Positions 1 through 64,000 are shown, numbered from the stretch's first letter. The stretch is 64,000 bases of DNA from Rhodospirillaceae bacterium (GCA_947467145.1 CANIGJ010000003.1:143065-207064); one strand, 5' to 3'. Numbers and translations are program-made. The notes: generated from the sequence alone by a model not told the origin.

Positions 1-556
1 TCGTACGGTTTTCGCGTGCCAGCCGCTGGTCGAGGGCTTCGCGCAACTTATGGAGGTAAAGCACGTCCGAGGCGGCATAATCGAGCTGTTCCTTGGTCAG
101 CTCGTCGCGGCCCCAATCGGAGCTTTGCTGCTGTTTGGACAGATCGACGCCGAGCATCTCGCCGCACAGATCCTTCAACCCATGCCGGTCGGTATAGGTG
201 CGGGTCAGGCGCGAGGCGATTTTCGTGCAATAGACCGGCTGGCAGACGATGCCCAGATATTGCGCGATGACGGCGATATCGAAGCGGCCGAAATGGAAAA
301 TCTTGGTGACCTTGGGATCGGCGAGCAGGGCTTTCAGGTTCGGGGCGGCATATTGGCCCGCCTTGAACTGCACGATATGGCCGACGCCGTCGCCCGACGA
401 TAATTGCATCAGGCACAGACGATCGCGCAGCGGATTGAGACCGAGGGTTTCGGTATCGATGGCGACGCTGTCGCCAAAACTCAGATCGGCTGGGATGTCG
501 CCCTGATAAAGTTTGACCTGAACGGGAATGGTCGTGCCCCTCGCGGCCGTTGCAAT
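1..556 (-). CDS. Ribonuclease D-like 3'-5' exonuclease (DEDD family), 3' end runs off the window
   Basis: The minus-strand frame is open to position 1, so it is absent from the ORF track. My translation: ..GTTIPVQVKLYQGDIPADLSFGDSVAIDTETLGLNPLRDRLCLMQLSSGDGVGHIVQF..KIFHFGRFDIAV..SDWGRDELTKEQLDYAASDVLYLHKL. It carries the DEDD exonuclease motifs (AIDTE, HFGRFD, YAASDV). There is no ATG, GTG or TTG in frame after the upstream TAA, so the start (529-556) is unresolved. Confidence 0.6.
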   Translation of the reverse strand, partial: MATAARGTTIPVQVKLYQGDIPADLSFGDSVAIDTETLGLNPLRDRLCLMQLSSGDGVGHIVQFKAGQYAAPNLKALLADPKVTKIFHFGRFDIAVIAQYLGIVCQPVYCTKIASRLTRTYTDRHGLKDLCGEMLGVDLSKQQQSSDWGRDELTKEQLDYAASDVLYLHKLREALDQRLARENRT

Positions 557-640
557 GCCGGACTCTTTGGATCGTGCCGACGCTTACCGATATGACACAC
601 TTGGCGCGCGCAGGGCAAAGCAAAAAGCGTAACGGCGAGG

Positions 641-1708
641 CTATCGGCCGAGGACGGGCTCGAACACAGGAATAAGAAGGTCGGCGAGGGTTTGGTTGTA
701 CAGCGGGCCGGGATGTCCGGGGTCGGCGAAATAACCGCAGGCCCCGGCATTGATCCGGTGCTGTTCGTAATCGGCGTCGAAGGTCTCGATGCCGAGAGTG
801 CCGAGGATCGCGTTGATCGTGCCGCGATAGGGTTCGACCCCGCGCGTGAGACTGACATAGTCGTAATTCTTGAACACGATCAGGCGCGCAGCTTTAGTCG
901 CGGCCACCGCCTTGAGCTTGGCGAAATCGTCCGTCAGCTTTTTTTGCGCGACCGGATCGCCATAGATGCGGCGCTGCGTCTCAAAGGACCGCGTGAAGGC
1001 CGACGATTGCTGCACCTGCTGCTCGATGTCCGCCGGGCATTTGATGCCGCCATCCTCGCGATAAGTTTCCTCCACCACACCCGACGTGATCGCGTTGCCT
1101 TCGCCTGATCGGATGGCGTTCAAGACATTGGCGGTGAAATAAAGCGACTTCGCGTAGCGGAAGAGAAACACCTTGATCTTTTCCCAACGGCCCTCGGCAT
1201 AGTCGTTGAATAGAACGGTGGCGCCGTCGCCGTCGACCAACAGACCCAGCCGCCCGGCGCTGGCGGGATAGGGATCGTTGGCGGAGATGTCGACCAGGAT
1301 GATGTCGTAGGTCCGCTCAGGTAGCTGGCCGATGACCTGGATATAATCGCGCAGGCCATAGCCGGGTACGCCGTAATTCTCGACATCGAACCGCGTCTGC
1401 TTCGCCTGGATCAGATTGGCGAGAACGTCGCGGTCGGCGAGCCCGCTGCCGAAGGCGACCGAATCCCCGACGATGGCGATTTTGCCGCTACGCGCGGCAC
1501 CGTGCGGCACGACGCGCCGGCGATCCTCGATCTGGATGCCGCCGGAATCATGATGCGGCACCAGGCGATGCCGGGGCGCGCTAGAATAGGACGATTCGAT
1601 ATAGAGGAAATCTTGCGGCAGCACAAAAAAGCGAAAGAGCACCTCGATCGCGACCGCGCAGACCGCCACGATGAGCAGGGTGGCGCCGATTGATTTGACG
1701 CGGTTCAT
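641..1708 (-). CDS. SGNH/GDSL-type hydrolase with N-terminal membrane anchor
   Basis: Taken from ORF 641..1822 and trimmed to the ATG at 1708 (MNRVKSIGATLLIVAVCAVAI..), because the longer form overlaps the tRNA. It has a hydrophobic N-terminus and a block-I-like IAIVGDSVAFGSG motif. Confidence 0.55.
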   Translation of the reverse strand: MNRVKSIGATLLIVAVCAVAIEVLFRFFVLPQDFLYIESSYSSAPRHRLVPHHDSGGIQIEDRRRVVPHGAARSGKIAIVGDSVAFGSGLADRDVLANLIQAKQTRFDVENYGVPGYGLRDYIQVIGQLPERTYDIILVDISANDPYPASAGRLGLLVDGDGATVLFNDYAEGRWEKIKVFLFRYAKSLYFTANVLNAIRSGEGNAITSGVVEETYREDGGIKCPADIEQQVQQSSAFTRSFETQRRIYGDPVAQKKLTDDFAKLKAVAATKAARLIVFKNYDYVSLTRGVEPYRGTINAILGTLGIETFDADYEQHRINAGACGYFADPGHPGPLYNQTLADLLIPVFEPVLGR

Positions 1709-1772
1709 GACGCGCACCGGACCCGCGCCATGCCGAGCTGGGCGTTTGGTCCGAACGACGATTTCAATGAAT

Positions 1773-1859
<87 letters not shown>

Positions 1860-2011
1860 GTTCCAAATCCGGGCCGAAGCCCGTGGAGGGAAGGGTCGTA
1901 CTCGGGCAGGCTCGGCGGGTCAAGTCCCAGCGAACGAATGGGCGGGGATTGCCCGCGGCCCGCCGAGGCCGTACATCCTGGGACCAAGCAAATTCAACCG
2001 GGAGGGTCGCT

Positions 2012-2560
2012 ATGCCCCGCATCACCATGTTGGCCGATAAATCGCAGCTGCCGGCCGAACAACACGCCGAATTCGATCACATCACCGAGGTTCTGCACGG
2101 TGTGCGCGGGCCGTTCCAGATTCTGCTGCACAGCCCCGGCCTGGCCGAAAAGGTCATGGAGGCCGGCGCCCAGGTCCGTCTCGGTTCCAAGCTGACGATG
2201 GTCGAGCGCACGCTCGTCATCCTGGCGGTCGCGCGCGAAAAGGATGCGCGCTACGAATGGGCCGCCCATGTGAAGAACGGCCGCAATGCCGGCATGCGCG
2301 AAGAAGCCATCGATGCGATCAAGCACCGCAAGGACGTGAACGGGCTCACGCCCGACGAACGCGACATCATCACCTTCGTGCGTCAGTACCTGCGCAGCAA
2401 CAAGGTCGAGGACGCTCTGTTCAACGATCTGGTCAAGCGCCGGGGCGAACGCTTCGTGGTCGAGATCGCGGCGACGCTTGGACAATATCAATATATTGCG
2501 ACCATGAACGGCATCTTCGGCGTCGAGCCGGCGGCCGATGCGGATCAACTGCCCGTTTAA
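2012..2560 (+). CDS. Carboxymuconolactone decarboxylase (AhpD-like) family protein
   Basis: ORF 1730..2560 trimmed to the ATG at 2012, which is preceded by GGAGGG at 2001-2006; the upstream part overlaps the tRNA. The sequence MPRITMLADKSQLPAEQHAEFDHITEV...ERTLVILAVAREKDARYEWAAHV resembles the CMD-family core. Confidence 0.7.
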   Translation: MPRITMLADKSQLPAEQHAEFDHITEVLHGVRGPFQILLHSPGLAEKVMEAGAQVRLGSKLTMVERTLVILAVAREKDARYEWAAHVKNGRNAGMREEAIDAIKHRKDVNGLTPDERDIITFVRQYLRSNKVEDALFNDLVKRRGERFVVEIAATLGQYQYIATMNGIFGVEPAADADQLPV

Positions 2561-2597
2561 CTGGCGGTCTGATATACTTGCGATCTGACGTTAAGGG

Positions 2598-3554
2598 GTG
2601 AGTGACATGACGGGTATGACCGGCAAGTTGGTGACGGTGTTCGGCGGCTCCGGCTTCATCGGACGCCATCTGGTGCGTCGTTTGGCCGAACAGGGCCACA
2701 CGATCCGCGTCGCCGTGCGCAGTCCGGACGAGGCGCTGTACCTCAAGGTCATGGGACGTGTCGGTTACATCGTTCCCATCGCGGCGAATGTCACGGATGA
2801 AGCCTCGGTGGCGCGCGCCGTCGCGGGATCGGATTGGGTCGTCAATCTCGTCGGTATCCTGGCCGAAGGCGGCGGTAACCGCTCGTTCGAACGCGTGCAT
2901 GTGTTGGGTGCGGCCAACGTCGCCAAGGCTGCCGCGGCGGCCGGCGTGTCGCGCCTGGTTCATGTTTCCGCCCTCGGCGCCTCCGAAACCTCGCCCGCCA
3001 AATACGGCAAAAGCAAAGCCAAGGGCGAGGCCGCCGTGCAGGCAGCCTTCCCCGGTGCGGTCATTCTGCGTCCGTCGGTCGTCTTCGGGCCCGAGGACGG
3101 CCTGTTCAATATGTTCGCTTGCATGGCAAAATTTTCGCCGGTGCTGCCGGTCATCGATACCAGCTTCCAGCCGGTCTATGTCGGCGATGTCGCCGATGCG
3201 ATCGTGGCCGGGCTGACGCATGACGATGCACTCGGCGGCACGTTCGAGCTCGGCGGGCCGGAAGTTGCCAGCGGGCGGCGCATGATGGAACTTGTGCTGA
3301 AGTACACCGCGCGCAAGCGCACCTTGGTGACGGTGCCGTTCTGGATCCTGGCGCTCGAGGGACTGATCCTGCAGTTCGCGCCGGGTAAGCTGCTGACCGC
3401 CGATCAGGTCTTGATGCTGCATGCGCCGAACGTGGTGAGCGCGGGTGCGAAGACGTTGGCCGATCTCGGCGTCCAGCCGACGCCGATGGATGTGATCCTG
3501 CCGACCTATCTCAATCGGTTCCGCTTGCCGGTGCGCCCAGGCTTGGCGCGATAA
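2598..3554 (+). CDS. NAD(P)-binding SDR, complex I NDUFA9 (39 kDa subunit)-like protein
   Basis: N-terminal Rossmann motif VFGGSGFIGRHLV and a YGKSK (YxxxK) catalytic motif. The length (318 aa) and overall pattern are typical of alphaproteobacterial NDUFA9-like proteins. Confidence 0.75.
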   Translation: MSDMTGMTGKLVTVFGGSGFIGRHLVRRLAEQGHTIRVAVRSPDEALYLKVMGRVGYIVPIAANVTDEASVARAVAGSDWVVNLVGILAEGGGNRSFERVHVLGAANVAKAAAAAGVSRLVHVSALGASETSPAKYGKSKAKGEAAVQAAFPGAVILRPSVVFGPEDGLFNMFACMAKFSPVLPVIDTSFQPVYVGDVADAIVAGLTHDDALGGTFELGGPEVASGRRMMELVLKYTARKRTLVTVPFWILALEGLILQFAPGKLLTADQVLMLHAPNVVSAGAKTLADLGVQPTPMDVILPTYLNRFRLPVRPGLAR

Positions 3555-3574
3555 GGGCCTCGCTCGATAAGGCT

Positions 3575-5296
3575 TTAGCCGGTTTCATCCTCGAACGTAT
3601 CGGGCCGATGATGTTGGCCACGCGCGGCGGCTAACGCATCCTCGATCGTCGGTTTGAATTGCACGCGCGGCGGCCGCACGTCATGGGCCTTCAGCACCCG
3701 TCGTAATGCAGGCGCTGCCCCCGTGATCATCAGTCTGATGCCGGCCTGTTCGGCCTTGCGCGCGAAGCCGTCGATGGTGACGGCGCCGGTCGAATCCAGA
3801 AACGGGACCGACGACAGATCGAGCACCAGCGTTTTGCCGGCATCGGCGACACGGTCGAGCACCGCGATCACCTTCGACGCGGCGCCGAAAAAGAACGCGC
3901 CGGAAATGCGGTAGACGAGAATATCGGGATCGCTCGCCAATGATGCGTCGTAGCGTTCGCGCGCCTCTGCACCGTCCGGTAAGTCGGGGGGAAACAACGG
4001 TGCGTGCGTTTGAATCTCGATCGCCTGCGCCATGCGACTGAGGAACAGCAGCACGCCGATGGCGAAGCCGATCAGGATACCGGCCGTCAGATCGTAGAAG
4101 ACGGTCAATAGGAAGCTTGCCAACAGAACCACGGCGTCGCCGCGCGACGCGCGCAGCAGCACGGCGAATTCGTGTTTCTCCGCCATGTTCCAGGCGACAG
4201 TGACGAGCACGGCCGCCAAGGCTGCCAACGGGATGTAACCGGCGAGCGATGCCGCGAAGACCATGAAGGCAAGCAGGAACGCCGCATGCAGCATGCCCGC
4301 GATCGGGCCGATGGCGCCGGCGCGCACATTGGTTGCGGTGCGCGCGATGGTGCCGGTGGCGCACAGGCCGCCGAACAAAGCTGCCCCCATATTGGCGATG
4401 CCTTGCGCGACCAGTTCGCAGTTCGAGCGATGCCTGCGCCCGGTCATCCCGTCGGCGACGACGGCGGACAGCAAGGATTCGATGGCGCCCAGAAGCGCGA
4501 TGGCAAACGCATCGGGCAAAACGGCGGCGATGCGGGCCAGGCTGAGATCGGGCAGGTGTGGCGTCGGCAACGTATTGGGAATGCCGCCGAATCGGCTGGC
4601 GATGGTTTCCACCGGCAGAGCGAACGCCCAGGTCGCGGCGGCGGACAGGGCGACCGCGATCAGCATGCCGGGCACGCGCGGGCCGATCTTGCGGCACAAT
4701 ACGATGAGCGTCATCACGGCAAGTGCGACGACGATGGCGATCGGATTGGCGCTGGAGATCGCCGCGCCAAGCGCTTGCAGTTTGGCGACAAGCGGTCCGG
4801 GTTCCGGTCCATCGAGCGTGAGGCCGAAAAAATCCCTGAGCTGACTCGCCGCGATGATGACCGCGATGCCGGCGGTGAAGCCGACGGTGACGGGGAAGGG
4901 GATGAACTTGATATAGGTGCCGATGCGCAACGCGCCGCCGATCGTCAGCATGATACCGGCGAGAAACGTCGCCAGTAGGAAACCGTCGAAGCCCTGGCGT
5001 TGAATGATGGCGGCGACCAGCACGATAAAGGCGCCGGCCGGGCCGCCGATCTGGAAGCGGCTGCCGCCAAAGGCCGAAATCAGAAAGCCGCCGACGATGG
5101 CGGTATAAAGGCCGCGCTCCGGCGAGGCGCCGGACGCAATTGCGATGGCGAGCGACAGCGGCAATGCGACAATGGCGACGGTCAGTCCCGCGACCGCATC
5201 GGCGCGCAGTTCCTTGAGGCCGTAGCCTTCACGCCAGACAGTGATGAGCTTGGGCGTGAACAGATCGGCGGAGTTGGGTTCGGGCGCGTTCGGCAT
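3575..5296 (-). CDS. SulP family inorganic anion transporter with C-terminal STAS domain
   Basis: 573 aa with many TM segments. The N-terminal motif LRADAVAGLTVAIVALPLSLAIAIASG is SulP-typical. The C-terminal about 120 aa (ILVYRISGAFFFGAA...LDLSSVPFLDSTG) is STAS-like. Confidence 0.85.
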   Translation of the reverse strand: MPNAPEPNSADLFTPKLITVWREGYGLKELRADAVAGLTVAIVALPLSLAIAIASGASPERGLYTAIVGGFLISAFGGSRFQIGGPAGAFIVLVAAIIQRQGFDGFLLATFLAGIMLTIGGALRIGTYIKFIPFPVTVGFTAGIAVIIAASQLRDFFGLTLDGPEPGPLVAKLQALGAAISSANPIAIVVALAVMTLIVLCRKIGPRVPGMLIAVALSAAATWAFALPVETIASRFGGIPNTLPTPHLPDLSLARIAAVLPDAFAIALLGAIESLLSAVVADGMTGRRHRSNCELVAQGIANMGAALFGGLCATGTIARTATNVRAGAIGPIAGMLHAAFLLAFMVFAASLAGYIPLAALAAVLVTVAWNMAEKHEFAVLLRASRGDAVVLLASFLLTVFYDLTAGILIGFAIGVLLFLSRMAQAIEIQTHAPLFPPDLPDGAEARERYDASLASDPDILVYRISGAFFFGAASKVIAVLDRVADAGKTLVLDLSSVPFLDSTGAVTIDGFARKAEQAGIRLMITGAAPALRRVLKAHDVRPPRVQFKPTIEDALAAARGQHHRPDTFEDETG

Positions 5297-5365
5297 CGCA
5301 ATACTTCCGCAGGGGCACTAGCGTTATCCGCCCCCGGCACGTGCGAAGCAACTCGGTAAGACCCC

Positions 5366-5752
5366 TTAGGACGCAGACCCGTTATGTTCGGGAAGCATCG
5401 TCATGTTGGCGAGGATCAGCCCGGCGTAATCGGCGAGGAACACGGAGCCTTTGAGCGTGCGTTGCACGAGCACGCTGCGCCGGTCGTCCTCGTCCACCTT
5501 GCGGCGCACGAAATCGAGCTGACCGAGCCGGTCGAGCGCGCGCGTCACGGCTGGTTTGGAAATATTCAGATCGCCGGACAGCCCGCGCACCGTATGCGGC
5601 GCCGGTTGGGTATAGACGATCAGCAGGATCGCCATTTGCCGGGTCGACAGATCGGGCTGATCGCGCCGCACCCCTTCGACGATGGTGCGCCGCCATAGCT
5701 CCAGGGCCTGGGCGGGCTTCACGGCGGGTGTGGAGGGAATGACGGGATCCAT
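5366..5752 (-). CDS. MarR family transcriptional regulator
   Basis: 128 aa with a winged-HTH pattern: LSTRQMAILLIV...VRGLSGDLNISKPAVTRALDRLGQLDFVRRKVDEDDRRSVLV. Confidence 0.75.
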   Translation of the reverse strand: MDPVIPSTPAVKPAQALELWRRTIVEGVRRDQPDLSTRQMAILLIVYTQPAPHTVRGLSGDLNISKPAVTRALDRLGQLDFVRRKVDEDDRRSVLVQRTLKGSVFLADYAGLILANMTMLPEHNGSAS

Positions 5753-5836
5753 GCGGCTCTTTAATTCATTACGCTATCGAACCGTTTTAGGCGCGATTCG
5801 CGTAAAAACCAATGGGCTGTCTGAGCCGAAGCGGAC

Positions 5837-6556
5837 TTATTTTTTGCCGCTGCTTTTGGCTTTTTCTTGCGTCTTGTCGGGGGCGGCCCCTTTGCCTTGG
5901 GAGAACTGCTTCACCAGGTCGGCGCCGGCCTTGTCCATCTTGGACGCGGTATCGAAATCGCGTTTGGCGAGATCGGTTTTGCCCAGCTCATTGTAGATAT
6001 GGCCGCGGAAGGCATAGAGGAACGAATCCTTGCTGACCGTGCCGATGGCGACATTCAGATCGTTCAGCGCCTCAGGCAATTTGTCGATGGCATAAAGATT
6101 GAGGGCGCGCTGGCGGCGATATGCGCCGATATGCGGCGCCAGCTCGATCGCATAGTCGATGTCCTTCAGTGCCGAGCCCGCGAGATCGAGATCGAGTAGG
6201 GATTGCGAGCGAAGATTCAGAACGAGGGCGCGTGCCGCGCGGTTCAGCGGATCGTCGTCCTTCCTTTCCATGAGCTCGAAGGCTTTGGTGAAATCCTCGA
6301 CCGCCAAGGCGCTTTTCTTCAGCATGAAAAACGAATTGCCGCGCATGAAGAACAGATCGGCACGCTGCGCCTTGCTGCGCGTCGGCTTTTCCGTGTCTTC
6401 CTCGATGGCGAGGGCGAAATACATCGCCGCGCCTTCGTAGTCTTCCTTGGAAAACGCGACGCGGCCGCTTTGTTCGGGACTTTCGGTCTGGGCAATGGAC
6501 GGCGTGCCCGCTAGGGCGAGCAGGATCACGAGGAGAGTCGCTAAGAATTTTGTCAT
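5837..6556 (-). CDS. Secreted TPR-repeat protein
   Basis: ORF 5837..6811 trimmed to the ATG at 6556 (MTKFLATLLVILLALAGTPSIAQ, a signal peptide). It has repeated A..YF.LA/..A..D...AIEL TPR-like units and a Lys-rich tail. The ATG overlaps the stop of the upstream peptidase gene (ATGA). Confidence 0.65.
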   Translation of the reverse strand: MTKFLATLLVILLALAGTPSIAQTESPEQSGRVAFSKEDYEGAAMYFALAIEEDTEKPTRSKAQRADLFFMRGNSFFMLKKSALAVEDFTKAFELMERKDDDPLNRAARALVLNLRSQSLLDLDLAGSALKDIDYAIELAPHIGAYRRQRALNLYAIDKLPEALNDLNVAIGTVSKDSFLYAFRGHIYNELGKTDLAKRDFDTASKMDKAGADLVKQFSQGKGAAPDKTQEKAKSSGKK

Positions 6557-7923
6557 GCGAAGCGCGCTTTGATCGTCTCGAAACAGGCGCGCACGGTTTG
6601 CGCTTCGCCACCTTCGGGACGGCCCGGCCGGTTCGACTGGTTCCACGCGATCATGTCGACATGTGCCCACGGGATGTTGGGGCCGACGAATTCCTGCAGG
6701 AACAAGGCGGCGGTGATGGCGCCGGCGAAACCGCCTTCCGGTGCATTGGTGATGTCGGCGGTTTTGGCGTCGATCATCTTGCGATAGCCGGGCCACAGCG
6801 GCAGGCGCCACATCGGATCTTGCACGCGCAGGCCGTCCTTCAACAATTGATCGGCCAATACATCGTCGTTGCAGAAGAGTGCCGGAAGGTCTGCCCCCAA
6901 TGCGACGCGCGCCGCACCGGTGAGGGTCGCGAAATCGATCAGCAGATCGGGCTTCTCGCTGGAGGCTTCCGCCAATGCATCGGCCAGGATGACGCGGCCT
7001 TCCGCATCGGTGTTGCCGATCTCGATGGTCTTGCCGGAGCGCGCGCGGATGACATCAAGCGGCCGCACCGCATTGCCTGCGATGGCATTCTCGACCGCCG
7101 GGATCAGCACGCGTAGCCGCACCTTCAACCCTGCCGCCATGATGGCGTTAGCGAGTGCAAGGATATTCGCGCCGCCGCCCATGTCCTTCTTCATGTTCTT
7201 CATGCCCGACGCGGGTTTGATGTCGAGCCCGCCGGTATCGAAGCACACGCCCTTGCCGCAAAGCGTCAGCTTCGGCGCATCGGCATCGCCCCATACGATA
7301 TCGATCAGGCGCGGCGCTTCGGTGCTGGCGCGCCCGATGGCATGTATGGCGGGATAATTGTTCTTCAGCAGATCGTCGCCGACGATAGTGGAAAAGCCTG
7401 CGTTGTGACGACGCGCCAGATCGCCGGCCGCTTCGGCCAGTTCGGCCGGGCCCATATCCTCGGTCGGCGTGTTGATCAGGTCGCGCGCTAGCAGGATGCC
7501 ATCGAGCATCGCCTGCACGTCGTCCTTGGTGCTGGCCTTGGGCCACACCAGGCTAGCTTGCGGCGCGGCGGCTTCCTTGTAGCGGTCGAAGGCGTAGGCG
7601 CCGAGGCCCCAGGCAAGCGCCGCCCGGTTGGCGTCTTCGGCGCTCAACGCCGTCGTCAGTTCGTAGGTGCCCTTCGGCAGATCGCGCGAACCGTTGCCGA
7701 AGCTCCACATGCCGTCGGTCGCCGAGGTGCCGATCGCGGCGCCGGCGAGTTTGCCGTCCATGCCCGGGATCAGGCAGACCTTGCCCGAGCCGGCTTCGAA
7801 CCCGGTGGACTCGACCCAGGCTTTCGCCGGCCCGGGCAAACCGGATTTCCAATCGGCGAGCTTGTCCTTGCTCACCGCGTGCAGCGGAATGGCGCCCGTC
7901 GCGTTGTCGGTTAGAACTTTCAT
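6553..7923 (-). CDS. M17 family leucyl aminopeptidase (PepB-like)
   Basis: 456 aa with the M17 signature blocks GKGVCFDTGGLDIKP, MKKDMGGGA, NTDAEGRVILADAL and ATLTGAA. Confidence 0.85.
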   Translation of the reverse strand: MKVLTDNATGAIPLHAVSKDKLADWKSGLPGPAKAWVESTGFEAGSGKVCLIPGMDGKLAGAAIGTSATDGMWSFGNGSRDLPKGTYELTTALSAEDANRAALAWGLGAYAFDRYKEAAAPQASLVWPKASTKDDVQAMLDGILLARDLINTPTEDMGPAELAEAAGDLARRHNAGFSTIVGDDLLKNNYPAIHAIGRASTEAPRLIDIVWGDADAPKLTLCGKGVCFDTGGLDIKPASGMKNMKKDMGGGANILALANAIMAAGLKVRLRVLIPAVENAIAGNAVRPLDVIRARSGKTIEIGNTDAEGRVILADALAEASSEKPDLLIDFATLTGAARVALGADLPALFCNDDVLADQLLKDGLRVQDPMWRLPLWPGYRKMIDAKTADITNAPEGGFAGAITAALFLQEFVGPNIPWAHVDMIAWNQSNRPGRPEGGEAQTVRACFETIKARFA

Positions 7924-7933
7924 GGTCTATCTC

Positions 7934-8650
7934 CTAACGACCAGCGCGGCGGCTGAAATATTCCCAGATGCGCGGAAAGACGAAGGACGTCACCTCGGGG
8001 TCGATCTGGCCGTCGATCTCGCCCTTGCTCAAATATGTGACCTCGCCGCCGATGGTCAGCGCGTCCAATTGCTGGCGCGCCGCGATCTGCAGATAGATCG
8101 AACTGATCACGGCGTCCTCGATCGTGGTTCCCGCCGCGGTGGCGCCATGGCCGCGCATCATGACCATGCGGTTGTTTGCCAGTTTCTTCGCGAGATCGCC
8201 GCCCTGGTCCATGTTGGTTACCAGCAGGTTGGTGTTGGGGCCGAACTTGTCGCGGATGTCCCATAGCGGGATGTCATGCCCGATCACGGCGGTCGTGTGC
8301 ATCAGCGGGCGGATCGGCGTCTTGGTCGTGCTGAAGGTGACGACCGGATAAGCATGGTGATGCACGACGCTCGTCACATCTGGGCGCGCCTTATAGATCG
8401 CGCCATGGATGAAGCGCTCGGCGTAGGGCTTCATGCCGCCTCTATCGTCGATGCAGGCGCCGTCCAGGGTGTATTCCAGGATATCGGCGCTTTCGACCAG
8501 TTCCGGGCTGCGCGAACGCGACAGTAGGTAGCGTTCCGGGTCGCTCGGATGGCGCATGCTGACATGGCCGAAGCCGTCCACAACTTCTTCTTTCGCCAGG
8601 ATACGGTTGGCGGTGACGATCTTTTCGATGGTATCGGTCAGAATGGACAT
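7934..8650 (-). CDS. Class II aldolase/adducin family protein
   Basis: 238 aa. GFGHVSMRH near the N-terminus, the later VVHHHAYPVV motif and MRGHGATAAG match the class II aldolase/adducin fold pattern. It lies 10 nt upstream of the peptidase gene. Confidence 0.8.
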   Translation of the reverse strand: MSILTDTIEKIVTANRILAKEEVVDGFGHVSMRHPSDPERYLLSRSRSPELVESADILEYTLDGACIDDRGGMKPYAERFIHGAIYKARPDVTSVVHHHAYPVVTFSTTKTPIRPLMHTTAVIGHDIPLWDIRDKFGPNTNLLVTNMDQGGDLAKKLANNRMVMMRGHGATAAGTTIEDAVISSIYLQIAARQQLDALTIGGEVTYLSKGEIDGQIDPEVTSFVFPRIWEYFSRRAGR

Positions 8651-8768
8651 GCGCTCGGGAATCCCATTTTTGCGTTACGGAGCATGAAGCTTGTCCGCGA
8701 GTTCGACAAGCCGCCCTCAGGACTTCTACGGGGGTTGAAAGTCTGCGCACAGGTGCAAAAATAGGGAC

Positions 8769-10070
8769 ATGAGCACAAGCCCTTACGTCATCGACGAGCC
8801 CGAGCGCCTCACCTTCCGGGTCAACCGCCGCACCCTAGTGGACGAACAGGTGCTGGCCGAGGAACGCCGGCGCATTTTTGACACCTGTTGGATCTATGTC
8901 GGCCACGATTCGGAACTGCGGGCCCCCGGCGATTTCCGCACCCGTACGGTGTGCGGCCGGCCCTTGATCTTTTCCAAGGGCTCGAACGGCGAGGTTCGCG
9001 TTTTCCTGAATTCCTGCCGCCATCGCGCCGCCACGGTCTGCCGCGAGAGCGAGGGCAACGCCAAGCGCCACGTCTGCTTCTATCACGGCTGGGTCTACGA
9101 CGCGGACGGCAACCTTGCGATCGTTCCGGGCAAGGAAAGTTATCCGCCGAATTTCGATCAATCGAAATTCGGCCTGCAGCAAGTGCCGCGCGCCGAACAG
9201 TATCGCGATTTCTGGTTCGTCAATTTCGATCCGAACGCCATGCCGCTTACCGATTACCTCGCGGGTGCGAAGGAATATATCGATCTCGTCGTTGACCAGT
9301 CGCCGTCCGGCAAGATGGAACTGATCCAGGGCACGCAAGAATACGACATCGCGGCTAACTGGAAGTTGCTGGTCGAAAATTCCTTCGACGATTACCACCT
9401 GCTCAGCACGCATGCGACCTGGCTCAAATATCTCAAGGATTCCGGCGTCGAGATGCAGGCGCCGGCGGCCGGGCATCTGCTGCCCGCGCACGGCATCGGC
9501 AAGGAACTCGGCAATGGTCACGCCGTGATCGACAATATCAATTTCCGCGGCCGTCCCGTCGCGCGCTGGATTCCGCTGTATGGCGAAGCGGCCAAGCCGG
9601 AGATCGCCGCCATCCGCGCCGAGCTTGTTGCCCGCCTGGGCGAGGATCGCGCGGCGCGTGTCGCCGACACCAACCGCAATCTCGTCGTCTTCCCGAACCT
9701 CGTGATCAATGACGGCTCGGCCGTCACTATACGCACTTTTCATCCGATCGCCGCCGACAAGATGCGCGTCACCGCCTGGGCGCTCGGCCCGCAGGAGGAA
9801 AGCGCATCGGCGCGTGCACGCCGCCTCGACAGTTTCCTCACCTTCTACGGCCCCGGCGGATTTGCGACGCCGGACGATGTCGAAGCGTTGGAATGCGTGC
9901 AGTCGGGTCTGCGCACATGGCAGGAAATCCAGTGGTCGGAACTGTCGCGCGGCATCGACAAGACGGGCGAGCAGCTCAACACCGACGAACTGCATCTGCG
10001 CGCTTTCTGGCGCCAGTGGGACAAGCATATGATGGGGGGGCTCGACAGCCTACCGAAGGCCGCCGAATGA
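8769..10070 (+). CDS. Aromatic ring-hydroxylating dioxygenase, alpha subunit (Rieske 2Fe-2S)
   Basis: Rieske motif CRHRAATVC...CFYHGWVY. The C-terminal catalytic domain has NSFDDYHLLSTH (mononuclear Fe ligand region). 433 aa. Confidence 0.85.
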   Translation: MSTSPYVIDEPERLTFRVNRRTLVDEQVLAEERRRIFDTCWIYVGHDSELRAPGDFRTRTVCGRPLIFSKGSNGEVRVFLNSCRHRAATVCRESEGNAKRHVCFYHGWVYDADGNLAIVPGKESYPPNFDQSKFGLQQVPRAEQYRDFWFVNFDPNAMPLTDYLAGAKEYIDLVVDQSPSGKMELIQGTQEYDIAANWKLLVENSFDDYHLLSTHATWLKYLKDSGVEMQAPAAGHLLPAHGIGKELGNGHAVIDNINFRGRPVARWIPLYGEAAKPEIAAIRAELVARLGEDRAARVADTNRNLVVFPNLVINDGSAVTIRTFHPIAADKMRVTAWALGPQEESASARARRLDSFLTFYGPGGFATPDDVEALECVQSGLRTWQEIQWSELSRGIDKTGEQLNTDELHLRAFWRQWDKHMMGGLDSLPKAAE

Positions 10071-10549
10071 CCATCGCACGATCTGAAGTCGAAGACTTCC
10101 TGTACGCGGAAGCAGCGCTGCTCGACGAATGGCGCTTGGACGATTGGCTCGGCCTGCTGACGCCGGACTGCGTCTATCGCGTGCCGCCGAATGACAAGCC
10201 CGATGGGGCCGCTGCCAACACGCTCTACATCATCTCGGACGATATGGAGCGCATCAAGGCGCGCATCGTGCGTCTCAAAAGCCGCAACGCGCATGCCGAA
10301 TATCCGCATTCGCGCACGCGCCGTCTGATCACCAATGTTCGCATCGTCGCATCGGACGAGGTGAGCGCGACGGTCGCCGCGAATTTCGTGATCTATCGGT
10401 TCCGGCGCGAAGAAAAAATTCGCGAATATGTCGGCACGTATCACTTCAAGCTGGCGCGCGTCGGCAAGGATCTGAAGCTTGCCGAACGTATCGTCAAACT
10501 GGATGCGATGGAACTCGCCAGCCTCGGCAGTGTGAGCTTCATCCTTTAA
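10067..10549 (+). CDS. Aromatic ring-hydroxylating dioxygenase, beta subunit (NTF2/SnoaL-like fold)
   Basis: ORF 9893..10549 trimmed to the ATG at 10067, which overlaps the alpha-subunit stop (ATGA). MTIARSEVEDFLYAEAALLDEWRLDDWLGLLTPDCVY is the typical beta-subunit N-terminus. Confidence 0.8.
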   Translation: MTIARSEVEDFLYAEAALLDEWRLDDWLGLLTPDCVYRVPPNDKPDGAAANTLYIISDDMERIKARIVRLKSRNAHAEYPHSRTRRLITNVRIVASDEVSATVAANFVIYRFRREEKIREYVGTYHFKLARVGKDLKLAERIVKLDAMELASLGSVSFIL

Positions 10550-10578
10550 ATCAAAAAAATCATCGACAGGAGCGGCGC

Positions 10579-11994
10579 ATGGACGGCGAGAACGTAGACC
10601 TCATCTGTATCGGGGCGGGGTTCGCCGGGCTCACCGCCGCGCTGCGCGCCCGCCAGCTCGGCCTGTCGGTCATTGTGCTCGAACGCCAGTCCGAGCCGAA
10701 GCAATACAACAATTCGCGCATCACGACCGGCGTCTTCCATGTCGCGTCCAACGACGTGCGCTTAGGGCCTGAAAAACTGATCGAAGCGATCAATATCGAA
10801 ACGCAGAACTACGCCAAGCCCGATCTGGTGCGTGCGATTGCCGAGAACGCCGCGCGCGTTGTCGATTGGCTCAAGGAACAAGGCGTCAGTATCGAACACG
10901 AAACCAGCATGGCCTATGTCGCCGGGCGCGCGCATCTTGTGCTGACGCCGGCACGCGCCATGCGTGCCGGGCTCGATTGGCACGGCAAGGGCGGGGATCG
11001 CACGCTCGGCGTGCTCGAGGACAAGCTGATCGATCTCGGCGGGCGTATCTTGCGCGGCGTCGAGGTCGCGAAACTGGTGATGGCCGAAGGCGTGTGCGTC
11101 GGGCTCGATGCGCGTCATGACGGACATATGCTGCGCTTCGGCGCCAAAGCCGTAGTGGTGGCCGACGGCGGCTTCCAGGCCAACCTCGCCATGCTGAAAG
11201 ATACGGTGACGCCGCAACCCGACCGCATCAAGGTGCGCGCCACGCCATCGGGGACGGGCGACGGTATCCGCATGGCGCGCGATGTCGGTGCGCGCATCAC
11301 CGAGGTCGGCGCGTTCTACGGCCATATCCAGGCGCGCGAGGCGATGCACGACGATCGCCTGTGGCCTTATCCCAATATCGATATCGCGGCGACCGGCTCG
11401 ATCGTGGTCGATGGGTCGGGCAACCGCTTCGTCGACGAAGGGCGCGGCGCGGTGTTCATCACCAATGCGATCGCCAAGCTCGCCGATCCGCTGTCCGCCT
11501 CGGTCGTGCTCAGTCGCAAGATCTGGGACGAGGTGGCGACGCAAGGCGTCTCGCCGCCCAATCCCGAACTGACCAAGAACGGCGGCGTATTGATCGAGGG
11601 CGCCGACCTCGCCACCATCGCGCGCACCATCGATGTGCCAGGTGCGGCACTCGCTGCGACCATCGCCAATTACAACGCGGCGGTAAAAAGCCGCGCCATC
11701 GATCGGCTCACGCCGATCCGCACGGAGAAGAAAGCCAAGGCGCATGTCATCGAAGCACCTTACTGCGCGATCAAGGTCTGTGCCGGCGTGACCAACACGA
11801 TGGGCGGCATCGATATCGATGCCGATGCCCATGTCCTGGCGGACGACGGCAAGCCGATCCCCGGCCTCTACGCGGCGGGTTCGACCACCGGCGGGCTCGA
11901 GGGCGGGCCGAATGTCGGTTATGTCGGCGGTATCGTGAAGGCCTTCGTATTGGGCCTATGTGCCGGCGAGGCCGCCGCGCGCGATAGCAGATAA
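10579..11994 (+). CDS. FAD-binding flavoprotein of the fumarate reductase/succinate dehydrogenase/KstD-like superfamily
   Basis: N-terminal dinucleotide motif DLICIGAGFAGLTAAL..VLER and a C-terminal GLYAAGSTTGG FAD-contact motif. 471 aa. Confidence 0.75.
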   Translation: MDGENVDLICIGAGFAGLTAALRARQLGLSVIVLERQSEPKQYNNSRITTGVFHVASNDVRLGPEKLIEAINIETQNYAKPDLVRAIAENAARVVDWLKEQGVSIEHETSMAYVAGRAHLVLTPARAMRAGLDWHGKGGDRTLGVLEDKLIDLGGRILRGVEVAKLVMAEGVCVGLDARHDGHMLRFGAKAVVVADGGFQANLAMLKDTVTPQPDRIKVRATPSGTGDGIRMARDVGARITEVGAFYGHIQAREAMHDDRLWPYPNIDIAATGSIVVDGSGNRFVDEGRGAVFITNAIAKLADPLSASVVLSRKIWDEVATQGVSPPNPELTKNGGVLIEGADLATIARTIDVPGAALAATIANYNAAVKSRAIDRLTPIRTEKKAKAHVIEAPYCAIKVCAGVTNTMGGIDIDADAHVLADDGKPIPGLYAAGSTTGGLEGGPNVGYVGGIVKAFVLGLCAGEAAARDSR

Positions 11995-12131
11995 GCGAGG
12001 CGGGCGACGAATTCGGAAAAGATCGAAACATATCTCCTCGACGGAGCCCCAGCCAATGCTGCTACTGGGTCGATGCCAGGGCAGACAGAAGGTGCTGGAC
12101 CGATCGGACCAAATTCTTCGGGGAGAATGAT

Positions 12132-12488
12132 GTGAGGAAACTTGCTCTTCTAGCCGTTCTTTTGTTGGCGGGCTGTCAGACGGCAGGCGGCGCCATGCGC
12201 GACCAAGTTGGCAATACATATCCAGAGGCTTGCCGAGGCGAATTGATCTGCACGCCGACTGGCTTCAACGGGGATGAGGACTGTGCGCTCGCGGGCAAAA
12301 AAATACAGGTTCAAACCGTAGAGAGTCGCTTTTTGACCAAAGGTTATTTGGCCGAATTTACCCCGGGCGGCATTGCGATGATTTCTTCTGGTCTTTCGGG
12401 TTGGAAAAGGAGCGACGCAATACGCCATGAGGCCTGCCATGCAGTCGCAGGTGAGTGGCATCCTAATTCAAGGGTCGAACTGAAATGA
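12132..12488 (+). CDS. Small lipoprotein with HExxH (metzincin-like HEACHAVAGEWH) motif
   Basis: GTG start after GGGGAGA. Lipobox LLLAGC (MRKLALLAVLLLAGCQ). The C-terminal RHEACHAVAGEWH contains HExxH plus a downstream G..H. The gene sits in a lower-GC segment. Confidence 0.5.
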   Translation: MRKLALLAVLLLAGCQTAGGAMRDQVGNTYPEACRGELICTPTGFNGDEDCALAGKKIQVQTVESRFLTKGYLAEFTPGGIAMISSGLSGWKRSDAIRHEACHAVAGEWHPNSRVELK

Positions 12489-12764
12489 GACAAGACTCCA
12501 TCTTCGACAGCATCAAGAACGTCGCGCTTGACGAGCCGGGCAGAGCCGATCACGAGGTCAAAGAGGTTTGAGCCCGAAATACATCATGCTTCGTAAATTG
12601 AATTAAATAGGCGCGCACGAGCGAAGCGGTGGCGCGCGGCGTCAATGGCAACCGGCGCATTTTGATCGCCCTCGCTCGCGCCGATGCGTTGAGAATGTCA
12701 TCGTTCGATGCCACAATGTGCGCCGATCGCGGCGTCCCGGGCGTATTCGGGCAGGAGAGGACAA

Positions 12765-14018
12765 ATGAATAAAAGCAACGATGTACCGGCCCTGGTATTC
12801 AGCCATTTCGGGGTGTTCTGCCACGATGTGGCGGCGCTTGAGGATTTCTATACCCGGGTCATGGGCTTCGCGGTCAGCGATTGCGGCCATGTCCATGCCG
12901 GCCCGGTCGAATTCGACATGTCCTTCATGACGCGGCGCCCGTGGGAGCATCATCAGCTCGTCATCGCCGGCGGCCGACCGCAGGCTCTGCCCTCCACCGT
13001 CAACCAGATTGGCTTCCTGGCGCCGAGCCTCGCCGAATTGCGCCGTATCAAGGCGCGCCTGGAAAAAGAACCGGGCGTCACTGGTATCGAAGCGGCCGAT
13101 CACGGCATCTCCTGGACGCTGTATTTCGTCGATCCGCAGGGCAATCGCATCTCGGCGTCGGTGAACACCGGCTGGTATGTGCCGCAGCCGGCCTATTGGC
13201 CGCTCGATCTTGCCTGGACGGATTCTGAAATCGTCCGCCAGACCGAGGCGCAGTGCCGTGCCACCCCGGGCTTCATGAACCGCGATGCGTGGCGCGACGA
13301 GACGCACAAGGTGCTGGCGTCGATGAACCGTCTCGCCAGCCAAGCGACGCCGAGTGTCGATGCCAAGATCACCTCGACCGAAAGCGTGTTCCGCCGCCCG
13401 GTCGGTACGACCGCGCCGGCCGATGCGTTCCCGCGCCTCGCCATGCATCAGGTCGGCATCTATGTCGCCGACATGGACAAGCTGCAGGCGTTTTATGAAA
13501 AGACCTTGGGCTATCTCGTGACCGGCAAGGGCCGCCTGCCCGCCGTCGGCTCGCAACCGGCCGCCGACGTCGTGTATCTGACGCGCGATCCCAATCAGGT
13601 GGCGCAACTGATCTTGGTATCAGGGCGCGACGCCAAGGTGAAATCAAGCGTCAACCAGATCACTTTCCGCGTGCCCGATATCGCGACCTTGCGCGGCATC
13701 AATGAAGCGCTGCGCACGATCCCGGGCTGCGCCAATTTCCGCCCGATCAATCACGGCAATTCCTACTCGCTCTATTGCGACGATCCGGAAGGCAACGCGC
13801 TCGAGATTTCGTTCGAATCGGAATATTACATTCCGGCGCCGATCGCCTGGCCGCTCGATTTCGGCATGGACGATGCAACCTTGCTCAAGCATGTGTCGGA
13901 TCGTGTCCATGCAACGCCGGGCTTCATGCCGCGTGCCGAATGGAAGGCGCGCTCGCGCGCCGAACTTGTCGCTTCGGGCCGTATCGAGGCCGAAGACCTC
14001 GTCGAGCATCTGTATTAG
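12765..14018 (+). CDS. Internally duplicated VOC (glyoxalase/extradiol dioxygenase) family protein
   Basis: ORF 12708..14018 trimmed to the ATG at 12765, which follows GGAGAGGA. Two homologous halves each have a VOC-like module plus a conserved tail (Y[VI]P.P..WPLD....ATPGFM.R..W). Confidence 0.7.
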   Translation: MNKSNDVPALVFSHFGVFCHDVAALEDFYTRVMGFAVSDCGHVHAGPVEFDMSFMTRRPWEHHQLVIAGGRPQALPSTVNQIGFLAPSLAELRRIKARLEKEPGVTGIEAADHGISWTLYFVDPQGNRISASVNTGWYVPQPAYWPLDLAWTDSEIVRQTEAQCRATPGFMNRDAWRDETHKVLASMNRLASQATPSVDAKITSTESVFRRPVGTTAPADAFPRLAMHQVGIYVADMDKLQAFYEKTLGYLVTGKGRLPAVGSQPAADVVYLTRDPNQVAQLILVSGRDAKVKSSVNQITFRVPDIATLRGINEALRTIPGCANFRPINHGNSYSLYCDDPEGNALEISFESEYYIPAPIAWPLDFGMDDATLLKHVSDRVHATPGFMPRAEWKARSRAELVASGRIEAEDLVEHLY

Positions 14019-14021
14019 AAG

Positions 14022-14894
14022 ATGAGGATCGTCCGATACGCTCTCGGCAGTGAAGCACGACTTGGGTTGCTGCTGTCCGACGACCGAGTCGCCGAATTGC
14101 CAGGCAACGACGATCTCGTCGCCTGGCTGCAGGCCGGCAAGCCGACGCAAAGCGCGTTTGCGCGCCCGCTGGCCGATTGCAAGTTGCTGGCTCCGGTGGC
14201 GCGGCCCAGCAAAATCATTGCGGTCGGGCGCAACTACCGTTCCCACAATCGCGAAATGTCGGCCGGCGATGGGCGTTTCCCCAATGTCGTGCCATCGGCC
14301 TGGATCAAGGCGACATCGACTCTTGCGGGTGCCTTCGACGACGTTGTGAAACCGCGCGCGACCCAGAAACTGGATTACGAAACCGAGCTGGCCGTGGTCA
14401 TCGGCAAGCGCTGCCGTCATGTGCACGAAGACGACGCTGTTTCGGTAATCGCGGGCTATACCGTCGCGTCAGACATCACGGCGCGCGATGTCGTCGCCAT
14501 CGAACGGGCCGAGGGCAACCAGCTCCTGGGCAAGATGTTCGATACCTTCTGCCCGATGGGGCCCTGGTTCGTCACCGCCGACGAAGTTCCCGATCCCATG
14601 AACTTGTCCTTGATCACACGCGTCAACGGCGAAGTGCGTCAGGAGTCGAACACCGCCAACATGATCTGGCCGATTGCCAAACTGATCGCGTACGTCTCGC
14701 AGATGACCTTGGAAGCGGGCGATATCATCCTGACCGGCACGCCATCGGGCGTCGCCATGGGACGAAAGGCCGGCGACTGGTTCTTGCAGGCGGGCGACGT
14801 GTTGGAATCCGAACTCGGCGGTATCGGCGTCATGCGCAACCGCATCGTTGACGCTGCGGATCAGCCCACCAGTTGGGACTGGGCGAAGGCCTAA
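14022..14894 (+). CDS. Fumarylacetoacetate hydrolase (FAH) family protein
   Basis: 290 aa. KIIAVGRNYRSH, ELAVVIGK, ARD..., MIWPIAKLIAYVSQMTLEAGDIILTGTPSGV are the FAH-family C-terminal domain blocks. It starts 3 nt after the VOC gene. Confidence 0.85.
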   Translation: MRIVRYALGSEARLGLLLSDDRVAELPGNDDLVAWLQAGKPTQSAFARPLADCKLLAPVARPSKIIAVGRNYRSHNREMSAGDGRFPNVVPSAWIKATSTLAGAFDDVVKPRATQKLDYETELAVVIGKRCRHVHEDDAVSVIAGYTVASDITARDVVAIERAEGNQLLGKMFDTFCPMGPWFVTADEVPDPMNLSLITRVNGEVRQESNTANMIWPIAKLIAYVSQMTLEAGDIILTGTPSGVAMGRKAGDWFLQAGDVLESELGGIGVMRNRIVDAADQPTSWDWAKA

Positions 14895-15535
14895 GCGGCC
14901 GCCAGTTTCCGGCTCGAAAGTGCGCTGACCGCAATCACCAGTCCGATCGCCACCGCGTGGATGGCCAGATCGATCACGGTCACGTCGAACGGGTGGAAGA
15001 ATTGCAGCAGGAATGCGGCAATCCCGGCGACACCGAGACCGCCCATGGCGGCGACCGAGGCCGGGGCGAGCGGCTTCGCGTGCAGTAGCATCCACGACAA
15101 GACGAGACCGAGTGGGATGCTCGTGCCCAGCAGGATCAGGAAACATTCCGTGCTTTCGGCGAGATCGGTCGGCGTGCCCGCGATCCAGCCTTGCAGGCAA
15201 CCGAGCCCGGTGGTGGCCAACCATGTGGCCAGCGCGGGCAGGGGCAGCAGCGCCCAGGCGCGACTGCGATCGGGCAGGCTCATTTCGAACGCGGCCACGA
15301 CCGCCAGCAGGCCGGTCGCGAGCGTGGCGGTCAACTCGACCATCTGACGCACATCGTGCGCGCGGCCGATGAAGGCGGACGTATCGGCAAACGCGGCAAT
15401 TATGCCGCCGGACCCGATCGCCACGCAGCCCAGCCAGGCCGCCGCGCGCATCAGGGGATGGCGCAGGCGATGGACGGGCCCGGCATCGGCGCTCAGCCGC
15501 GCGATCAATTGATCGGTCGTATCACTCATCGTCAC
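14891..15535 (-). CDS. nrsF: NrsF family (DUF1109) membrane anti-sigma factor for sigma F
   Basis: 214 aa. The N-terminus DQLIARLSADAGPVHRL is followed by about 6 TM segments, with conserved Cys in GLGCLQGW and STECFLIL. The start overlaps the stop of the ECF sigma gene by 14 nt. Confidence 0.8.
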   Translation of the reverse strand: MTMSDTTDQLIARLSADAGPVHRLRHPLMRAAAWLGCVAIGSGGIIAAFADTSAFIGRAHDVRQMVELTATLATGLLAVVAAFEMSLPDRSRAWALLPLPALATWLATTGLGCLQGWIAGTPTDLAESTECFLILLGTSIPLGLVLSWMLLHAKPLAPASVAAMGGLGVAGIAAFLLQFFHPFDVTVIDLAIHAVAIGLVIAVSALSSRKLAAA

Positions 15536-16100
15536 CCCGACTTCCTTTCAGGCGCGCCCGCAGTGTTTTTATGGCGCGATGCACATTGACCTTGAGGGCC
15601 GCGATGGACTTGCCGCTGACCTGCGATGCTTCGCGCAGCGACAGGTCCCGCACCTTCAAAAGCTCAATGGCCTCGCGTTGTCCTTCGGGCAGGGCGGCAA
15701 TCGCGGCGCCTAGTCCGGAGGCTTGCACGGTCAGCTCCGTGTCCTTGTTCGCTCCAGGATCGGCAAAGGTTTCATAGGCGACGTCGTCCGCGGTCTCGAC
15801 CGCGGCAATCCGCCCGCGCCGCCGGATCGCATCGATCGACCGCCGCCGCGCGATGGTAGCCAACCAGGCATCGAACGGGCGGGCCGGATCGTAGGTATGC
15901 CGGACGCGATGCACCGTCAGCAGGACGTCCTGCACGACATCTTCGATGCGATCTCGGCGATGCTGGCGCGCGACCACGGTGCGGATGAAGGGCACGGCTG
16001 CGCGCAACAGCTGCTCATAGGCCGCGCGGTCGCCGTCCTGGGCGGCCTGCATCAGCCGCGACCAGTTTTCGCGATTTGTGTTGTCGCCCTGTGTAACCAT
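15522..16100 (-). CDS. sigF: ECF RNA polymerase sigma factor (SigF-type)
   Basis: ORF 15522..16295 trimmed to the ATG at 16100 (MVTQGDNTNRENWSRLMQAAQDGDRAAYEQLL..). It has region 2 (DVVQDVLLTVHR..FDAWLATIARRRSIDAIRRR) and region 4 (LPEGQREAIELLKVRDLSLREASQVSGKSIAALKVNVHRA). It is co-transcribed with nrsF. Confidence 0.85.
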   Translation of the reverse strand: MVTQGDNTNRENWSRLMQAAQDGDRAAYEQLLRAAVPFIRTVVARQHRRDRIEDVVQDVLLTVHRVRHTYDPARPFDAWLATIARRRSIDAIRRRGRIAAVETADDVAYETFADPGANKDTELTVQASGLGAAIAALPEGQREAIELLKVRDLSLREASQVSGKSIAALKVNVHRAIKTLRARLKGSRGDDE

Positions 16101-16117
16101 TCCCGAAACCACGCGAA
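16091..16117 (+). promoter_or_regulatory. Candidate ECF (sigma F-type) promoter upstream of the bufferin precursor gene
   Basis: TGTAACC (16091-16098) followed 15 nt later by CGAA (16114-16117), about 63 nt upstream of the bufA ATG. From memory, the Caulobacter sigma F promoter is GTAACC..CGAA-like. The consensus and spacing need checking. Confidence 0.4.
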
Positions 16118-16179
16118 CAAACAGATACGGGCGGCCATTCGGACGCCCGCGCAATGTCAGCATAACTGGAGAGACACAG

Positions 16180-16464
16180 ATGCAAAAGGTTTCCACCAAA
16201 GGCGCTCTGCTCGCCGCGTCCGCTTTCGCGACTTTCGCTGTGATGGCCGCCGTTTCGCCGTCCAAGGCCGGCCCCGCGCCGGAGCCGACCTTCAAGGCCG
16301 AGAAGTGCTATGGCGTCGCCGCCTCGGGCCAAAACGATTGCGCGTCGGCGGGCAGCAATTCCTGCGCCGGGACCGCGACCAAGGCGAGCGACCCGAAGGC
16401 CTGGATCTATGTGCCGGCCGGGACGTGCACCAAGATTCAGGGCGCCACTCTGAAGGCGATGTAA
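16180..16464 (+). CDS. bufA: DUF2282 / BufA1-type bufferin precursor peptide (Sec signal peptide + Cys-containing core)
   Basis: ORF 16078..16464 trimmed to the ATG at 16180, which follows TGGAGAGA. MQKVSTKGALLAASAFATFAVMAAVSPSKA is a signal peptide. The core EKCYGVAASGQNDCASAGSNSCAGTATKASDPKAWIYVPAGTCTKIQG has the four Cys in the DUF2282 pattern. Confidence 0.85.
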   Translation: MQKVSTKGALLAASAFATFAVMAAVSPSKAGPAPEPTFKAEKCYGVAASGQNDCASAGSNSCAGTATKASDPKAWIYVPAGTCTKIQGATLKAM

Positions 16465-16485
16465 TCGGATCGGTGCGGGGCGGTC

Positions 16486-17328
16486 ATGTTGGACACTTCG
16501 GCGGTACATGCTGGCGCTCTGGTCGGAATCGGCCTGCGCGGACCGCATCTGGTCGAATTGCCGCGACGCCGCCCCGCGCTCGATTTCGTCGAAGTCCATG
16601 CCGAGAACTATATGGATTTCGGGCCGGCGTTCGATCGACTGATGGACGTGCGGCGCGACTACCCCGTCAGTCTGCATGGTGTCGGACTATCGCTGGGCAG
16701 CGCCGATGGGCTCGATGCGCGACATCTCGCGCGCTTCCGCGATCTGATCGCGCGTATCGATCCGATTCTTGTCTCCGAACATCTCGCCTGGTGCATCGCG
16801 GGCGGCGTCTATCTGAATGATTTGCTGCCGCTTCCCTATACCGAAGAAGCGCTTGACCTCGTCGCGCGCAATGTTGCGCGGGCACAGGAGGCGCTCGGCC
16901 GTCGTTTGCTGGTCGAAAATCCGTCGCGTTATCTCAACTTCGCCCATTCGCCGATTCCCGAAGCGGAGTTCTTAGGCGCACTGGTGGTGCGCACCGGCTG
17001 CGCTATTCTCTGCGACATCAATAATATCGTCGTGAGCGCGCATAATGTCGGCGAAGACGCGAGCGCTTATCTTGAGAAACTGCCACGCGCAGCGGTGCAG
17101 GAAATTCACCTGGCGGGACATAGCGTTCAGTCGATCGATGGGCGAACCATCCTGATCGACGATCACGGATCGCCGGTCAGTGATGAGGTCTGGCGGTTAT
17201 ACGCGCGCGCCCGGCAGACATTCGGCGCCGTGCCGAGCTTGATCGAACGCGATCGCAATCTGCCGCCGCTCGATGAATTGTTGGCCGAAGCCGATCGCGC
17301 AAGAGTTGATCATGCTCTCGCTGCTTGA
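16486..17328 (+). CDS. bufB: DUF692 / MNIO (multinuclear non-heme iron oxidative) enzyme, BufB-type
   Basis: 280 aa with a TIM-barrel DUF692 pattern: GIGLRGPH...DFVEVHAENYM...LHGVGLSLGS...VSEHLAW...LVENPSRYL...DINNI.VSAHN...EIHLAGH...LIDDHG. It starts 21 nt after bufA. Confidence 0.88.
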   Translation: MLDTSAVHAGALVGIGLRGPHLVELPRRRPALDFVEVHAENYMDFGPAFDRLMDVRRDYPVSLHGVGLSLGSADGLDARHLARFRDLIARIDPILVSEHLAWCIAGGVYLNDLLPLPYTEEALDLVARNVARAQEALGRRLLVENPSRYLNFAHSPIPEAEFLGALVVRTGCAILCDINNIVVSAHNVGEDASAYLEKLPRAAVQEIHLAGHSVQSIDGRTILIDDHGSPVSDEVWRLYARARQTFGAVPSLIERDRNLPPLDELLAEADRARVDHALAA

Positions 17329-18082
17329 AATCCAAACGGCATTCGCCGGCGCCTTGTTATATGACGGCGCCGCCGATCTTGGGGACTGGCTGCGCGACGA
17401 CGGCATTGCCGCCACTGCGCGGATCGACATCTATCGCAACAATATGCAGGCCTCGCTGAGCGCGGCACTCGGCGAGATGTTCCCGGTCATCCGCCGTCTC
17501 GTCGGCGATGGCTTCTTTGCCTACGCGACCCATGAATTCGTCAGCCAGCATCCGCCGGTTTCGCCCTGCGTGGCCGATTACGGCGCGGGCTTCGCCGACT
17601 TCCTGTCTGCCTTTGCACCATGCTGTGAATTGCCCTATCTGCCTGATGTCGCGCGCTTCGAACGATTGCTGCACGACGCCGCGCGCTGTGCCGATGCGCC
17701 TCCACTCGATGCGTCGGCGCTCGCTGGGATCGACGCATCGGATGCTGGGCGTCTGGTTTTCACGCTCCAGCCGTCGCACGGCTATCTCTGTTCGCCGTGG
17801 CCGGTGACGGCGATCTGGCGCGTCAATCAGGATGGCCGCGATGGCGCGGTCGATCTGCAGGGTGGCGGCGTCCTGGTCGAGGTCTGCCGCCCCGACGGCA
17901 TTGTCGAGTTCCGTGAATTGCCTCCAGCGGATTTTGCCTTTCGCGCCGCGTTGGCCGGTGCCGCAACATTTGCCGATGCGCTGGTGGCCGCGTCCGATCG
18001 CGACGCCGCGTTCGATGTCGCCGCCGCCTTGGCCGAATTGTTGGCCGATCGCGCCATCACTGGCGTTCGGCTTATGGAGTGA
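17312..18082 (+). CDS. bufC: DUF2063 domain protein, BufC-type MNIO partner
   Basis: ORF 17273..18082 trimmed to the ATG at 17312 (MLSLLEIQTAFAGALL...IDIYRNNMQASLSAALGEMFPVIRRLVGDGFFAYATHEFVSQHPP). This is the conserved DUF2063 N-terminal region. It overlaps bufB by 17 nt. Confidence 0.8.
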   Translation: MLSLLEIQTAFAGALLYDGAADLGDWLRDDGIAATARIDIYRNNMQASLSAALGEMFPVIRRLVGDGFFAYATHEFVSQHPPVSPCVADYGAGFADFLSAFAPCCELPYLPDVARFERLLHDAARCADAPPLDASALAGIDASDAGRLVFTLQPSHGYLCSPWPVTAIWRVNQDGRDGAVDLQGGGVLVEVCRPDGIVEFRELPPADFAFRAALAGAATFADALVAASDRDAAFDVAAALAELLADRAITGVRLME

Positions 18083-18089
18083 AAGACCG

Positions 18090-18518
18090 ATGCCCAACTT
18101 AGCAACGCTGTTCGCCGATCTCGAACGATTCCCGCTGTCGATTCTGCAATTCCTGTTCAGAGTGTCGATCGGGTTGGTGTTCTGGTATTCGGGCCTGACC
18201 AAGATCGCGAGCTGGCCGACCACGATCCTTTTGTTCCGGGACGAATACGCCGTTCCGCTTCTGCCGCCGGAGCTCGCCGCGACCTTTGCGACCGCCGTTG
18301 AATTAAGCTGTCCGGTCCTGCTGCTCTTCGGATTGGCGACGCGTCTCGCGACCTTGCCGCTGATCGGCATGACCCTGGTGATCCAGATGTTCGTCTATCC
18401 GGAATCCTGGAGCGTCCATTTGATGTGGATGGCGATCTTGGTGTTCATCCTGACGCGTGGCCCGGGTGCGCTGTCGATCGATCATTGGATCGCGCGTTCG
18501 ATACGGCCGAACGTCTAA
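18090..18518 (+). CDS. DoxX family membrane protein (fourth gene of the bufferin-type operon)
   Basis: ORF 17832..18518 trimmed to the ATG at 18090. 142 aa with 4 predicted TM segments. FLFRVSIGLVFWYSGLTKI... is the DoxX N-terminal motif. It starts 7 nt after bufC. Confidence 0.8.
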   Translation: MPNLATLFADLERFPLSILQFLFRVSIGLVFWYSGLTKIASWPTTILLFRDEYAVPLLPPELAATFATAVELSCPVLLLFGLATRLATLPLIGMTLVIQMFVYPESWSVHLMWMAILVFILTRGPGALSIDHWIARSIRPNV

Positions 18519-18539
18519 CGCGGGCATAGATTGTCTATG

Positions 18540-19352
18540 TTAAGACGTGGTGCGTTTGCGCGGACGTTTCGGCGCGACCTTGGGATAATTGACGGCCGTT
18601 TGGTGCACGTGGTGACCCATCAGGTCGGCCGCTTCGGCGGCTTTGCCCTTTTCGATGAGCTGTAAAATCTGCTCGTGAATTTTCTGAATGCGTTTGCGCG
18701 CCGACAGCGTCAGCTCGACGTCGTCGCGCCGGGTCACCAGACGCAAGGCGCGAAACAGCGAACTCAACACCGGATTCTGCGTGCTCTTGGCGACGCAGAC
18801 ATGGAATGCAAGGCCGTTGTCCTGGAACGCATGTACGGAGCCGATCAGATCGGCGCCGTCCTGCACGATCGCATGTAACTCCTTGATATTGTCGGCAGTG
18901 CGGCGCTGGGCGGCGAGGCGGGCGGCCGTCATCTCGATGACATGTTGCATCTCGAATATCTGCGGCAGGTTCACATCCGCTAGTTTAAACTGTACCGCCA
19001 ACGCCTCGGCGAAACTGTCTGGGTGTCCTTCGGCGATCCAGGCCCCACCTTTCGCCCCTGAGCGAACCTCGATGATGCCAAGACCCTGCAGCGATTGCAG
19101 CGCCTCGCGTGCGGTGCGCCGCCCGACCTTGAATTTTTCTACAAGCGTACTTTCCGAGCCGAGAAAATCGCCGGGACGAAGCAGGTCCTCGAAAAGCTGG
19201 CTCTTGACGTGGGCGACAAGCGCATCCGACGCCCGAGATGACGATTGCGGTTCGAATTCGAGCGGCGAAGAGATCTTGGGGCGGCTTTTTCGCAAAGGCT
19301 GGGTCCGATGGCGACAACGATACGATTGGCGGAAACTATCGTGTTTTCGCAA
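18540..19352 (-). CDS. GntR/FadR family transcriptional regulator
   Basis: N-terminal wHTH LRPGDFLGSESTLVEKFKVGRRTAREALQSLQGLGIIEVRSGAKGGAWI plus an all-helical FCD-like C-terminal domain. The start is uncertain: TTG at 19352, or an in-frame TTG at 19292. Confidence 0.75.
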   Translation of the reverse strand: MRKHDSFRQSYRCRHRTQPLRKSRPKISSPLEFEPQSSSRASDALVAHVKSQLFEDLLRPGDFLGSESTLVEKFKVGRRTAREALQSLQGLGIIEVRSGAKGGAWIAEGHPDSFAEALAVQFKLADVNLPQIFEMQHVIEMTAARLAAQRRTADNIKELHAIVQDGADLIGSVHAFQDNGLAFHVCVAKSTQNPVLSSLFRALRLVTRRDDVELTLSARKRIQKIHEQILQLIEKGKAAEAADLMGHHVHQTAVNYPKVAPKRPRKRTTS

Positions 19353-19420
19353 ATATTCAAACGCTGGTCCGGGACGGCGACCCAGATTCAGCTAGTGTCC
19401 GTATTTGTCGCCTGCTAAAG

Positions 19421-19436
19421 ATGTCATATATGACAT
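19421..19436. promoter_or_regulatory. Perfect 16-bp palindrome ATGTCATATATGACAT, candidate GntR-family operator
   Basis: It reads identically on both strands. It contains the GT-N-AC core typical of GntR/FadR operators. It lies in the divergent intergenic region between the regulator and the Rieske oxygenase gene, just upstream of AAGGAGG (19444-19450). Confidence 0.45.
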
Positions 19437-19457
19437 ATATAAAAAGGAGGCCTCGTC

Positions 19458-20765
19458 ATGACGTCGGCGCGCGATAACGAAACTCTCACGTCGGTCGGTC
19501 CCGGCACACCGATGGGCGAATTGATGCGGCGCTATTGGGTTCCGGCTGCGCTCTCCAGCGAGGTGACCAAAGACGGCGATCCGTTGCGGCTTAAATTGCT
19601 ATGCGAGGACCTGATCGCGTTTCGCGATTCGTCAGGCCGCGTCGGCGTGATGGATCATCGCTGCCCGCATCGTTGTGCCTCCTTGTTCTTCGGGCGCAAC
19701 GAAGAAGGTGGTATCCGTTGCGTCTATCACGGCTGGAAGTTCGACGTCGACGGCAACTGCACCGACATGGCAAATGTGCCGCCGCACCAGGATTTCAAGC
19801 ACAAGGTTCATGCCAAGGCCTATCGCGCCGAAGAACGCGCTGGCCTAATCTGGGTCTATATGGGCGATCAGGCGCGCGTGCCGGCCCTGCCTGATCTGGA
19901 GGTGTTGCAACTGGACGCCGACGCGGTGGGAATCGATGTGTTTCAGCGCGAATGTAATTGGTTGCAGGCGCTCGAAGGCGACATCGATACATCCCACGTC
20001 GATTTCTTGCACGGCGGAACGCGTACGGTCGATGATTTTCCGCCGGACGATCCGCGCCGCTACGGCGCGATCCATCGCGATCCGGAATACACGATTGCGG
20101 AAACGGACTGGGGTACGATGTATGGCGCCCATCGCCCCGCCGATCAGGGACGGCGCTATTGGCGTGTCGCCCATTTCCTGTTTCCGTTTTGGACGATGAC
20201 GCCGGCAGGCGTTTTCGACACCTATATCCATGCGCGCGCCTGGGTGCCGATGGACGATCACCACACCATGGGCTTTGGTCTATCGAAAAAGGGATCGCGC
20301 CTGACGGCGATCGGCAACGCCAAGCAGGGCATTGCGCTTCACGTCGAGGAACGCTTACCCAATACCACCGACCGGTTCGGCCGGTGGCGCTTTGCTGCCA
20401 ACGCGCGCAACGATTACCGGATCGATCGCGCTGCCCAACAATCGCAAATCTATAGCGGCATCACCGGCATCACGCTGCAGGACCAGGCGATGACCGAAAG
20501 CATGGGAGAGGTCGTTGATCGTTCGCTGGAACATCTGGCGCCGAGCGATCGCATGATTGCCGTGACGCGCCGTCGGCTTTTGTTTGCTGCTCAAGCCTTG
20601 CAGAAAGACGCCGTGGCACCTCCCGGCGCCGATGAGCCCGGTGTGTTTCATGGCGCACGTGGCGGCTATTACCTGGCGCCGGAAAATGCCGAATGGCAGG
20701 ATTTTTATAAAGAAAGACTCACCTCGGTACGCCGCCAAGCCAGCTCCGCCGCAGCGGCGGAATAA
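19458..20765 (+). CDS. Rieske (2Fe-2S) non-heme iron oxygenase, alpha-only (phthalate/VanA/PobA-like family)
   Basis: Rieske motif CPHRCASLFFG...CVYHGWKF. The catalytic domain has NWLQALEGDIDTSHVDFLH (Fe ligands). No beta subunit follows. There is a strong RBS. Confidence 0.85.
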   Translation: MTSARDNETLTSVGPGTPMGELMRRYWVPAALSSEVTKDGDPLRLKLLCEDLIAFRDSSGRVGVMDHRCPHRCASLFFGRNEEGGIRCVYHGWKFDVDGNCTDMANVPPHQDFKHKVHAKAYRAEERAGLIWVYMGDQARVPALPDLEVLQLDADAVGIDVFQRECNWLQALEGDIDTSHVDFLHGGTRTVDDFPPDDPRRYGAIHRDPEYTIAETDWGTMYGAHRPADQGRRYWRVAHFLFPFWTMTPAGVFDTYIHARAWVPMDDHHTMGFGLSKKGSRLTAIGNAKQGIALHVEERLPNTTDRFGRWRFAANARNDYRIDRAAQQSQIYSGITGITLQDQAMTESMGEVVDRSLEHLAPSDRMIAVTRRRLLFAAQALQKDAVAPPGADEPGVFHGARGGYYLAPENAEWQDFYKERLTSVRRQASSAAAAE

Positions 20766-20808
20766 AGCAATAATCAAGTATAATCCTACAGGGAAGATCG
20801 GACCAACC

Positions 20809-22353
20809 ATGCTCACATTCGCATATCGACTGACGGTCTGCGCCGTCGCACTTGTCATGTCGGCGACACCGGGCTTCGCGCAGAAATCCAAGGATACCTT
20901 CCGCCAATTGCATGCGCAGGCGATTGCGACGCTCGATCCGTATCTCGATCCGCGGCCCGAAGTGTATTTCGCCAGCGAGATGCCGTTCGACCGATTGATC
21001 ATGCTGGACGAAGGGGCCGAGAAATTCGTCGGCAATCTTGCGCGATCCTGGGCCCGCCCCGATACCAAGACGATCGAGATGGAGTTGCGTGACGACGTCA
21101 CCTGGAGCGACGGACAGAAATTCACGGCGGACGACGTTATTTATACGCTGGGGTATCTGTCCAATCCGAAGTCGAATTTTCGCTTCGCGAGCGATTACGA
21201 CTGGATCGAGCGCGTCGAGAAGCTCGGGCCGCACAAGATTAGGATCGTCGCATCGCGTACTGTTCCTTACGACCTGGCGCGGCTAGGTGGATACACCTTT
21301 ATGTTTCCTCAGCACGTTCACGGGCCGCTTGAGTCCAAGCAGGATTTTGGCCGTGCTCCCGTTGGAACCGGCCCGTACAAAATCGTGCAGGTCGACAAGA
21401 ACACGGGAATTCGTGCGGAAAAGCGTACCGACCATGTCCACGCCAATAACGTAAAGAAGTCGCCATCGATTAAAAATGTGGTTCTGCGCGGTGTGCCGGA
21501 CCGGGGAACGCGCGTCGCCGAGCTTTTGGCCGGCAATGTTGATGCGATCCACGACGTCTCGCCCGATCAGGCCGAAGATTTGGCCAAGTCGCCGCAATTG
21601 GCCATGACGGTGACACTTCCCTTCGCCTATCAATACATGATGATCGATATGAAGGGGCGCAGCGGTGTGGCTCCGCTTAAGGACAGGCGCGTGCGGGCCG
21701 CGATACTGCACGCGATCGATCCGGAGGCGATCAACATAATGATCGGCGGAAAGTCCGTTAGCCTGACGCGCCCGCCGGCGCTGTGCCACCCGATGCAGCT
21801 TGGCTGCGACTATTCGCTCGAAACGCCGAAGTTCGACCGGGCGAAGGCGCGCGGCCTTTTGGCCGAGGCCGGCGTCCCATCCGGTTTCGACGTCGCGATC
21901 ACGACGAACAGTCTCGCCGGAAAGGATATCGCCGAGGTCGTGGCCGGTCAGCTGCGTGCGATTGGCATCCGCGCCAACGTCGACCCGCAAACCTTTGCCG
22001 CCTATCGCCAACTGCAGAGCGACGGCAAGATCAATATGATGATTTCTGGCTGGGGCGGCGGTGGGTTGCCAGATGTCGGCGGCACGCTTGATTTCCTGTT
22101 CGAGGGCGGCTCGCGCGATTATCACGGCGTGCCCGGTTGGGTTGAAGCCGCGCAGAAGGCCAACACTGAAAACGACGATCGGGCGCGACGCGCCATCGTG
22201 AAAAAACTTTTCGACGAGGTAACGACGGAAGGTTATATCGTGCCGATGGCGCCGATCCCGCGCTTTTGGATGCATACCCGTGAGGTCAAGATCGCGACGC
22301 CCAGCAGCTTCAATGCCTACGGTGCGGATGCATGGGGCTTTTCGTGGGAGTAG
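20809..22353 (+). CDS. ABC transporter substrate-binding protein, family 5 (peptide/nickel/opine type)
   Basis: ORF 20584..22353 trimmed to the ATG at 20809 (MLTFAYRLTVCAVALVMSATPGFAQ, a signal peptide). The length (about 514 aa) and the WSDGQKFTADDV.YT motif are typical of SBP_bac_5. There are no adjacent permease or ATPase genes. Confidence 0.8.
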   Translation: MLTFAYRLTVCAVALVMSATPGFAQKSKDTFRQLHAQAIATLDPYLDPRPEVYFASEMPFDRLIMLDEGAEKFVGNLARSWARPDTKTIEMELRDDVTWSDGQKFTADDVIYTLGYLSNPKSNFRFASDYDWIERVEKLGPHKIRIVASRTVPYDLARLGGYTFMFPQHVHGPLESKQDFGRAPVGTGPYKIVQVDKNTGIRAEKRTDHVHANNVKKSPSIKNVVLRGVPDRGTRVAELLAGNVDAIHDVSPDQAEDLAKSPQLAMTVTLPFAYQYMMIDMKGRSGVAPLKDRRVRAAILHAIDPEAINIMIGGKSVSLTRPPALCHPMQLGCDYSLETPKFDRAKARGLLAEAGVPSGFDVAITTNSLAGKDIAEVVAGQLRAIGIRANVDPQTFAAYRQLQSDGKINMMISGWGGGGLPDVGGTLDFLFEGGSRDYHGVPGWVEAAQKANTENDDRARRAIVKKLFDEVTTEGYIVPMAPIPRFWMHTREVKIATPSSFNAYGADAWGFSWE

Positions 22354-22360
22354 CTTGGCG

Positions 22361-22988
22361 TCAGCGCGTCGGCAGCACCTGGCCGACATAGGCCGAACAG
22401 CCGACGACGATGCCCATGGCGAGCATGTGAATCCCCCAATCGCCGAGATTCATTTCGAAGCCATGGAAAAACTGTAACAGGGCGACAGCCGCCGACGAGA
22501 TGGCCAAACCGGCCATGGCGGACGCCGACCAGCCGAGATGCGCGCGGTGGAGGCGGAGCAGTGGGAACAGCAGCAGGGCAATCGGGATGCTGGTCGCCAG
22601 GATGAACAGGAAGCAATCCGGGCTATGACCGTAGAGTAGCTGCTCGGCCGGCTTGTCGAGCGGAACGTCGATGCCAATAGCTCACCGTCAGGGCCTGCCA
22701 GACGACGAACAGCACGAGCGGGGTCACGCGCCACCGCAAGGTGCGCCCGCGGACATGGATGCGGAAGGCGGCGACCGCTGCGGCCGCGCTCGTCAGGACG
22801 GCGCCCAGCAATTCCAGCCGTTCTTCGGGGTCATGCAGGGCGCGATCGATCAGATGGGGCTTGGCGAAAAACAAGACGAACAAACCCGCCGCCCCGGCCA
22901 GCACAGCCAGAACGCTTAGGGCGCTTAACAGCGGCGCCGAGCCAACAAAAAGGGCAAGGGCGCCGGGGCGCTTGCCTGTCTCGCTCAA
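22361..22988 (-). pseudogene. Frame-interrupted orphan NrsF (DUF1109) paralog
   Basis: Two frames together align to the NrsF at 14891-15535. The upstream ORF (22623..22988) gives ..LELLGAVLTSAAAAVAAFRIHVRGRTLRWRVTPLVLFVVWQALTV. My translation of the frame that is open from 22681 down to the TGA at 22361 gives AIGIDVPLDKPAEQLLYGHSPDCFLFILATSIPIALLL...LLQFFHGFEMNLGDWGIHMLAMGIVV. A 1-nt shift is needed near 22680. Confidence 0.6.
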
Positions 22989-23082
22989 GTTGACGGTCTT
23001 TCTAAGATGAGGCCTGTCTAGACAGGAAAATAGCGACTCGGCCCAGCTTTGACGAGAGACGGATTACCCGGGGGTCGGGGGG

Positions 23083-23120
23083 CAAAACGAAAGCCCGCCA
23101 CTGGGGTCAGTGACGGGCTT
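23083..23120 (-). terminator. Rho-independent terminator downstream of the LigB-type dioxygenase gene
   Basis: Minus strand: AAGCCCGTCACTGACCCCAGTGGCGGGCTT followed by TCGTTTTG. The GC-rich stem-loop lies 26 nt after the stop at 23146. Confidence 0.6.
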
Positions 23121-23145
23121 CGGTTCGATCCGAGACGGTCTGCGG

Positions 23146-24162
23146 TTACTGCCAGGTGGCAAACGCCATGGCGTTGCCGGTGCCCGCTTCGGAGCGGTAG
23201 CACGGCACGTAATCGAGCAGGTTCATTTCGTAGTTCGTGGTCGACAGAACGCCCAAGGTCGCGATCCAGTTCTTGGTCTCCGACGTGCCCGAATTGAAGA
23301 TGATGTTGGGCTCGCTGATGATCGTCTTATAGTCGCGGGTCTGCATCGCCTTCAGCATCTTGCGGTCCCACGCCTCGTCGATGACGAAGTGCGACAGCCC
23401 ACCCGACGCCACGACCAGCACGCGCTTGTCGCTGTCCCACTTCTGGATGCCGCGGCTGATCGCCTGGCCCAGCTCGAAGCAGCGCTTCGGCGTCGGCTGG
23501 TTGGGCGGGAAGAAGGTGTTGATCAGCACCGGCACCAGCGGGATCGCCTTGTCCTTCAGGATGCGGCGATAGATGAAGGTGACCGCATGGCCGATGCCGC
23601 GCGGGCCTTCCGGGCCTTCCGGCACCTTTTCCGATGCGGTGACGTCGAATTCCGACTCCATGCATTCGGCGACGATGGTGTTGGCGAGATCGGGCACGCA
23701 GTCGTACCAGGTATCGACCGGTGTATGGCGCGACGCTTCGACGAGCTGCACCGCGGGGTCCTTGTGCGCGTGCTTGGCGGCTTCGTAGCCCGTGTTCAGC
23801 ACCTTGTCGCCGGAGAAGATCGAATAACTCGGCTGCACGTCGTCGAAGAACCATTCATGCTGGTCATCGCCGATCAGCACGATCACATCGGGTTTCATCT
23901 TCTGGACGGTTTCGCCCAGCTTATCGAGCGCCACCTGGCAGCGGTTGAACCGTTCGGCGCGCACGTCGGGCAGGATTTCCTTCTCGAAATGCTCCTGCTC
24001 GCTGTTGCGCTTGGCGAGTAGCTGCGGGAAATCGTACACGCCGCCGCGGAAATGGTGCTCTTTCAGGTTGCGGTCGAAATTGGCGCGCAGCGGCCATTGT
24101 TCCGCGGGGAGAATAAGCAGTGGCCCGTGGGACGATCCCATCCCGCCGACGATCTTTGCCAT
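23146..24162 (-). CDS. Class III extradiol ring-cleavage dioxygenase (LigB family)
   Basis: ORF 23146..24222 trimmed to the ATG at 24162, which follows AAGGAAAG. MAKIVGGMGSSHGP... and later VLVVASGGLSHF are LigB-family hallmarks. 338 aa. Confidence 0.75.
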   Translation of the reverse strand: MAKIVGGMGSSHGPLLILPAEQWPLRANFDRNLKEHHFRGGVYDFPQLLAKRNSEQEHFEKEILPDVRAERFNRCQVALDKLGETVQKMKPDVIVLIGDDQHEWFFDDVQPSYSIFSGDKVLNTGYEAAKHAHKDPAVQLVEASRHTPVDTWYDCVPDLANTIVAECMESEFDVTASEKVPEGPEGPRGIGHAVTFIYRRILKDKAIPLVPVLINTFFPPNQPTPKRCFELGQAISRGIQKWDSDKRVLVVASGGLSHFVIDEAWDRKMLKAMQTRDYKTIISEPNIIFNSGTSETKNWIATLGVLSTTNYEMNLLDYVPCYRSEAGTGNAMAFATWQ

Positions 24163-24309
24163 GACGCGACTTTCCTTTGAATGATTCTCAATAAGAGTTG
24201 GCGCAAAAAATGACAGGATCAACGAAGTCCGTCAATCGGCGGGCCTTGACCGCGATCAAGGCCGCCCGCGCGGCCTTGGCCCATGCTAGAGTCCTGAAAC
24301 TCTGGGGAT

Positions 24310-24867
24310 TTGGTCGTGCCTTTGTTCAATTCCATCGACCGTTATGGCGCTATGGCTCGGACCCTTCACTGGGCCACCGCGCTCCTGGTCGGGGCCGCTT
24401 GGCTGCTGGGGCAGATCGGCGAGGATATCGGCGGCCACGGCCCGCGTGCTGCGGGGCTTATCGCGCATGTCATGGTTGGCCTCGCCGTACTCGTGACGTT
24501 GACCCTACGCGTCGGCTGGCGCCTTATCGACACGCCGCCGCCGGCCGAGGCGACACCGCTTGGTTCTCTCGCGGATCGCGCCGCGGGCCTCGTCCATTAC
24601 CTACTGCTGTTTCTTCTGCTAGCCGCGCCCCTCGCCGGAGTGGCGTACCAGTTCGCGCGCGGTGAGCCGTTGTACCTGTTCGGATTTGCCGAGATCGCCT
24701 CGCCCCTGACTTTGTCGCGCGATGTCGCGCGCGGCATCAAGGAACTGCATGAGGCTTTTGCCAACGCGCTCCTGGTCCTGGCATTGCTGCACGCGCTGGC
24801 GGCGCTGGGTCATCATTGGATCTTGCGCGACCGCGTGCTGAAGCGGATGTGGCCGTTTTCCGATTGA
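24310..24867 (+). CDS. Cytochrome b561 family protein
   Basis: 185 aa with 4 TM segments. The conserved His positions are RTLHWATALLV, AHVMVG, HEAFANALLVLALLHALAALGHH. Confidence 0.75.
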   Translation: MVVPLFNSIDRYGAMARTLHWATALLVGAAWLLGQIGEDIGGHGPRAAGLIAHVMVGLAVLVTLTLRVGWRLIDTPPPAEATPLGSLADRAAGLVHYLLLFLLLAAPLAGVAYQFARGEPLYLFGFAEIASPLTLSRDVARGIKELHEAFANALLVLALLHALAALGHHWILRDRVLKRMWPFSD

Positions 24868-24870
24868 CGG

Positions 24871-26091
24871 CTAGAGCGCCGCGTAATCGACGGGTTGAGC
24901 GATATCGATGCGCTTGCCGGCGGGAGGCATCGGGTATTTAAGCCCCGTCGCGCAATTGAACAGCAGGGCACGCTCGCCCGGATCGATACGGCCCGTCTTC
25001 AGTTCCTTCTTGTAGGCGGCGTAGGTCGCGGCTCCTTCCGGGCACATTAGCACGCCGTCGCTTTGTGCGACCTCCGCCAGTCCCGCCGCGATCTCGTCGT
25101 CATCGACCGCGGTGGCGAACCCATTCGAGGCGCGCACGGCGCGCAGGATCAGGAAATCGCCGACGGCGGCGGGCACCCGGATGCCGGCGGCATATGTATG
25201 GGCATCTTCCCAGCGCTTGGCGAATTCCTCGCCTTGTTCGAACGCGCGCACCATCGGCGCGCACCCGGCGGCCTGCACCGCGACCATGCGTGGACGTTTC
25301 TTGCCGATCCAGCCGATTTGGCCCAATTCCTCGAAAGCTTTCCACATGCCGATCAGGCCGGTGCCGCCGCCGGTCGGGTAGAGGATCACATCGGGGACCT
25401 CCCAGCCCAATTGCTCGGCCAATTCGAGTCCCATCGTTTTCTTGCCTTCGATGCGATAAGGCTCCTTTAGGGTCGAAGTATCGAACCAGTTCATGATGTC
25501 CTTGCCGGCGCCGACGATCTTGCCGCAATCGTCGATCAGGCCGTTGACCAGATAGGTCCGCCCGCCTTGCAGGGCGATCTCGCGCACATTCACTTCCGGT
25601 GTGTCGTCGGGGCAGAAAATATAGGTCTCGATGCCGGCGCGTGAGCAGTATGCCGCGAGGGCCGCACCCGCATTGCCGTTGGTCGGCATTGCCATGCGGG
25701 TCACGCCCAATTCCTTGGCCATCGCGACGGCGAGCGCCAGGCCGCGTGCCTTGAACGAACCGGTCGGCAAGCGGCCCTCGTCCTTGACCAGCAGCTCGGC
25801 GGCACCCAGACGCTTGGCGGTTCGCTCGAGCGGCAGAATAGGCGTCATGACCTCGCCAAGGCGCACGACGTTCTCGGCGCGTCGCACGGGCAGGAATTCG
25901 CGGTAGCGCCAGAATTCCGGCAGGCGTGCCGCGATGGCGGCTTTGGTCACACTCTTGGCCAGTGACTCGAGGTCATAGCGCACGAGCAAAGGCTTGCCGG
26001 CCTTGGATAGGCCCTGAAGTGTGTCGGCGGGATAACGTTCGCCAGTCAGGCTGCATTCGAGATGCGTGACGAAAGTCGGCGTTTCAACCAT
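24871..26091 (-). CDS. Threonine synthase family PLP-dependent enzyme
   Basis: 406 aa. The PLP-lysine motif is LPTGSFKARGLA, with a GNAGAALAAY and PTGGGTGLIG glycine-rich loop. It is of the short threonine synthase type. Confidence 0.8.
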   Translation of the reverse strand: MVETPTFVTHLECSLTGERYPADTLQGLSKAGKPLLVRYDLESLAKSVTKAAIAARLPEFWRYREFLPVRRAENVVRLGEVMTPILPLERTAKRLGAAELLVKDEGRLPTGSFKARGLALAVAMAKELGVTRMAMPTNGNAGAALAAYCSRAGIETYIFCPDDTPEVNVREIALQGGRTYLVNGLIDDCGKIVGAGKDIMNWFDTSTLKEPYRIEGKKTMGLELAEQLGWEVPDVILYPTGGGTGLIGMWKAFEELGQIGWIGKKRPRMVAVQAAGCAPMVRAFEQGEEFAKRWEDAHTYAAGIRVPAAVGDFLILRAVRASNGFATAVDDDEIAAGLAEVAQSDGVLMCPEGAATYAAYKKELKTGRIDPGERALLFNCATGLKYPMPPAGKRIDIAQPVDYAAL

Positions 26092-26291
26092 TGCGACGCT
26101 CCAAGGTTACGATGTGCGCGCCGTAGCATATTGATCCGGCGCGGTGATTGGGAATCCTACTTACCCGTGTCGTTGAAGAGCGCAAACCCCTTTCAATTGC
26201 CTTGAGAACGAATCAGAGACATTTTCGCCAAGTATAAAAACGCTGGCGATAACAATCGGCCATAAGGCCATGTTCTTGAGGAGTACGCAGA

Positions 26292-27206
26292 ATGTCCGCT
26301 CGTAACGCGGTCCCGGCGCTCGCGGATGCGATCGGCGTCGAAGACAGATTCAATCTCGCCTTCTCACGATTGTTCACTTACCTGTCTCCCAAGGAAACGA
26401 AAGCGCTGCTATCGCGCGCCACCTTGATCGAATGCGAGCCGGGTGAGTTCATCGTCTATGAGGGCGCCTCCGCCTCCGCGCTGTTCGTCATCGTCGAAGG
26501 CGAGGCGAAGGTTCTCAAACGCGAATATACGCAACGCCATCATGAGAAGATGATCGAACTCGCGCGCCTCGGCCTGGGCTCGATCATCGGCGAGATGTCG
26601 TTCTTGGACGGCGACGTCGCCAGCGCTTCGGTGATGGCCGATCGGCCGACCAAGCTCTACCGCATCGATCTCAAGGTGATTTTCGATCTGATCGAACATT
26701 CGCCGGAATTCTCGACCAATTTCTACCGCTCGCTCGCCGGCATCCTGTCACGCCGCCTGCGCGTCGCGAACGCCGTGCTGACCACGTCGCAGGAAGTACG
26801 CTCGGTCGCGGCCAAGGATCATCATCGCATTTTCGTTGTGGACGACGATCCCGAGGTCCTCAAATTCATCACCTTGTTCCTGGAAAGCGCCGGGCACAGC
26901 GTGCGCTCCTCCACCAGCCCAATCGAAGGGCTCTCGCTGATCAAGCAGTTCCGGCCCGATATGGTGCTGACCGATCTGATGATGTCGGGCATGAACGGCT
27001 TGGATTTCTGCCGCGAGCTGCGCCGCCACGCCGAATATACCGCGATGAAGATCGTCATGATGTCGGTGCGCCCGGAAGCCTATTGGACCGGTGAATCGCT
27101 CGATGCCGGCGCGGACGGTTTCATCATGAAGCCGCTTAATCCGGAAACCATCGTCTCGCAGATCGAACGGGTGATGGCGACCAACCATACGGCGCGCGCG
27201 GCCTAA
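26292..27206 (+). CDS. Cyclic nucleotide-binding-like domain fused to a C-terminal response-regulator receiver domain
   Basis: The N-terminal CAP_ED-like part is GEFIVYEGASASALFVIVEGEAKV...GSIIGEMSFLDGDVASASVMA. The C-terminal REC part is IFVVDDDPEV...PDMVLTDLMMSGMNG...KIVMMS...GADGFIMKP. Confidence 0.75.
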   Translation: MSARNAVPALADAIGVEDRFNLAFSRLFTYLSPKETKALLSRATLIECEPGEFIVYEGASASALFVIVEGEAKVLKREYTQRHHEKMIELARLGLGSIIGEMSFLDGDVASASVMADRPTKLYRIDLKVIFDLIEHSPEFSTNFYRSLAGILSRRLRVANAVLTTSQEVRSVAAKDHHRIFVVDDDPEVLKFITLFLESAGHSVRSSTSPIEGLSLIKQFRPDMVLTDLMMSGMNGLDFCRELRRHAEYTAMKIVMMSVRPEAYWTGESLDAGADGFIMKPLNPETIVSQIERVMATNHTARAA

Positions 27207-27274
27207 ACGGCCGTTCGGCCAACCGTATGGTCTGAGCGCTGGACGGATGGGGTGGCGGACGATAGCGTCCTGCC

Positions 27275-27967
27275 ATGACCTCAGATCACAATGTTAAGGT
27301 CCGCACGGCGGGCGCGCTCAAATCCGGCATGGCCAAAAGCGTGGACGCCTTCAAGGCTGCGCATGGCTGGGCCTTTGCGCCCAGTTTCACGCACGGCCCC
27401 CATATCGAAGACGAACTCGCGCGCCAGGACTGCGACGCCGATATCGTCGGCCTGATGGACGACGCGATCGCTGGCGGCATCGCACGCGGCTGGCTCGCGT
27501 CCCGCCGCGTACCCATCGGCTCGATCCAGATCGGGGTCGCGATCCGCGACGGCGCCGAACGGCCGGATATATCCAACATGGACCTGTTCACCGCGGCGTT
27601 GCGCGGTGCCGATACCTTGATCTATACGACCGCGGCCAGCGGCGAATATATGGCGGGCGTGCTCACCAAGATGGGCTTCATCCGCCGCTTTGAGGACAAA
27701 ACCGTGCGCTATTCAAGCGGTGCCGAGGTCAATGCGCGCCTGGCGGCCGGCAAGGCGAAGCACGAAATCGCCTTCGGTGTCGCGACCGAATTCCTGTCCA
27801 ATCCCAAGGTCGTCTATCTCGGCCCCTTGCCCGCCGAGATTCAATATCCGTCGCCCTACGAGTTCGCCGCCCTGGCGGGACGCGACAGCGACGATGTGCG
27901 CCTGGTCCTTGATTTCCTCGCCACCCCGCAGGCCTGCGAGATCTTCGCCTCGACGGGCATCGACTAA
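27275..27967 (+). CDS. Periplasmic-binding-protein-like (ModA/SBP_bac_11-like) protein without a signal peptide
   Basis: 230 aa with a type II PBP-like pattern (..IVGLMDDAI...IGSIQIGVAIRDG...LIYTTAASGEY...IAFGVATEF...). The N-terminus MTSDHNVKVRTAGALKSG is not hydrophobic. Confidence 0.55.
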   Translation: MTSDHNVKVRTAGALKSGMAKSVDAFKAAHGWAFAPSFTHGPHIEDELARQDCDADIVGLMDDAIAGGIARGWLASRRVPIGSIQIGVAIRDGAERPDISNMDLFTAALRGADTLIYTTAASGEYMAGVLTKMGFIRRFEDKTVRYSSGAEVNARLAAGKAKHEIAFGVATEFLSNPKVVYLGPLPAEIQYPSPYEFAALAGRDSDDVRLVLDFLATPQACEIFASTGID

Positions 27968-27987
27968 ATTCCTCTAGGAGAGTTCAC

Positions 27988-28932
27988 GTGATCTATATCG
28001 GCACGGATGAGGTCAAACGCCTCGTCAATATTCAGGACGCCATCGATTCACTTGAGGCGAGTTTCAAGAACTGGAGCGACAAGGCGACCGCGAACCTGCC
28101 GCGCCGCCGTTTGAAGGTCGATGGCGCCGGGCTGAATGTCATGGCGGGCGCGATCCCGGGCTCCGATTATTTCGGCTATCGCGCCTACTTGCCGAAGATC
28201 GGCTACAACGCACTGATCCTGCTGTCGCTGAAAGAGAAAGCGCCGGTGGCGATGATCGATCTCAATTGGGCCTCCACGACACGCACCGGTGCCGCGACCG
28301 GTGTCGCCACGCGCTACATGGCGCGCGCAGATGCCAAGCAGCTCGCCGTCATCGGCACCGGGCGTCAATCGCCCGACCAGATCCGCGCCGTGGCGCTGGT
28401 ACGCAAGCTCGACCGCATCACCGTGTTCAGCCGCGACGCCGCCAAGCGTGACGCCTTTGCCAAAAAGATGCAGGACGAACTGGGCGTGACGACGGTGGGC
28501 GCGGCCTCCGCCGAAGCCTGTCTCGACGGCGCTGATATCGTCGTGGCCGCCACCAATTCTACCGTGCCGGTGCTCAAGGGTGCGTGGCTGAAGCCCGGCA
28601 TGCATGTGAACGGTATCGGGGCGAACGGGCTGGAGCGCATCGAACTCGATGACGATTGCGTGCTGCGCGCCGACCAAATTGTAACGGATCAGGTCGAACA
28701 GGCGAAGATTGAGGCGGCCGCCCTGGTGCGGCTCGCCTCCGTCGGCAAGCTCGATTGGTCCAATGTCGTCGAATTGGGTGAGATCGTCGAGGGCACGGTG
28801 CCGACGCGGACGTCGCCGGAGCAGATCACCTTGTTCCATTCGCTGGGCATCGCGTTCGAAGATGTCGCCTTCGGCGCGATGATTTATGAACGCGCCAAGA
28901 AGGAAGGCCTCGGCAAGCCGATGCCGCTCTGA
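27988..28932 (+). CDS. Ornithine cyclodeaminase / mu-crystallin family protein
   Basis: GTG start. 314 aa. LTTRTGAATGVATRYMAR, the Rossmann motif LAVIGTGRQS and VNGIGAN are OCD/mu-crystallin signatures. Confidence 0.8.
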   Translation: MIYIGTDEVKRLVNIQDAIDSLEASFKNWSDKATANLPRRRLKVDGAGLNVMAGAIPGSDYFGYRAYLPKIGYNALILLSLKEKAPVAMIDLNWASTTRTGAATGVATRYMARADAKQLAVIGTGRQSPDQIRAVALVRKLDRITVFSRDAAKRDAFAKKMQDELGVTTVGAASAEACLDGADIVVAATNSTVPVLKGAWLKPGMHVNGIGANGLERIELDDDCVLRADQIVTDQVEQAKIEAAALVRLASVGKLDWSNVVELGEIVEGTVPTRTSPEQITLFHSLGIAFEDVAFGAMIYERAKKEGLGKPMPL

Positions 28933-29061
28933 CGTGTGTTTGGTGACATGTGGTCATTGGGCGACGGGGTACTGAATCCATTTTGCATCGATCCGCCCTT
29001 GGGTTAGGGTTTTGCTGCGTGGCGCGCGGCACTTGCCGCAGGTTCTGGAGTATCGAGACCG

Positions 29062-29568
29062 ATGGCCCAACGGGACGACGATCTGACGCGCACGCCCTCA
29101 CTGCCTGATGAACTGATTCCCAATGTGCGCAGAGGCCTCGGCGGCCTCGTGTTTCACAAGCTCGATGCCGCCGATTGGCAGAACCTGTTCGCCAACGGCC
29201 AGACGAGGATCTATCGCGACGGCGAATATATCTGCCGCGAAGGCGACGAGGGTGATTCGCTGTTTTTCGTCGCCGATGGCGAGGTGCGCGTCCTGGCGCG
29301 TACCCTCGGCGGCAGCGGCGCACCCTTCGAATTGGCGCGGCTGGCCGCCGGTAGCGTGTTCGGCGAAATGTCGTTCCTCGACCGGGCCAAGATCAGCGCC
29401 ACCGTTGCCGCCGACGGTCAGGTCGAAATCGTGCGCCTATACACCAAGGATATCGAACGTCTGATCGCCGACGATCCGGACTTCGGGCTGCGCTTTTATC
29501 GCTCGCTCGCGGTCACTCTGTCGCGGCGCCTGCGCGGCGCCAATCGCCTGATCAGCGAAGGATCGTAG
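29062..29568 (+). CDS. Stand-alone cyclic nucleotide-binding-like domain protein
   Basis: 168 aa. GEYICREGDEGDSLFFVADGEVRV...GSVFGEMSFLDRAKISATVAA. The C-terminal helix FYRSLAVTLSRRLRGAN is paralogous to FYRSLAGILSRRLRVAN in the 26292 gene. Confidence 0.75.
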   Translation: MAQRDDDLTRTPSLPDELIPNVRRGLGGLVFHKLDAADWQNLFANGQTRIYRDGEYICREGDEGDSLFFVADGEVRVLARTLGGSGAPFELARLAAGSVFGEMSFLDRAKISATVAADGQVEIVRLYTKDIERLIADDPDFGLRFYRSLAVTLSRRLRGANRLISEGS

Positions 29569-29663
29569 ACCTAATCAATAGTCGTTGCCCATGAAGTCAT
29601 TGACTGAGGCATTGTTCGCCTAGCTCCGATCCCCTAAAACGGAGGGGAACAAGGAGAGGGTGT

Positions 29664-31154
29664 ATGAGCGATCTCGATGCTGACGTTATCGTCGTAGGTG
29701 CCGGCAATGCCGCCATGTGTGCGGCGCTCGCCGCCAACGACCAGGGTGCGAAGAAAATCATTCTGCTGGAAGCGGCCCCCGAAGAAGAATCGGGCGGCAA
29801 CAGCCGCTACACGGCGGGCCTGTTCCGCATTCCCTACGACGATCTCGATCAACTCAAGCGCATCATCCCGGACATTTCGGCCGAGGAAGAGAAGAACACC
29901 GACTTCAGCCAATATCGCAAAGAAGATTTCTACGACGATATGGGGCGCATCACGCAGTTCCGCGCCAATCCCGATCTCGTCGAACAATTGGTCGAACAGG
30001 CCCAAGACACCGCCGTATGGATGCGCGGCCACGGCGTGCGCTTCCTGCCGGCCTATGGGCGTCAGGCCTTCAAGCATGAAGGCAAGTTCAAGTTCTGGGG
30101 CGGCGCGCATATCGAAGCGTCGGGCGGCGGACCGGGCCTCGTCGAATCGCTGACCAAGGAGGTCAACAAGAAGGGCCTCGAGATTCGCTACCGCACGCGC
30201 GGCAGCCGCCTGATCGTCGAGGGCGGCAAAGTCACCGGCGTCGTCGCGGTGAAGGACGGCCAGGAGATCGAACTGCGCGCGCGCTGCGTCGTGCTGGCGA
30301 GCGGCGGGTTCGAGGCGAATTCGGAATGGCGCACCCGCGCCATGGGCCCGGGCTGGGACCTCGCCAAGGTGCGCGGCACGCGCTTTAACATGGGCGGCGG
30401 CATCAAGATGGCGCTCGATATCGGCGCGATGCCTTACGGCAACTGGTCGGGCGCACATGCGGTCGGCTGGGACCGCAACGCGCCCGAGTTCGGCGATCTC
30501 GAGGTCGGCGACAATTTCCAGAAGCATTCCTATCCGTTCGGCATCATCGTCAATATGAACGGCGAACGCTTCGTCGACGAAGGCGCCGATTTCCGCAACT
30601 ACACCTATGCGAAATACGGCCGCGCCGTGCTTGAACAGCCGGGCCAGTTCGCCTGGCAGGTGTTCGATTCCAAGGTCACGCATCTGCTGCGCGACGAATA
30701 CCGCATCAAGCAGATCACGAAAGTCACGGCGAACACGCTCGAAGAATTGGCGAAGAAGCTCGACGACGTCGATCCCGCCGGTTTCATGCGCGAGGTCACG
30801 GCTTATAACGCCGCCGTGCGCACCGACATCACGTTCAATCCGAACGTGAAGGACGGCCGCCACACCGAAGGCTTGCGTGTGCCGAAATCGAACTGGGCAA
30901 ACAAGCTCGATGCGCCGCCGTATGAGGCCTATGCCATCACCTGCGGCATCACCTTCACCTTCGGCGGTCTGCAGATCGAACCGACGACGGGCCGCGTGCT
31001 CGATACCGGTGGCGAAGCCATCCCCGGCCTGTATGCCGCCGGCGAATTGGTCGGCGGGTTGTTCTATTTCAACTATCCGGGCGGCTCGGGCCTCGTGTCC
31101 GGTTCGGTCTTCGGCAAGATCGCCGGCACGGCTGCGGGCACCTACGGACGATAA
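29664..31154 (+). CDS. FAD-dependent flavoprotein, TcuA (tricarballylate dehydrogenase)-like
   Basis: 496 aa. DVIVVGAGNAAMCAALAA, GGNSRYT and the C-terminal GLYAAGELVGG are present. The overall pattern is that of TcuA-type FrdA-superfamily flavoproteins. No TcuB-like partner is present. Confidence 0.75.
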   Translation: MSDLDADVIVVGAGNAAMCAALAANDQGAKKIILLEAAPEEESGGNSRYTAGLFRIPYDDLDQLKRIIPDISAEEEKNTDFSQYRKEDFYDDMGRITQFRANPDLVEQLVEQAQDTAVWMRGHGVRFLPAYGRQAFKHEGKFKFWGGAHIEASGGGPGLVESLTKEVNKKGLEIRYRTRGSRLIVEGGKVTGVVAVKDGQEIELRARCVVLASGGFEANSEWRTRAMGPGWDLAKVRGTRFNMGGGIKMALDIGAMPYGNWSGAHAVGWDRNAPEFGDLEVGDNFQKHSYPFGIIVNMNGERFVDEGADFRNYTYAKYGRAVLEQPGQFAWQVFDSKVTHLLRDEYRIKQITKVTANTLEELAKKLDDVDPAGFMREVTAYNAAVRTDITFNPNVKDGRHTEGLRVPKSNWANKLDAPPYEAYAITCGITFTFGGLQIEPTTGRVLDTGGEAIPGLYAAGELVGGLFYFNYPGGSGLVSGSVFGKIAGTAAGTYGR

Positions 31155-31158
31155 AACG

Positions 31159-32055
31159 ATGAGCGACCTCGCCGTCGATCTCGTTCTCGATGCGCATGCC
31201 ACACTGGGCGAAGGCCCGGTGTGGAGCACCGACGAACAGCGGCTCTATTGGGTCGACATCATGAAGAACGAGATCCACCGCACCGATCCGGCGAGCGGAA
31301 AGGATGAGGTGCGCGATCTGGGCGAGCAAGTCGGCAGTCTCGGCTTGCGCGCGCACCCCGATGCCAAGGGCAATCTCGTCGCGGCGTTGCGCTCGGGTTT
31401 CTATTACGTGGATTTCGCGAGCGGCACGAAAACCTTCATCTGCGATCCGGAAAACAAGCCGAACAACCGCATGAACGACGGGCGCTGCGATCCGTACGGC
31501 GCGTTCTGGGCGGGCACGATGCTGGATCCGTCCGACCGCAAGACGCGCACGGGATCGATCTGGCGTCTGGCACCGGACGGTACGGCGTCGATGAAGGTCG
31601 ACGATATTGGCGTATCCAACGGCATCGCCTTCGATGCCGAGCGCCACTATTTCTACTGCGCCGACACCTTTGCCGATGTTCAGACGGTGTGGCGCTTCGA
31701 TCACGATCCGGACACGGGCGCGATCTCCAACCGCCGTATCTTTTTCACCGCGCACGAACTGCCGGGCCGGCCCGATGGTGCCTGCGTCGATGTCGAAGGC
31801 TGCTATTGGGTGGCGCTGACGAGCTGCTGGTCGGTGGCGCGCTTCACGCCCGACGGCAAGCTCGACCGCCTGATTAAAACGCCGGTGCAGAAGCCGACCA
31901 TGTGCGTCTTCGGCGGCGCCGATATGTCGACGCTATTCATCACCTCGATGGGCTTTGGCTATCTGCCGCAGGCGGAGGGGCAGCCGCATGCGGGCGGTCT
32001 GTTCGCTTGCCGCCCTGGCGTGATGGGTGTCGCGGACGGCAAGTTTAGAGGCTGA
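31159..32055 (+). CDS. SMP-30/gluconolactonase/LRE family protein
   Basis: ORF 30877..32055 trimmed to the ATG at 31159. LGEGPVWSTDEQRLYWVDI, NDGRCDPYGAFWAGTM, SNGIAF and PDGACVD are the beta-propeller lactonase motifs. It starts 4 nt after the flavoprotein gene. Confidence 0.8.
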   Translation: MSDLAVDLVLDAHATLGEGPVWSTDEQRLYWVDIMKNEIHRTDPASGKDEVRDLGEQVGSLGLRAHPDAKGNLVAALRSGFYYVDFASGTKTFICDPENKPNNRMNDGRCDPYGAFWAGTMLDPSDRKTRTGSIWRLAPDGTASMKVDDIGVSNGIAFDAERHYFYCADTFADVQTVWRFDHDPDTGAISNRRIFFTAHELPGRPDGACVDVEGCYWVALTSCWSVARFTPDGKLDRLIKTPVQKPTMCVFGGADMSTLFITSMGFGYLPQAEGQPHAGGLFACRPGVMGVADGKFRG

Positions 32056-32058
32056 CTT

Positions 32059-33566
32059 TTATTGCGGCTTGCCGAAATCCTCGGCGGCGATGGCGAAATT
32101 AAGCGAGTCGGCGTCGCGGATGGCGAAGCTGGTGATGCCGACCAGATTGCCGCTCGCATCGAACAGGCCGCCGCCCGACGAGCCGGGCGAAATCGGCGCC
32201 GTCGTCTGCACGACCTGCATGCCGTCGAGTTTGCGCAGGCCCGACACGATCCCCTGGCCGAGCGTGTTCTCGAGCCCGTGCGGCGAGCCGATGGACACCA
32301 CCGCCTCGCCGACCTTCAGGCTGTCGAAGGCGCGCACGGTCCGCGCATAGCTCTGCAAGGATTTCTCCACCGCGAGGATGCAGCGATCGGTGCCGGGCGA
32401 AGCGGAGGCGAGTGTCGCCGGGCGGATATCCTTGCCCTGTTTGACTACGATCGAGCGCGCGTCCTCGACGATATGACAATTGGTGATCAGCCGGTGCGGG
32501 CCGATGGCGACCGCTGAGCCTTGCGAAATGGAACCGCGCGGCTCGCTCGCCACGGCGATGGTCCACACGTGCTTGCTCGCGCGTTCGAAAATTTCGGACG
32601 CGGCGAGCGGCGTGTCCGCTTTCGCGGCCGTGCGGTCGAACGCGATCAATTGCCATTGCGGCATCGACGGCGACGGCGTCCCCATGCGCGGCGCCCGGCT
32701 GGCGCTTTCCGTCTGCGGCCGCGCTTCGATCATCGTGCTGGCGGGTGGTGCGACGAGATCGGGCTCGCTGTTCGTTGGGCGCCACCGCGCCACGGCGCCG
32801 GCCGCTTGTTGGATGTAGCGTGTCGGCAAAGCGCGTTCCATGTTGGCTTTGAGGATCGGCAGGCGGCCGGGCAGGCAGGTTTCCGTGACGAAGCCGGCCG
32901 GTGGCGTGATGCCGGCGGGGGCGCGCGTCAGCGAATGAATCTCCGATAGGCGCGCGGTGCTGCCGCTCTGGCCGAGCAGCAGCCAGAAATACGCCTTGTC
33001 CAATTCTTCTCGCCGAGGCTGCCGTCGTAATAGGCGTTCGCCAGAAAGGCCTGGGCATGGCAATTGTTCTGTTCCGCCGTCTGGGTGATCAAGGTGCGCG
33101 CTTCGGGTACGTTGGTCGTCCACAGACGGGACGCCTGCAGCAGGCGAGCCCATTGCGCGCCACCGGCCAGCGCCGCGTCGAGCGTCTTGGCGGCGGCGGT
33201 CTGATCGGCGGCGAGCGGCGCTTTGCCGAAATAATAGGAATCGTACATCGCGCGCAGCGCCTTGCCGTTGCCCCAGGCAGCGGCATCTTCCGTCCATTGC
33301 AGGGCGGCGGCCGGATCGGGTTTTTGCGCGAGATAACTTGCCACCGCCATGGCGACGTCGCCGTTGCGGCGCTCGCTGGCGCGCTGCGAGCAGCCCACGA
33401 GATTGGCTTCCACGACATAGTCGCACGACGCCAGAGCGTAATCGGGCAGTTGGCTCGTGCGCACGTTTCCCGTCGGCAGGCCGCAGGCGCCGAGTATACC
33501 CGCGCTCACTGCGCCGATCGTGATTCGTCCCCAAAGACGCACGTAATCGCTCCCTATCCCTCGCAT
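32059..33566 (-). pseudogene. Sel1-repeat lipoprotein fused to a trypsin-like (S1/S1C) serine protease; reading frame interrupted near 33005
   Basis: Frame 1 (32928..33566) has the lipobox ILGAC plus Sel1-like repeats, then degenerates into an Arg-rich tail. Frame 2 (part of ORF 32059..33534) continues ..ELDKAYFWLLLGQSG.. (Sel1-like), a Pro-rich linker, and a protease with ITNCHIV, DRCILAV and GSSGGGLF (the His/Asp/Ser triad). If the genes are split, the protease could start at the ATG at 32841. Confidence 0.5.
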
Positions 33567-33601
33567 AGGATAACCGCCTGGGTGCGGCGCTTCAAATGGA
33601 C

Positions 33602-34252
33602 TCAGTGGGTGTGGTTGTGGCCATGATCATGGCTGGGCGCGGCGTTCTGCCGCAATTCTTCGCGACTTTGGCGGATGATCTGCACTGCCGACCAGAAGAA
33701 CAGGCTCGCCATGATGGCCGCGACGATCAGATCGGGCCAGGCGGTCGTCGTGCCCCAGACGGCCAGCGCCGCGATCATCACCGCGACATTGCCGATGGCG
33801 TCGTTGCGCGAGCACAGCCAGACCGAGCGCACGTTGGCATCGCCTTCGGCGTAACGCATGAGCAGCAACACGCTGGCGACATTGGCGACGAGCGCCAGCG
33901 CACCGATCATGCCCATGATGTCGGCCTTTGGCACGCCGAGGATGAACACCTGATAGATGGTGGAGCCCAGCACCCACACCGCCATGATGGCGAGGCTGAT
34001 CCCTTTCAACAACGCGGCGGTGGCGCGCGTTTTGGTGGGTGCGCCGATGACGGCGAGGCTCAAGCCATAGGTCGCGGCGTCCCCTAGGAAATCGAGCGCG
34101 TCGGCGCGCAGCGCCTGCGACTCGGCGAAGGCGCCGGCCAGCACCTCGACCACGAACATGGCGGCATTGATGGCGACGACCAGCCAGAGGCGGCGTTTGT
34201 AATCGTCCGACACGCCGTTGAATTGGGTTTCGTGGTGGCAGTGAGCGCTCAC
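33602..34252 (-). CDS. Cation diffusion facilitator (CDF) family metal efflux protein, short form
   Basis: 216 aa with 6 TM segments. It has the CDF TM2/TM5 metal-site motifs (ALRADALDFLGDAATY; CSRNDAIGNVAV), a His-rich N-terminus (HCHHE) and a His-rich C-terminus (HDHGHNHTH). There is no C-terminal cytoplasmic domain. Confidence 0.8.
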   Translation of the reverse strand: MSAHCHHETQFNGVSDDYKRRLWLVVAINAAMFVVEVLAGAFAESQALRADALDFLGDAATYGLSLAVIGAPTKTRATAALLKGISLAIMAVWVLGSTIYQVFILGVPKADIMGMIGALALVANVASVLLLMRYAEGDANVRSVWLCSRNDAIGNVAVMIAALAVWGTTTAWPDLIVAAIMASLFFWSAVQIIRQSREELRQNAAPSHDHGHNHTH

Positions 34253-34294
34253 GACTTGGCTTTCCTTGGGCCCTTTAAATCCCGCGACCCTCAG

Positions 34295-34325
34295 ACCATA
34301 TTCCCTACAGTGACTATAGGTTCAA
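34295..34325 (-). promoter_or_regulatory. MerR-type promoter with 19-bp spacer and dyad operator, driving the CDF gene
   Basis: Minus strand: TTGAAC (34325-34320), a 19-nt spacer CTATAGTCACTGTAGGGAA, then TATGGT (34300-34295). The spacer holds an imperfect dyad CCTAcAGTgACTaTAGG (34304-34320). This is the classic MerR-family architecture. Confidence 0.6.
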
Positions 34326-34335
34326 GAGGTTTGTA

Positions 34336-34767
34336 ATGGCGGAATTGTCCATCGGCGAATTGGCCCGGCGCACCGGCTGCAACATCCAGACGATCCGCTA
34401 TTACGAACAGATCGGCCTGGTGGCCGCTCCGCCCCGCACCGAGGGCGGGCAGCGCCGTTATGGTGCGGGCGCGGTGCAGCGTTTGGGCTTCATCCGCCAT
34501 GCGCGCGATCTCGGTTTCGACATCGCCGCCATCCGTTCGCTGATCGCGCTGGCGGGCGAACCCGACCGGCCGTGCGAGGATGCCGACCGCATCGCGCGCG
34601 CGCAGTTGGAGTCCGTGAAATCGAAAATCGCCGGTTTGAAGCTGTTGCAGAAAGAGTTGGAGCGCATGCTGCACAATTGCGCGCACGGCACGATCTCCGA
34701 CTGCCGCGTCGTTGAAACGCTCGGCGATCATGCATTGTGCGCACACGAGACGCACGCGCACGCCTAA
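34336..34767 (+). CDS. MerR family heavy-metal-responsive transcriptional regulator
   Basis: 143 aa. HTH motif IGELARRTGCNIQTIRYYEQIGL, a coiled-coil dimerisation helix, and C-terminal Cys/His ligands (C..HGTISDC...CAHETHAH). Confidence 0.85.
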   Translation: MAELSIGELARRTGCNIQTIRYYEQIGLVAAPPRTEGGQRRYGAGAVQRLGFIRHARDLGFDIAAIRSLIALAGEPDRPCEDADRIARAQLESVKSKIAGLKLLQKELERMLHNCAHGTISDCRVVETLGDHALCAHETHAHA

Positions 34768-35462
34768 CTGTTCGAGGCCGCCTGCGCTTTCGCGGGCAAA
34801 GGAAAGAAGGTGACGAATTTTTTGGCGAGCGCCAGATCGCCATCGACCTTCAGCATGTTCTTATCGATCATCGCCGTGAGTGGCATGCCGCTGTAAAGCG
34901 CTGCGGCCAGCAGGCGCGCGGTACCGGTGAAGACCGCATCGGCGCCGTCGTGCGGGCCACGTTCAAGCTCCAGGCGACCGTCGGCGATGCGGCCGACGAA
35001 ACTCTCGTCCTCCAACTGGAAGCCGATGCTGCCGGCAAAGCCTTTGGTGCGTGCGCCGTCGAACATTGTGCGCATCGATAGCATGATCGAGACGGAACTG
35101 ACCGGCCGCGTCGGGTCATGCATGGGTGAACGCGCCGCCCACTTGCCCAAGGTGCGGATCACCGGCTCGCTTTCGTAACCCCATTCGGTGAGTTCGTAGA
35201 CCTGGCTTGCCGCGGGTGGCGGCAGCTTGCGCTTCACCAACAGGCCGGAGGCTTCCAACCCTTCGAGCCGTTGGGTCAGGACGTTCGCGCTGATGCCGGG
35301 CAGGCTGTCGCGCAGATCGCTGAACCTTTTGGGGCCGAACAACAATTCACGCATGACCAGCAGCGCCCAGCGTTCGCCGACTAGATCGAGGGCATGGGCT
35401 ATGCCGCAGGCATCGTCGTAGAGGCGGTGTTTTTCTTTCTTAGTTATTTTTTGTAACTTCAT
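34764..35462 (-). CDS. HxlR family transcriptional regulator with C-terminal SCP2-like extension
   Basis: CGIAHALDLVGERWALLVMRELLFGPKRFSDLRDSLPGISANVLTQRLEGLEASGLL is the HxlR wHTH. It is followed by an extension of about 120 aa. Confidence 0.75.
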   Translation of the reverse strand: MKLQKITKKEKHRLYDDACGIAHALDLVGERWALLVMRELLFGPKRFSDLRDSLPGISANVLTQRLEGLEASGLLVKRKLPPPAASQVYELTEWGYESEPVIRTLGKWAARSPMHDPTRPVSSVSIMLSMRTMFDGARTKGFAGSIGFQLEDESFVGRIADGRLELERGPHDGADAVFTGTARLLAAALYSGMPLTAMIDKNMLKVDGDLALAKKFVTFFPLPAKAQAASNS

Positions 35463-35552
35463 AGTTGCTTTTTATAACTCATCTGGGTAGAACCGTCAAA
35501 TCCGGGGCGCAGCCGACCCTGAACGCCCGGAACATGCTCAAGGAGGAACAAG

Positions 35553-36017
35553 ATGTCCCAGAAATCCCAAACCAAACCCAAAATGATCTTTGTGAACATC
35601 CCTGTCACCGATCTTGCCCGTTCGGTTGCCTTCTATGAAGCGGTGGGTGCGACCAAGAACCCGCAATTCAGCGACAATACCGCCGCCTGCATGGTGTTCT
35701 CGGACACCATCCATGTGATGCTGCTGACGCACGACAAGTTCAAGGTCTTCTGCACCAAGAAGATCATCGACGCGAAAACCAGCGTCGAGGCGCTGTTCTG
35801 CATGTCGGAAAACAGCAAGGACGAGGTCGATACCACGGTCGACAAGGCCTGGGCGGCTGGCGGTAAAGCCGATCCGACGCCGAAGCAGGATTACGGCTTC
35901 ATGTACGGCCGCAGCTTCGAAGATCCCGATGGCCATATCTGGGAAGTGATGTGGATGGACGTCGAAGCGGCACAAAAGGCCATGGCCGAATGCGCCGACC
36001 AGACGGCGGCAGCCTGA
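35553..36017 (+). CDS. VOC (glyoxalase/bleomycin resistance) family protein
   Basis: 154 aa. IFVNIPVTDLARSVAFYEAVG ... YGRSFEDPDGHIWEVMW is the typical VOC beta-alpha-beta-beta-beta module. Confidence 0.7.
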   Translation: MSQKSQTKPKMIFVNIPVTDLARSVAFYEAVGATKNPQFSDNTAACMVFSDTIHVMLLTHDKFKVFCTKKIIDAKTSVEALFCMSENSKDEVDTTVDKAWAAGGKADPTPKQDYGFMYGRSFEDPDGHIWEVMWMDVEAAQKAMAECADQTAAA

Positions 36018-36019
36018 TC

Positions 36020-36526
36020 ATGGCCAACGATAATCTACCGGCCTGCCTGTGGTATGACGGCCAAGCGGAAGAAGCGGCCAACTTCTACGTCGCGACCTTC
36101 ACGGCCGGCGGCCGGCAAGCCGCCATCACCGACGAACTGCGCTGGGGCGAGGTCCGTCCCGAGCCGCATAAGGATGCCGCAGTCGGCAGCATCCTCACGG
36201 TGAGTTTCGAACTGGAAGAGCGGCCCTTCGTGGCACTCAATGGCGGGCCGCATTTCAAGTTCACTCCCGCCGTCTCGTTCATGGTGCTCTGCACAACCCA
36301 GAAGGAGATCGATCACTTCTGGACCGCGCTGCAGGCGGACGGTGGCCAGCCCAGCCAATGCGGTTGGCTCAACGATCGCTTCGGCCTGTCGTGGCAGGTT
36401 TGCCCGCGCCAACTGCTGGACATGCACAAAAGTCCCGATCGCGCGGCGGCCGACCGCGCGATGAAGGCGATGATGGGTATGGTGAAGCTCGACCTCGCCG
36501 CGCTGGAGAAAGCCTTCAAGGGCTGA
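36020..36526 (+). CDS. VOC superfamily protein of the PhnB / 3-demethylubiquinone-9 3-methyltransferase-domain type
   Basis: ORF 35951..36526 trimmed to the ATG at 36020. LWYDGQAEEAANFYV...FVALNGGP.FKFTPAVSF.V.C..Q.EID.FW..L....QCGWL.D.FGLSWQV is the conserved pattern of this family. Confidence 0.7.
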   Translation: MANDNLPACLWYDGQAEEAANFYVATFTAGGRQAAITDELRWGEVRPEPHKDAAVGSILTVSFELEERPFVALNGGPHFKFTPAVSFMVLCTTQKEIDHFWTALQADGGQPSQCGWLNDRFGLSWQVCPRQLLDMHKSPDRAAADRAMKAMMGMVKLDLAALEKAFKG

Positions 36527-36554
36527 TTCAATAATTGGAAAATTGTTCCACGTG

Positions 36555-36590
36555 AAACAGGGCCATCATGAGTGGCCCTGTTTTCGTTTC
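36555..36590. terminator. Bidirectional rho-independent terminator between convergent genes
   Basis: An 11-bp perfect stem AAACAGGGCCA / TGGCCCTGTTT with a 7-nt loop, then TCGTTTC on the plus strand and TTTCAC on the minus strand. It lies between the stop at 36526 (+) and the stop at 36602 (-). Confidence 0.65.
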
Positions 36591-36601
36591 AGCAGGTCGG
36601 A

Positions 36602-37270
36602 TCAGAAATCCAGATCGGTGTAATGCTTGGCGGGCGGCAGGCCGGGAATGCGGTCGGCCAGCACGGCGCGCATGCTAGGGCGCGACTTGATGCGCATGTA
36701 CCAGGTCTTGGCGACCGGATGATCGGCCCACGGCACATCGCCCAGATAATCGATGCACGAGATATGCGCTGCCGCCGCAATATCGGCGAACGACAGCTCG
36801 TCGCTCGCCAGCCAGTGACGGCGCTCGGCGAGGAAGGTGATGTAGGCGAGATGGGTGTGGATGTTTTTCTGCGCCGCGCGAATCTCGCGGCTGTCGGGCT
36901 CGCCCAAACCGAGAAAGCGTTTCATCACCTTTTCATTTATTAGGCGATCGCTGACCTCGCGATCGAACTTGCGGTCGAACCAGCCGACCAGGCGGCGCAC
37001 CTCGGCGCGTTCGTGCGGCGTGCGCCCGCCGAGATTGGGAGTGGGTTCCTGCTCTTCGAGGTACTCGCAGATCGCCCAGGATTCGGCGAGCACGGTGTTA
37101 TCGGGCTCGACTAGCACCGGAACCTCGCCGGCCGGATTGAGCGCCAGAAAATCGCGACGGCGGTCCCACACCCGTTCGACGTTCATCTCGAACGGGAGTT
37201 TCTTCTCCGCAAGCACGATGCGGACCTTACGCGAAAATGGCGAGAGCCACAGATGATAAAGCGTACGCAT
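36602..37270 (-). CDS. Glutathione S-transferase family protein
   Basis: 222 aa. The N-terminal thioredoxin-like part is LYHLWLSPFSRKVRIVLAEKKL...NPAGEVPVL....L.ES.AI.EYL. The C-terminal domain is helical. Confidence 0.8.
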   Translation of the reverse strand: MRTLYHLWLSPFSRKVRIVLAEKKLPFEMNVERVWDRRRDFLALNPAGEVPVLVEPDNTVLAESWAICEYLEEQEPTPNLGGRTPHERAEVRRLVGWFDRKFDREVSDRLINEKVMKRFLGLGEPDSREIRAAQKNIHTHLAYITFLAERRHWLASDELSFADIAAAAHISCIDYLGDVPWADHPVAKTWYMRIKSRPSMRAVLADRIPGLPPAKHYTDLDF

Positions 37271-37393
37271 GCACGGGTGGTTATAGCCCGCGTCGCAGGC
37301 GGATCAATAGTGCGACGTGCGCGCGGCCTATAGCGATGATCCAGGCTTCCCCCGCTACGCGAACCGGTTTATTGCTGCATCCGCCTTCTCGGA

Positions 37394-38230
37394 GTGAGGA
37401 CCGCTTTTCCCGTGCCGTTCGTTCATATACTCGTCCTCGCGGCAGTTCAGGGGCTGACGGAATTCCTGCCGGTCTCGTCGTCCGGCCATCTCCTGCTCGT
37501 TCCCTATTTTATGGGTTGGTCGGACCAGGGCCGCATCATCGATGTGGCCATGCATATCGGCACCTTGCTGGCCGTCGTGATCTATTTCTGGCGCGATGTG
37601 TTCAGCATGACCCGCGCATTGGGCCGCAGCTTCACGCTGGCCGCGCGCGGCCGCCCGATGGACAGGGAATTTTGGCTGATCCTGAAACTGATCGTCGCCA
37701 GCATTCCGGCGGTCGCGGCCGGTGTGGCGATCGAACATTATTTCCCGGATGGCATGCGCGACATTTCCATCGTCGCCTGGACGACGATCATCTTCGCCAT
37801 TCTGCTCTATGCGGCCGACAAGATGTTCATGACCATCCGCCGCATGGAACATATCTCGTATCTCGGCGCGTTTTTTGTCGGCTGCTTCCAGGCGCTGGCG
37901 CTGATCCCGGGCACCAGCCGTTCAGGTGCGACCATGACGGCGGCGCGCATCCTGGGTGTCGAGCGTTCCGAAGCGGCGCGCTTCTCGTTCCTGATGGCGA
38001 TCCCGACCATCCTCGGCGCCGGCTTGCTCGAAGGCTACAAGCTCTATAAGTCGGGCGACATGACCCTGCTTCACGATGCCGTGATCGGCGGTATGCTCGC
38101 CTTTGTCTTCGGCCTCGCCGCCATCGCCTTCATGATGGCGTGGTTGCGCCGCGCGAGCTTTACACCCTTCGTCGTGTATCGGCTGTGTCTGGGTGCGCTG
38201 CTGATGTGGATCGTCTACGGCGCGGCTTAA
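37394..38230 (+). CDS. uppP: Undecaprenyl-diphosphate phosphatase
   Basis: GLTEFLPVSSSGHLLL and GTSRSGATMTAA are the two BacA/UppP signature motifs. The start could be the GTG at 37394 or at 37412. Confidence 0.88.
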   Translation: MRTAFPVPFVHILVLAAVQGLTEFLPVSSSGHLLLVPYFMGWSDQGRIIDVAMHIGTLLAVVIYFWRDVFSMTRALGRSFTLAARGRPMDREFWLILKLIVASIPAVAAGVAIEHYFPDGMRDISIVAWTTIIFAILLYAADKMFMTIRRMEHISYLGAFFVGCFQALALIPGTSRSGATMTAARILGVERSEAARFSFLMAIPTILGAGLLEGYKLYKSGDMTLLHDAVIGGMLAFVFGLAAIAFMMAWLRRASFTPFVVYRLCLGALLMWIVYGAA

Positions 38231-39850
38231 TTATTCCGCTGGGGCTTCCGCCCGGGCGGGGCCACGACGCTGGCCGCCTCGCGCATGACCGCCCTCCACC
38301 TCGCGTCCACCCTTCAAGAAACAGATCGGCACCAGCGCCAGGGTTGCGACCGCCGCGATCAGCAGGAACGAATCGCGGAACGCGAACATCTGCGCCTGTG
38401 CATAAACCGCCTGTCCCAGAAATTGCAGCGCCAGCGGATCGATCGCACCGTCCGGCACGCCGGTGAGCCCGCCCTGCGACAGCAGAATGCGCATGCGTTC
38501 GAACAGATCGAAGGTAGCGGCGTTGGATTCGGTCTGCGTCGCGGTCAAGGCCGCGCTGTGGAACATGGTGCGATCCTCGAGCACCACGGCGATGACATTG
38601 ACGCCGAACGCGCCGCCCAACTGGCGAATGAAATTGATCGCACCCGATCCCTGCACCAGCATATCGGGCGGCAGAGCGCGGAGGCCCGTGACGTTGAGAT
38701 TGGGAAAGATACAGGCCACACCAACGCGCGCGACGATCAACCACATCGCGAAGGTCCAGAACGGCGTGTTGGTGTCCGCACCCGCGTTGAGGAAATTGGC
38801 ATAGGCGACCATGACGAAGCCGATGAAGACGAGCGCGCGGCGATAGCCGAGATCGCCGAGCCGGCCGAACACCACCGAGCCCAATGCCATGCACAGGCCG
38901 GCCGGGATCTGCATGGCGCCGGCGAGTGTCGGCGTGTAACCCTGCACCAGCTGCACGAACAGCGGTGTCGTATAGAACGACGTGAACAGCGACGCGCCCA
39001 TCACCGCCGCGATGATGGTGACGATGGCATAGGCCGGAATGGTGAACAGCCGTAGATTCAGCAGCGGGTTCGGATAGACATATTCCCAGGCGAGGAAGCC
39101 GACGAAGGCCACGCCGGCGATGGCGAACAGGCTGAGGATGAAGTCCGATTGCCAGCCCTCGCGGATGCCGTGCGACAGCGCCGTCATGAAGGAAAAGGTG
39201 AAGGTGACCAGCAGGATGAAGCCGATCCAGTCGAACGGCGTGCGTGCGACATTCGGATCGCGCGGCTTGAGCAGGAACGATCCCATGATGCCGGCGAGGA
39301 TGCAGAACGGCACCGGGAACAGCAGCACCGCATGCCAGTCGAACGCATCGATGGCGACGCCGCCGAAATAGGGCCCCAAGGACGGCGCCATGATCGAGCC
39401 GATGCCGAACACGCCCATCGCCTTGCCGCGTTCGTTGGCGGGGAAGGCTTCGAAGATCGTCACCATGGTCAGCGGCTGGATCATGCCGGTCGCCGTGCCC
39501 TGCACGATGCGGGCGGCAATCACCATTTCGATGCTGTCGGCCGAGACCCCCATGAAGGAGCCGATCACGAAGATTGTCATGGCGAGCTGATAGGTGCCGC
39601 GCCGGCCCAATTGGCGCACGAACCAATCGGCCATCAACATTGCCGTCGTCGTTGCGGCGAGGAAGCCCGAGGCCAGCCATTGCGCGGTGTCCTGGCCGAC
39701 GCCGAACGCGCCCATCACGCCAGGAATGGCGACGTTGACGATGGTGGTGGCGAGGATTGTCGAAATCGCGCCGATGGTGACGGTGATCGTCACCAGCCAG
39801 CGGTTGGGTGCGAAGGGCGCGGGTATGGCTCCGTTCGCGGGTTCAGCCAC
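38231..39850 (-). CDS. DHA2-family MFS multidrug efflux transporter (EmrB/QacA type, 14 TM)
   Basis: ORF 38231..40138 trimmed to the GTG at 39850, 3 nt after the HlyD-family stop; the longer form overlaps that gene. It has VNVAIP..M, the MFS motifs LGRRGTYQL and a pattern of about 14 TM segments. Confidence 0.85.
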   Translation of the reverse strand: MAEPANGAIPAPFAPNRWLVTITVTIGAISTILATTIVNVAIPGVMGAFGVGQDTAQWLASGFLAATTTAMLMADWFVRQLGRRGTYQLAMTIFVIGSFMGVSADSIEMVIAARIVQGTATGMIQPLTMVTIFEAFPANERGKAMGVFGIGSIMAPSLGPYFGGVAIDAFDWHAVLLFPVPFCILAGIMGSFLLKPRDPNVARTPFDWIGFILLVTFTFSFMTALSHGIREGWQSDFILSLFAIAGVAFVGFLAWEYVYPNPLLNLRLFTIPAYAIVTIIAAVMGASLFTSFYTTPLFVQLVQGYTPTLAGAMQIPAGLCMALGSVVFGRLGDLGYRRALVFIGFVMVAYANFLNAGADTNTPFWTFAMWLIVARVGVACIFPNLNVTGLRALPPDMLVQGSGAINFIRQLGGAFGVNVIAVVLEDRTMFHSAALTATQTESNAATFDLFERMRILLSQGGLTGVPDGAIDPLALQFLGQAVYAQAQMFAFRDSFLLIAAVATLALVPICFLKGGREVEGGHARGGQRRGPARAEAPAE

Positions 39851-39852
39851 GA

Positions 39853-41037
39853 TCAGCGGCCCGGCACGACAACGCTGATTTCCACCATCATGCCGGGGCG
39901 CAGCATGTCGCCGGCCTCTTCGACCTTCACCTTGATGGGAAGACGCTGCACGATTTTGGTGAAATTGCCGCTCGGATTGGGATTGGGCAACAATGCGTAT
40001 TGGCTGGTCGCACTCGATCCGATATGCGTCACCTTGCCGGTGAAGGCGCGATCGGGATAGGCGTCCACCGTCACCTTCACGGTCGCTCCCATGGCGATCT
40101 TGCGGACATCGGTCTCGCGCACATTGGCGTCGATCCAAACGTCATCGGGATTGTGCAGCAGCATCAGGCGCTGGCCGGGCCGCACGAACTCGCTCGGATT
40201 GAGGAACAGCTTATCGACCACGCCGTCGATCGGGCTGACGATAGTGCGATCCGCGATCTCCAAGCGCTGCTGATCCTGGATCGCGTTCAGGCGTTCTTCT
40301 TCCGCGATCAATTGCTCGATACGGCGTTGCAGCACGATGCTCTGCTGGCGTGCGGCTTCGGCCTCGGACAATTGCGCTTCGGCGACGGCCAGCTCGGCCG
40401 TCGTCTGGGCGAGCTTCTCGCTCGCGTCCTTCAGATCGGCGGCGGCTTTCTCCAGCGCCTGCGATGAGACCACCTTGTTGGCGGCCAGCGACTGGATGCG
40501 ATTGTATTCGGATCGCACGAATTCGTTGCGCGAACGCGCGCCTTGGACGCCGGCGCGACCGCCGGCGACGCGATGACGTTGCGCTTCGAGCCGGTGCGTG
40601 GTCTGCGCTTCGCTCATGGTCAGTTCGGCCGAGAGCGTTTCGCGCTGCGCGCGCAACTCGGCAACCTGCGCGATCAGTTCGGCGAGTTTCAATTGCGGGC
40701 CGCGCGAATCGATCTCGACCAGCACGTCGCCCTTTTTCACTTTCTGGCCTTGGCTGACGGGTATGCGCGTCGTCCAGCCGTCGAAGCGCGAGGCGACCGC
40801 GATCATGTCGGCGGCGACGCGGGCGTCTTCTTCGCTCACATGGTCGAAGCGATGCTGCAGCCAGGTATAGCCCCAGATGCCGAGGCCGAGCACGAGGACC
40901 GCGACGACGCCGATCTTGATCTTGAGCGCGCGGTCGAAATTGATCATGCGGCGGCGGCGCAATTGTTCGCCGAGCGAGACCGGGCCGCTCGATCCTTCGG
41001 GAGCGCGGAGAATGACTGTCCGGTCGGGGCGTATCAT
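39853..41037 (-). CDS. HlyD/EmrA family membrane fusion protein
   Basis: 394 aa with a single N-terminal TM segment, a long coiled-coil (AELRAQRETLSAEL..., AELAVAEAQLSEAEAARQQ), and lipoyl and beta-barrel motifs (I.SPIDGVV, G....V). Confidence 0.85.
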   Translation of the reverse strand: MIRPDRTVILRAPEGSSGPVSLGEQLRRRRMINFDRALKIKIGVVAVLVLGLGIWGYTWLQHRFDHVSEEDARVAADMIAVASRFDGWTTRIPVSQGQKVKKGDVLVEIDSRGPQLKLAELIAQVAELRAQRETLSAELTMSEAQTTHRLEAQRHRVAGGRAGVQGARSRNEFVRSEYNRIQSLAANKVVSSQALEKAAADLKDASEKLAQTTAELAVAEAQLSEAEAARQQSIVLQRRIEQLIAEEERLNAIQDQQRLEIADRTIVSPIDGVVDKLFLNPSEFVRPGQRLMLLHNPDDVWIDANVRETDVRKIAMGATVKVTVDAYPDRAFTGKVTHIGSSATSQYALLPNPNPSGNFTKIVQRLPIKVKVEEAGDMLRPGMMVEISVVVPGR

Positions 41038-41522
41038 TCGGCTTCCCCGATCTTGGTTTCCGCGTTGGCGCGTAAGCGATCGAACACTGCGAGGCAGGTG
41101 CGGATTTCGGTGTCGGTGCTGCCTTCCAGCAGTTGGGCGCGCACCTCGTCGGCGATGGCCATGACTTCGTTGTTGCGGGCACGCCCTTCGGCGGTCAGAT
41201 GCAGGGTCTTGCCGCGCCGGTCGTTGGCGGCGGCGCGCCGTTCGATCAGGCCGTCCTTTTCGAGATTGTCGAGCAGGCGGACCAAGGACGGCCCTTCGAT
41301 GCCGATGGCGATGGCCAGGTCCTTTTGCAGGATGCCGTCGCCCATATGGTTGAGATGGAACAGGGTGCGCCAGGTCGATTGCGACAGGCCGGTGGGGCGC
41401 AACGATTCGTCGAGCACCCGGCGCCAGCGATGCGCCATCTGGACCAGTCTCAGGCCGAATTCATGGGATAGCGAAGAGGCAGAGGGATTGGCGGGGCTGC
41501 CGCCAGCATCGGGACCGGGCAT
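41034..41522 (-). CDS. MarR family transcriptional regulator (EmrR-like, first gene of the efflux operon)
   Basis: 162 aa. LSQSTWRTLFHLNHMGDGILQKDLAIAIGIEGPSLVRLLDNLEKDGLIERRAAANDRRGKTLHLT. Its stop overlaps the emrA-like ATG (ATGA). Confidence 0.8.
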   Translation of the reverse strand: MPGPDAGGSPANPSASSLSHEFGLRLVQMAHRWRRVLDESLRPTGLSQSTWRTLFHLNHMGDGILQKDLAIAIGIEGPSLVRLLDNLEKDGLIERRAAANDRRGKTLHLTAEGRARNNEVMAIADEVRAQLLEGSTDTEIRTCLAVFDRLRANAETKIGEAE

Positions 41523-41610
41523 CTATGCGGTGTCGCTAATAATTAGGACGCTATCTATTAAGCGCCTCTTTGATCCGGGCGACAAGTCATAAAAGAATCA
41601 TAAAAGACGG

Positions 41611-43233
41611 TCAGCGCGCGACGACACCCGTCTCGTCGGCCTCGATCTCGAAGGCCGCCTTCATGAGGGCCTGGGTATAGGGCTCCTTCGGATTTTCGAT
41701 CACCGCCTCCGCCGGGCCGGATTCGACCACGATGCCTTTGCGCAACACGACGATGTCATGGGCGAGGGCCCGTACGACTTTTAGATCATGGCTGATGAAC
41801 AGATAGGCGAGGCGGTGCTTCACTTGCAGGTCGCGGAACAGCTCGACGATCTGCGCCTGCACGGTCATGTCGAGGGCACTTGTCGGCTCGTCCAGCACCA
41901 TCAATTTCGGCTTTAGGACGAGCGCGCGCGCCACGCAAATGCGCTGACGCTGGCCACCGGAAAATTCGTGCGGATAACGATCCATCGTCGTCGGATCGAG
42001 GCCGACTTCATGGAGTGCCGCCCCGACCAGTTCGCGCCGCGCGGCGTAATCGCCGCCGAGCCCGTGCACCAGCAAGCCTTCCTCGACGATCTGGAAGACC
42101 GACAGGCGCGGCGAAAGTGAGCCGAACGGATCCTGAAACACGATCTGCATATCGGCGCGCAACGGGCGCATCTGTGCCCATGACAGGTTCTGAATCGGCT
42201 GGCCGTCGAAAATGATTTCGCCGGTTGAACTTTCGAGCCGAAGCAACGCCCGCGCCAACGTCGATTTGCCCGAACCGGATTCGCCGACGATTCCCAGGGT
42301 CTCGCCTTCGCGTAAACTTAGCGACACGCCGTCCACCGCTTTGATGTGGCCGACAACGCGGCGCACCACGCCCTTCTTGATCGGGAACCACACGCGCAAA
42401 TCGGTGGCGCGTAGGATTTCCTTCGCATCGGCCGGAATCGGATCGGGCCGGCCCTTGGGCTCGGATCCCAACAGGCGCTTCGTATAGGGATGCTGCGGGT
42501 CGGTGAAGATCTGTTCGGTCGGACCGGTTTCGACGATCTGCCCGTTGGTCATGACATGCACGGTATCGGCCATGCGCCGCACGATGCCGAGATCATGGGT
42601 GATCAGGATCAGTGCCATGCCGAGCTTCTGCGTCAGCTCCTTCAAGAGTTTCAGCACCTGCGCCTGGATGGTGACGTCGAGCGCGGTGGTCGGCTCGTCG
42701 GCGATGAGGATTTCCGGATCGTTGGCCAATGCCATGGCGATCATGATGCGTTGTTGCTGCCCGCCGGAGAATTCCTGCGGCAACGCGTGCAGGCGCTCCT
42801 TGGCCTCGCCGAGGCCGACGAGATCGAGCAGTTCTTCGACCCGAGCCTGCGCCTTACGCTTGTCGAGATGTTTGTGGATATGCAGGACTTCGCTGATCTG
42901 CTCGCCGATGGAATGCAGCGGGTTCAGCGAATTGATCGGTTCCTGGAAGATCATGGCGATGCGGTTGCCGCGGATGCGCCGCATATCCTCGTCGGTGGCG
43001 CGCATCAGATCGGCGCGATCGAAGCGGATCTGGCCGGACGGATGCCACGCCGTCGGATAGGGCAGCAGCTTCAGAATCGACAGCGCGGTAACCGATTTAC
43101 CCGATCCGGATTCGCCGACGATGCCGATGGTCTGGCCTCGTTCGAGATCGAACGAGATGCTTTTGACGGCCTTCACCTCGTTCGGCACCTGACCGAAGCT
43201 CACCGACAGATTGCGGATTTCGAGCAAGGCCAT
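41611..43233 (-). CDS. yejF: ABC transporter ATP-binding protein with two fused ATPase domains (YejF-type)
   Basis: ORF 41611..43272 trimmed to the ATG at 43233 ([11 protein letters not shown]), 1 nt after the upstream permease stop. It has two Walker A motifs (GESGSGKS twice), two LSGGQ-type signatures ([16 protein letters not shown]) and two Walker B motifs. Confidence 0.85.
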
Positions 43234-43234
43234 G

Positions 43235-44275
43235 TCAGTTCCTAAACGTCTTGCGCGGGTCGAGCGCGTCACGCACGGCCTCGCCGATGAAGACGAGCAG
43301 ACTGAGCATCAGAGCCGTGACGATGAAGGCGGAGATGCCGAGCCACGGCGCTTGCAGGTTGTTTTTGCCCTGGTTTAGCAGTTCGCCGAGCGAGGCCGAA
43401 CCGGGCGGCAGGCCGTAGCCGATGAAGTCGAGCGCGGTGAGCGAACTGATCGCCCCGCTCAGAATGAAGGGCAAGAACGAAAGCGTGGCGACGACGGCGT
43501 TCGGCAGGATGTGTTTGAACATCACGTGGCGGTCCGATTGTCCGAGGGCGCGCGCCGCCAGCACGAAGGTCAGGTTGCGGGCGCGCAGGAACTCCGCGCG
43601 CACGACGCCGATCAAGCCCATCCAGCCGAAGACCAGCATGATCGCCAGCAATAACCAAAACGACGGCTCGAAGAACGAAGCCAGGATGATCAGGATGAAC
43701 AGCTGCGGCATGCTGCTCCAGATTTCGATGAAGCGCTGGAACAACAGATCGGTCAGTCCACCATAATAACCCTGCACCGCCCCCGCCGCGATGCCGATCA
43801 CCGACGACAAGATCGTCAAGGTCAGGCCGAATAGGATGGAAATGCGAAAGCCGTAGATCACCCGCGCCGTCACGTCGCGCGCCTGATCGTCGGTGCCGAG
43901 CCAGTTCCTGGCGGTCGGCGGCGAGGGCGAAGGTGCGCCCAGATCGTGCACGACGCTGTCATAGCTGTAGGGGATGATCGGCCAGACCATCCAGCCTTTG
44001 TCCTTGATCAGCTTCTGCACTTCGGGATCGTGGTATTCGGCTGCGGTTTCGAAGATGCCGCCGAAGGTGGTTTCGGGATAATCGACCGCGACGGGAACAT
44101 AGAAATGTCCGTCGTAGCGCACGAGGATCGGCTTATCGTTGGCGATCAACTCGGCGCACAGGCTGAACACGAACAGCGCCATGAAAATCCAGAACGACCA
44201 ATGGCCGCGCCGGTTCGCCTTGAAGTTCGCAAGACGGCGCCGATTGATCGGGCTGAGGGTGAAATCGTGCGCCAT
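43235..44275 (-). CDS. yejE: ABC transporter permease (YejE-type, oligopeptide family)
   Basis: 346 aa with an N-terminal extension and TM segment (WSFWIFMALFVFSL). WLGTDDQARDV and the EAA-loop region ARALGQSDRHVMFKHILPN are typical of DppC/YejE. Confidence 0.8.
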   Translation of the reverse strand: MAHDFTLSPINRRRLANFKANRRGHWSFWIFMALFVFSLCAELIANDKPILVRYDGHFYVPVAVDYPETTFGGIFETAAEYHDPEVQKLIKDKGWMVWPIIPYSYDSVVHDLGAPSPSPPTARNWLGTDDQARDVTARVIYGFRISILFGLTLTILSSVIGIAAGAVQGYYGGLTDLLFQRFIEIWSSMPQLFILIILASFFEPSFWLLLAIMLVFGWMGLIGVVRAEFLRARNLTFVLAARALGQSDRHVMFKHILPNAVVATLSFLPFILSGAISSLTALDFIGYGLPPGSASLGELLNQGKNNLQAPWLGISAFIVTALMLSLLVFIGEAVRDALDPRKTFRN

Positions 44276-44278
44276 GGG

Positions 44279-45382
44279 TTAGACCTTGCGCGCCTCGAAA
44301 TCGATGCGGGGATCGACGATGTGATACATCACGTCGCCGAGGATGCCCATGAGCAGGCCGAGCAGGGTGAAGATATAAAGGGTCGCGAACACAACGGGAT
44401 AGTCGCGATTCACGACGGCTTCGAAGCCGAGCAGACCGAGCCCATCGAGCGAGAAGATCAGTTCGATCAGCAAGGAGCTGCCGAACAGAATGCCGATAAA
44501 GGCGCTGGGAAAGCCCGCGATCACGATCAACATGGCGTTGCGGAAGATGTGGCCGTAGAGGATGCGCTTTTCCTCGAGCCCCTTGGAGCGCGCGGTCAGC
44601 ACATATTGCTTGTTGATCTCTTCGAGGAACGAATTCTTGGTGAGGATGGTGAGCGAGGCGAAGCCGCCGATCACCATCGCGCTGATCGGCAGCACCATGT
44701 GCCACAGATAATCCAATACCTTCATGACGGTGTTGAGATCGTGCCAATCGGGCGAGACGAGCCCGCGCAGTGGAAAGATATTGAAGAAACTGCCGCCGGC
44801 GAACAGCACGACCAGCAAGACGGCGAACAGGAAGGACGGGATCGCATTGCCGATGATGACGATGACGCTGGTCCAGATATCGAAGCCGGATCCGTCGCGC
44901 ACCGCCTTCATGATGCCGAGCGGGATCGAGATCAGGTAAACGAGCAGGGTCGTCCAGATGCCGATGGAGATGGACACCGGCATCTTCTCGATCACCAGAT
45001 CGACGACGCTGCGGTTCTGATAGAAGCTCTGGCCGAAATCGAACTTCAGATAGTCGCGCACCATGAGATAGAAGCGCTCATGCGCCGGCTTGTCGAAGCC
45101 GTATTGTTTTTCGAGTTCTTGGATCAGTTTGGGGTCGAGGCCGCGCGCACCGCGATACTGGCTGTTATTGGCTTGGTTGCCGGACCGTTGGCCGCCTTGC
45201 GCCTGCTCGCCGCCCCCGCCTGAAACGCGCGCGGTTGCATCCACGGCCGTGCCTTGGATGCGCGCGATGGCCAGTTCGACCGGTCCGCCCGGTGCGAATT
45301 GAATGAAGACGAAATTGGTCAGCAGGATGATGAACAAGGTCGGGATGACGAAGAGCAGACGTCGGATGATGTAGGCTGTCAT
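44279..45382 (-). CDS. yejB: ABC transporter permease (YejB-type, oligopeptide family)
   Basis: 367 aa. MTAYIIRRLLFVIPTLFIILLTNFVFIQ is the DppB/YejB N-terminus. The EAA loop is ARSKGLEEKRILYGHIFRNA. Confidence 0.8.
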   Translation of the reverse strand: MTAYIIRRLLFVIPTLFIILLTNFVFIQFAPGGPVELAIARIQGTAVDATARVSGGGGEQAQGGQRSGNQANNSQYRGARGLDPKLIQELEKQYGFDKPAHERFYLMVRDYLKFDFGQSFYQNRSVVDLVIEKMPVSISIGIWTTLLVYLISIPLGIMKAVRDGSGFDIWTSVIVIIGNAIPSFLFAVLLVVLFAGGSFFNIFPLRGLVSPDWHDLNTVMKVLDYLWHMVLPISAMVIGGFASLTILTKNSFLEEINKQYVLTARSKGLEEKRILYGHIFRNAMLIVIAGFPSAFIGILFGSSLLIELIFSLDGLGLLGFEAVVNRDYPVVFATLYIFTLLGLLMGILGDVMYHIVDPRIDFEARKV

Positions 45383-45401
45383 CGCGGGCTAGCGTGCCGT
45401 T

Positions 45402-47246
45402 CTATTTCTTCTGAGCGTCGCGGGAACGCAATGCTTTATCCGTCGCCGGATCGATCCACCAGGCGGTGAAACCGAGGCCGTATTTCGGCGTCGTTTCGGG
45501 CCGGCCAAACTTATCCCAATAGGCGAGCCAATAGGCGCGCAGGTGGAATTGCGGAATCATATAGTGATTCCAGAGCAGGACGCGGTCCAGGGCGCGGGTG
45601 CGCGCGATCAGCTGTTCGCGATCGGGTGCGGCGATCACCAGATCGATCAGCTTGTCGATGGCGGGATCCTGAATGCCGACGACGTTGCGCCCGCCCGGAT
45701 CCTTGGCCGAGTCCGAGCCCCAGAAATCGCGCTGCTCATTGCCGGGCGACAGGGACTGGCCGACCGATTGCACGATCATGTCGAAATCGTATGAATCGGT
45801 GCGCGCCTGATATTGCGCGGTATCGACCGTGCGCACGCTCGCCTGGATGCCGAGACGTTCGAGGTTCTTGGTGAAGGGCAGCACGATGCGTTCGAATTCC
45901 GGCGAATTGAGCAGGATCTCGAAGGTGAATTGTTTTTTGGTTTTGTCGTTCAGCAGCTTGCCGTTGACGACCGACCAGCCGGCTTCCTTGAGCAGGGTCT
46001 GCGCCTTGCGCAGGCTTTCGCGGATATTGCCCGATCCGTCATTCACCGGCAGCTCGTAGGCCGTGGTGAAAACTTCCGGTGGGATCTGGCCGCGCAACGG
46101 TTCCAGGATTTTCAATTCGTCCGGTGAAGGCAGGCCGCTCGACGCCAGTTCCGAATTCGAGAAGTAACTCGTGGTGCGCGCATAGAGCCCATAGAACAGG
46201 TTCTTATTGGTCCATTCGAAATCGAAGGCGTAGCCGAGCGCCTGGCGCACGCGCTTGTCCTGGAACAAATCCTTGCGGGTGTTGAAGGCAAAGCCCTGCA
46301 TGCCCGTCGGATTTTCGTGTTTGACTTCGATCTTCTTGAATTGGCCAGCCGACAACGCGGGTGACTCGTAACTCGTCGCCCAGGCGCGCGACGAATTCTC
46401 GCGGCGGAAATCGTAATCGCCCGCCTTGAACGCTTCGAGCGCGATAGTGCCGTCGCGATAATAGTCGTAGCGCATCTGATCGAAATTATATCGCCCCTTG
46501 TTGATGGCCAGATCGGCGCCCCAGTAATCCTTCACGCGCTCGTAGGTGATGCTGCGCCCGGATTCGAATTCCTTGATCTTGTAGGGGCCGCTGCCGAGCG
46601 GCGGCTCCATCGTCGTCTCGTCGAATGTGCGGTTCGCCCAATAATGTTTCGGCAGGATCGGCAGCTGGCCGATGATCAGCGGCAGCTCGCGGTTCTCGCT
46701 GTCGGGCACGAAGCTGAACTTCACCGCGCGCTCGCCCGTCTTCTCGACCTTGATGACGTCCTTGTAATAGAAGCGGAAGAACGGCTGGCCCTTTTCCTTC
46801 AGCGTCTCGAAGCTCCAGATTACATCGTCGGCGGTGATCGGCTTGCCGTCATGCCACTTGGCTTGCGGGCGCAAGGTGAACGCGACCCAGGAACGATCGT
46901 CCGGCACTTCGATGGTTTCGGCGATCAGGCCGTACTCGCTGAAGGATTCGTCTTCCGAACTTTCCATCAGGGTTTCGAAGATCTGATCGATGCCGGCGGC
47001 GGGCACGCCCTTCAGGGTGTAGGGATTGAACGTCGAATAGGTGTTGCCGACGGCGGAGAGACGAATGCTGCCGCCCTTGGGCGCATTCGGGTTCACATAG
47101 TCGAAATGGGTGAAGTTCTTCGCGTATTTCGTCTCGCCATGCATGGCGAAGCCGCCGACGGGTTCGGCGAATGCCGCGATGGAGAAGAGGACGGTGGCGC
47201 AGGCAAGCGTGCCGACAAGGGTGACGGTGCGAAGTGAGCCGCGCAT
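45402..47246 (-). CDS. yejA: Extracellular solute-binding protein, family 5 (YejA-type)
   Basis: ORF 45402..47294 trimmed to the ATG at 47246, which follows GGAGAGGAA. The signal peptide is MRGSLRTVTLVGTLACATVLFSIAAFA. At about 614 aa it is the first gene of the yejABEF-like operon. Confidence 0.8.
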   Translation of the reverse strand: MRGSLRTVTLVGTLACATVLFSIAAFAEPVGGFAMHGETKYAKNFTHFDYVNPNAPKGGSIRLSAVGNTYSTFNPYTLKGVPAAGIDQIFETLMESSEDESFSEYGLIAETIEVPDDRSWVAFTLRPQAKWHDGKPITADDVIWSFETLKEKGQPFFRFYYKDVIKVEKTGERAVKFSFVPDSENRELPLIIGQLPILPKHYWANRTFDETTMEPPLGSGPYKIKEFESGRSITYERVKDYWGADLAINKGRYNFDQMRYDYYRDGTIALEAFKAGDYDFRRENSSRAWATSYESPALSAGQFKKIEVKHENPTGMQGFAFNTRKDLFQDKRVRQALGYAFDFEWTNKNLFYGLYARTTSYFSNSELASSGLPSPDELKILEPLRGQIPPEVFTTAYELPVNDGSGNIRESLRKAQTLLKEAGWSVVNGKLLNDKTKKQFTFEILLNSPEFERIVLPFTKNLERLGIQASVRTVDTAQYQARTDSYDFDMIVQSVGQSLSPGNEQRDFWGSDSAKDPGGRNVVGIQDPAIDKLIDLVIAAPDREQLIARTRALDRVLLWNHYMIPQFHLRAYWLAYWDKFGRPETTPKYGLGFTAWWIDPATDKALRSRDAQKK

Positions 47247-47328
47247 AGTGTTCCTCTCCGTTTCACGCATTGTGGTGGTGGGTGGCCGCAGCAATCAAGC
47301 CCTTGAGCCGAGGCTATTTTGTGGCGGA

Positions 47329-48108
47329 CTAGCCTTGGAGTAGCGCCAGGGCCTGGGCATGGAGCGCCGGATCGCCCGCCGCCAGCACGCGGCCGACCGG
47401 ATCGAGGGTCAGGGGCTTGCCCTGCCAATCGGTGATCTTGCCGCCGGCCCCTTCGACGATCGGCACCAGCGCGCACCAATCGTAGGGTTTGAGCGAGGCT
47501 TCGCAGACCAGATCGGCCCAGCCCGACGCGAGCAGGCCATAGGCATAACAATCAGCGCCATAGAGCGGGAATTTGACGGCCGCCGCGAGGCGGTTATAGG
47601 CGGCCTCGTCGGGGCCGACGAACATCTGCGGCGTGGTCGCGTACATCCAGGCCTCGGTGAGGGCCGCGCAGGCGCGCGTCTTGATCGGCTGACCGTTGAA
47701 GCGGGCTGGCTGACCGGCCACGCCGACCCAGCGCTCATTCAGCACCGGCTGGTCGATGATGCCGAGGACGGGCGTGCCGCGATGGGTGAGCGCGATCAGG
47801 GTGCCGAACAGCGGCTTGCCGGTGACGAACGATTTGGTGCCGTCGATGGGGTCGAGCACCCAGACATATTCGGCATCGATGCGGTCCGCGCCATGTTCCT
47901 CGCCGAGGATGCCGTGATCGGGCGCTTCCTTGGCGATGATGGCGCGCATCGCGGCTTCGCTGTCGCGATCGGCGATGGTGACGGGGCTGGCGTCGGCCTT
48001 GTCGAGGATCGCAGCGCCACTGCGGAAGTGGCGCTTGATGATCGGACCCGCCGCATCGGCGAGCCGGTGTGCCAGATCGAGAAACGCGCCGGGTGTCTGC
48101 TCAGCCAC
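47329..48108 (-). CDS. hisN: Inositol monophosphatase family protein, probable histidinol-phosphatase
   Basis: 259 aa. The IMPase motifs are LGEEHG, WVLDPIDGTKSFVTG and WDWCALVPIVEGAGG. The pattern matches alphaproteobacterial HisN as I remember it. Confidence 0.65.
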   Translation of the reverse strand: MAEQTPGAFLDLAHRLADAAGPIIKRHFRSGAAILDKADASPVTIADRDSEAAMRAIIAKEAPDHGILGEEHGADRIDAEYVWVLDPIDGTKSFVTGKPLFGTLIALTHRGTPVLGIIDQPVLNERWVGVAGQPARFNGQPIKTRACAALTEAWMYATTPQMFVGPDEAAYNRLAAAVKFPLYGADCYAYGLLASGWADLVCEASLKPYDWCALVPIVEGAGGKITDWQGKPLTLDPVGRVLAAGDPALHAQALALLQG

Positions 48109-48128
48109 GGCCCGCTCGCGCGCTGGCG

Positions 48129-48662
48129 TTATTGCGGCAGCGGCTTGGGTGCGTCGGACAGGCTGTTCAGATATTTGATCACGGCGGCGCGTTCCGAGCC
48201 GCTCGACAGGCCGGCGAAAGCCATCTTGGTGCCGGGCGCGTAGGTCGCCGGCTTGGTCAGGAACGCTTCGAGGTCTTCGGCCGACCAGGGGCCGTCTTTC
48301 TTCTTCATCGCGTCCGAATAGGCGAAGCCCTGCGCATGGGCATGCGGGCCGCCATAAACGTCGAACAGGTTCGGGCCGACTTTGTTAGCCTGGCCTTTTT
48401 CGAAGGTGTGGCAGGAGACGCACTTCTTGGCGACGGTCTTGCCCTTCTCGATATCGGCCGAGGCAAGGCGGATGGGCAGCGGCTCGACCGGTTCCGGGGC
48501 ACCCTTGGGGCCGGCGGTGGCGGCGGCCATTTCGGTGCCGCCATGGGATTCGGCAGGCTCGACCGGCGGAATCAGGAAGTTGCCGAGTGCGTTGACGCCC
48601 CAGAGCAGCCACAGGGCCACCAGGATGGAGCCCAGAAAATTATTGGTACCTTTACCCCACAT
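48129..48662 (-). CDS. Membrane-anchored class I cytochrome c (CycM-like)
   Basis: It has an N-terminal TM anchor (LGSILVALWLLWGV), a Pro/Ala linker, the heme motif CVSCHTF and the distal PGTKMAF Met ligand region. Confidence 0.8.
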   Translation of the reverse strand: MWGKGTNNFLGSILVALWLLWGVNALGNFLIPPVEPAESHGGTEMAAATAGPKGAPEPVEPLPIRLASADIEKGKTVAKKCVSCHTFEKGQANKVGPNLFDVYGGPHAHAQGFAYSDAMKKKDGPWSAEDLEAFLTKPATYAPGTKMAFAGLSSGSERAAVIKYLNSLSDAPKPLPQ

Positions 48663-48790
48663 CGGCCGGATTCCTCAGACTTCGGTTCGCCTGCGTCGAG
48701 TGTATAGCGTTTGGCGCGCGTCCTGTACAGCGGGGGTCGCAGGGTCTAAAAGAACGCGATTCCGAACCCGGATTCAGAGGCTTAGGACCC

Positions 48791-49651
48791 ATGGGCGACG
48801 CTACCAAGGCAATCGCGTTTCAAGGCGATATCGGCGCCAATTCCGATCTGGCCTGCCGGCGCGTCTATCCGGGCCTGACGCCGCTGCCCTGCACCACGTT
48901 TGAGGATATGTTCGCCGCCGTCCGCGAGGGCCGGGCCGATCTCGCCATGGTGCCAATCGACAATTCGGTGGCCGGCCGGGTGGCCGATATCCACCATTTG
49001 CTGCCCGAATCCGGTTTGCACATTATTGGTGAGCATTTTCAACGGGTTGAGCACCAGTTGCTGGCCGTCAAAGGCGCCAAGCTGGCCGATCTCAAATACG
49101 TCCACAGCCATGTCCATGCGCTCAATCAGTGCCGCAACACGATCCAGTCCCTGGGCCTGATCGCGACGGTCAATGTCGATACCGCGGCGGCCGCGCGCGA
49201 AATCGCCGACCGGGGCCAGAAGGAACATGCCGCCATCGCGTCCGAACTGGCGGGCGAGATCTATGGCCTGGATTGCCTGCGCCCCAATATGGAAGACGCC
49301 GAGCACAACACGACGCGCTTCCTGATCATGTCGCGCGAGCCCAAAGAAGCCGGCCCCGATTCGGGCGACGTGGTGACCAGTTTCGTCTTCCGCGTCCGCA
49401 ACGTGCCGGCGGCGCTTTATAAGGCGCTCGGCGGTTTCGCGACCAACGGCGTCAATATGACTAAGCTGGAAAGCTATCTCGTCGGTGGCGGTTTCATCGC
49501 GGCGCAATTCTATGCCGAGGTCGACGGTCATCCGAGCCACGCCAACATGCGTCACGCGCTCGAAGAACTCGATTTCTTCTCGCGTGAAGTCCGCATCCTC
49601 GGCGTCTATCCGGCGCATCCGTTCCGCAAGCAGCAAAGCGTGGCGGAGTAG
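48791..49651 (+). CDS. pheA: Prephenate dehydratase
   Basis: 286 aa. IAFQGDIGANSD, VPIDNSVAGRV, the TRF motif NTTRFLIM and an ACT domain with ESYLVGG / F.AEVDGH. Confidence 0.85.
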   Translation: MGDATKAIAFQGDIGANSDLACRRVYPGLTPLPCTTFEDMFAAVREGRADLAMVPIDNSVAGRVADIHHLLPESGLHIIGEHFQRVEHQLLAVKGAKLADLKYVHSHVHALNQCRNTIQSLGLIATVNVDTAAAAREIADRGQKEHAAIASELAGEIYGLDCLRPNMEDAEHNTTRFLIMSREPKEAGPDSGDVVTSFVFRVRNVPAALYKALGGFATNGVNMTKLESYLVGGGFIAAQFYAEVDGHPSHANMRHALEELDFFSREVRILGVYPAHPFRKQQSVAE

Positions 49652-49659
49652 CCCGCATC

Positions 49660-50073
49660 ATGGTTTTCGCCGGGATCAATTATCTCGCTATCGTCATTGC
49701 GGCCCTCTCCAGCTTCGGCTTCGGTGCGCTCTATTACATGTCCTTGGCGAAACCGTGGATGGCCGCGCTCGGCAAAACCGCCGACGAGATGAAGGCGAAT
49801 TCATCCAAGACGCCGTTCATCGTCACGATCGTCAGCGAACTGATCATCGCCTGGGTGTTGGCGGGCGCACTCGGTCATCTCGGCCCAGGCCAAGTCACCC
49901 CGCGCAACGGCATGATCACCGGCTTCATCCTGTGGGCCGGTTTCGTGATTACGACCATGGCGGTCAATCACGCCTATGAAGGGGCGAAGCGCACGCGCAC
50001 GCTCATCGACGGCGTGCACTGGCTTGGCGTGTTGCTGCTGCAGGGCTTGGTGATCGGCTTCTTCGGCGTTTAG
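49660..50073 (+). CDS. DUF1761 family membrane protein
   Basis: 137 aa with 4 TM segments. INYLAIVIAALSSFGFGALYY..LAKPWM is the DUF1761-like N-terminus as I recall it. Confidence 0.6.
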   Translation: MVFAGINYLAIVIAALSSFGFGALYYMSLAKPWMAALGKTADEMKANSSKTPFIVTIVSELIIAWVLAGALGHLGPGQVTPRNGMITGFILWAGFVITTMAVNHAYEGAKRTRTLIDGVHWLGVLLLQGLVIGFFGV

Positions 50074-50124
50074 CTGCTCCTCGTCGTCATTTCCGCGTAT
50101 GGCGGTATGACGTAGAGTGTCGGA

Positions 50125-50826
50125 ATGGAAATCGCGCTCGTTGATGGGCGTCGTAGTGCGCCTCAGCCTCGCTTAACTGGGCATTGCCCGGTCTGTGGCT
50201 CGATTGTCATCGCTAAATGTGGGACACAGCGCACATGGCATTGGTCCCATAAGGGCGAGCGATCATGCGATCCTTGGTGGGAAGAAACGGAATGGCATGT
50301 CTCTTGGAAGAGCTGCTTCCCGCAGGATTGGCGCGAGATTATTCACACTGCGCTGGACGGTGAAAAGCATATCGCGGATGTGAAGCTAGCGGACGGTCGC
50401 GTCCTCGAATTTCAGCATTCGGCGATTTCCGAAGAAGAACGACAATCGCGCGAAGCATTTTACGGATCGATGATCTGGATTGTGGATGGACGTCGGCGCA
50501 AACGTGACATTCAGACGTTCCAAACGACGCTGCACCAAACGAGTCGAGATCCCTTGGTCTATTCGGGATACAAAGAAGACTGTGCCCTGTTGCGCGATTG
50601 GGTGGGGCGTCCGGTGCATGTCGTCTTCGATCTGGGCGATCGGAAGGAAGACGTTGCAGCATTTGGTGCGACCGTTCTGTGGCAGCTTCATCCCGACCCC
50701 CAGGGGCAGGTGATCCTAACGCCGATCCCCAAGAAGGTTCTTATCGATATGTTGCACAAGGGTACTGCATTGCGGCATCTCCGCCGCACGCAGGCTCCAG
50801 CACCCAGACCTATTCGGCGCTTTTAG
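50125..50826 (+). CDS. CoiA-like competence/nuclease family protein
   Basis: 233 aa. The N-terminal Zn-ribbon-like part is CPVCGSIVIAKCG..R.WHWSH. It continues with ETEWH..WK, then HIADVKLADGRVLEFQHS (a PD-(D/E)xK-like D...E.Q motif). The gene is in a lower-GC segment. Confidence 0.6.
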   Translation: MEIALVDGRRSAPQPRLTGHCPVCGSIVIAKCGTQRTWHWSHKGERSCDPWWEETEWHVSWKSCFPQDWREIIHTALDGEKHIADVKLADGRVLEFQHSAISEEERQSREAFYGSMIWIVDGRRRKRDIQTFQTTLHQTSRDPLVYSGYKEDCALLRDWVGRPVHVVFDLGDRKEDVAAFGATVLWQLHPDPQGQVILTPIPKKVLIDMLHKGTALRHLRRTQAPAPRPIRRF

Positions 50827-51740
50827 CCCTCGTTCAACCAGCTATCGATCAGCCAGCGCGAGATCGAATAGGCCGGCGGCGGCAGCACGTTGTCGGTATT
50901 CGACATGGCGCGCACTTCGTCGCGCGTGCACCATTTGGCTTCGACTAACTCTTCGTCGATGCAATCGATCTCGGTCGTGACGGCGCGGGCGCGGAAACCC
51001 AGCATGATCGACGCCGGGAATGGCCAGGGCTGCGAGGCCTGATAGGTCTCGTCTATCGTCACGATGCCGGATTCTTCGTAGACCTCGCGCCGCACCGCCT
51101 GTTCCAAGGTTTCGCCCGGCTCGACGAAACCGGCGAGCGTGGAGAAGCGTAGGCCCTGGAAGCGCTTGTTACGCCCGAGCAGGCATTTGTCGCCGTCGGG
51201 ATGGGTGACCAGCATGATCACGGCGGGATCGGTGCGCGGGAAATGATGCTTGCCGCAGGCCTCGTTGAGGCAGACGCGCTCATGTCCGCCCTTGCCGGGT
51301 TTGGTGGCCGAACCGCAGACGCCGCAGAACTGATGCGTGCGGTGCCAGAAAGCCAGTGCACGGCCATAGGCGAGCTTGCCGGCTTCGACCTGATCGAGAT
51401 TGGAGGCGAGTTTGCGCAGATCCTCGAACATGGAACCGGCGGGCAGCGGCAGTTGCGTTGGATCTTCGTGATTCGACAGATCGATCGCGTAATAGGCCAC
51501 GCCATTGTCGAGCCCGAGGAACACTGTGCACGACGCGGCGTCGCACAGGGCCTGCGCGTTGCCCGCATCCACGAACACTGCTTGCGGCTGCGCACCGGCC
51601 ATCACCAGCGATTGATCGCGCCAGATCGGCACGATGCGCGTTTCGCTCGTCCCTGCATGGGCGCCGGACCAATCGGAGTCGCGACGCAGATGCGCCGCGC
51701 GGTCGATTTTGATGCCGTCGAAATAGAAGCGGAAGGTCAT
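50823..51740 (-). CDS. nudC: NAD(+) diphosphatase (NADH pyrophosphatase)
   Basis: Zinc ribbon FCGVCGSAT...CLNEACGKHHFPR. The Nudix box is GFVEPGETLEQAVRREVYEESGI. It also has the NudC-specific SQPWPFPAS motif. Confidence 0.85.
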   Translation of the reverse strand: MTFRFYFDGIKIDRAAHLRRDSDWSGAHAGTSETRIVPIWRDQSLVMAGAQPQAVFVDAGNAQALCDAASCTVFLGLDNGVAYYAIDLSNHEDPTQLPLPAGSMFEDLRKLASNLDQVEAGKLAYGRALAFWHRTHQFCGVCGSATKPGKGGHERVCLNEACGKHHFPRTDPAVIMLVTHPDGDKCLLGRNKRFQGLRFSTLAGFVEPGETLEQAVRREVYEESGIVTIDETYQASQPWPFPASIMLGFRARAVTTEIDCIDEELVEAKWCTRDEVRAMSNTDNVLPPPAYSISRWLIDSWLNEG

Positions 51741-51902
51741 GGGGATGTTAAATCACTCGGGCTGGCCCTACGCAATGTCATGGGCAATGTCGTGCGCAAT
51801 GTACGGGTGCGAACCCATTGCCCGGACGGGCGAATCATCCCTATATGCGACCTATATATTATGCTGCCTAAACCGCAGGCCAAAGAGCGCCGCCGCGAGC
51901 AA

Positions 51903-52493
51903 ATGGACGGTACCGTGCCTCATCTTGTTGGGTCTTTGCGCCGGGTTGCGGCGATTTTCACCTTGGCTGGTTCTTTGGCAGGGTCCTTGCTGCTGGGCGC
52001 CTGTTCGGGCCTGGTCGGTTCCGGCGACGTCTACGAATACGTCAATGTCAAAGGCACGGTCCTCAAACCGCAGGAAATCATCGACGCCGTCGATTGGGAC
52101 CAGGCGCTGGTGTTCGAAATCGACATCCGCCAGAACGAATTCCGCCCGATGATCGTCCACCTGTTCCAGGGTGAGCCCTATATCATGGTGATCGAGAACC
52201 GCGACGACGAGGAACATCTGTTCGCGGCACCCGAATTCTTCAAGACGACGGCGATCCGCAAGGTCGTGACCGAAAAAGAAGAGATCAAGGGCGTCAACCT
52301 GATCGCGCTGAACCTCAAGCCCGGCGAGATCAAGGAAGTCCATTTCGTGCCGGTGCGCGACGGCTGGTACGATTTCGAAGGCGGCGAGCCGTCCGGCCCG
52401 TTCCCCGGCCTGTTTTTCACCGGGTTCTACAACTCACCCTTCAGCCGTGGCGCACGCATGGGCATGATCGGCTCGTTTGTGGTCGAGCAATAA
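51903..52493 (+). CDS. Putative lipoprotein with cupredoxin-like domain (function unknown)
   Basis: The 3' part of ORF 51201..52493; upstream of it, that ORF is antisense to nudC. The start is the ATG at 51903 or 51861. The lipobox is SLLLGAC. The pattern F.P..IHL..G....+VI.N.D...H.F resembles cupredoxin-like domains. Confidence 0.5.
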   Translation: MDGTVPHLVGSLRRVAAIFTLAGSLAGSLLLGACSGLVGSGDVYEYVNVKGTVLKPQEIIDAVDWDQALVFEIDIRQNEFRPMIVHLFQGEPYIMVIENRDDEEHLFAAPEFFKTTAIRKVVTEKEEIKGVNLIALNLKPGEIKEVHFVPVRDGWYDFEGGEPSGPFPGLFFTGFYNSPFSRGARMGMIGSFVVEQ

Positions 52494-52553
52494 CGCGGCT
52501 TAGCAGGCTTAATGGCTTGCAAATCCTCCCCTGCGACCTGATATAGTTTCCTT

Positions 52554-52648
52554 GGGAGGCCGGCAGTGGACGGCTTGCTCGCCAACCCGGTCAGGTCCGG
52601 AAGGAAGCAGCCGTAACGAGTTTCGGCCGGGTCGTTGTCCGGTCTCCC
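52554..52648 (+). ncRNA. ffs: Signal recognition particle RNA (small bacterial 4.5S type)
   Basis: It contains the universally conserved domain IV sequence GGTCAGGTCCGGAAGGAAGCAGCC (52589-52612). The flanking arms GGGAGGCCGG / CCGGTCTCCC pair to close the hairpin. It lies directly upstream of dnaX, as in many alphaproteobacteria. The ends are accurate to about 5 nt. Confidence 0.85.
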
Positions 52649-52679
52649 ACTTCTCTCCCGCTCCAGCACACGGCTCGCC

Positions 52680-54545
52680 ATGAGTGAATCCGCAGAATCG
52701 ACCTCGAAGGACGCCTCTGCCGGCTATCGCGTGCTGGCGCGCAGCTATCGCCCGTCCAATTTCGATACCCTGATCGGCCAGGATGCGATGGTGCGCACGC
52801 TCACCAACGCGTTCGAATCCGGCCGCCTGGCGCACGCCTTCGTGCTGACCGGGGTGCGCGGTGTCGGCAAGACCACCACCGCGCGTATTATTGCCCGCGC
52901 CCTCAATTGCATCGGCCCCGACGGCAAGGGTGGGCCGACCATCACGCCGTGCGGCGTGTGCGATATGTGCCGTTCCATCGCCGAGGATCGCCTCGTCGAC
53001 GTGATCGAAATGGACGCCGCGTCGAACACCGGTGTCGACAATATGCGCGAGCTTATCGACGGCGTGCGCTATCGCCCGGTGGCAGCCCGCTACAAGGTCT
53101 ACATCATCGACGAAGTGCACATGCTGTCGAAGGGCGCGTTCAACGCGCTGCTCAAGACGCTCGAAGAGCCGCCGGCGCACGTGAAGTTCATTTTCGCGAC
53201 GACCGAAATCCGCAAGGTGCCCGTCACCGTGCTGTCGCGCTGCCAGCGCTTCGATCTGCGCCGCGTCGATGTCGAAACCTTGATGACTTATTTCACGTCG
53301 GTGGCGGAACGCGAAGGCGCGAAGGTCGAAGAAGGTGCGATCCGCTTGATCGCGCGCTCGGCCGACGGTTCGGTGCGCGACGGTATGAGCCTGCTCGACC
53401 AGGCGATCGCGGTCGGCGCCGGCGAAGGCAAGCTGCTCACCGAAGGCGCGGTGCGCGATATGTTGGGCCTGGCCGACCGCGCGCGTTCGTTCGATATTTT
53501 CGAGCTGGTGATGGGCGGCGATGCGCAGGGCGCCATCAAGACCTTGGCCGAGGATTACGCCGCCGGCGCCGATCCGTTGATCCTGCTGCAAGACGTGCTC
53601 GATGTCGTGCATTGGGTGACGCGCTTGAAGGTCGCACCCAGTGCCGCCGACGATGCGATGGTGGCTGAGCTCGATCGCGTGCGCGGCAAGGCGCTGGCCG
53701 AAAAATTGTCGATGGGCGAATTGACGCGTGCCTGGCAGATGTTGCTGAAAGGCGTGCGCGAGGCGCAAGCCGCACCGGCGCCGCTGCAAGCCGCCGAGAT
53801 GATCCTGATCCGCCTCGCGTATCTGACCGATCTGCCGACGCCGGCCGATGCGGCCAAGGCGCTTGCGGGTGCAACCGTCTCTGCGCCCAATCCATCCGCA
53901 CCGTCGCGTCCATCGGGTGGGGCAGGACCTGCACCATCATCCTCTATGAGTTCCGCGCAATCGCGGACCACCATGCCGCAAGGGACAACGCATGGCGCGC
54001 CGACCGCGATGGCGCGCGCCGTCGCCCCGCAACCGCATATCGAGGCCGCGCCGCAGGTTGAGTTACGCAGTTTCGCCGACGTGATCGAACTGGCCCAGAC
54101 ACACGGCGAAGCCGTGCTGCGCGCCGAATTGATGCGCGCGATCCATCTGGTGTCGTTCCGCACCGGCCATATCGAAGTTCGTTTGACCGAAGGCGCGCCG
54201 CGCGACCTGCCGAACCGCATCAGCCGGTTTCTCGGCAATGTCACCGGCGCACGTTGGATGGTCGAGGTCGCGCAAAGCGGCGGCGCCGATACGGTTGGCG
54301 AACAGATGGATGCGCAGGTGCGCAGCAAGCGTGAGGACGTGAAACGCCATCCGTTGGTGCAATCGATCCTGCAGGCCTTTCCCGGCGCGGAGCTGGAACA
54401 GGTGAAGCAGATCGGCCCGGTGGCTTTGCCGGCCGCCTTTGCCACACCGGCACCGGGGCCGCGCCCCGATGCCGAACCGGGTGACGACGATTACGGCGAA
54501 GATAATTATATCGACGTCGATCCCGCCGGCGATCTCGATCTATGA
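52680..54545 (+). CDS. dnaX: DNA polymerase III subunit gamma/tau
   Basis: ORF 52635..54545 trimmed to the ATG at 52680, because the longer form overlaps the SRP RNA. YRVLARSYRPSNFDTLIGQD, the Walker A motif GVRGVGKTTTARI, the Zn module CGVCDMC, and the DEVHML and SRC motifs are all present. Confidence 0.9.
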   Translation: MSESAESTSKDASAGYRVLARSYRPSNFDTLIGQDAMVRTLTNAFESGRLAHAFVLTGVRGVGKTTTARIIARALNCIGPDGKGGPTITPCGVCDMCRSIAEDRLVDVIEMDAASNTGVDNMRELIDGVRYRPVAARYKVYIIDEVHMLSKGAFNALLKTLEEPPAHVKFIFATTEIRKVPVTVLSRCQRFDLRRVDVETLMTYFTSVAEREGAKVEEGAIRLIARSADGSVRDGMSLLDQAIAVGAGEGKLLTEGAVRDMLGLADRARSFDIFELVMGGDAQGAIKTLAEDYAAGADPLILLQDVLDVVHWVTRLKVAPSAADDAMVAELDRVRGKALAEKLSMGELTRAWQMLLKGVREAQAAPAPLQAAEMILIRLAYLTDLPTPADAAKALAGATVSAPNPSAPSRPSGGAGPAPSSSMSSAQSRTTMPQGTTHGAPTAMARAVAPQPHIEAAPQVELRSFADVIELAQTHGEAVLRAELMRAIHLVSFRTGHIEVRLTEGAPRDLPNRISRFLGNVTGARWMVEVAQSGGADTVGEQMDAQVRSKREDVKRHPLVQSILQAFPGAELEQVKQIGPVALPAAFATPAPGPRPDAEPGDDDYGEDNYIDVDPAGDLDL

Positions 54546-54567
54546 TCTTTCAGTTGAGTTGGATGCG

Positions 54568-54891
54568 ATGAAAAATCTCGGCCAAATGATGCGCCAAGCG
54601 CAGGAAATGCAGGAACGTCTCGCCCAGATGCAGGCGAACATGGCGGAACTGCAAGTGACCGGCACGGCCGGCGGCGGTCTGGTCGAAGTGACCGTGACCG
54701 GCAAGACCGAAGCCAAGCGCGTGCACATCGATCCGTCTTTGCTAAACGGCAGCGAGGCCGGTGTGCTCGAAGATCTGTTGGTCGCCGCGTTCAACGATGC
54801 GCGCGGCAAGGTCGAGGTGCAGATGGCCGAGCGCATGTCCGAACTGACCGGTGGCCTGCCGCTGCCGCCGGGCTTCAAGCTGCCGTTTTAA
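54568..54891 (+). CDS. ybaB: YbaB/EbfC family nucleoid-associated protein
   Basis: ORF 54439..54891 trimmed to the ATG at 54568. MKNLGQMMRQAQEMQERLAQMQ...GGGLVEVTVTG......+ID is the YbaB signature. 107 aa. Confidence 0.88.
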   Translation: MKNLGQMMRQAQEMQERLAQMQANMAELQVTGTAGGGLVEVTVTGKTEAKRVHIDPSLLNGSEAGVLEDLLVAAFNDARGKVEVQMAERMSELTGGLPLPPGFKLPF

Positions 54892-54897
54892 TCACGG

Positions 54898-55506
54898 ATG
54901 GCCGTCTCCGACATCGATCGGCTGGTGCAGATGCTGGCCAAGTTGCCGGGACTCGGCCCCCGTTCGGCGCGCCGCGCCGCACTGTTCCTGCTGACGCGCA
55001 AGGAGCAGGTTCTATCGCCGCTGGCGGATGCGCTGGCGCGGGCCGCGCAAACCGTGCGGATGTGTTCGACCTGTCACAATTTGGATACGACCGATCCGTG
55101 CGCCGTCTGCGCGAACCCGCTGCGCGACGGTGGTTTGATCTGCGTCGTCGAACAGGTCGCGGATCTGTGGGCGATCGAACGCACCAGTTCGTTCCGCGGG
55201 CGCTATCACGTGTTGGGTGGGGTGTTGTCGCCGCTCGACGGTGTCGGGCCGGACGATCTCGCCATCTCGGACCTCGTCGAACGGGTGAAAAGCGGCACGG
55301 TTAATGAAGTCGTGCTGGCGACCAGCGCCACGGTCGATGGCCGCACCACGGCGCACTACATCGCGGACCGTCTTACTGGTATTCAAGTGGCGGGTGCTGC
55401 AGTCGAGATCACTGCGCTGGCGCGCGGCATTCCTGTCGGCGGCGAACTCGATTACCTCGACGACGGCACCTTGGCTTCGGCGCTCAAGGATCGCCGCGCG
55501 GTTTAA
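54898..55506 (+). CDS. recR: Recombination protein RecR
   Basis: LAKLPGLGPRSARRAA (HhH), the C4 zinc finger CSTCHNL....CAVC, and a Toprim domain VCVVEQVADLWAIE. Confidence 0.9.
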   Translation: MAVSDIDRLVQMLAKLPGLGPRSARRAALFLLTRKEQVLSPLADALARAAQTVRMCSTCHNLDTTDPCAVCANPLRDGGLICVVEQVADLWAIERTSSFRGRYHVLGGVLSPLDGVGPDDLAISDLVERVKSGTVNEVVLATSATVDGRTTAHYIADRLTGIQVAGAAVEITALARGIPVGGELDYLDDGTLASALKDRRAV

Positions 55507-55512
55507 CTCAGA

Positions 55513-55770
55513 TCAAGGCTGGTTGTTGCGCAAGGTGTCGGTGACGATGCGCCGCGTCCGCGCCTCATCCTTGGCGCGATAGACCACGATCAGCGCCCAG
55601 GCGACGGCGATCACCCACATCGGAAAGGTCACCGGGCTGGCGAGGCTCAACGTGCCGATGAACAACAGGCCGGTGACGACGAACAGGATGAAGTTGAGGA
55701 TCGCCTGGAACCAGGCGCCGACCATCAAAAGGGCGAGCGGCGGAAAGACGAGGGCGACGAGATAAAGCAT
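55513..55770 (-). CDS. Small integral membrane protein (2-3 TM), function unknown
   Basis: 85 aa and strongly hydrophobic (MLYLVALVFPPLALLMVGAWFQAILNFILFVVTGLLFIG...) with a basic C-terminal tail. The family was not recognised with confidence. Confidence 0.5.
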   Translation of the reverse strand: MLYLVALVFPPLALLMVGAWFQAILNFILFVVTGLLFIGTLSLASPVTFPMWVIAVAWALIVVYRAKDEARTRRIVTDTLRNNQP

Positions 55771-55885
55771 CTGACGGGTCCCATATTGGCGCGACGTAAA
55801 ATATATTTAGCGCGGTTCGTATATAATGCTAGGGATACGCGTAAATTCCCCGTTACTTATTTATGGGGCTGGGCAGGGTAGGGAT

Positions 55886-56134
55886 ATGCCAACAAACGTC
55901 GTCGGAACCATTATCAAGCTGCTGATCGCGTCCTTGATCGTCGGTGTCATCCTGAGCTGGATGGACCTGGATGCGATGGGCTTTCTGCGTTGGATCGGCC
56001 ATTCGTTCAGCGACATCGTCGCTTTCTTCGGCGAATTCGCGCGCTGGGCGCTGGGCCCGATCCTGGTCGGCGCCGTGCTGGTGGTGCCGATCTGGCTGAT
56101 CTTCTTCCTGATCGGCAGAGCCAGAGGAAGGTAA
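55886..56134 (+). CDS. Small membrane protein, function unknown
   Basis: ORF 55826..56134 trimmed to the ATG at 55886, which follows GGGTAGGGA. 82 aa with two hydrophobic segments (IIKLLIASLIVGVILSW; ILVGAVLVVPIWLIFFLIG). Confidence 0.45.
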   Translation: MPTNVVGTIIKLLIASLIVGVILSWMDLDAMGFLRWIGHSFSDIVAFFGEFARWALGPILVGAVLVVPIWLIFFLIGRARGR

Positions 56135-57559
56135 TTACTCCGCCGCGTCGCGGCTCGCGTCGCGCAGCAGCGGCAGCTCGTCGTCAGCTTCGCTGAGCAG
56201 GGACGCAGGCAGCGCCTTGTTGGTCTTGGCGCCCATATCCTTCAACTGTTCGACCTGACGCACGATGTTGCCGGGCCCGCTGGACAGCTGCTTCACACTT
56301 TCGGTATAGCTGTCCTTGGCGCGGTCGAGATGCGTGCCGACCTTTTCGAGGTTTTGTGCGAAGCCGACGAACTTGTCGTAGAGCAGCCCGGCGCGCTTGG
56401 CGATCTCGTCCGCATTGCGGTTGCGTCGCTCGACCTGCCACAGATTGCTGATGGTGCGCAGCGCGATCATCAGGGTCGTCGGCGTGGCGATCTGCACATT
56501 GCTTTCGATGGCATAGCCGGTCAACGCCGCATCGTTCTGTAACGCGGCGGCAAGCGCTCCTTCGATCGGCACGAACATGATGACGTAATCGAGGTTGGAT
56601 CCGGCGGCGGTCTGGTAATCCTTGCCGCTCAGGATTTTGATATGCGCGCGTAAAGATGTGAGATGCGCCTTCAAGTGCGCTGCGCGTTCCAGCTCTTCGG
56701 CGACGTTGCAGTAATTCTCGAACGCGGTCAGCGAGACCTTGGAATCGATCACCACACGCTGGCCGTTGGGCAGGTTGACGATGACGTCGGAGCGCACGCG
56801 CCCGCCGTCGACCGCGTGACTGGTCTGCGTGATGTATTCCTCGCCCGCGCGTAATCCTGAGCGTTCGAGGATACTTTCCAGGATCATTTCGCCCCACGCC
56901 CCTTGGGTCTGCGTTTCGCCTTTGAGCGCGCGGGTCAGGTTTGTCGTCTCCGTCATCATCTGCGTGCTGGTCTGGGTCAGGCCCTTGATCTGCTCGGCCA
57001 GGGTGATGCGTTCGCGATTGCTTTCGGTATGCGCGGTGTGCAGCGATTTCTGGAATTCCTCCAGTCGCGTGCGCAGCGGCGTCAGCAGGACATTCATCTG
57101 CTCCTTGTTCTGCTCGGCGAAGGTGACCGAGTGGCCCTTCATGATTTCCTGCGACAGGGCCTGGAATTCCAGTTTCATTTCCTGGCGCGCGGCGTTCAGC
57201 AACGCGAGTTTCTCTTCGGCCTGTTTGCGCTCCTGCGCCAGGCTTTCGCCCAGCTTGGCATGACGCGCGTTCAGCTCGCTGAGTTCGCGGGCAACCTCGT
57301 CGCGCTGGCGGATGGCCGTATCGCGCTCGGTTTTGATCTCGGCGGCGCGGTTGTCCGCATTGCGCAGATTGGCTTCGGCGATCTCGGCCTTGGTGCGGTG
57401 TTCGTGGGCGATGGAGGTCAGGCGCGCGATCTCGGCCTGCTGGGCCAGGTCGGCCCGTTCGGTGTCGGCGAGGGCCGCTTCGGCGCCTTTCCAGCGCCAC
57501 GCGAAAAAGGCCGCCGCCGCCAAGGCCAGGACCGCCAGACCACCCAAGAAAAGTTCCAT
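56135..57559 (-). CDS. rmuC: DNA recombination protein RmuC
   Basis: ORF 56135..57628 trimmed to the ATG at 57559, which follows GGAGGAA. It has an N-terminal TM segment, a long coiled-coil and a C-terminal RmuC nuclease-like domain (GAWGEMILESILE...DYVIMFVPIEGA). Confidence 0.85.
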   Translation of the reverse strand: MELFLGGLAVLALAAAAFFAWRWKGAEAALADTERADLAQQAEIARLTSIAHEHRTKAEIAEANLRNADNRAAEIKTERDTAIRQRDEVARELSELNARHAKLGESLAQERKQAEEKLALLNAARQEMKLEFQALSQEIMKGHSVTFAEQNKEQMNVLLTPLRTRLEEFQKSLHTAHTESNRERITLAEQIKGLTQTSTQMMTETTNLTRALKGETQTQGAWGEMILESILERSGLRAGEEYITQTSHAVDGGRVRSDVIVNLPNGQRVVIDSKVSLTAFENYCNVAEELERAAHLKAHLTSLRAHIKILSGKDYQTAAGSNLDYVIMFVPIEGALAAALQNDAALTGYAIESNVQIATPTTLMIALRTISNLWQVERRNRNADEIAKRAGLLYDKFVGFAQNLEKVGTHLDRAKDSYTESVKQLSSGPGNIVRQVEQLKDMGAKTNKALPASLLSEADDELPLLRDASRDAAE

Positions 57560-57699
57560 ATTCGTTCCTCCGCCCGCCATCCTGCCCGAGCGGCCGAAAT
57601 CGATCAATTTGGGGTGCAAAACCCGCATAATTCCGGGGAAATCTTGACCAGGTGCCAGCGCTGGCCTATCTCCATCCGCGAATCGAGGATTTTAGGTTC

Positions 57700-58221
57700 A
57701 TGGCCCAGCTCTCCATCATCGTGGCACCCGATCCGCGCCTCAACCAGCCTTGCGAAAAGGTTGTGTCGGTGGACGCCGATCTCGTGCGCCTGATGGACGA
57801 CATGCTGGAGACCATGTACGCCGCCCCCGGCATCGGCCTCGCCGCCCCCCAGGTCGGCGTGCTCAAGCGCATCGTCGTGATCGACGTGTCGAAAGACCCG
57901 GACCACCCCAAACCGATGCAGCTCGTGAACCCCGAGATCGTGTGGGCATCGGACGAGCTGAGCGATTACGAGGAAGGCTGCCTGTCCTTGCCCGATCATT
58001 ATTCGCAGGTGACGCGCCCGGCGCGTGTGCGCGTGCGCTACATGGACCGCACAGGCGAGACGCAGGAGATCGAAGCCGACGGCCTACTCGCGGTTTGTTT
58101 GCAGCACGAGATGGATCATCTCGAAGGCGTGCTGTTCGTCGATCACATTTCCAAGCTCAAGCGCAACGTGATCCTGCGCAAACTTCAGAAATCCAAGAAG
58201 CAGGCGATGGTCGACGCCTAG
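57700..58221 (+). CDS. def: Peptide deformylase
   Basis: ORF 57652..58221 trimmed to the ATG at 57700. The three PDF motifs GIGLAAPQVG, EGCLSLP and QHEMDHLEG are present. Confidence 0.9.
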   Translation: MAQLSIIVAPDPRLNQPCEKVVSVDADLVRLMDDMLETMYAAPGIGLAAPQVGVLKRIVVIDVSKDPDHPKPMQLVNPEIVWASDELSDYEEGCLSLPDHYSQVTRPARVRVRYMDRTGETQEIEADGLLAVCLQHEMDHLEGVLFVDHISKLKRNVILRKLQKSKKQAMVDA

Positions 58222-58240
58222 CGACCCGAAAGGCCCGCGC

Positions 58241-59161
58241 ATGACACACCGTCTTCGCGTCGCCTTCATGGGCACGCCCGATTTTTCCGTTCCGGCACTC
58301 ACGGCCCTGATCGATGCCGGTCACGAGATCGTCTGCGTCTATTCACAGCCGCCGCGCCCGGCCGGGCGCGGGCAGAAGGAACGCCCGTCCGCGGTGCATG
58401 CGGCGGCCGTGGAACGTGGCATCGATGTGCGCACGCCGGTCTCGTTGAAGACGGTGGAGGCGCTGGCGGACTTCGCCGCCCTTAATTTGGATGTCGCGGT
58501 CGTCGTCGCTTACGGGCTGATTCTACCCAAAGCGATCCTGGCGGCGCCGCGTTTGGGCTGTCTCAATATTCACGCCTCCTTGTTGCCGCGCTGGCGCGGC
58601 GCGGCGCCGATCCAACGCGCGATCCTGGCGGGCGATGCCGAGACGGGCGTGACCATCATGCAGATGGACGAAGGCCTCGATACCGGCGCCATGCTGCTGA
58701 CCCGCAAGTTGCCGATCACGGCCGCCACGACGGCGGGCAGCTTGCACGATGCGCTGTCGGACCTCGGCTCACAGATGATCGTCGAAGCGCTCGACAATAT
58801 TGAAACGCTCAAGCCGATGCCGCAGCCGGCGGATGGCGTGACGTATGCTGCCAAGATCACGCGCGACGAAGCCAAGATCGATTGGACCAAAAGTGCGGTC
58901 GAGATCGATCGTCAGGTGCGGGGCTTTGCGCCGGTGCCGGGGGCGTGGTTCCAGAACGGTAATGACCGGATCAAGATCCTCGCGGCGACGCCGGCCAAGG
59001 CGAAGGGCGAACCTGGAACGGTGATCGATGCGCTGCCGACTATCGCATGCGGTGAGGGCGGCTTGATCCTGACGCGCGTGCAGCGCGAAGGCAAAGGCCC
59101 GATGGCCATCGGCGATTTCCTGCGCGGCTACGCGCTGCCGCCCGGAACGAAACTGGGCTGA
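58241..59161 (+). CDS. fmt: Methionyl-tRNA formyltransferase
   Basis: RVAFMGTPDFSVPAL, NIHASLLPRWRGAAPIQRAI, and a C-terminal Fmt domain. It is located between def and truA. Confidence 0.9.
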   Translation: MTHRLRVAFMGTPDFSVPALTALIDAGHEIVCVYSQPPRPAGRGQKERPSAVHAAAVERGIDVRTPVSLKTVEALADFAALNLDVAVVVAYGLILPKAILAAPRLGCLNIHASLLPRWRGAAPIQRAILAGDAETGVTIMQMDEGLDTGAMLLTRKLPITAATTAGSLHDALSDLGSQMIVEALDNIETLKPMPQPADGVTYAAKITRDEAKIDWTKSAVEIDRQVRGFAPVPGAWFQNGNDRIKILAATPAKAKGEPGTVIDALPTIACGEGGLILTRVQREGKGPMAIGDFLRGYALPPGTKLG

Positions 59162-59162
59162 T

Positions 59163-59906
59163 ATGGCGCGCTGGAAACTCACCATCGAATATGACGGCAC
59201 CGACTTTGTCGGCTGGCAGCGCCAGCTCAATGGCATGAGTGTGCAGCAGGCGATCGAAGAGGCGATCTTTGCGTTCTGCGGTGAACAATGCGTGCTACAT
59301 GCGGCTGGGCGCACCGATGCGGGCGTGCACGCTTTCGGTCAAGTGGCTCACGTGGACATCGTCAAGGACACCGATGCCAACGTCATACGCAATGCGCTGA
59401 ATTTCCATCTGCGGTTCCATCGCGTCTCGATCTTGGCGGTCGAGGGCGTGAGCGATGAGTTCCACGCGCGTTTCAGCGCGATCCAGCGCGCCTATTTCTA
59501 TCGCATTCTCGATCGCCGTCCGCCGCCGGCGCTGAAAAAAGGGCGCGTATGGTGGATCGCCATGCCACTCGACGTTGCGGCGATGCATGCGGCGGCGCAG
59601 CTGCTGCCCGGCAAGCGCGACTTTTCGACCTTCCGCGCCGCCAATTGTCAGGCCGATGGGCCGGTGAAGACGCTCGACGTGCTGACGGCGGAACGTATCG
59701 GCGAAGAGATCCATATCCGCGCGCGGGCGCGCTCGTTCCTTTATCACCAGGTGCGCAACATGGTGGGCTCGCTCAAGATGGTCGGCGAGGGGAAGTGGAG
59801 CCTCGACGATTTCGTTGCAGCGCGCGATGCCGCCGACCGCACGCTCGGCGGGCCGACCGCGCCGCCCGAAGGCTTGTATCTCACCGACGTGGTCTATCCC
59901 GCATGA
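59163..59906 (+). CDS. truA: tRNA pseudouridine(38-40) synthase
   Basis: W.LTIEYDGTDFVGWQRQ, the catalytic AGRTDAGVHA motif, and SFLYHQVRNMVG. Confidence 0.9.
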   Translation: MARWKLTIEYDGTDFVGWQRQLNGMSVQQAIEEAIFAFCGEQCVLHAAGRTDAGVHAFGQVAHVDIVKDTDANVIRNALNFHLRFHRVSILAVEGVSDEFHARFSAIQRAYFYRILDRRPPPALKKGRVWWIAMPLDVAAMHAAAQLLPGKRDFSTFRAANCQADGPVKTLDVLTAERIGEEIHIRARARSFLYHQVRNMVGSLKMVGEGKWSLDDFVAARDAADRTLGGPTAPPEGLYLTDVVYPA

Positions 59907-61285
59907 CCCTGCGCCTGCCGCAGATTGTCGTTATTGCCGCCGCCATCGCGGGCGCGATCTTTCTGCTGATGCCGGTGCCGGCGGGGATGAACCCGGTGAT
60001 GATGCGCGCCGCCGCCGTGATCGTGGTGGCGCTGGGCATCTGGTCGACTGGCGCGATGCCGTCCTATTTCGGTTCGTTGCTGTTCCTGTTCGCTTCCATG
60101 GTGCTCGTTGTCGCCCCCGCACCCATCGTGTTTTCGGGCTTTCACGCGGGTGCGACCTGGCTGGTGTTCGGCGGCCTCGTGATCGGGCTCGCCGTCCAGC
60201 GCACCGGCCTCGACGTGCGCTTGGTGCGCGGCATGCTCGATCTATTCCCGCGCTCCTATCTCGCACTCACCTACGGCATTTTCGCCGGCGGCACGGCGAT
60301 GACCCTGGTGGTGCCGTCGGCGTCGGGCCGCGTCGCCCTCATCGTGCCCGTCGTCATGGCGCTCGCCGGCAAGCTTGGCTTCGGTGCCGATTCCAAAGGC
60401 CGCACCGGCTTGGTGATGGCCGCGACCATGGGCACCATGACGCCGGGCTTTTCGATCCTGCCGGCCAATGTGCCGAACATGGGGCTCTATGGCGCGGTCG
60501 AAAGCATCTACGGCATTCATCTGACGTTTGCCGATTATACGTTGTTGAATTTTCCGGTGCTCGGCATTGCCGCACTGATTTTCTATCCGCTGATCATCTG
60601 GGCGCTGTTCCGCGAAGTCCCGGTGCAGGACGATACGCACGAAGCCGCTGCACCGTGGAGTGCCACTGAACTTCGCCTGTCCGCGATCCTGCTGCTGGCG
60701 CTGGCCTTGTGGGTGACCGATCGTTGGCATGGCGTGTCGCCTGCCTGGGTGGCGCTCGGTGCGGCGCTGTTGATGGTCACGCCACGCGTCGGTGCGTTGC
60801 CGATCCCCGCATTGGCTCGCGATCTCGATTACGGGCCGGTGCTGTTCGTCGCCGGCATCATCGGTTTAGGCGCGGTGGTGACCAGCACGGGCCTCGGCGA
60901 ATTGGTCGCCGGGCATGTGTTGGGTTTGGTGCCGTTGGCGCCGGGGCACGATGCGCTCAATTTCGCGATCATCACCGCGGTTGGCATGGTGGTCGGCTTG
61001 ATCACGACGTTGCCGGCGCAGCCTTCGGTGATCGTGCCCTTGGCACAGCATATGGCCGATGCGGCGGGCTGGCCGTTGATGAGCGTGCTGCTGGCGCCCA
61101 CGGCGAGCTGGTCGGTCTTTCCGTTCTATTATCAGACGCCGCCGGTGGTGCTGGCCGTCGCACTCGCCAATCTGCGCATCGGACGCGTCACGGCGCTGCT
61201 CTGCGCCTATATGATCTTCGCACTCATATTCGTCCTGCCGCTCCACTATCTGTGGGGCCGCGCACTCGGTTATTTCGGCGGCTAG
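59903..61285 (+). CDS. SLC13/DASS (ArsB/NhaD superfamily) anion permease
   Basis: ORF 59549..61285 trimmed to the ATG at 59903, which overlaps the truA stop (ATGA). About 460 aa and polytopic. The two halves look like an inverted repeat, with ...SNTA-like hairpin regions (VPSASGRV; LPAQPSVI). The family call is by pattern only. Confidence 0.65.
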   Translation: MTLRLPQIVVIAAAIAGAIFLLMPVPAGMNPVMMRAAAVIVVALGIWSTGAMPSYFGSLLFLFASMVLVVAPAPIVFSGFHAGATWLVFGGLVIGLAVQRTGLDVRLVRGMLDLFPRSYLALTYGIFAGGTAMTLVVPSASGRVALIVPVVMALAGKLGFGADSKGRTGLVMAATMGTMTPGFSILPANVPNMGLYGAVESIYGIHLTFADYTLLNFPVLGIAALIFYPLIIWALFREVPVQDDTHEAAAPWSATELRLSAILLLALALWVTDRWHGVSPAWVALGAALLMVTPRVGALPIPALARDLDYGPVLFVAGIIGLGAVVTSTGLGELVAGHVLGLVPLAPGHDALNFAIITAVGMVVGLITTLPAQPSVIVPLAQHMADAAGWPLMSVLLAPTASWSVFPFYYQTPPVVLAVALANLRIGRVTALLCAYMIFALIFVLPLHYLWGRALGYFGG

Positions 61286-61920
61286 ACTTTAGACGAAGGG
61301 CGCGCCGAAATCTGATCGCACCAGCGTTGCAGATTCTTGTGGCTCTCAGGGATGGCGATCTTCTGGCGCTTGGCGAAATCAATCGCAATAAGCGCGGTGA
61401 TGTCCGCGACCGAATAGATATCGGCGCCGACGAATTCGCTTTCAGCCAGACGCTTATCCAGAAAATCGTGCACCCAGGCGATGCGTTTGCGCCCGCGTTC
61501 GGCCAGCGCCGGGATCTGCTCGAACGAAATCGGACCGGTGAGGCCGCGATCCTTCATGCCGGGCGCGGTGTTGCGCAGCATCTCGGCGCCGCCGATGAAG
61601 CCGTCCCATTCGCAACGATGTTCCCACATGGCGATGACGCCCGCTTCCTTCGCGTTGCGGCCCATGAGCGGCGGCTCGGGGAAGGCCGCTTCGAGATAGC
61701 GGCAGCAGGCGATGGATTCCGAAATGCAGGTGCCGTCGTCGAGTTCGAGCGCCGGCACCGTGCAATGCGGATTGATGCGCGCGAATTCGGGCGTGAAATG
61801 CTGCCCGCCGCGCAGATCCACCTGCACGATCTCGATCTTATCCAACAAGCCCTTTTCCGCGATGAAGATGCGCACGCGGCGCGGGCTGGGGGCGGGCTGG
61901 CAATCGTAGAATTTGATCAT
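61282..61920 (-). CDS. Glutathione S-transferase family protein
   Basis: 212 aa. The N-terminal part is KFYDCQPAPSPRRVRIFIAEKGL....NP...VPALELDDGT.ISES.AI.RYLE. The C-terminal domain is a helical GST domain. Confidence 0.8.
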   Translation of the reverse strand: MIKFYDCQPAPSPRRVRIFIAEKGLLDKIEIVQVDLRGGQHFTPEFARINPHCTVPALELDDGTCISESIACCRYLEAAFPEPPLMGRNAKEAGVIAMWEHRCEWDGFIGGAEMLRNTAPGMKDRGLTGPISFEQIPALAERGRKRIAWVHDFLDKRLAESEFVGADIYSVADITALIAIDFAKRQKIAIPESHKNLQRWCDQISARPSSKV

Positions 61921-61925
61921 CGGAG

Positions 61926-62570
61926 TTATTCCGCGTCGGGTTGGTTCTCAGGTGCCGCTTTGATGAAGGCCGGATGTTTCAGGCAGGCCTGTTCGATCTT
62001 CAGCACGGTCGGAAAGGCATCGTAGCTGATCTTGAACATGCGCCCGTTGGCGAGCTGCGGGATCAGGCAGGCATCGGCCATGCTCGGCGTATCGCCATGG
62101 CTGAAGGCACCGGTCGCTGGATTGTTGGCGACGAGGGCTTCGTAGGCTTCGAGGCCGAGATGGATCCATTTCTCGATCCAGGTCCGCATGCCGTCGGCAC
62201 CGCCCTTCAGATCGTCGCGCACATAATTGCGCACCCTCAGATTATTGATGGGGTGGATGTCGCAGGCGATGATGTTGGCCAGCGCACGCACGCGCGCCCG
62301 GCCGGCGGCATCCTTCGGCAGGATCGGCGCACCCGGCTTGGTTTCCTCGATATATTCCATGATCGCCATGGATTGGGTGAGCTTGAGATCGCCGTCGATC
62401 AAGGTCGGCACCAGCTTCTGCGGATTGATCGCGGCATATTCGGGTTTGAGCTGCTCACCGCCGTTACGCGTCAGATGCACGAAGGTCTGTTCGTACTCGA
62501 GCCCTTTGATATTGAGGGCGATGCGCGTGCGATAGGCGGCGCCGGAACGGAAATAATCGTAAAGCTTCAT
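61926..62570 (-). CDS. maiA: Maleylacetoacetate isomerase (zeta-class GST)
   Basis: MKLYDYFRSGAAYRTRIALNIKGL...INPQKLVPTLIDGD..LTQSMAIMEYIEE is the zeta-class signature (SSxxxRxRIAL-like). Confidence 0.8.
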   Translation of the reverse strand: MKLYDYFRSGAAYRTRIALNIKGLEYEQTFVHLTRNGGEQLKPEYAAINPQKLVPTLIDGDLKLTQSMAIMEYIEETKPGAPILPKDAAGRARVRALANIIACDIHPINNLRVRNYVRDDLKGGADGMRTWIEKWIHLGLEAYEALVANNPATGAFSHGDTPSMADACLIPQLANGRMFKISYDAFPTVLKIEQACLKHPAFIKAAPENQPDAE

Positions 62571-62590
62571 ATGAATGGGTCTCTTCTAAT

Positions 62591-62926
62591 CTAACGCGGC
62601 AGCTTATCGATCTTGGCGGCGAGGATGAAATCATTCTCGTGCAGACCGTGGATCTTGTGGGTGTAGGTTCGGACCGTGCAATGGCCCCAGCCGAATTCGA
62701 TCTCCGGATGATGGCCCTCAGCCTCGGCGACCGCGCCGACCTTGTCGACGAAGGCCAACGCCTCCTTAAAATCAGGAAAGGTGAAGCTACGGCGGATGTC
62801 GTGGGCATCGGGCGATAAGGTCCAGGCCGGGACCTGTTCCATCAGTTTCTTGGCCTCGGTATCGGTCAGCGGCGGAATGCCGCCACGGCACGGAACGCAG
62901 GTTTTGGCGGTCAGATCGTCGGCCAT
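62591..62926 (-). CDS. phhB: 4a-hydroxytetrahydrobiopterin dehydratase (PCD/DCoH)
   Basis: 111 aa. F.F.DF..A..F...VA..AE...HHPEI...W..V...+.TH...GL...DF..A..ID is the PCD pattern. Confidence 0.85.
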   Translation of the reverse strand: MADDLTAKTCVPCRGGIPPLTDTEAKKLMEQVPAWTLSPDAHDIRRSFTFPDFKEALAFVDKVGAVAEAEGHHPEIEFGWGHCTVRTYTHKIHGLHENDFILAAKIDKLPR

Positions 62927-63021
62927 GGTTGCTCCTTACGCGGGCAATGTCTTGAGCTTCGTATTCGATCATATAAGTTTGGTCCAGAAAACACCGCCGC
63001 ATCCGATCGGAGCTACCTGCC

Positions 63022-64000
63022 ATGAGCGAAGCCTATATTTGCGATGCCGTCCGTACGCCGATCGGCCGCTATGCCGGCGCGCTGTCCAAGCTGCGGCCCG
63101 ACGATCTGGCCACCGTGCCGCTGAAGGCGCTGATGGCGCGTAACCCGGGCGTCGACTGGGGCCAGATCGACGACGTGATCATGGGCTGCGTCAATCAGGC
63201 GGGCGAGGACAACCGTAACGTCGCGCGCATGGCGCTGCTGCTGGCCGGCCTGCCCGACCGCGTACCCGGGGTCACCGTGAATCGCTTGTGCTCCTCCGGC
63301 TTGCAGGCCGTCGGTATGGCCGCGCACGCCATCAAGGCGGGCGAAGCCGATCTGATGATCGCCGGCGGTGTGGAAAGCATGTCGCGCGCCCCTTTCGTGA
63401 TGCCGAAGTCGGACAGCGCTTTCGGCCGCGATATGCAGGTTTATGACACCACCATCGGCTGGCGCTTCATCAATCCCAAGATGGAACAGATGTACGGCGT
63501 CGACGCCATGGGCGAGACGGCGGAGAACGTCGCGCAGGATTACCAGATCAGCCGCGCCGATCAGGACGCCTTTGCGGTGCGCAGTCAGGACAAGGCGTTG
63601 GCGGCGCAAGCCAACGGCATGCTCGCGCGCGAGATCGTTCCCGTCATGGTGCCGGGCCGTAAGGGCGAGGAAACCAGCGTGGCCGTGGACGAACATCCGC
63701 GCGCCGGCACGACGATCGAGACCTTGGCCAAATTGAAGCCCGCCTTTCGCAAGGACGGCACGGTGACGGCCGGCAATTCGTCGGGCGTCAATGACGGCGC
63801 CTGCGCCATGATCGTCGCCTCCGAGGCTGCCGTGAAGGCGCATGGCCTGACGCCGCGCGCGCGTGTGCTTGGCATTGCGGCGGCCGGTGTGGCGCCCCGC
63901 GTCATGGGCATCGGCCCCGTTCCCGCAACGCAAAAACTTTTGGCGCGGCTCAAGCTGACCATGAAGGACATCGACCTGATCGAACTGAACGAGGCCTTTG
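63022..64000 (+). CDS. Acetyl-CoA C-acyltransferase / 3-oxoadipyl-CoA thiolase-type (3' end runs off the window)
   Basis: The frame is open to the window edge, so it is not in the ORF track. MSEAYICDAVRTPIGRYAGALS..., the active-site motif NRLCSSGLQAV, and GNSSGVNDGA. It is PcaF/PaaJ-like. Confidence 0.85.
   Translation, partial: MSEAYICDAVRTPIGRYAGALSKLRPDDLATVPLKALMARNPGVDWGQIDDVIMGCVNQAGEDNRNVARMALLLAGLPDRVPGVTVNRLCSSGLQAVGMAAHAIKAGEADLMIAGGVESMSRAPFVMPKSDSAFGRDMQVYDTTIGWRFINPKMEQMYGVDAMGETAENVAQDYQISRADQDAFAVRSQDKALAAQANGMLAREIVPVMVPGRKGEETSVAVDEHPRAGTTIETLAKLKPAFRKDGTVTAGNSSGVNDGACAMIVASEAAVKAHGLTPRARVLGIAAAGVAPRVMGIGPVPATQKLLARLKLTMKDIDLIELNEAF

Follow-up and report, generated by a model that had tools for sequence, protein, structure and literature searches.

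Do the six co-directional genes at positions 26292 to 32055 of a 64,000-nt stretch of DNA (the window) form one operon governed by its two cNMP-binding-like proteins? The original prediction had taken them for a lactone- or imino acid-type metabolic module under such control. Its description of the locus is reproduced exactly: six ORFs lie on the plus strand, separated in order from g1 to g6 by gaps of 68, 20, 129, 95 and 4 nt, and the domain assignments of all six are borne out by Pfam. The cluster is confined to a small clade of uncultured Rhodospirillales-like soil or water Alphaproteobacteria. The reading that we tentatively favour, at a little under an even chance, is that of an accessory, most likely catabolic cluster of come-and-go modules with optional non-canonical sensors, for a lactone-forming organic or imino acid.

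The cluster is preceded by a leader and divergent promoter region of 200 nt (26092..26291, plus strand), located between g1 and the divergent PALP gene g0. This region had been noted as low in GC, and is (50.5%, versus 62.2% for the whole window). When six divergent versions are aligned, conserved blocks and a GAGGAG ribosome-binding site stand out. No Rfam family is matched by the leader, and no terminators or promoters were detected at the locus. The 10-mer TCCTACTTAC (26155..26164, plus strand) occurs once in the window, is found at the same place in 15 of 15 fetched g1-bearing loci and is missing from those without g1. As such a companion of g1, it is a candidate promoter or operator element.

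The first gene, g1 (26292..27206), encodes a protein with the conserved domains cNMP_binding (residues 47-136) and Response_reg (residues 180-291), joined by a flexible linker. The receiver domain is intact, with invariant residues D184/D185, D228, S258 and K280. The Pfam scan detects no third domain, and hence no output domain. G1 is an orphan response regulator; there are no histidine kinase genes in the window. The family is very small (14 clusters in a set of 5.8 billion proteins and a single representative in one of 1.84 billion), and g1 is seemingly frameshifted or truncated in sister strains. Its order of a CNB domain followed by a receiver is not found in any solved structure, nor, the family's own representative excepted, in ten domain-scanned proteins from the best 150 of the 1.84 billion representatives. 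G4 (29062..29568, plus strand) is a stand-alone protein with cNMP_binding as its only Pfam domain. Both proteins exceed the PF00027 cut-off, and neither has a DNA-binding (HTH) domain in the Pfam scan. The proposed paralogy of g4 and the g1 N-terminus holds (40.6% identity over 138 aa, E-values 1e-21 to 1e-23). The helix FYRSLA..LSRRLR.AN is indeed present in both, but in alignment its counterpart in E. coli CRP is the C-helix (RLSAQMARRLQ), so it marks the family as a whole and does not tie g1 to g4 in particular.

The predicted fold of these domains, a beta-barrel with a C-helix, matches PKA-R, CRP and GlxR in structure comparison, with PDB 6h4g among the matches. Like CRP/PKA-type CNB domains, they keep the Gly-Glu and Ser-Ala of the binding cassette, but, unlike CRP/PKA-type proteins, they are not combined with an HTH, kinase, channel or transporter partner. 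The phosphate-binding Arg of the cassette is Ala in g1 and Ile in g4, and all 28 aligned family members have Ala, Ile, Val, Pro or Thr at this position. In PKA, this Arg neutralises and hydrogen-bonds the cyclic phosphate, and CNB domains without it take nucleosides as ligands instead (PMC10959531). Control by cAMP or cGMP is therefore unlikely, and the binding-cassette residues suggest that the ligand of g1 and g4 is probably something else. The kinetoplastid PKA regulatory subunits, whose CNB domains take purine nucleosides and not cAMP, have likewise replaced the Arg and kept the Gly-Glu ribose contacts (PMC10959531). However, a Glu at the position of PKA Ala202 contacts the ribose in those domains, whereas g1 and g4 have Ser, and there is no kinship by descent beyond the common fold. 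G1 and g4 cannot be conventional cAMP/cGMP-responsive transcription factors, and because they lack a DNA-binding domain, any control that they exert must run via protein-protein contacts. The score for the TIGR03896 group, whose members are encoded after NHLP/Nif11 bacteriocin export ABC transporters, is also far under the cut-off (59 versus 161 bits), and g1 and g4 adjoin metabolic enzymes instead. Among cultured bacteria, g4 has its nearest homologs (38-40% identity) in Ensifer and Shinella, where these CNB proteins are encoded behind NHLP exporters; they, like other homologs of g4 (49%) and those of g1 (49%), occupy unrelated contexts.

G2 (27275..27967, plus strand) has the conserved domain SBP_bac_11 across its full length. 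Its AF2 model (pLDDT 93) has a TM score of 0.82 to Klebsiella pneumoniae ModA at 16-19% identity, whereas the protein falls under the ModA model cut-off (25.5 versus 62.5 bits) and has no match in a sequence search of the PDB. G2 shares the class II periplasmic-binding-protein fold and size with ModA and PBP2_YvgL-like proteins, but has its own invariant polar set (His40, Asp56, Arg91, Tyr117-Thr118-Thr119, Ser122, Asn153 and Glu172), has no modBC genes nearby and is linked not to transporters but to lactonase, LigB or oxygenase genes. It is a ModA fold without ModA sequence or context. As the ORF allows no start further upstream and its first beta-strand already begins at residue 8, the protein has no signal peptide, in agreement with the original prediction; none was found in 20 of 20 homologs checked. 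G2-like proteins at 29-31% identity occupy unrelated contexts. This cytoplasmic ModA-like family and the rare cNMP-REC fusion are the new pieces of the locus.

G3 (27988..28932, plus strand) has the conserved domain OCD_Mu_crystall (PF02423; 196 bits) and reaches no NCBIfam equivalog cut-off. Its nearest solved structures are delta1-pyrroline-2-carboxylate reductase and archaeal alanine dehydrogenase, and it is predicted to be an NAD(P)-dependent imino-/amino-acid oxidoreductase or cyclodeaminase. Wherever present, it starts 20-35 nt past g2. Two genes upstream, on the minus strand, are among the most conserved in relatives. G0 (24871..26091) encodes a ThrC-like PLP enzyme (PF00291; NF006050 threonine synthase, 642 bits versus a cut-off of 303) that is 89-93% identical in relatives and always divergent from g1, or from g2 in loci without g1. 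It may be a plain housekeeping threonine synthase. The other (23146..24162; 338 aa, Pfam LigB) encodes a divergent member of the class III extradiol dioxygenase family that is 92-94% identical in relatives and scores below the cut-off of the NCBIfam class III extradiol models (88 bits). Every variant that reaches far enough upstream has it beside the cluster, and in one contig (P0127) it is directly divergent from g2. This LigB-type gene, which lies outside the originally predicted cluster, is a candidate associated gene.

G5 (29664..31154, plus strand; Pfam FAD_binding_2) passes the NCBIfam TcuA model NF006130 (576 bits versus a cut-off of 369) but fails the stricter TIGR02485 (256 versus 372 bits). 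Its whole length can be aligned both with the flavin domain of Shewanella fumarate reductase and with urocanate reductase. Its expected lack of a TcuB partner is confirmed, with no gene for TcuB-type domains within 10 kb on either side of the cluster. In comparison with the tricarballylate utilisation system TcuABC of Salmonella, both TcuB and TcuC are missing, and unlike flavocytochrome c fumarate reductases, g5 has no cytochrome domain. Its homologs at 57-64% identity, among them those of Paracoccus, Ruegeria and Shinella, belong to many unrelated clusters, so the substrate of TcuA or fumarate reductase cannot be transferred to it. Across variants, g5 and g6 are 4 or 10 nt apart or overlap by 4 nt, which suggests translational coupling. 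G6 (31159..32055, plus strand; start from the gene call) has the conserved domain SGL (PF08450; 275 bits) and aligns over its full length with regucalcin (E-value: 4e-44). The regucalcin metal-site motifs are kept (GE(G/S)PVW, NR(M/F)NDG, SNG and PDG), and g6 is predicted to be a metal-dependent SMP30/regucalcin-type lactonase. It is 43% identical to rhizobial and Bosea lactonases, and its nearest cultured homologs are in sugar-acid clusters, not aromatic ones. In Bosea, the lactonase gene is clustered with Gfo/Idh/MocA and L-arabinonate dehydratase genes, whereas g6 has no sugar dehydrogenase, dehydratase or aldolase genes alongside; its partners are instead g2, g5 and g3.

The composition of the cluster varies among relatives. 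The full order g1-g6 of the window occurs only in near-identical metagenome contigs. L007 and L023 lack g5, L009, L015 and L037 lack g4, and L038 (g2-OCD-FAD-SGL) has neither cNMP gene. In L021 and L024, the PALP gene is divergent from g2 (86% identical in L021) and there is no g1. More rearranged are L014 (g2-SGL-SGL-cNMP, with overlapping stop and start codons) and L033 (g2-cNMP-SGL), from which PALP and OCD are missing. G4 is present in L007, L014 and L033 and absent from L009, L015, L037 and L038. G6 is found in every variant having downstream sequence. The persistent core is g2 with g6, to which are usually attached the OCD enzyme close behind g2, the soluble TcuA/fumarate reductase-type flavoprotein coupled to the lactonase, and the ThrC-like and LigB-type genes upstream. 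Between relatives, LigB, PALP, OCD and FAD proteins are 88-94% identical, g1 and g2 63-70%, and other flanking genes 53-79%. In the close relatives, which are uncultured Rhodospirillales-like MAGs, the flanks are as syntenic as the cluster, so much of the synteny here reflects shared descent and not selection for linkage, and it tells little about function.

These variants bear most directly on the idea that all six genes form an invariable operon, acting on a lactone or on a cyclic amino or imino acid, with g1 and g4 as receptors of cyclic nucleotides or pathway intermediates. Co-directional genes with short gaps, paralogous cNMP-like domains flanking the enzymes, the leader element conserved with g1 and the recurrence of g4-like genes beside g2 and SGL in L014 and L033 all argue for it. 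We nevertheless consider it improbable. Conservation of the six genes as a unit is contradicted by the loss of g4, g5, g1 or both cNMP genes in close relatives and by the loss of synteny outside the narrow clade. Control by the two ligand-binding proteins is weakened by their disappearance from otherwise intact clusters (L038, L021 and L024), as well as by the apparent decay of g1 in sister strains, the missing HTH domain and Arg and the unrelated contexts of their homologs. G1 and g4 could well be optional, dispensable regulatory accessories and not master regulators, a view to which we give slightly less than an even chance. Somewhat less doubtful than the fixed operon, at perhaps one chance in four, is that there is no single functional unit and the genes are adjacent only through recent common descent. 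The syntenic flanks, fluid composition, 129- and 95-nt gaps around g4, scattered g5 homologs and sugar-acid context of the 43% g6 homologs would all fit. Against this, g2 and SGL stay adjacent in L014 and g2, cNMP and SGL stay together in L033, the g5/g6 and g2/g3 spacing suits translational coupling in all variants, and conservation is clearly higher for the enzymes than for most flanking genes. Functional linkage therefore survives for some genes, in particular g2 and the lactonase, but not for all six; this rearranged-context evidence comes from a few short contigs (L014, L033 and the P0127 contig).

A biosynthetic role is less probable still. The ThrC-like enzyme and OCD dehydrogenase would act in the manner of SbnA/SbnB to make an unusual amino acid, by PLP-dependent replacement and then NAD-dependent oxidative cleavage, and the product would be tailored by the flavoprotein and lactonase. 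In favour of this, the highly conserved PALP gene is invariably transcribed away from the cluster, and g3 has a weak match to the SbnB family model (115 bits). However, this is far under the SbnB cut-off (327 bits) and other OCD subfamilies score higher, g0 is of the ThrC type and not the SbnA/cysteine synthase type, transporter, synthetase and siderophore genes are absent nearby, and L014 and L033 have neither PALP nor OCD. A cyclic-nucleotide anti-phage system (Pycsar- or CBASS-like) with the cNMP proteins as effectors is effectively ruled out by domain content. Both cNMP domains have weak PADLOC matches (34-42 bits) to the cNMP-binding part of Pycsar effector models, but these span the generic domain only. 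The locus encodes neither a cyclase nor an effector domain of the TIR, transmembrane or nuclease type, the cNMP genes sit among metabolic enzyme genes, and the phosphate-binding Arg is missing.

For the favoured reading, a catabolic cluster of come-and-go modules, more distant g2 homologs (34-39% identity) point to aromatic catabolism. They adjoin Rieske ring-hydroxylating oxygenase subunits and LigB-LigA fusions (L034/L020 and L016), an FAA hydrolase and FAD_binding_2 protein (L017), or a Gfo/Idh/MocA oxidoreductase and GSTs (L013); the association covers about three independent lineages. As in protocatechuate/gallate 4,5-cleavage pathways (LigAB-LigC-LigI-LigJ-LigK), a LigB-family gene is a constant neighbour of the cluster, and by comparable logic a lactone would be hydrolysed first and a tricarboxylate processed next. 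However, the lactonase of those pathways is the amidohydrolase LigI and here it is SMP30-type, LigJ and LigK are missing, and LigB is very divergent (25% identity to the L016 LigBA, under all NCBIfam cut-offs). The likeness is a lead and not a sign of membership.

The enzyme families do fit the lactone/imino acid-type module that was originally predicted, leaving aside its control by cNMP-domain proteins. Going by family membership at each step, the proposed chemistry is as follows. G6 would hydrolyse a lactone-forming, carboxylate-rich intermediate, plausibly a ring-cleavage product or cyclic imino acid. G5 would desaturate or saturate the carbon backbone of this intermediate, and g3 would deal with the imine or amino group. 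G2 would bind the acid (a small anion or organic acid) as a carrier, sensor or non-canonical enzyme. Control by g1 could also use phosphotransfer from an unlinked histidine kinase.

Six co-directional genes on the + strand (g1 to g6) lie at 26292-32055, where the original prediction had placed them, and the gaps that it gave (68, 20, 129, 95 and 4 nt) are reproduced with the called start of g6 at 31159. Every domain that it had assigned was found by Pfam. The g1 protein has a cNMP_binding domain (residues 47-136) and a Response_reg domain (residues 180-291) with no further domain, while g4 has cNMP_binding alone. SBP_bac_11 spans all 230 aa of g2, and g3, g5 and g6 have the domains OCD_Mu_crystall, FAD_binding_2 and SGL (an SMP30-type lactonase), respectively. 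As the window carries a small bacterial SRP RNA (52554-52651, +) and a tRNA-Leu(CAG) (1773-1859, -), it is ordinary chromosome. Recent horizontal transfer was rejected because GC3 is even (0.77-0.81) over g1-g6 and the flanking genes.

Exact copies of these proteins are found only in metagenome contigs and MAGs. A relative MAG labelled Caenispirillum bisanense (Rhodospirillales) encodes a g2 that is 70% identical, and one g4 homolog also carries the label Rhodospirillales. The g2 clade (at least 51% identity) comprises about 30 clusters, all environmental, and the next identity level is at most 37%. Scans with the g2 alignment gave 6 loci from a public genome collection and 16 from a metagenome collection, most of them short.

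Gene content varies among these loci. The order g1-g2-g3-g4-g5-g6 is found in the window and in identical contigs. Loci L007, L008 and L023 (g1 69% identical) have g1-g2-g3-g4-g6 and are missing the flavoprotein gene; L009, L015 and L037 (g1 63% identical) have g1-g2-g3-g5-g6 and are missing the stand-alone cNMP gene. In L038 (g2 74% identical) the order is g2-g3-g5-g6, both cNMP genes are missing, and the lactonase gene is followed in the same orientation by a receiver-EAL gene encoding a PvrR-like c-di-GMP phosphodiesterase (L038:9038-10189, +). L021 (g2 86% identical) and L024 are missing g1, and their g2 is directly divergent from the PALP gene, which encodes a ThrC-like PLP enzyme. L014 (g2 51% identical) has g2-SGL-SGL-cNMP with overlapping stop and start codons, L033 has g2-cNMP-SGL, and on the P0127 contig g2 (54% identical) is directly divergent from a LigB gene. 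A lone g1 homolog (49% identical) adjoins a multi-kinase/receiver cluster in L011. Outside the clade no linkage among the cluster genes is retained: the clusters that contain g5 homologs (57-64%) in Paracoccus, Ruegeria and Shinella are unrelated ones, g6 homologs (43%) lie in a sugar-acid cluster, g4 homologs follow NHLP bacteriocin exporters or adjoin an OpuAC transporter, and g2-like proteins (29-31%) are found in unrelated contexts.

Across the rearranged loci, the pair that stays together is g2 and the lactonase gene. Wherever g3 is present it lies 20-35 nt behind g2, and wherever g5 is present it is coupled to g6 by a gap of 4 nt, a gap of 10 nt or a 4-nt overlap. The cNMP genes g1 and g4 are optional, and whether a locus carries them is not related to how similar its g2 is, a pattern that implies that they were gained or lost more than once. 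Compared with the relatives, LigB, PALP, OCD and the flavoprotein of the window are 88-94% identical and the lactonase 81-85%, whereas g1 and g2 reach only 63-70% and the majority of the remaining flanking genes 53-79%. The g5 gene (29664-31154) is 94% identical to its counterpart at L009:12708-14198, with its neighbours at 85-89% and g1/g2 at 63-70%; the gene may be under exceptionally strong constraint, or it may have been exchanged more recently.

The cyclic-nucleotide-binding (CNB) domains of g1 and g4 score 54.0 and 67.6 bits, respectively, against PF00027 (gathering cut-off 27.5), and the beta-barrel plus C-helix fold is supported by model and fold matches. The paralogy proposed for g4 and the g1 N-terminus holds (40.6% identity across 138 aa). 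The C-terminal helix cited as shared by the two is present, but in an alignment it corresponds to the C-helix of E. coli CRP and so is a generic feature of the domain. All aligned members of both families have the binding cassette GEMSF(L/V)(D/E)xxxx-SA, with Ser at the position of PKA Ala202. The cassette arginine just before Ser-Ala (Arg82 in CRP, where it is essential, and Arg209 in PKA-RIalpha) is Ala throughout the g1 family, and 23/23 aligned g4-family members, which reach down to homologs of about 34% identity from other phyla, have Ile, Val, Ala, Thr or Pro there. This arginine neutralises and hydrogen-bonds the cyclic phosphate, and a kinetoplastid (trypanosome) PKA without it binds purine nucleosides rather than cAMP (PMC10959531). 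Since the residue is missing across the family, we infer that neither g1 nor g4 is a canonical binder of cAMP or cGMP.

The g4 protein ends 8 residues past the C-helix; in g1 the helix is followed by a linker and the receiver domain. No HTH_Crp-type Pfam match was found in either protein. Lacking a DNA-binding domain, neither is a regulator of the CRP/FNR type. Two other assignments were rejected. Similarity to the bacteriocin-transport CNB protein TIGR03896 falls short (g4 58.9 and g1 53.4 bits against a cut-off of 161), and whereas proteins of that family adjoin an NHLP/peptidase-ABC exporter, this locus has none. For Pycsar/CBASS defence, PADLOC matches only the generic cNMP-domain parts, with no cyclase, TIR or transmembrane domain.

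The receiver of g1 (PF00072, 90.7 bits) has D184/D185/D186, D228, S258 and K280-P281, all invariant in 12 family members. No HisKA or HATPase_c gene lies within 10 kb on either side of the cluster, and tblastn searches of the 64-kb window, for which a histidine kinase and a HisKA protein served as queries, detected no kinase, the g1 receiver being the sole match. The g1 model connects its two domains through a linker of low confidence and gives no confident interdomain packing (pTM 0.46), and each solved structure found matches one domain only. The family is tiny, with 14 clusters in 5.8 billion proteins and, in a set of 1.84 billion representatives at 50% identity, just one entry. The latter search was dominated by multi-receiver proteins, so that it shows a small g1 family and is not a count of all cNMP-receiver fusions; the ten top-scoring domain-scanned matches besides the family's own representative are multi-receiver or multi-cNMP proteins. 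In metagenome contig L036, g1 is frameshifted (L036:2120-2175) at the position KLYR|ID, where the window gene has two TCGATCT repeats, and in two MAG assemblies (P0031 and P0033) g1 is called as 176 aa, both from the adjacent Val128. Either a hot spot for deletions or an artefact of assembly could account for this.

The low-GC leader proposed ahead of g1 is present: the spacer between the PALP gene and g1 is 200 nt with a GC content of 50.5%, against 62.2% for the window. The 10-mer TCCTACTTAC at 26155-26164 within it is invariant in surroundings that are about 35% diverged. It is present in 15/15 fetched loci that carry g1 and missing from loci without g1, and so goes with g1 rather than with the enzyme genes. 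An Rfam search of 26000-29700 gave no riboswitch or leader RNA match. A consensus promoter and terminator scan of the intergenic regions gave nothing above chance, including no sigma-70 promoter, and the four intergenic regions, when folded, yielded neither a terminator nor a leader structure that was convincing. Their best z-score (-2.2) comes from a hairpin in the g4-g5 gap that lacks a U-tract.

The AF2 model of g2 (pLDDT 93) has a ModA-type class II PBP fold, with a TM-score of 0.81-0.82 to ModA structures despite only 16-19% identity; a search of PDB sequences gave no match. The claim that g2 lacks a signal peptide is borne out in all 20 aligned homologs, because only 5-12 residues precede the first beta-strand and the ORF is not extendable upstream. 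Identification as ModA itself was rejected (TIGR01256 25.5 bits against a cut-off of 62.5, no signal peptide and no modB/modC), and no ABC permease, ATPase or other transporter genes are found in the locus near g2. In a by-eye reading of the sequences, Ser12 and Ser39 of E. coli ModA correspond to Ala14 and His40 of g2. The best homolog in cultured bacteria is at most 31% identical. Homologs of 34-39% identity keep the invariant polar residues of the family and have adjoining aromatic-catabolism genes. These loci include Rieske ring-hydroxylating oxygenase subunits with LigB-LigA fusions (L034/L020 and L016), an FAA hydrolase, alcohol dehydrogenase and FAD_binding_2 protein (L017), a Gfo/Idh/MocA oxidoreductase with GSTs (L013) and a beta-propeller protein (L018).

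Of the enzymes, g3 belongs to PF02423 (196 bits) and reaches no equivalog cut-off (best PRK08618, 210 bits against 417). Its closest structures are delta1-pyrroline-2-carboxylate reductase and an archaeal alanine dehydrogenase, and its best match among plasmids is 33-34% identical. The g5 protein passes NCBIfam NF006130 (TcuA; 576 bits against 369) and falls below the stricter TIGR02485 (256 against 372.55); soluble fumarate reductases and urocanate reductase align with it over their flavin domains. In TcuABC systems the electron-transfer partner TcuB and the transporter TcuC are encoded in one locus, but neither accompanies g5. As predicted for TcuB, no Fe-S/CCG-domain gene lies within 10 kb on either side, nor does any citrate-transporter-type gene lie within that distance, and both TcuB and TcuC are also missing in relatives. 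The g6 protein (PF08450, 275.6 bits) aligns end to end with mouse regucalcin. The metal-site residues of regucalcin are Glu18, Asn103, Asn154 and Asp204, and all four metal-site motifs are kept, with GEGPVW, NRMNDG, SNG and PDG of g6 aligning with GESPVW, NRFNDG, SNG and PDG. Substrate transfer from cultured homologs of g2, g3, g5 and g6 was rejected, since all have low identity or lie in unrelated clusters.

A divergent LigB-family gene (23146-24162, -) and the ThrC-like gene (24871-26091, -) are found in every variant that has upstream sequence. Together, the aromatic-gene contexts point weakly to processing of ring-cleavage-derived acids.

The proposed model for the locus is as follows. An accessory catabolic module would be centred on the cytoplasmic ModA-fold protein (g2) and the lactonase (g6), with the OCD-type (g3) and TcuA-type (g5) enzymes as partners. 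Its substrate would be a lactone-forming organic or imino acid, possibly from ring cleavage, and the optional non-canonical CNB proteins (g1 and g4) would have been inserted into it. This is the most likely of the readings, held tentatively at somewhat under an even chance. The main rival, that the genes are adjacent by descent only, is a serious if rather doubtful alternative. The flanks of L007 and L009 are also syntenic (LigB, cation efflux, HxlR, GST and BacA genes), so conservation there is largely shared descent; the pairing of g2 with the lactonase in rearranged loci speaks for the module. The fixed operon of six genes under cNMP control that was originally predicted agrees with the close, co-directional spacing in the window. 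When the neighbourhood comparison suggested with it was run, variable arrangements in relatives and the lack of linkage outside the clade showed that the genes are not one conserved unit, and this reading is now unlikely. Thus the observation behind the original prediction was confirmed, but its interpretation is only partly supported. A long shot is that g1, g4 and g2 form an undescribed metabolite-sensing switch, in which g2, the CNB domains or both would bind a lactone or acid of the pathway or a signal resembling a nucleoside, rather than a cyclic nucleotide, and would gate the lactonase/flavoprotein or a phosphorelay through protein contacts.

If the switch existed, g1 would be a response regulator with its receiver under the control of the small-molecule sensor fused to it, and g2 would found a family of intracellular binding proteins for ring-cleavage or lactone pathways. 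If the accessory module is correct, a signal-peptide-less ModA-fold family is tied to lactonase and ring-cleavage genes, and its members are misnamed "molybdate transport substrate-binding protein" by current pipelines. A broad bacterial CNB subfamily lacking the phosphate-binding Arg, annotated as cAMP-binding or CRP-like, would then probably sense something else, which echoes the recent trypanosome PKA nucleoside finding, and the rare sensor-first CNB-receiver fusion could show modulation of a receiver by a ligand domain. The new elements are the arginine-less CNB-receiver fusion (g1) and the uncharacterised cytoplasmic ModA-like family (g2); nothing is categorically new. As the enzyme families are ordinary and the lineages few and uncultured, the immediate impact is modest and mainly concerns annotation. 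A literature search found nothing relevant on the gene combination, cNMP-receiver fusions, cytoplasmic ModA-like proteins or TcuA with extradiol dioxygenases.

Several further genes lie upstream. A cytochrome b561-family gene (24316-24867, +) between the LigB and ThrC-like genes is also found in L009, L037 and L038; L007 has a GDPD gene instead. An alpha/beta hydrolase gene adjoins LigB in L009 (6008-6883, -), L037, L038 and the P0127 contig and is missing from the window; its best NCBIfam match is to the UilS N-acyl-homoserine lactonases (128 bits against a cut-off of 400). In the window, 4-8 kb upstream of the cluster (18540-22353), a GntR/FCD regulator (-), a Rieske oxygenase with a LigXa_C domain (+) and an SBP_bac_5 protein (+) are encoded, a set adjoining LigB that looks like an aromatic O-demethylase-type unit. 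L007, which lacks g5, encodes a Rieske alpha/beta pair, a LigB (318 aa), an FAD_binding_2 protein (468 aa, 29.5% identical to g5), a Glyoxalase and an FAA hydrolase 5 kb upstream (L007:1-5300). About 8 kb upstream of the cluster in the window is a bufferin-type RiPP cluster (16180-18518, +) encoding a BufA1 precursor and MbnB/TglH-like, HvfC_N and DoxX proteins, and L009 and L037 have the same set with sigma-70/NrsF anti-sigma genes ahead of it.
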